Shown: one piece after another, positions 1-14,422 of the stretch | How positions within the stretch are numbered: the stretch's first letter is position 1 | Layout: each line of letters opens with the position of its first letter | NCBI GenBank assembly: GCA_013331805.1 | Contig: DUFS01000005.1 | Span: 1 to 14,422, forward strand | Direction of reading: 5' to 3' | DNA from: Candidatus Micrarchaeota archaeon | GTDB lineage: Archaea; Micrarchaeota; Micrarchaeia; Anstonellales; Anstonellaceae | Length of the DNA: 14,422 nucleotides | The notes under the pieces: generated by a model | The model's input: the letters and a program-made list of their open reading frames with translations, nothing else | The model's database searches: none | Told to the model about the DNA's origin: nothing | Translations under genes and position numbers: made by a program

Positions 1-71
1 GCCCCGACCGGGATTCGAACCCGGGTCGCCAGATTGACAATCTGGAATGCTAACCACTACACCATCGAGGC
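1..71 (-). tRNA. tRNA-Asp(GTC); discriminator base falls outside the window edge
   Basis: Reverse complement GCCTCGA TG GTGTAGTGGTTAGCAT T CCAGA TTGTCAA TCTGG CGAC CCGGG TTCGAAT CCCGG TCGGGGC folds as a cloverleaf with anticodon GTC. Confidence 0.96.
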
Positions 72-72
72 A

Positions 73-147
73 TGCGCAACCTGCCGCAGCAGTTGCGCAG
101 ACAGGGGAACCGCAGTTCCCCTGGATCGGAAGATGCCGCAGCATCTT
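73..147 (-). repeat. Three tandem hairpins, each with a c(UGCG)g tetraloop, in the tRNA-Tyr/tRNA-Asp spacer
   Basis: Stems at 73-99, 102-123 and 130-147 differ in sequence. All loops read CGCA on + (85-88, 111-114, 137-140), i.e. UGCG closed by C-G on the minus strand. Confidence 0.85.
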
Positions 148-171
148 ACGGGCGTTTCTGGAATGGAAATG

Positions 172-400
172 TCCCGCCAGTGTGATTTGTCCGGCTGATT
201 TTTATGGGTTTTCTTTTGAACCCCGGGGCCTTTTCTTTTTGAAAAGAAAAGGGGCCATTGAACACACAACATCTTGATAACTGCCGGCACAATCGCCGAC
301 CGCTGAGACTTTCGATGAACCGTTTTGCGAGCATCAACTCTTCCGCAGGCAAAATGGTTCTTCTACAGCCAAGCGCTCTACCAGGTTGAGCTATGGCGGG
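172..400 (-). tRNA. tRNA-Tyr(GTA) with two introns: 37/38 (362..279, 84 nt) and 58/59 (257..187, 71 nt)
   Basis: Exon 1 400-363 CCCGCCATAGCTCAACCTGGTAGAGCGCTTGGCTGTAG; exon 2 278-258 ATCAAGATGTTGTGTGTTCAA; exon 3 186-172 ATCACACTGGCGGGA. The spliced product has acceptor CCCGCCA/TGGCGGG, anticodon stem CTTGG/TCAAG, T stem GTGTG/CACAC and T loop TTCAAAT. BHB-like 4-bp helices: CTGT/GCAG and GTTC/GGAC. Confidence 0.9.
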
Positions 401-401
401 A
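383..401. repeat. Direct repeat copy 1 (tRNA-Tyr 5' end; putative att site)
   Basis: aggttgagctatggcggga, identical to 2013-2031. Confidence 0.9.
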
Positions 402-653
402 ATTTATGTCCTGAAAGGTAGCTAAGCCTTCAGGAGCGAAGAGAGATATCATCAACGATTTTAAATTCGTTCGCTTTGGGAAGAGCAAATTTCCTAGGAA
501 AAAATCAGTTCCTGAGCCAAACGTGTTGATGGTCTGTTTCAAGAGGGAATCGGAGGCCGTAAGAGACTTTAATCGTGTGGCGGTCATACCCCTGCCGCAA
601 GCTCGCGGGATTTGCCAGGTTGGCAGGCAGACGCACAGCGCGGGATTTCCCCA

Positions 654-1901
654 TTATTCTGCGAGCCATTTCCACAAAGGCATGAATTTGACTTTGCCTT
701 TGATTCCGAACCACTCGATTTCCTCCACCGCTTCGTAATCCGCAGTGAGCACAAGCAAATTCCCGCATTCCAGTTCCGCCGAAGCCTTGAGCAGCGCCCG
801 AACCTCGCGTTCGCGGACTTTTTGCCTTGCCATATCGAAGCATACCTGGATGAGTTGGCTCACCTTGCGGTCCTTGTAGATGACGAAATCCACTTCCTCG
901 TTCTGGGCATTGCGCCAGTAAAAGAACCTGAAGCCGCCCTGCGATTCCAGGCATTTCAAGCGGATGGCAACCGCATTCTCATAGCGCCGGCCTCGGTCCT
1001 GGCTTAGTTGGAACGCCTTGGCGGAAACCAGCCCGTTGTCAATGCAGTATATTTTCTTGTTTTCGCCCGCCTGCCCGCGCATCTTGTAGGAAAAACGGCT
1101 GAGGGTGAAGAACAGGTAGGCTTCCTGGAGATAGCCCATGTAGCGCTGGACGGTGTGGACGCTCCTGCAATGGCCAATCTCCGAAAGTGAGGTGTATGAG
1201 AATTCCATGGCCGTGTTGGAAAGTAGATACTGAGACAAATCAACAATGCCCTGCGGGCTGCGGATTTTATAGCGGCGCAGGATGTCCTTGTAGATTACAG
1301 AGTCGAACAGGGTGGAGAGGTATTCTTTCCTATCTATATTCTTGACCAATGGCTCGGGATAGCCGCCCTGCTCCAGGTATTCTTCCAGCTTCTGGCGCTT
1401 CTCGTTATTCGTGAGTTCGGTAGATGAAGTGGCTTTCAGGTATTCGGGGAACGAGAAGGGGAAAAGAACAACCGAGGTGTGCCTTCCGGTGAGGTGGGTG
1501 GCCAGCTCCCGGCTCAAGAGGTGCGCGTTGCTGCCTGTGATGAAGAGGTTGTAGCCTTGGCGCGAGAGGCGGTTGGCGAACAGCTCCCACTTGGGCAGGT
1601 TCTGGATTTCGTCCAAGAGCAGGATTTTCGGATTATTATGGACTGAATCTACAGCAGCCAGAAGCTCGTCGTAATCGGTTAGGTCCGCCAGCCTCTCATC
1701 GTCGAAATTGACGTAGCCCAAGTCCTTGAAGCCCGAAAGCTGGTGGATGGCGAAGAAGGATTTGCCGACCCTTCTTGGGCCTATGATGACCTTGACCAGG
1801 TTGCTGTCCTGCTGCCGAAGCTGCGCTTGGCGCGGAATGTACCGCTCGGCGAGGCGCTTCTTCAATTCGCGTTTCTGTAAGATAAGGACATCCCGGAGCA
1901 T
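654..1901 (-). CDS. AAA+ ATPase, AAA_14 + DUF4143 (COG1373-type), with C-terminal PD-(D/E)xK-like region
   Basis: 415 aa; Walker A GPRRVGKS, Walker B LLLDEIQ, ITGS, LTGR, GGYPE, KKIYCIDNGL, YENAV and C-terminal EVDFVI...IQV motifs typical of this family. Confidence 0.9.
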   Translation of the reverse strand: MLRDVLILQKRELKKRLAERYIPRQAQLRQQDSNLVKVIIGPRRVGKSFFAIHQLSGFKDLGYVNFDDERLADLTDYDELLAAVDSVHNNPKILLLDEIQNLPKWELFANRLSRQGYNLFITGSNAHLLSRELATHLTGRHTSVVLFPFSFPEYLKATSSTELTNNEKRQKLEEYLEQGGYPEPLVKNIDRKEYLSTLFDSVIYKDILRRYKIRSPQGIVDLSQYLLSNTAMEFSYTSLSEIGHCRSVHTVQRYMGYLQEAYLFFTLSRFSYKMRGQAGENKKIYCIDNGLVSAKAFQLSQDRGRRYENAVAIRLKCLESQGGFRFFYWRNAQNEEVDFVIYKDRKVSQLIQVCFDMARQKVREREVRALLKASAELECGNLLVLTADYEAVEEIEWFGIKGKVKFMPLWKWLAE

Positions 1902-1916
1902 TATTTCACCGATGTA

Positions 1917-1954
1917 TTATAATGCATAAAAGTTTATAATATTGTGCATTATAA
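1917..1954. promoter_or_regulatory. Inverted repeat bracketing the TATA-like box upstream of the ATPase gene
   Basis: ttataatgcataa (1917-1929) and ttgtgcattataa (1942-1954) are 12/13 complementary and flank tttataa (1933-1939). A GGTGA SD-like motif lies upstream of the ATG on the minus strand. Confidence 0.55.
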
Positions 1955-2012
1955 AAATTGAATTGCACCAGGAATTTGGGAAAAAGTACATGGCAGGACG
2001 TATCCACCAGTA

Positions 2013-2031
2013 AGGTTGAGCTATGGCGGGA
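2013..2031. repeat. Direct repeat copy 2 (orphan tRNA-Tyr 5' fragment)
   Basis: Exact match to 383-401. Minus-strand TTATAAA at 2056-2062 lies about 26 nt upstream of the fragment's first base (2030). Confidence 0.9.
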
Positions 2032-2171
2032 CAGGTGTACATTATCCTCAAAATGTTTATAAGAGGTGATTTTTGCCCGGCCAGCAGAGCCCTGCATTAT
2101 GTACAAAAATGTTCATTTATGTACAGTCTTATATATTTGCCCGCCCAGAAACAATCCGCAAGGAACGGTGA

Positions 2172-2309
2172 ATGGAAATGGAAAAGAGAAAGCTTTATGC
2201 GCTGGTCGGCCTGCTCATGGACGAAAGGCTGAGCGTGAGGGAGGCTGCGGACGTGATAGGCGTGTCGCACATGACTGCCTACCGCGCGCTCCAGAATTCG
2301 GAAACTTGA
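2172..2309 (+). CDS. Small helix-turn-helix DNA-binding protein (45 aa; below the ORF track cutoff)
   Basis: MEMEKRKLYALVGLLMDERLSVREAADVIGVSHMTAYRALQNSET has the classic HTH pattern S-VREAA--IGVS--TAYRAL. GGTGA precedes the ATG and TTATATAT lies at 2129-2136. Confidence 0.8.
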   Translation: MEMEKRKLYALVGLLMDERLSVREAADVIGVSHMTAYRALQNSET

Positions 2310-2451
2310 AGGCCATATGCATGGCAAGCGAACAGACAAAAATATTGCTTATTGTAAACGACGTCCCAGGAACCTCTGCGACATGCTTCCAGATTTTACG
2401 CCTCAGCTGAGCCCTGCTGAAGGGCACATGGACAGGAAGATTCTGGGAAAA

Positions 2452-3219
2452 TCAGTCCACCCTGAGCACCATGTCCGAAACCACCGTGGAGGCGCCGTCT
2501 GAGAGCACCACCTGTATGCTGAAGGTGCCCTTCTCAAGCGCTGCCCCGGAGATAAGCCCATTGTTGGACATTGAAAGTCCAAGCGGGAACCCGGTGGCGG
2601 ACCAATAGTAGCTGCCAGTGCCCCCTTCTGCTTCGAGCGCAAAGCTATACTTGGCATCCTGCACCGCACTGGCGAGCTGCTGCGTGCTGATGGAAAGAGA
2701 AGCCCCTCCCCCGGCAGCCTGGTTGCCGCCTCCTCCTGTTTCATTGCCATTGCCCCCGTTCCAGCCGGTCTGGTTCGAACTGCCCGTGTCGTTTCCGGAG
2801 GAGGAGTAAAGCACCAGGTAGGTGACTGTGATTTCCCCCCTGCACTGCGCGATGTCGGCCCCGCATCCCCTGGGAGGCATCACGATGGTGTTCTGCGACT
2901 CGCCAGGCTTTAGCGTGAGGGTGAGCTCCCCCGCGCTTCCTGATGAGATTGCAATGCTCTTGTTTTCGTTGTTTCTGACAGTCACCTGTATGCCTCCGGT
3001 GAATTTTTCCGGCTCAGGGGCAGGCTGTGGAGGAGTGTGCGCCGCGATTATCTCCTCCCCCACCTGCTGCGAAGCCACGTAGGCAAGCACAATGAGCGCG
3101 ATGATGAGCGCGCCTCCGACAGCGCCTGCAAGGAAGCTTGATTTGTCCAGGACCCTGCCGACTCCGTAATCCTTGTACTCGGACTGCACCGTTTCGGGCG
3201 CTTTCTTTTTCTTTGCCAC
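2452..3219 (-). CDS. Membrane-anchored surface protein with C-terminal putative Ig (He_PIG-like) domain; start probably GTG 3219 rather than 3267
   Basis: Lys-rich N-terminus, one hydrophobic helix (FLAGAVGGALIIALIVLAYVA), G/N/S linker and YSFALEAEGGTGSYYWSATGFPLGLSMSNNGLISG, which resembles Ig-like repeats. A start at 3267 would leave only 2 nt before the divergent gene. Confidence 0.75.
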   Translation of the reverse strand: MAKKKKAPETVQSEYKDYGVGRVLDKSSFLAGAVGGALIIALIVLAYVASQQVGEEIIAAHTPPQPAPEPEKFTGGIQVTVRNNENKSIAISSGSAGELTLTLKPGESQNTIVMPPRGCGADIAQCRGEITVTYLVLYSSSGNDTGSSNQTGWNGGNGNETGGGGNQAAGGGASLSISTQQLASAVQDAKYSFALEAEGGTGSYYWSATGFPLGLSMSNNGLISGAALEKGTFSIQVVLSDGASTVVSDMVLRVD

Positions 3220-3269
3220 GAAGTGCTTTCGGAGTGCAGGTATAAAAAATCTCCTCCCGACATTCACGC

Positions 3270-4055
3270 ATGGTGCAAGCGATAGTCTTCGACATGGACG
3301 GGGTGCTTTACAGGGGCTCCAGGAAAATCATGGGGGTTCCGGAGGAAATATCGCGGCTGCAAGAAAAAGTAGCCGTGCTTTTCCTCACGAACAACGCAAC
3401 GAAGAGCCGGTCGGATTATGTGAAGTGGCTTGCGATTTTCGGGATCAGGGCAAGCGAAAGCGAAATCATGACCTCCTCTTTCGGCTGCGCGCATTACATT
3501 AGGGAGAAGCACGGGCTTAAGCGGAAGGTTTTCGTGATAGGTGAGCAGGGGCTGAAAGATGAGCTGATGCTGGAAGCAAAAGCAAGAATTGTGGAAGGAA
3601 AAGGCGCGAAGATAGTCGTGTGCGGACTGGACAGGGGCATAACTTACAAAAAGTATGAAAATGCCATGGAAAACCTCTCTTCCGGGGCTGCTTTCATGCT
3701 TGCGAACAGCGATCCCACTCTTCCGAAAGAGCGCGGCTTTGCCCCTGGAAGCGGCGCAATCGCGTCTGTCCTGATTACCGCGACAGGAAGGAAGCCAGAC
3801 GTCACAATTGGAAAGCCCTCAACCTATCTCATTGACAAGCTGCTCCAGATGCACAAGCTCAAGCCGCAAGAGGCCGCGTTCGTGGGCGACAGGCTGGAAA
3901 TTGACATGCGCATGGCGAATGCTGTTGGCATGAAGTCGGTTCTTGTGCTCAGCGGGGTCGCGAAAAGGAAGGATGTTAAGAATGCGCCTGCGTCCGACAA
4001 GCCAGACATCATTCTTTCATCTGCAGCGAAAGTCGGGCAGGCGCTTGGAATCTGA
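3270..4055 (+). CDS. HAD-IIA family hydrolase (NagD-like phosphatase)
   Basis: FDMDGVLY motif I, LTNN motif II, GKPS and VGDRLEIDM motifs III/IV; 261 aa. Confidence 0.93.
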   Translation: MVQAIVFDMDGVLYRGSRKIMGVPEEISRLQEKVAVLFLTNNATKSRSDYVKWLAIFGIRASESEIMTSSFGCAHYIREKHGLKRKVFVIGEQGLKDELMLEAKARIVEGKGAKIVVCGLDRGITYKKYENAMENLSSGAAFMLANSDPTLPKERGFAPGSGAIASVLITATGRKPDVTIGKPSTYLIDKLLQMHKLKPQEAAFVGDRLEIDMRMANAVGMKSVLVLSGVAKRKDVKNAPASDKPDIILSSAAKVGQALGI

Positions 4056-4066
4056 CCTTGCTTTTT

Positions 4067-4336
4067 CTAATACCTGAACAGGTCCCTTACCGCCTGCTCC
4101 ACGTTTGCCTTTGTCTCTGCGTCCATCTCTTGGGGCGTGGGGCCTGCCGGCTGCGCAGGGGCGCTGACAGCGGGTTGCGAGGGGGAAAGGAGCGAGGAGA
4201 CACTCACGTGTATTGCGGCGCCGCAGTAGGAGCAGCGGGCTGAAACCGTGATGTCCTCGATCGGCATGTCGGAATTGAAGTCGAATGAATTGCTGGCGCC
4301 GCACTTGCAGGCAATGACTTTCTTGAGCGAGACCAT
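4067..4336 (-). CDS. Small putative Zn-ribbon protein (start ATG 4336 or GTG 4351)
   Basis: CKCG ... CSYCG cysteine pairs; fills the gap between the HAD and Lon-like genes; GGTGGT precedes ATG 4336. Confidence 0.7.
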   Translation of the reverse strand: MVSLKKVIACKCGASNSFDFNSDMPIEDITVSARCSYCGAAIHVSVSSLLSPSQPAVSAPAQPAGPTPQEMDAETKANVEQAVRDLFRY

Positions 4337-4399
4337 CAGTACCACCGACACCCAAATGCGCTGACAACAATTATATAGTATGTCCCCGTTCTTTTCACA

Positions 4400-5815
4400 A
4401 TGGAGGTCGCCAATATTTCTTCCACGGCAGATGTCGCCATTCCGAAGGATCCGCTATTGCAGATAATAGGCCAGGACGAGGCAGTGCGGATTGGAAGGAT
4501 GGTGGGCTCGCAGCGGCGCCACCTCCTGTTGGTGGGCCCGCCCGGCACTGGAAAATCCATGCTGGCGCAGGCAATAGCCTCCACACTTTCCAAGCCAAAG
4601 CAGGAGGTTCTGGTTTTACACAACCCGGAAAAGCCCGAGCGGCCGGTTATCCAGGTCCGCTTGACATCTTCGAAAAAAAGCGAAAAAAAGCCGCAGGGCG
4701 AGCTTCTTGAGCCCACCATGGTCCCTGCCTACATTTCGGAAAAGCTGGGATTCCGCTGCAGGCGCTGCTCGCGGCTCTCCTCCCCTGACGCCTCCTCCTG
4801 CTATTTTTGCGGGGCTGACAAGTACAAGAAGGTAAGGGGGCCGTTCGAGGACCTGCTCATCGGCGCAGGCGTTCCTGAGCGGGAGGAGCGGGTGCACACC
4901 ACGCGCGTGCGCGACGGAAGGGAGGAGCTGGTGATATTTGAGCGCAGGGGCGACAGGATTGCGCTTCTTACGCAAAAGGAGCTTTCGAAAATGGCGGAAA
5001 TGCAGCAGAAGATGCAGTTCAAGGTGCTGCTGCCCATAAACCGGCCGACCTTTGTGCAGGCCACGGGTGCCTCGGAAACCGAGCTTTTGGGCGACGTCAG
5101 GCACGACCCCTATGGCTCGCACCCTGCAATAGGCTCGCTGCCATATACCCGCGTGGTGCCGGGCGCTGTACATGAAGCTCATGAGGGCGTGCTTTTCATT
5201 GACGAGCTTTCCTCGCTTGGGAAGCTGCAGAGATTCATACTCACGGCTATGCAGGAGAAAAACTATCCCATTTCAGGCAGGAACCAGTCATCGACCGGCT
5301 CTTCCGTTCGTGTGGACGGGGTGCCTGCTGACTTCATTCTTGTAGCGGCGCTGAACATCAATGACATGTCGCTCATCCTTCCCCCGCTGCGCTCCAGAAT
5401 TCTTGGGAACGGCTACGAGCTTCTGATGAACACTCACATGGACGACACGGAAGGCAACCGGCTCAAATTGGTGCAGTTCCTTGCGCAGGAGATAGTGCGC
5501 GACGGAAGGATCCCGCACGCTGATTCCGGCGCGATTGAGCAGATGATAACCTACGCAAGGACAAAGGCAAAGGAAATTGACGATGTTGGGGGGCTTACCC
5601 TGCGCCTGAGGGTGCTTTCAGGAACGATTAAGATGGCAGGGGACATTGCTGCCTCGAACGGAAGGCCATCCATTACCGGAGATGACGTGAAATTCGCGGT
5701 TGCAAACTCAAAGTCAGTGGAGGAGCAGGCAACTGAGAAGTACGGCTCCTGGTACAAGGCATCCCTGGCAGATTACGGAATGAAAAAAGAGAAGGGCGGG
5801 ACTGAGGTGGGTTAA
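4400..5815 (+). CDS. Lon-related (LonB-type) AAA+ ATPase lacking the protease domain
   Basis: IPKDPLLQIIGQDEA, Walker A GPPGTGKS, LLGDVRHDP, GAVHEAHEGVLFIDE, PPLRSRI and LTLRLR match the archaeal LonB ATPase domain. It stops at 471 aa with no Ser-Lys protease domain and has a CRRC..CYFC insert. Confidence 0.88.
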   Translation: MEVANISSTADVAIPKDPLLQIIGQDEAVRIGRMVGSQRRHLLLVGPPGTGKSMLAQAIASTLSKPKQEVLVLHNPEKPERPVIQVRLTSSKKSEKKPQGELLEPTMVPAYISEKLGFRCRRCSRLSSPDASSCYFCGADKYKKVRGPFEDLLIGAGVPEREERVHTTRVRDGREELVIFERRGDRIALLTQKELSKMAEMQQKMQFKVLLPINRPTFVQATGASETELLGDVRHDPYGSHPAIGSLPYTRVVPGAVHEAHEGVLFIDELSSLGKLQRFILTAMQEKNYPISGRNQSSTGSSVRVDGVPADFILVAALNINDMSLILPPLRSRILGNGYELLMNTHMDDTEGNRLKLVQFLAQEIVRDGRIPHADSGAIEQMITYARTKAKEIDDVGGLTLRLRVLSGTIKMAGDIAASNGRPSITGDDVKFAVANSKSVEEQATEKYGSWYKASLADYGMKKEKGGTEVG

Positions 5816-5821
5816 AGCGAC

Positions 5822-5849
5822 AATACATGTTTATAAATACATGTCTATA
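5822..5849 (+). repeat. Tandem AATACATGT(T/C)TATA promoter-region repeat; third copy at 6927-6941
   Basis: aatacatgtttataa 5822-5836 is identical to 6927-6941. A variant, aatacatgtctata, lies at 5836-5849. Confidence 0.8.
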
Positions 5850-5871
5850 TATCAAAATCAGGTGATATTCG

Positions 5872-6900
5872 ATGCTTACGATAAAGGGAGGTTATCCGAG
5901 CCATAATTTTAAGGGGACGCAGCATTTTCCGACTCCTCTTGCAATCAAGAAATTAATCGAAGGAGCCGAAAAAAACGCGCAAGAACACGGCTTTAGGGCG
6001 CATGTGTTCCAAACAAGCGAGGTGAGTTCCAAGTACGTGGTGCAAACCATCAAGGCTGCGATAAAAAAGAAATGGGAACACACTGAAATTTCAAAAGAAT
6101 GCGCCAAACAGAAACTCACTCAGGAAGAGAAGGCATTCGTGCTGAATTTTCTCGTTTACTGGAAAGAGCTGGAGGCCCAGCCTGAGTTTCGCGAAACCGC
6201 CAAACAGATGGTGGACTACCTTTTCAAGGAATCTGCGGAGCACTTTTGGGGCACCGGCAAGGCATCGTATTGCGTATCCCTGCTTGCCGAAGATGGCAGC
6301 CCTGCGGGAATGCTGCTCGGAGCGTTACTGCGCCCATATGAACTGCTGACTAATAACAAGGTCAAGATGAACCCGATGCGGGGGAGCGATTTCATAAATT
6401 TTTACCAGTACATCGTGGTTCCTGAAGAGTACCGCAATGAAGGAGGAGCGGATGTGCTCCAAGCAGCAGCTGAAAAATTCGTAAAGACGCACACCAGCCG
6501 CTACAGCAACCTGATAATCGCCCAGGTCGACAAGGACAACCCGGTGTTTGATGACCAAGCCAAGATGAGGATGCTGCCTTATGAGATACCGGGGCTGAGG
6601 CATTTTGAAATGATACCTAATGACTCGCTTTATGCCATACAATGCGAATTCCCGCCTGCAAGCAAGCAGGAACCCCTCACTCTTAGGATATTGAGCCCTG
6701 AAACAAAGGGCGTATTGCGTGGTGACTCTGTCATAGATATGGTCAAGGGGCTTGTTTCGTACTACGATGTCTATCCCGGGCATAAGATTGCTGGAACGAA
6801 AAGAGAAGCTTTTGACGCCTACGTTAATTACCATCTGAAAAATGTCAAGTTCGGCAAGGACGGCAATGTGCAACTGGAATATCGGGGCGAAAAAAAATAG
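5872..6900 (+). CDS. Hypothetical protein with a probable GNAT acetyltransferase-like fold
   Basis: 342-aa ORF with AGGTGA SD. YIVVPEEYRNEGGADVLQAAAE resembles the GNAT acetyl-CoA-binding motif A. Confidence 0.6.
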   Translation: MLTIKGGYPSHNFKGTQHFPTPLAIKKLIEGAEKNAQEHGFRAHVFQTSEVSSKYVVQTIKAAIKKKWEHTEISKECAKQKLTQEEKAFVLNFLVYWKELEAQPEFRETAKQMVDYLFKESAEHFWGTGKASYCVSLLAEDGSPAGMLLGALLRPYELLTNNKVKMNPMRGSDFINFYQYIVVPEEYRNEGGADVLQAAAEKFVKTHTSRYSNLIIAQVDKDNPVFDDQAKMRMLPYEIPGLRHFEMIPNDSLYAIQCEFPPASKQEPLTLRILSPETKGVLRGDSVIDMVKGLVSYYDVYPGHKIAGTKREAFDAYVNYHLKNVKFGKDGNVQLEYRGEKK

Positions 6901-6905
6901 CCTCG

Positions 6906-6918
6906 TTCTTTATTTTTT
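6906..6918 (+). terminator. Oligo-T tract after the GNAT-like gene
   Basis: ttctttatttttt just after the stop codon; consistent with an archaeal T-rich terminator. Confidence 0.4.
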
Positions 6919-7032
6919 AAATTATTAATACATGTTTATAATCAGGAGAGCAACACCAAATTCAATAAGTTGATTCGATGAAGAATTCTTTCTGATTTTT
7001 TAAACAGCCTGCGTTCCGGGCTAAGAAAAAAG

Positions 7033-8826
7033 CTAGATTTTCCCCAATGCCCACAAAAGCAGAAGCGCGGATGCTATTAGGATTATGGGAAGCGCCACCC
7101 GGAGTATGGAAACTGCCGCGTTTATGGTGGAGGCAATTTCCGCGGACTGGCCGGTGCCGAACACCTTTATCCTGAAGCGCTCCTCTGCCGAGTCGAACTT
7201 GACTTCCTCCAGCTTCTTTGCGGCTTGCCCAAACAGCTTGCGCACAGCCATCATCACGTCCCCTTTTTGCGCAACTCCAAGCGGGTTTAGCACGCCGCGG
7301 ACGGTATTGATCTGGTGGGTGTCCGAAGTCATCACTTCGCCCTTGCAGATAAAGCCCTGTTCCCTGCCAAGATTTGCCATGAGGCCGATAAGCTCGGTGC
7401 GGAACTCGGGCACAATGCCGTTGGAGTCTGCCAGCAGAAGCGCGTTCATTTTCTTGCCCTGGGAAAAAAGCGCAAGCTTCAGGCCGTTTTTCCCAATTGT
7501 GTCCACTGCAGGGTAAGCTGAGGCGCAGCCGAACCTGAAGGGTGCTGCCTTGGAGCCGGATTGGAAAAGCTTCTCCGTGGCGTCAAGCATCTCAAATGCA
7601 ATCGGGCTGCCCACTTCCACAGACGAGATGTCGCCGGTTTCCGCATTGTGCTCGTCCACCGCGCAGGCGCTTGAGCAGTATTTCTTTGCCTTTTCCATGA
7701 GAGCCAAGCCCAACCCCATGTTCACATCCTCTGTGGTAAGGGGGGCGCGGGAATAGGAAACGAAAGCAGAGTCATTGATGCGGTAGGCCTGCGCGCGGAC
7801 GCTGCCCACCCTGCAGGAGGCAAAGGAGAGCTCGGACGAAGCAGGCTTTAGCCTTTTGAGGGCTTTTTCGCAGGCGCCCACCACCTTGTGTATTTCTTCA
7901 GAGGAAACCGGGTTGAAGTCGTGCGTGGCTGTCCCATGGAAGACGAATACGTCATTTTTGGCGTTCCCGTGCCTGGAAAGCGAACTTCCAATCATGGAGG
8001 TGAACTCGCTTCCGCCCAGATTCCCGAAAGGACCGTAGTGGATGTAGGGGACCACGAAAATAGCGCTGTTTTCCTTCCCCTTGAATGCCGCAAGCCAGAC
8101 CAGCGTTTCCACTTCCTCGCCGATCTCCTCAAATGCCTCCTCCAGGTCTTTGCCCCCGTACAGCCACTGCGATGCGAACATGGACAGGGCATCCAGGCTG
8201 GAAATCCCAAGGTTCTTTTTCATGGGCATTGAGATGAAGTAGAAAAGCGAGTAGAGCGCAGCAAGGAGCAGGAAGGAGGCGAAATATATCTTGATGAGAG
8301 CCGCCTGGAAATCCTCGCCTGCCGAAAAACCGCCCCTGGCAAGGAAGAACACCGCGAAAAAGACCATCTGCATTGTGGCAAAAAGAAAAGCGCTCCTCCT
8401 GAAGTCAAATGCCAAAAGCAATGTGAAATACCAAAGCCCGAATGCGAATGCGAACCCGACAAAGACTATGTTGTATGCCCAGCTTCCCATGGTGGAAAGG
8501 GCGAACGAGGCAAGGTAAAAGGCGCCATAGACCGCTGCCGAAAGCAGCCCCAGGAAGGCGCTTCTCCTGAATATCGCCTTCCTTCTCATTAGGAAAAGGC
8601 AAGCTGAGGAAAGAAGCGCAGGAAAGGCAAGCACAAAAAAGCCGTCTATGCCTGCTGCGAAAAGCTCAAACGGGCCCATTTGCCTGGCTTTTGCAAGGCC
8701 GAATAGTATTCCGAAAAGGAAGGAGACTGCCAAAATCATGAAGCAGGTCTTTGCAGGGTGGGGAAGGGAAAGGAAGTATTTCGCAAGCACCAGCGCATCC
8801 TTTTTTACCTGCTGCATAAATACCAC
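7033..8826 (-). CDS. DUF2070 family archaeal membrane protein (predicted neutral-ceramidase-like hydrolase)
   Basis: 597 aa; multiple N-terminal TM helices, then IHYGPFGNLGGS, HGTATHDFNPVS, VDEHNA, DSNG, TSDTH and a C-terminal TM helix. Confidence 0.85.
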   Translation of the reverse strand: MVFMQQVKKDALVLAKYFLSLPHPAKTCFMILAVSFLFGILFGLAKARQMGPFELFAAGIDGFFVLAFPALLSSACLFLMRRKAIFRRSAFLGLLSAAVYGAFYLASFALSTMGSWAYNIVFVGFAFAFGLWYFTLLLAFDFRRSAFLFATMQMVFFAVFFLARGGFSAGEDFQAALIKIYFASFLLLAALYSLFYFISMPMKKNLGISSLDALSMFASQWLYGGKDLEEAFEEIGEEVETLVWLAAFKGKENSAIFVVPYIHYGPFGNLGGSEFTSMIGSSLSRHGNAKNDVFVFHGTATHDFNPVSSEEIHKVVGACEKALKRLKPASSELSFASCRVGSVRAQAYRINDSAFVSYSRAPLTTEDVNMGLGLALMEKAKKYCSSACAVDEHNAETGDISSVEVGSPIAFEMLDATEKLFQSGSKAAPFRFGCASAYPAVDTIGKNGLKLALFSQGKKMNALLLADSNGIVPEFRTELIGLMANLGREQGFICKGEVMTSDTHQINTVRGVLNPLGVAQKGDVMMAVRKLFGQAAKKLEEVKFDSAEERFRIKVFGTGQSAEIASTINAAVSILRVALPIILIASALLLLWALGKI

Positions 8827-8833
8827 AAAAGCG

Positions 8834-9043
8834 CTATTTCTGCCTTATGACCGAGCCGCTTTTCTTTTGGGGAAGTGCCCCCTCGCCCTGCTTGAGCATG
8901 GAGTGCAGCCTTTCCCCGTTTTCCAGATACTTTCGCGCCACTTCCTCAAAGCTCTTGCCGGACTTGTGCGCAAGCTTCATGAGCTCAAGGGTGAGAAACC
9001 TGATTTCAGAGTTCGCTGCCGATTCCTTTTCCTCATCTTCCAT
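8834..9043 (-). CDS. Small hypothetical protein (69 aa, MEDEEKES...)
   Basis: ATG 9043 lies 22 nt from the TATATATA at 9066-9073. The sequence is helical and charged, and the gene is co-oriented with DUF2070 across a 7-nt gap. Confidence 0.7.
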   Translation of the reverse strand: MEDEEKESAANSEIRFLTLELMKLAHKSGKSFEEVARKYLENGERLHSMLKQGEGALPQKKSGSVIRQK

Positions 9044-9065
9044 GGCAGCATTTCGCAGGAGTGGG

Positions 9066-9073
9066 TATATATA
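9066..9073. promoter_or_regulatory. Palindromic TATA box shared by divergent genes
   Basis: TATATATA lies 22-23 nt from both ATG 9043 (-) and ATG 9097 (+). Confidence 0.6.
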
Positions 9074-9096
9074 CGTATCTTCGTAGGAATTCCCCC

Positions 9097-9702
9097 ATGG
9101 CAAGGCACTGCCCGATCTGCGGAAAAGCTGAGACAGGAGTCGAGTTTTATGGCGAGCTTTGCCTGCCATGCGCCAAAAGCAGGCTTCCACCCCTCCAGCC
9201 TGTGAAAATCACGCTTTGCCAGAAATGCGGCTCCCTCATAGACAAGGGCAGGAACAGGAAGGATGCCTCGCTTTCAGAAGAGGTGGTGCGGCTCCTGAAG
9301 CTCAAGGGGAAAAATGCGGATTTTGACATAAAGAGGGGCTTAGTCGGATACGACACGCCATTTGGCAGGGTGAGCCAGAGCGCGCTTGTCCTTCAGGATA
9401 AGTCAATCTGCACAATATGCGGGAGGGCGGGAACGCAGTACTTTGAGGCGATAGTGCAGCTTCGCGGGGAGGAGGGAAAGGTCATGAAGATGTCCGATTC
9501 CCTGGTCGGGAAGCTTCAGAAAAAAACATTCGTCCCGAAAATCGAGGAGAAAAAGGAGGGAATAGACATATACGTGGGAAGCAGGAACGAGGCGATTGCA
9601 GCCATCAACGCATTCTCGCTTTCCTTTGTGAGGACCGAAAAGCTCGCTGGCGAGCGGGACGGAAAAAGGCTTTATCGCACTACGCTATTAGTGAGGCTTT
9701 AA
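9097..9702 (+). CDS. nmd3: NMD3-related ribosome biogenesis protein, short form (201 aa)
   Basis: CPICG..LCLPC..LCQKCG..CTICGR, YFEAIVQLR, GIDIYVGS and C-terminal DGKRLYRTTLLVRL match archaeal NMD3. Confidence 0.85.
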   Translation: MARHCPICGKAETGVEFYGELCLPCAKSRLPPLQPVKITLCQKCGSLIDKGRNRKDASLSEEVVRLLKLKGKNADFDIKRGLVGYDTPFGRVSQSALVLQDKSICTICGRAGTQYFEAIVQLRGEEGKVMKMSDSLVGKLQKKTFVPKIEEKKEGIDIYVGSRNEAIAAINAFSLSFVRTEKLAGERDGKRLYRTTLLVRL

Positions 9703-10220
9703 TCCCCGAAATATTCCCCAAACCTTTTGATGTCCGGCGCCTCATTCCCGAATTTCCCGTGCCATTCCCTTGCCAGCCTGCCGTGCTCCAGGAGCTCGCG
9801 CCGAAGCTGCTCCGCCACTTTCTCCGTTCCCTCCTCGCGCTCGAATTTCACTGGGCAGAGCGCGTGCTTCTTCACGTTTTTTCCCCCCAGGTCAAACGGG
9901 TAGAGCCTGCAGACGTGCGGGCGGTTCGGGTAGATCCCGCACGCAAGGTCGTCCTGCAAAAAGACGCAGTCCACGCCCCGTTTCCTCTTCAGCACTATGA
10001 AATATTCCTCCACCGTTCCCTGCCGCTGCACCAGCAGGGGGTAGTGGGGCGTTTCCCTTGAATTTACGTTGGCGGTAAACTCCAGGAAGTCCTCAGGGGC
10101 AAGGCCAAGCTCTTTCACCATCCTTTTGGCTTCCGGTATGGTGAGGACGACTGCGAGCCCGCGGCAGCAGCGGGCGGTGCAGCCCTTGCACGAGTTCGTG
10201 ATGGAAGGAGAGATGGACAT
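9699..10220 (-). CDS. YkgJ family cysteine-cluster (CxxCxxCC) protein
   Basis: CKGCTARCC, CVFL, CGIYPNRPHVCRLYPF. Confidence 0.9.
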   Translation of the reverse strand: MSISPSITNSCKGCTARCCRGLAVVLTIPEAKRMVKELGLAPEDFLEFTANVNSRETPHYPLLVQRQGTVEEYFIVLKRKRGVDCVFLQDDLACGIYPNRPHVCRLYPFDLGGKNVKKHALCPVKFEREEGTEKVAEQLRRELLEHGRLAREWHGKFGNEAPDIKRFGEYFGD

Positions 10221-10330
10221 GGGATTCCCTTGGGGGTTGAACCCTCAAGGGGGCAATGGGTTATCTTAGACCCCCTTAGGGATGGGATCGGCTTGCTGTT
10301 CTGCAGCAAGTCTCCCAAATCATTCTGATT

Positions 10331-10440
10331 TGGGATCGTAGGGATTTGAACCCTAACATGCAGGTGTATTCTGGTGCCCGTGCCTTGCGGCGCGGGCGTG
10401 ATCTGGAGCCTGCCGCGCTACCAAGTTACGCCACGACCCC
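10331..10440 (-). tRNA. tRNA-Trp(CCA) with a 37-nt intron at 37/38 (10402..10366)
   Basis: Exon 1 GGGGTCGTGGCGTAACTTGGTAGCGCGGCAGGCTCCAG; exon 2 ACCTGCATGTTAGGGTTCAAATCCCTACGATCCCA. Stems: GGGGTCG/CGATCCC, GCAGG/CCTGC and TAGGG/CCCTA. Confidence 0.93.
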
Positions 10441-10541
10441 CTATTTGACTATTTTTTACCACATCAAACTAACCCGCCGCTGCCGTCCATTGCGGCGGTG
10501 CCGTAATGGCTTATTATGGCGCTCGGTTTTTTAAATCAGCT

Positions 10542-10682
10542 TCAACGCTTTTGAACGCTGAATTTTTCAGCTCCTGGCCTGAGCCGGACAACCAAGGAGT
10601 CGTTTTCTTCCCCGGCTTCAAGGTCCTCCCAGTTCTCGTTTATAGCGATTCTCAGGCAGTTCAGTCTCACATCAAAGCCCAT
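10542..10682 (-). CDS. Small hypothetical protein (46 aa; not in the ORF track)
   Basis: MGFDVRLNCLRIAINENWEDLEAGEENDSLVVRLRPGAEKFSVQKR, preceded by a strong SD (GGAGGTGA-TTTG-ATG). Confidence 0.55.
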   Translation of the reverse strand: MGFDVRLNCLRIAINENWEDLEAGEENDSLVVRLRPGAEKFSVQKR

Positions 10683-10802
10683 CAAATCACCTCCGCTGGT
10701 CGTCTAGCGAGATTCCTATTACACTATCCAAACAACCATCCAGCTGTGGGATAGCCTTAAATACTTTGTCTTACGTAACTTATCTTGAAGATGTGTTTTG
10801 AC

Positions 10803-11594
10803 ATGCAAAATATCAGATTCGGGGAGATGGAATCCAAGGCGCTTTTCGCGCTGGAGGAGCGCGAGGCAGGGATAATCACGCTCGGGCAACTGGCAGCAAT
10901 GCTTCGGCTGACTCATGTGCAGGCATGGGGCCTTGCCTCCCGCCTGGTGCGCAAGCACCGCCTCATCCGCCTCAAGAGGGGAACCTATCTCTTTGCCCCC
11001 ATGAAGGCAGGCCCCAAAGGAGAGTGGAGCGAGGATGCACTAGGGGCGGTGCCCAAGCTTATGGAAGGCCGTGAATATTACGTAGGATTCTGGGCGGCAC
11101 TCAGCCATTACGGGCTCACAGAGCAAATCCCCCTGAACATCCAGCTGGTAACGCGAGGCCAGCAGCGCCATTTCAGGGCCCTCCAGACGAGCTTCGAGTT
11201 TGTCCAAGTGAGAAGATTGGGCGAGTGGAAGATGGAAAAAATCGGTGCGCATGATGTGAAGATGGCTACTGTTGAGCAGCTCATCCTGGACTGCCTGTCC
11301 ATGCCTGAGAAGTGCGGGGGCGTCAAGATGGCCTGCCAGGCGATTTGGACAGCTCAGGAAAAGGTGGATTGGAAAAAGCTGGAAACTTTGGCTTCCAAAT
11401 CAAATGACGCGGTCCGAAGGCGGCTGGGCTATGTGTGCGAACTGCTCAATGTGCGCAAAATGAAGCCCGGCAGGCTGGCGGGCTGGCGCTGGCTCGACCC
11501 TTCTGCCAAGAAACAGGCGCTGGCCAAATCCGAAAAATGGGGGCTGGTATTAAATGTTGGGGAGAAGCAGCTGATGGAATGGAGGGAGACTTGA
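10803..11594 (+). CDS. abiEi: Type IV toxin-antitoxin AbiEi-family antitoxin / wHTH transcriptional regulator
   Basis: N-terminal wHTH (LASRLVRKHRLIRLKRGTYL), YYVGFWAALSHYGLTEQIP, ATVEQLILDCL and RRLGYVCE; directly abuts the toxin gene. The ORF track start is 10785, but ATG 10803 is preferred. Confidence 0.88.
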   Translation: MQNIRFGEMESKALFALEEREAGIITLGQLAAMLRLTHVQAWGLASRLVRKHRLIRLKRGTYLFAPMKAGPKGEWSEDALGAVPKLMEGREYYVGFWAALSHYGLTEQIPLNIQLVTRGQQRHFRALQTSFEFVQVRRLGEWKMEKIGAHDVKMATVEQLILDCLSMPEKCGGVKMACQAIWTAQEKVDWKKLETLASKSNDAVRRRLGYVCELLNVRKMKPGRLAGWRWLDPSAKKQALAKSEKWGLVLNVGEKQLMEWRET

Positions 11595-12353
11595 ATGCTT
11601 GCCCTAAGCGAATTGAAGCGTATGGCCGCCCGCGAAGGCGTGCCGCAGGCAATCGTGGAGAAAGATTACGCGCTGTCGGTCGCCCTCAAGGTTCTTGCTG
11701 GATCGGAGCTGGCCCAAAGGTGCGTTTTCAAGGGAGGCACGGCGATTCGCAAGGCCTATTTCAAGGAGGCGAGATATTCCGAAGACCTGGACTTCACGGC
11801 CATCAATATGGAAAAGGGCGACTGCCTGCGCCTGTTGCGCGCAGCGCTTGAAGGCAAAACAACAGAGGGCATCCTGTTTGCGGATATTGAGGAGATAAGG
11901 ACGGCGGCAGGCCTCAAGGCGGCTGTGAAATACCTTGGCCCTCTCGGCTATGCACAAAGGATCAGGTTTGATTTCAGTTTCAGGGACAACCTGGCGGAGA
12001 AGCCCGAGGTGCGGGGCCTGATTGACTCTTACAGCATCGGACCGGCCAAGATGCAGGTTATGGGCATCGAAGAGATATTTGCCGAGAAGTTGCACGCGCT
12101 GGGCTCCCGCTCCGCGCCCAGAGACCTGTACGATGTCTGGTTCCTGCTGGGCAAGGGCGTCAAGGTGGATTCCAAAGTGCTTGAACGCAAGTTCGACTTT
12201 TACAACGAAAAGTTCGACGCAAAGAAGGCGATTGACAACGCCCGAAAGAGCGAAGAGGAATGGACGCGGGATTTGCAGCCCCTGCTCAAGATGTTGCCGG
12301 ACTACGAGAAAGTGGAACGCGAAGTGGAGAAAGGATTGGACCTGTTGTTGTAA
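11595..12353 (+). CDS. abiEii: AbiEii/AbiGii (DUF1814) nucleotidyltransferase toxin
   Basis: VEKDY, FKGGTAI, RYSEDLDF, AEKLHAL and RDLYD motifs. Confidence 0.92.
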   Translation: MLALSELKRMAAREGVPQAIVEKDYALSVALKVLAGSELAQRCVFKGGTAIRKAYFKEARYSEDLDFTAINMEKGDCLRLLRAALEGKTTEGILFADIEEIRTAAGLKAAVKYLGPLGYAQRIRFDFSFRDNLAEKPEVRGLIDSYSIGPAKMQVMGIEEIFAEKLHALGSRSAPRDLYDVWFLLGKGVKVDSKVLERKFDFYNEKFDAKKAIDNARKSEEEWTRDLQPLLKMLPDYEKVEREVEKGLDLLL

Positions 12354-12373
12354 TTAAAAAAAGAGGTGCTACG

Positions 12374-12574
12374 ATGGGAGACACGGTGATCGTAATACCT
12401 GAAGAAATGCTGCGCCTGAACAAGGCAAAAGACGGCCTTGTCCTGCCGCGAGAAGTGCCCCTGGAATGGGCATTCGGCGGCTATACCCGCAGCGGCAACT
12501 GGAAGGAGTTTTTTAACAGGAGGATATGCGGGCATGTGCGAGACGAGGACAATTCGGTAATTTCAGGGGATTGA
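12374..12574 (+). CDS. Small hypothetical protein (66 aa), possibly a truncated gene
   Basis: GAGGTG SD before ATG 12374 (MGDTVIVIPEEMLRL...). Confidence 0.5.
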   Translation: MGDTVIVIPEEMLRLNKAKDGLVLPREVPLEWAFGGYTRSGNWKEFFNRRICGHVRDEDNSVISGD

Positions 12575-12661
12575 CGAATCAGCTCGACTTGATCTTTGCC
12601 TTGCCGCAGCTTGAGAATAAAGAAGAAGGGATTTTCCAAAAAGGAGCTTGAGGGATTGTAG

Positions 12662-13228
12662 ATGAAACGTCTCTATCTGTCTTTTGCCCCTCCGAAAAAG
12701 TGGAGAAACGGCAGGCAGAAGAAATGGCTTGAGGGCACCGCCTGGAAGCGGCTGCGGCAGAAAACAATGGACAGACACGATTACGCCTGTGTTTATTGCG
12801 GCTATCGCTCGGAAAAATACCAGATTGCAGACCATATTGACGGCGACCCTGAAAATAATGCTGACAGCAACCTGCAGGTCGTATGCCAGATGTGCAACCT
12901 GATAAAGCACTCGGGGCAGGGGTGCGTCATAGTCGGGATTGTCGACCTTTACAAAAAATCGAGGTTTTCCCAAAACGAGATAATGCGCCTGACGCACGAA
13001 ATGCGGGGCAGGGGCGCGAGCGACGCTAGGATAATCCGCCATCTTGGGCTTGAGGAAAAAGCCAGGTTCAGGCAGGACAGGGGCTATTTGAAAGGGCTTT
13101 ACGGTTTTGTGACTTCAAAGCCCAGCTTCGATGAAAACGATATGTACAGCAAATGGCTGGGATACCGCAAATCACATAATAGCGAGCCAAAATTGGATGA
13201 ACACCAAACAAGACTAACTGAGCGATAA
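12662..13228 (+). CDS. HNH endonuclease
   Basis: WKRLRQKTMDRHDYACVYCG ... DHIDGDPENNADSNLQVVCQMCNLIKH. Confidence 0.9.
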   Translation: MKRLYLSFAPPKKWRNGRQKKWLEGTAWKRLRQKTMDRHDYACVYCGYRSEKYQIADHIDGDPENNADSNLQVVCQMCNLIKHSGQGCVIVGIVDLYKKSRFSQNEIMRLTHEMRGRGASDARIIRHLGLEEKARFRQDRGYLKGLYGFVTSKPSFDENDMYSKWLGYRKSHNSEPKLDEHQTRLTER

Positions 13229-13240
13229 GGGTGAGTCAGA

Positions 13241-14233
13241 ATGAAAAACATTTCTCAGGCAACCGTTGAAGATGTCCGTTCGCTTGCAGGTTCGAAAATC
13301 TTCCGGCGGGGAGTGGAATACTTTGCTGAAGGCTGTGTTGTAAATCCGAGCGTCTTGGGAAACGAGATACGCGCAGAAGTGGAGGGTTCCTCATCAAGCA
13401 ACTACAAAACATATGTCAAGCTTGAACGTGGCAAACTGAAAAGCGATTGCAGCTGCCCTTATGACTGGGGCGTATGCAAACACGTAATAGCGCTGCTTTT
13501 GCACTGGATAAACCGGAGAGAAGACTTTGAAGATATGGGCAAGAAGTCAAAAGATGCAGCCAAAATGCCGAAAGCTGATTTGGTGAAAATAGTCGAAACA
13601 CTCGCTCGAGAGGAGCCCCAAACGTTCTCGAAAATCATGGAGCTGGCCCTTCCGCAGAAAATTTCAAATGAAACCGGTTCCCCTGATTTCGTAAAACAGG
13701 CACTGCGGACGCTTGAGCATGGCGCAGGCTATCAGGAGATGTCGTCTGCGATGAGGCAACTGGAGGCATGGCGCCAGCGAATGAAAATCAGGCTACAGAC
13801 GAAACAATATGATTACGTAGCTGAACAACTATGCAGGCTGGCAGACGCCTGCGCGGTGCATTATGGTTCTTTTGACGATTCGAACGGCCAATTAGCGAGT
13901 TTTGTAGATGAGTGTCTTGCAGATATCGAAAAGATTTGGAGTTCGGTTGGGGAGAAAAAGAGAATCGAGCTCCTTGCGCTTATTTGGAACAGGGCTGAAA
14001 AAGATGATTATGGCTTTGAGGATAGTTTCGATGATTTTCTCATTAAGGCGTGCAAGACCAGCGTGGAGCAGCAGTCACTGAAAAAGCCGATTATTCAAAA
14101 ATTGACGATGCTGGAGGGGGAAGGCGGGAAGAACAGCAAAAGCGGGGCAATGCAATATCAGTATGAACGGGTGTTCGAACTCGCCCTCAATCTCGGCTAT
14201 ATTAACAAGAAGGGCGTCTATCTTCAAGATTGA
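13241..14233 (+). CDS. SWIM zinc-finger domain protein
   Basis: IFRRGVEYF, AEVEGS, CSCPYDWGVCKHVIALL (CxC-x-CxH) and a helical C-terminus with DDSNG; GGTGA SD. Confidence 0.9.
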   Translation: MKNISQATVEDVRSLAGSKIFRRGVEYFAEGCVVNPSVLGNEIRAEVEGSSSSNYKTYVKLERGKLKSDCSCPYDWGVCKHVIALLLHWINRREDFEDMGKKSKDAAKMPKADLVKIVETLAREEPQTFSKIMELALPQKISNETGSPDFVKQALRTLEHGAGYQEMSSAMRQLEAWRQRMKIRLQTKQYDYVAEQLCRLADACAVHYGSFDDSNGQLASFVDECLADIEKIWSSVGEKKRIELLALIWNRAEKDDYGFEDSFDDFLIKACKTSVEQQSLKKPIIQKLTMLEGEGGKNSKSGAMQYQYERVFELALNLGYINKKGVYLQD

Positions 14234-14330
14234 CGTCCCTAGGAGATGTACTCCTGCTATTTAGAAAATGTCAATCCACAGTCAAAAAATCAAATTCTCT
14301 TCTCGATGACCCCAGAACAAAAAGTAGCAC

Positions 14331-14346
14331 GTAACGCCACGACCCC
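14331..14346. repeat. Copy of tRNA-Trp 5' end (putative distal att site)
   Basis: gtaacgccacgacccc versus gttacgccacgacccc at 10425-10440. Confidence 0.75.
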
Positions 14347-14376
14347 GATTTTGAGCGAATTTTCACGTCGTAGATT

Positions 14377-14403
14377 CGCGCTACCAGGTAAATTCGCGAC
14401 CCC
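14377..14403. repeat. Second, degenerate copy of tRNA-Trp 5' end plus D arm
   Basis: cgcgctaccaggtaaattcgcgacccc versus cgcgctaccaagttacgccacgacccc (10414-10440): 21/27 identical without gaps. Confidence 0.65.
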
Positions 14404-14422
14404 GTAGCGCCAATGCGACACG

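Follow-up and report, generated by a model that had tools for sequence, protein, structure and literature searches.

Duplicated tRNA 5' ends around two integrase-less islets of a micrarchaeal genome as probable scars of site-specific integration

We analysed a stretch of 14,422 nucleotides (the window) from a Candidatus Micrarchaeota genome (G000; other G and C numbers denote compared genomes and their contigs). Three tRNA genes and two blocks of accessory genes make up the part that concerns us here, and two of the tRNA genes have a second copy of their own 5' end on the far side of such a block. The features are as follows.

1..71, minus strand: tRNA-Asp(GTC), cut by the contig end (Rfam, 60 bits)
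172..400, minus strand: tRNA-Tyr(GTA), approximate exons 400-362, 275-258 and 188-172, kept in relatives
383..401, minus strand: core copy inside the intact tRNA-Tyr, attR-like junction (exact repeat)
402..482, minus strand: end of the Tyr insert nearest the tRNA, containing a hairpin (411-435) and, about 60 nt ahead of the tRNA, a TATA-like box
654..1901, minus strand: cargo, AAA_14 + DUF4143 ATPase (Pfam E 1e-30 and 6e-20)
1913..1955, no strand: palindromic promoter/operator region of the ATPase, matching itself on both strands and matching sequence upstream of the G001 and G032 orthologues
2013..2031, minus strand: orphan tRNA-Tyr 5' end, attL-like junction, parting from the tRNA after position 18
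2032..2075, minus strand: displaced native tRNA-Tyr promoter region, followed by a syntenic HTH gene (2172-2306)
10331..10440, minus strand: tRNA-Trp(CCA) with one intron, core at 10428-10440
10441..10695, no strand: end of the Trp islet nearest the tRNA, sharing 84% identity with the sequence that precedes tRNA-Trp in G022
10785..12353, plus strand: cargo, AbiEi/AbiEii pair (Pfam; PADLOC AbiEi E 3e-47, AbiEii E 1e-53)
12662..14233, plus strand: cargo, HNH nuclease (12662-13228) and SWIM zinc-finger protein (13241-14233) (Pfam)
14281..14346, minus strand: orphan Trp core (14334-14346) with a conserved "type A" end of about 50-66 nt (alignment)
14347..14422, minus strand: proximal end of a further element beyond the contig end, with a CACGTCGTAGA box at 14363-14375

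The duplications, which the original prediction had reported around both blocks, are real and beyond chance. The tRNA-Tyr repeat (383-401 and 2013-2031) is exact at 19 of 19 positions; with up to two mismatches allowed, it is found twice in the window, whereas 200 shuffles gave a mean of 0.00. For tRNA-Trp, 10425-10440 and 14331-14346 are equal at 15 of 16 positions, with an exact core of 13 nt at 10428-10440 and 14334-14346 (0.00 expected). As had been claimed, the repeats cover the acceptor 5' strand and the start of the D-arm, which corresponds to positions -1 to 18 of tRNA-Tyr and 1 to 13-16 of tRNA-Trp. The tRNA-Tyr gene is called in the window neither by ARAGORN nor by Rfam; we read it by hand at 172-400 (minus strand), where one intron interrupts the anticodon loop and another the T loop. 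When the three exons are joined, ARAGORN returns a full-length tRNA-Tyr(GTA), in a permissive test that scanned the exon ends over a range. In the introns, contigs of related strains skip 191-257 and carry a replacement for 306-360.

The genes named from the sequence were borne out by Pfam (AAA_14 with DUF4143, AbiEi, AbiEii, HNH and SWIM). Furthermore, the ATPase matches the PADLOC defence candidate PDC-S01 over its full length (E 1.8e-102), and for the HNH and SWIM genes PADLOC gives weak hits, to the ZorE HNH domain and to PDC-S62; relatives of the HNH gene occur in G034 and G001. The prediction also had it that neither block contains a recombinase. A Pfam scan of both blocks found none, and a tblastn comparison of 42 integrases of relatives with the whole window gave a best match no better than E 0.01.

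Each block is an insertion with a copy of its tRNA's 5' end on either side, and relatives have empty sites. The tRNA-Tyr insert of 1630 bp with a single gene is absent from all 18 relatives inspected, and in each of the 18 the promoter runs straight into the tRNA gene. The DNA that enters tRNA-Tyr in G012 and G014 is collinear with window 2013-2074 (84% and 79%). The promoter type of the relatives, found in 9 of the 18, now precedes the orphan copy; the HTH gene beyond it matches G005, G010 and others upstream of tRNA-Tyr. The other end of the insert, 402-482, is homologous to a single sequence, the one before tRNA-Tyr in G003:C7, and differs from the upstream regions of the 17 other relatives; G003 shares this tRNA-proximal end, but no orphan copy is detectable there. 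Presumably, 402-482 supplies the present promoter of tRNA-Tyr.

The window spans an entire contig with repeats at its ends, and the metagenome-assembled genome comprises 83 contigs, so the duplications could potentially be artefacts of assembly or binning. We consider this extremely improbable: the right Tyr junction is bridged by contigs from four runs of four different studies and the left one by contigs from two, with 0-10 letters differing from the window, and the same architecture is present in many independent genomes. An excision or empty-site joint across either islet was not seen in contigs, which cannot reveal rare variants. A transposon or casposon was considered separately and rejected; the duplications (13, 14 and 19 nt) are tRNA sequence and not of a fixed length, and a search for repeats gave no inverted pair at the ends of the inserts.

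We also asked whether the DUF4143 ATPase might mobilise its own single-gene cassette, in which case the Tyr insert and other repeat-bracketed copies would be self-mobile. The family is patchy and multi-copy (16 of 41 genomes), with no match on the tRNA-Tyr contigs of the genus relatives. Paralogues do lie inside att-like duplications of 63 nt (G022:C10, where the duplication restores the 3' end of a gene), 31 nt (G001:C152) and 21 nt (G000:C41), and one, in G003:C43, adjoins a type A end. On the other hand, most of the 30 ATPase loci examined are without a bracketing repeat, and the homology between orthologues stops at the gene and its own promoter instead of reaching the cassette ends. Defence genes are frequent cargo, a defence candidate matches this family, and the protein is not known to have a recombinase fold. 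Self-mobility of the ATPase is thus improbable.

At tRNA-Trp, one site holds different cargo in different genomes, as had been predicted: the stretch of G022 that resembles 10441-10695 is followed by cargo unlike that of the window. The last bases, 14347-14422, which include a degenerate stretch resembling a tRNA-Trp 5' half (14377-14403), resemble element-borne sequence upstream of tRNA-Trp in G020, G011 and G001, and contigs of two runs pass 14422 into a second copy of 14334 onward. The islet is probably the tRNA-proximal part, or first module, of a larger array whose chromosomal end is on contig C56. There, an orphan core lies beside TerC, L35Ae and archease, a flank that is the native neighbour of tRNA-Trp in G006, G016 and G004. 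G006 represents the empty site: 280 nt separate its tRNA-Trp from TerC, and the interval contains nothing but gene-less mini-inserts. Such gene-less inserts, 65-80 nt long with a flanking 8-nt partial core, are also a feature of the tRNA-Trp 5' end.

The prediction had called the architecture recurrent, which is true for tRNA-Trp and not for tRNA-Tyr. The Tyr orphan is found in G000 alone among 23 genomes of the genus, and in 1 of 151 in the order. The 13-nt Trp core is present at least twice in 17 of the 151 genomes, whereas the reversed pattern, taken as a control, reaches two in no genome; in two of the 17 (G080 and G038) the second core lies in coding DNA and seems to match by chance. Of the 31 orphan Trp cores, 26 belong to one of four families of conserved ends (types A-D), and the type A end was aligned in eight instances from four genomes, next to eight different cargos. 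A two-gene cassette is shared by G003:C43 and G021:C8 (85% identity over 1532 nt), and this homology begins and ends at the cores, in two species with unrelated flanks. Among 19 inter-core segments, 12 are shorter than 1.6 kb, of which 6 are oriented as the tRNA and 6 opposite; no integrase was found in the 18 segments that were scanned. The cargo is rich in defence genes, which agrees with the proposed defence-cassette slots only in part, as an osmoadaptation island, surface proteins and metabolic genes are carried too.

A trans-acting recombinase, one of two mechanisms suggested originally, is the best explanation. A distinct clade of tyrosine integrases sits at exactly this site in relatives. 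All nine members are divergently transcribed from a tRNA 5' end, at a distance of about 60 nt (six at tRNA-Trp, three at tRNA-Pro). In a quick maximum-likelihood tree that included six of the nine, these six fall on one side of a branch (SH-aLRT 95), and all 8 integrases located beside a tRNA 3' end fall apart from them. The integrase is an intact ORF of 419 aa starting 60 nt from the tRNA, with the catalytic domain at residues 148-321; with a cut-off of E 0.001, only the general integrase family PF00589 matches it in Pfam. The annotated proteins nearest to it come from archaeal pleomorphic viruses and haloarchaeal plasmids (about 25-30% identity); no Thermococcales record was among its plasmid and virus matches, from collections that may not include pTN3. 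The element in G003:C47 also encodes a DNA methylase, a TraG/HerA-like ATPase and a Cdc6-like protein. The islets have the same core as the integrase-bearing elements, in a comparison of the core alone. All three metagenome loci of the integrase-bearing element are integrated; neither a free (attP) form nor its far end was recovered, and a scan of viral contigs was empty. An integrase of the 5' clade was not found in G000 (91.5% complete), nor was any integrase at the tRNA-Tyr 5' ends.

The second suggested mechanism was homology-driven exchange, with the tRNA 5' exon as a patch for host recombination or microhomology-mediated exchange and no dedicated recombinase. The window without a recombinase and the shortness of the repeats would fit, but a core of 13-19 nt flanked by conserved, family-specific ends and a dedicated integrase clade at the same site argue against it, and single-sided homology would not both restore an intact tRNA and leave an orphan. 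We regard this mechanism as very improbable. A role of the tRNA introns, also put forward, found no support either, as 4 of the 8 integrases at tRNA 3' ends likewise adjoin intron-bearing tRNAs. One 3'-end site is in G000 itself: C60:1-23 is identical to window 1-23, and an integrase-bearing element on C60 (integrase at C60:90-1268) uses the tRNA-Asp 3' end for attachment, with two further copies of this 3' core at about C60:8275 and 12597.

Given the junctions, empty sites, conserved ends, core-to-core cassette homology and integrase adjacency that we observed, both repeats are likely to be attachment-site scars of site-specific integration at tRNA 5' ends in this tiny groundwater archaeon. 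A short core at the start of the tRNA gene (13-14 nt for tRNA-Trp, 18-19 nt for tRNA-Tyr) would recombine with the same core on an incoming circular element in a conservative, site-specific reaction, and the repeats would be the left and right junctions. Because the crossover is at the 5' end, the element must supply the tRNA with a promoter and leader of its own, the original promoter of the chromosome is stranded before an orphan of 13-19 nt, and the cargo comes to lie between orphan and tRNA. The enzyme would be a tyrosine integrase of the clade specialised in tRNA 5' ends, and we infer that this extends to the Tyr insertion. As the blocks hold no recombinase and the 5' clade was not found in the genome, the islets are therefore integrase-less, non-autonomous, att-flanked modules resembling cis-mobilizable elements (CIMEs). 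They may be decayed elements or cassettes moved in trans, and repeated integration at the tRNA-proximal site would stack such modules into arrays.

Alternatively, the islets could be inert fossils, complete integrase-bearing elements that lost the integrase and most genes by deletion and do not move today. This is a real though minor possibility, to which several facts point: a Trp-type integrase occurs in only 2 of the 17 genomes with repeated cores and is missing from the other 15, some orphan cores have 1-2 mismatches (L030 14229, L160 3063, L031 5358), and contigs show no excision joint. However, random deletion should not yield tidy units of one or two genes with both ends conserved. Nor would it be expected that two species share a cassette whose homology runs exactly from one core to the other while the flanks are unrelated, that the type A end is retained beside eight different cargos, or that the Tyr repeat is perfect (19 of 19). 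Present-day mobility of the cassettes seems plausible to us.

More tentatively, and with less confidence than in the scars themselves, we suggest that the first 13 bases of the single tRNA-Trp gene may be an integron-like docking platform in this DPANN family. It would receive cassettes of 0.7-1.5 kb with one or two genes and at least four end families, which a dedicated clade of 5'-specific integrases, borne on plasmid-like elements, would insert and stack, and also swap from one species to another. With each insertion the essential tRNA would gain a new promoter, while the old one would drive the cassette behind. The tRNA 5' start is a rare entry point for mobile DNA.

The pTN3-like (SSV-type) integrases of Thermococcales, for which the primary papers are reportedly Cossu et al. 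2017 and Krupovic and Bamford 2008, are the nearest known parallel. According to a review, these integrases integrate into the 5' half of tRNA genes, a targeting that is known yet uncommon, as the original prediction had stated (PMC8371274). In the same text, attB lies in the 5' part of the tRNA and an intact tRNA is restored, which needs an element-side promoter next to the integrase gene, as here; the pTN3 attP, however, is inside the integrase gene, which integration splits, whereas our 419-aa gene is whole (PMC8371274). Further differences are the short core of 13-19 nt, the DPANN hosts and the arrays of small integrase-less modules.

CIMEs are known for tandem accretion at bacterial tRNA genes; they are att-flanked without integration or transfer genes, as are the islets of the window, which keep attL and attR, and they form tandem stacks at one att site with occasional integrase-bearing partners (PMC5704250). 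Here, it is the 5' end and not the 3' end that is used, the hosts are archaea, many cassettes have a single gene and family-specific ends, and mobilisation is putative.

Integrons gather cassettes of one or two genes with conserved ends at one fixed attachment site, and these cassettes are promoterless and co-oriented behind a common promoter, with a folded site of the attC type. Unlike integrons, the arrays described here mostly have no adjacent integrase and use a tRNA gene for attachment. Their small cassettes point either way (6 versus 6), and the Tyr cargo comes with a palindromic promoter region of its own; the type A end was compared by alignment. What the arrays and integrons have in common is a fixed site that collects small cassettes with conserved ends, a cargo rich in defence and toxin-antitoxin genes and, in some type C cassettes, a gene that starts right after the core, downstream of the upstream promoter.

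The duplications of both tRNA 5' ends are real. The tRNA-Tyr repeat (383-401 and 2013-2031) is 19 nt long and exact; the two tRNA-Trp copies agree in 15 of 16 positions, 13 of which form an exact core. In shuffles of the window 0.00 matches are expected for either repeat. An assembly artefact is poorly supported as their origin, since contigs of four runs from four studies bridge the junctions. The genes named in the original prediction were confirmed in both blocks, and recombinase domains are absent, as it had stated. The two tRNA genes concerned are:

172-400, tRNA-Tyr(GTA) with two introns
10331-10440, minus strand, tRNA-Trp(CCA) with one intron

An ARAGORN run on the window detected no tRNA, and tRNA-Tyr was missed by all tools, including ARAGORN and Rfam. 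Once its exons were joined by script, ARAGORN called a tRNA-Tyr, in a test that is permissive because exon boundaries were scanned; in contigs of related strains the two intron stretches, and just those, are skipped or replaced. The genome (1.19 Mb in 83 contigs, one of them being the entire window) is 91.5% complete and yields only 21 tRNA-family matches, many with long introns, so that many tRNAs of this lineage probably go undetected. About 10 of its 22 listed tRNAs exceed 80 nt. The part given to introns in the original prediction, where the intron-free 5' exon serves as docking site, is not supported: four of eight tRNAs targeted at the 3' end also bear introns.

The tRNA-Tyr case is a clean insertion, and the comparison with empty sites bears this out. 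In 18 relatives tRNA-Tyr starts directly behind its promoter region, and the promoter type that now precedes the window's orphan (a copy of the core outside an intact tRNA) is the type found at tRNA-Tyr in nine of the 18. The DNA of two relatives (G012 and G014) that matches 2013-2074 continues collinearly into their own tRNA-Tyr, and the HTH gene at 2172-2306 also lies within syntenic matches of relatives. The insert measures 1630 bp and has one gene, the AAA_14/DUF4143 ATPase, which matches the PADLOC defence candidate PDC-S01 (E 1.8e-102). Of the 18 relatives compared, G003 alone shares the 80 nt that adjoin tRNA-Tyr, the other 17 having different sequence there; on its contig (G003:C7) tRNA-Tyr has no integrase beside it and no Tyr orphan within 38 kb, nor was an adjoining integrase found at the tRNA-Tyr 5' ends searched. 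The Tyr orphan was seen in a single genome, whether the search covered the 23 genomes of the genus or the 151 of the order. An AT-rich palindromic region 5' of the ATPase gene (1913-1955), which is conserved in front of the G001 and G032 orthologues, is likely its promoter or operator.

Elsewhere, exact repeats of 63, 31 and 21 nt enclose segments with paralogues of the ATPase:

L067 (G022:C10), 1244-3562, 63-nt repeat that restores the 3' end of a protein-coding gene
L064 (G001:C152), 1316-2776, 31-nt repeat that restores the 3' end of a protein-coding gene
C41 of the same genome as the window, 19-4344, 21-nt exact repeat

The DUF4143 ATPase is a recurrent cargo of small att-like insertions. 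That it mobilises itself is poorly supported. A common ATPase cassette was rejected: some of the direct repeats are long, yet homology between orthologues ends at the gene. G028, where an ATPase gene lies upstream of an intron-bearing tRNA, was also rejected as a further case, as it has no orphan.

The tRNA-Trp 5' end, on the other hand, is a hot spot. Of 151 genomes of the order, 17 have its 13-nt core at least twice, as do 10 of the 23 genomes of the genus, although the second copy looks like a chance match in two of the 17; a reversed control pattern never occurs twice in any of the 151 genomes. The window's genome has six copies, on C71 (the window), C56 and C37, with only one full-length tRNA-Trp seen among them. 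After 26 of 31 inspected orphans there follows one of four conserved families of element ends (type A in 7, B in 5, C in 5 and D in 9), and the window's orphan is of type A. Eight type A ends from four genomes, that is, seven and one copy with two mismatches, align over about 66 nt with different cargo beside each. The segments between cores are mostly small (12 of 19 are below 1.6 kb) and carry one or two genes. A pair of genes for proteins of 200 and 229 aa, for example, is shared by G003:C43 and G021:C8 at 85% identity over 1532 nt; this homology starts and stops at the cores, the flanks are unrelated, and related copies of the pair occur in G022 and G045. The cargo includes AbiE, a SoFic-like Fic, the PDC-S01 ATPase and nucleotidyltransferase pairs, but also metabolic genes, proteins of the Ig-like and beta-helix kinds, and an osmoadaptation island of 10.5 kb.

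Several smaller features accompany these sites. The 255 nt upstream of tRNA-Trp in the window (from 10441) are 84% identical to G022, where the cargo is different, and an 82-aa ORF at 10506-10754 without a family match overlaps this upstream stretch (10441-10754). At L022 (G005), L085 (G006) and L032 (on C56), gene-less inserts of about 65-80 nt separate tRNA-Trp, or its orphan, from the promoter; each opens with an 8-nt partial core and could form a GGGG...CCCC hairpin. Type C cassettes have an RBS-like GGAGG and an ATG no more than about 30 nt behind the orphan core, oriented like the tRNA, so that the cassette gene may be driven by the tRNA promoter that was displaced:

L082 (G007:C84), 1410-3110
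L095 (G002), 1489
C37 of the window's genome, 765

In the window's genome the elements appear to be stacked. Upstream of the Trp orphan we find element-type sequence and no chromosomal promoter, and contigs of two runs extend beyond 14422 into a second copy of the sequence from 14334 onward. On C56 a type A orphan adjoins TerC/DUF475, L35Ae and archease genes, which are the neighbours of tRNA-Trp in G006 (280 nt away), G016 and G004. We infer that tRNA-Trp and its old neighbour are set apart by a single composite array, at least 13.8 kb long.

Which enzyme could act at such sites? In relatives, eight integrases closely follow a tRNA 3' end, which is the classical layout. In G003:C47, in contrast, the integrase gene and tRNA-Trp are divergent, with 60 nt between the integrase start and the 5' end of the tRNA; the element of this integrase also carries a methylase, a TraG/HerA-like ATPase and a Cdc6-like protein. 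The same layout at tRNA-Trp is found for the orthologues in G080, G065 and G102 (72-77% identity) and at two metagenome loci, and it recurs at tRNA-Pro(GGG) in G105 (61%), G003:C19 (33%) and one metagenome locus, that is, in nine of nine members of this 5' clade. A quick maximum-likelihood tree that included six of the nine separates these six from the eight 3'-adjacent integrases by a branch with SH-aLRT 95. The 5' clade shares only about 25-30% identity with annotated archaeal viral or plasmid integrases. No free integrase-bearing element was found in viral contigs, and all three metagenome loci are integrated, none being a free form. A trans-acting recombinase had been proposed; the window's genome encodes two integrases, neither of which belongs to the 5' clade. 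One, on C60, has the classical layout at tRNA-Asp, and beside the other, on C64, no tRNA was seen.

C60 (L098) is a classical 3'-end tandem integration adjoining the window. The contig end cuts a tRNA-Asp at window positions 1-71, and C60 opens with the same 23 nt, followed by the integrase gene (90-1268) and two further copies of the Asp 3' core at about 8275 and 12597. A CACGTCGTAGA box, or its complement, is placed about 10-16 nt outside attachment cores, at this tRNA 3' end as well as at the 5' ends of tRNA-Trp. It may represent a recombinase-binding motif that these sites share, or a motif of mini-elements:

window, 14363-14375
C60, behind each Asp 3' core
G020, G011, G001 and G022, upstream of tRNA-Trp

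An integrase adjoining a tRNA 3' end at L135 (G003:C14) has, about 1.3 kb away, an Rfam RT-16 RNA match (950-1154, 55 bits, above the gathering score). At the metagenome locus L167 a partial second copy of the 3' part of tRNA-Trp stands just behind the gene, so that this tRNA may be targeted at both ends.

The data agree with conservative site-specific recombination at the 13-19-nt core. Under such a mechanism the element would supply a new upstream region for the tRNA, and the islets would be integrase-less, att-flanked modules. Homology-driven exchange by the host at the tRNA 5' end, the other route originally proposed, is poorly supported. The islets may still move in trans, for which their tidy boundaries as cassettes and their conserved ends speak, or they may be fossils, as the absence of integrases and the decay of a few cores would suggest; a Trp-type integrase is present in only 2 of 17 array genomes. 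No joint across either islet occurs in the contigs of four runs, where rare excision would be beyond reach.

If site-specific recombination is the mechanism, the promoter of an essential tRNA is handed over and replaced at each event, and a tRNA 5' site becomes a variable array of small modules, many for defence or toxin-antitoxin functions. Accessory genes in poorly annotated DPANN genomes could be found between orphan tRNA 5' cores, and the arrays account for contig breaks at such loci.

Among the papers listed for Micrarchaeota integrases and integration at tRNAs, none proved to be on topic by its title or abstract. The self-splitting pTN3-like integrases of Thermococcales are described in a 2021 review as unique in archaea in using the tRNA 5' half, the tRNA then being expressed from the integrase promoter (PMC8371274). 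The DPANN integrases would be a second, unrelated-looking clade at tRNA 5' ends: the 5'-targeting logic is common to both, but pTN3-like integrases split their own gene, whereas the gene of the DPANN clade stays intact. The integrase-less, stacked state of the islets, in turn, matches that described for cis-mobilizable elements (CIMEs) and tandem accretion (PMC5704250).
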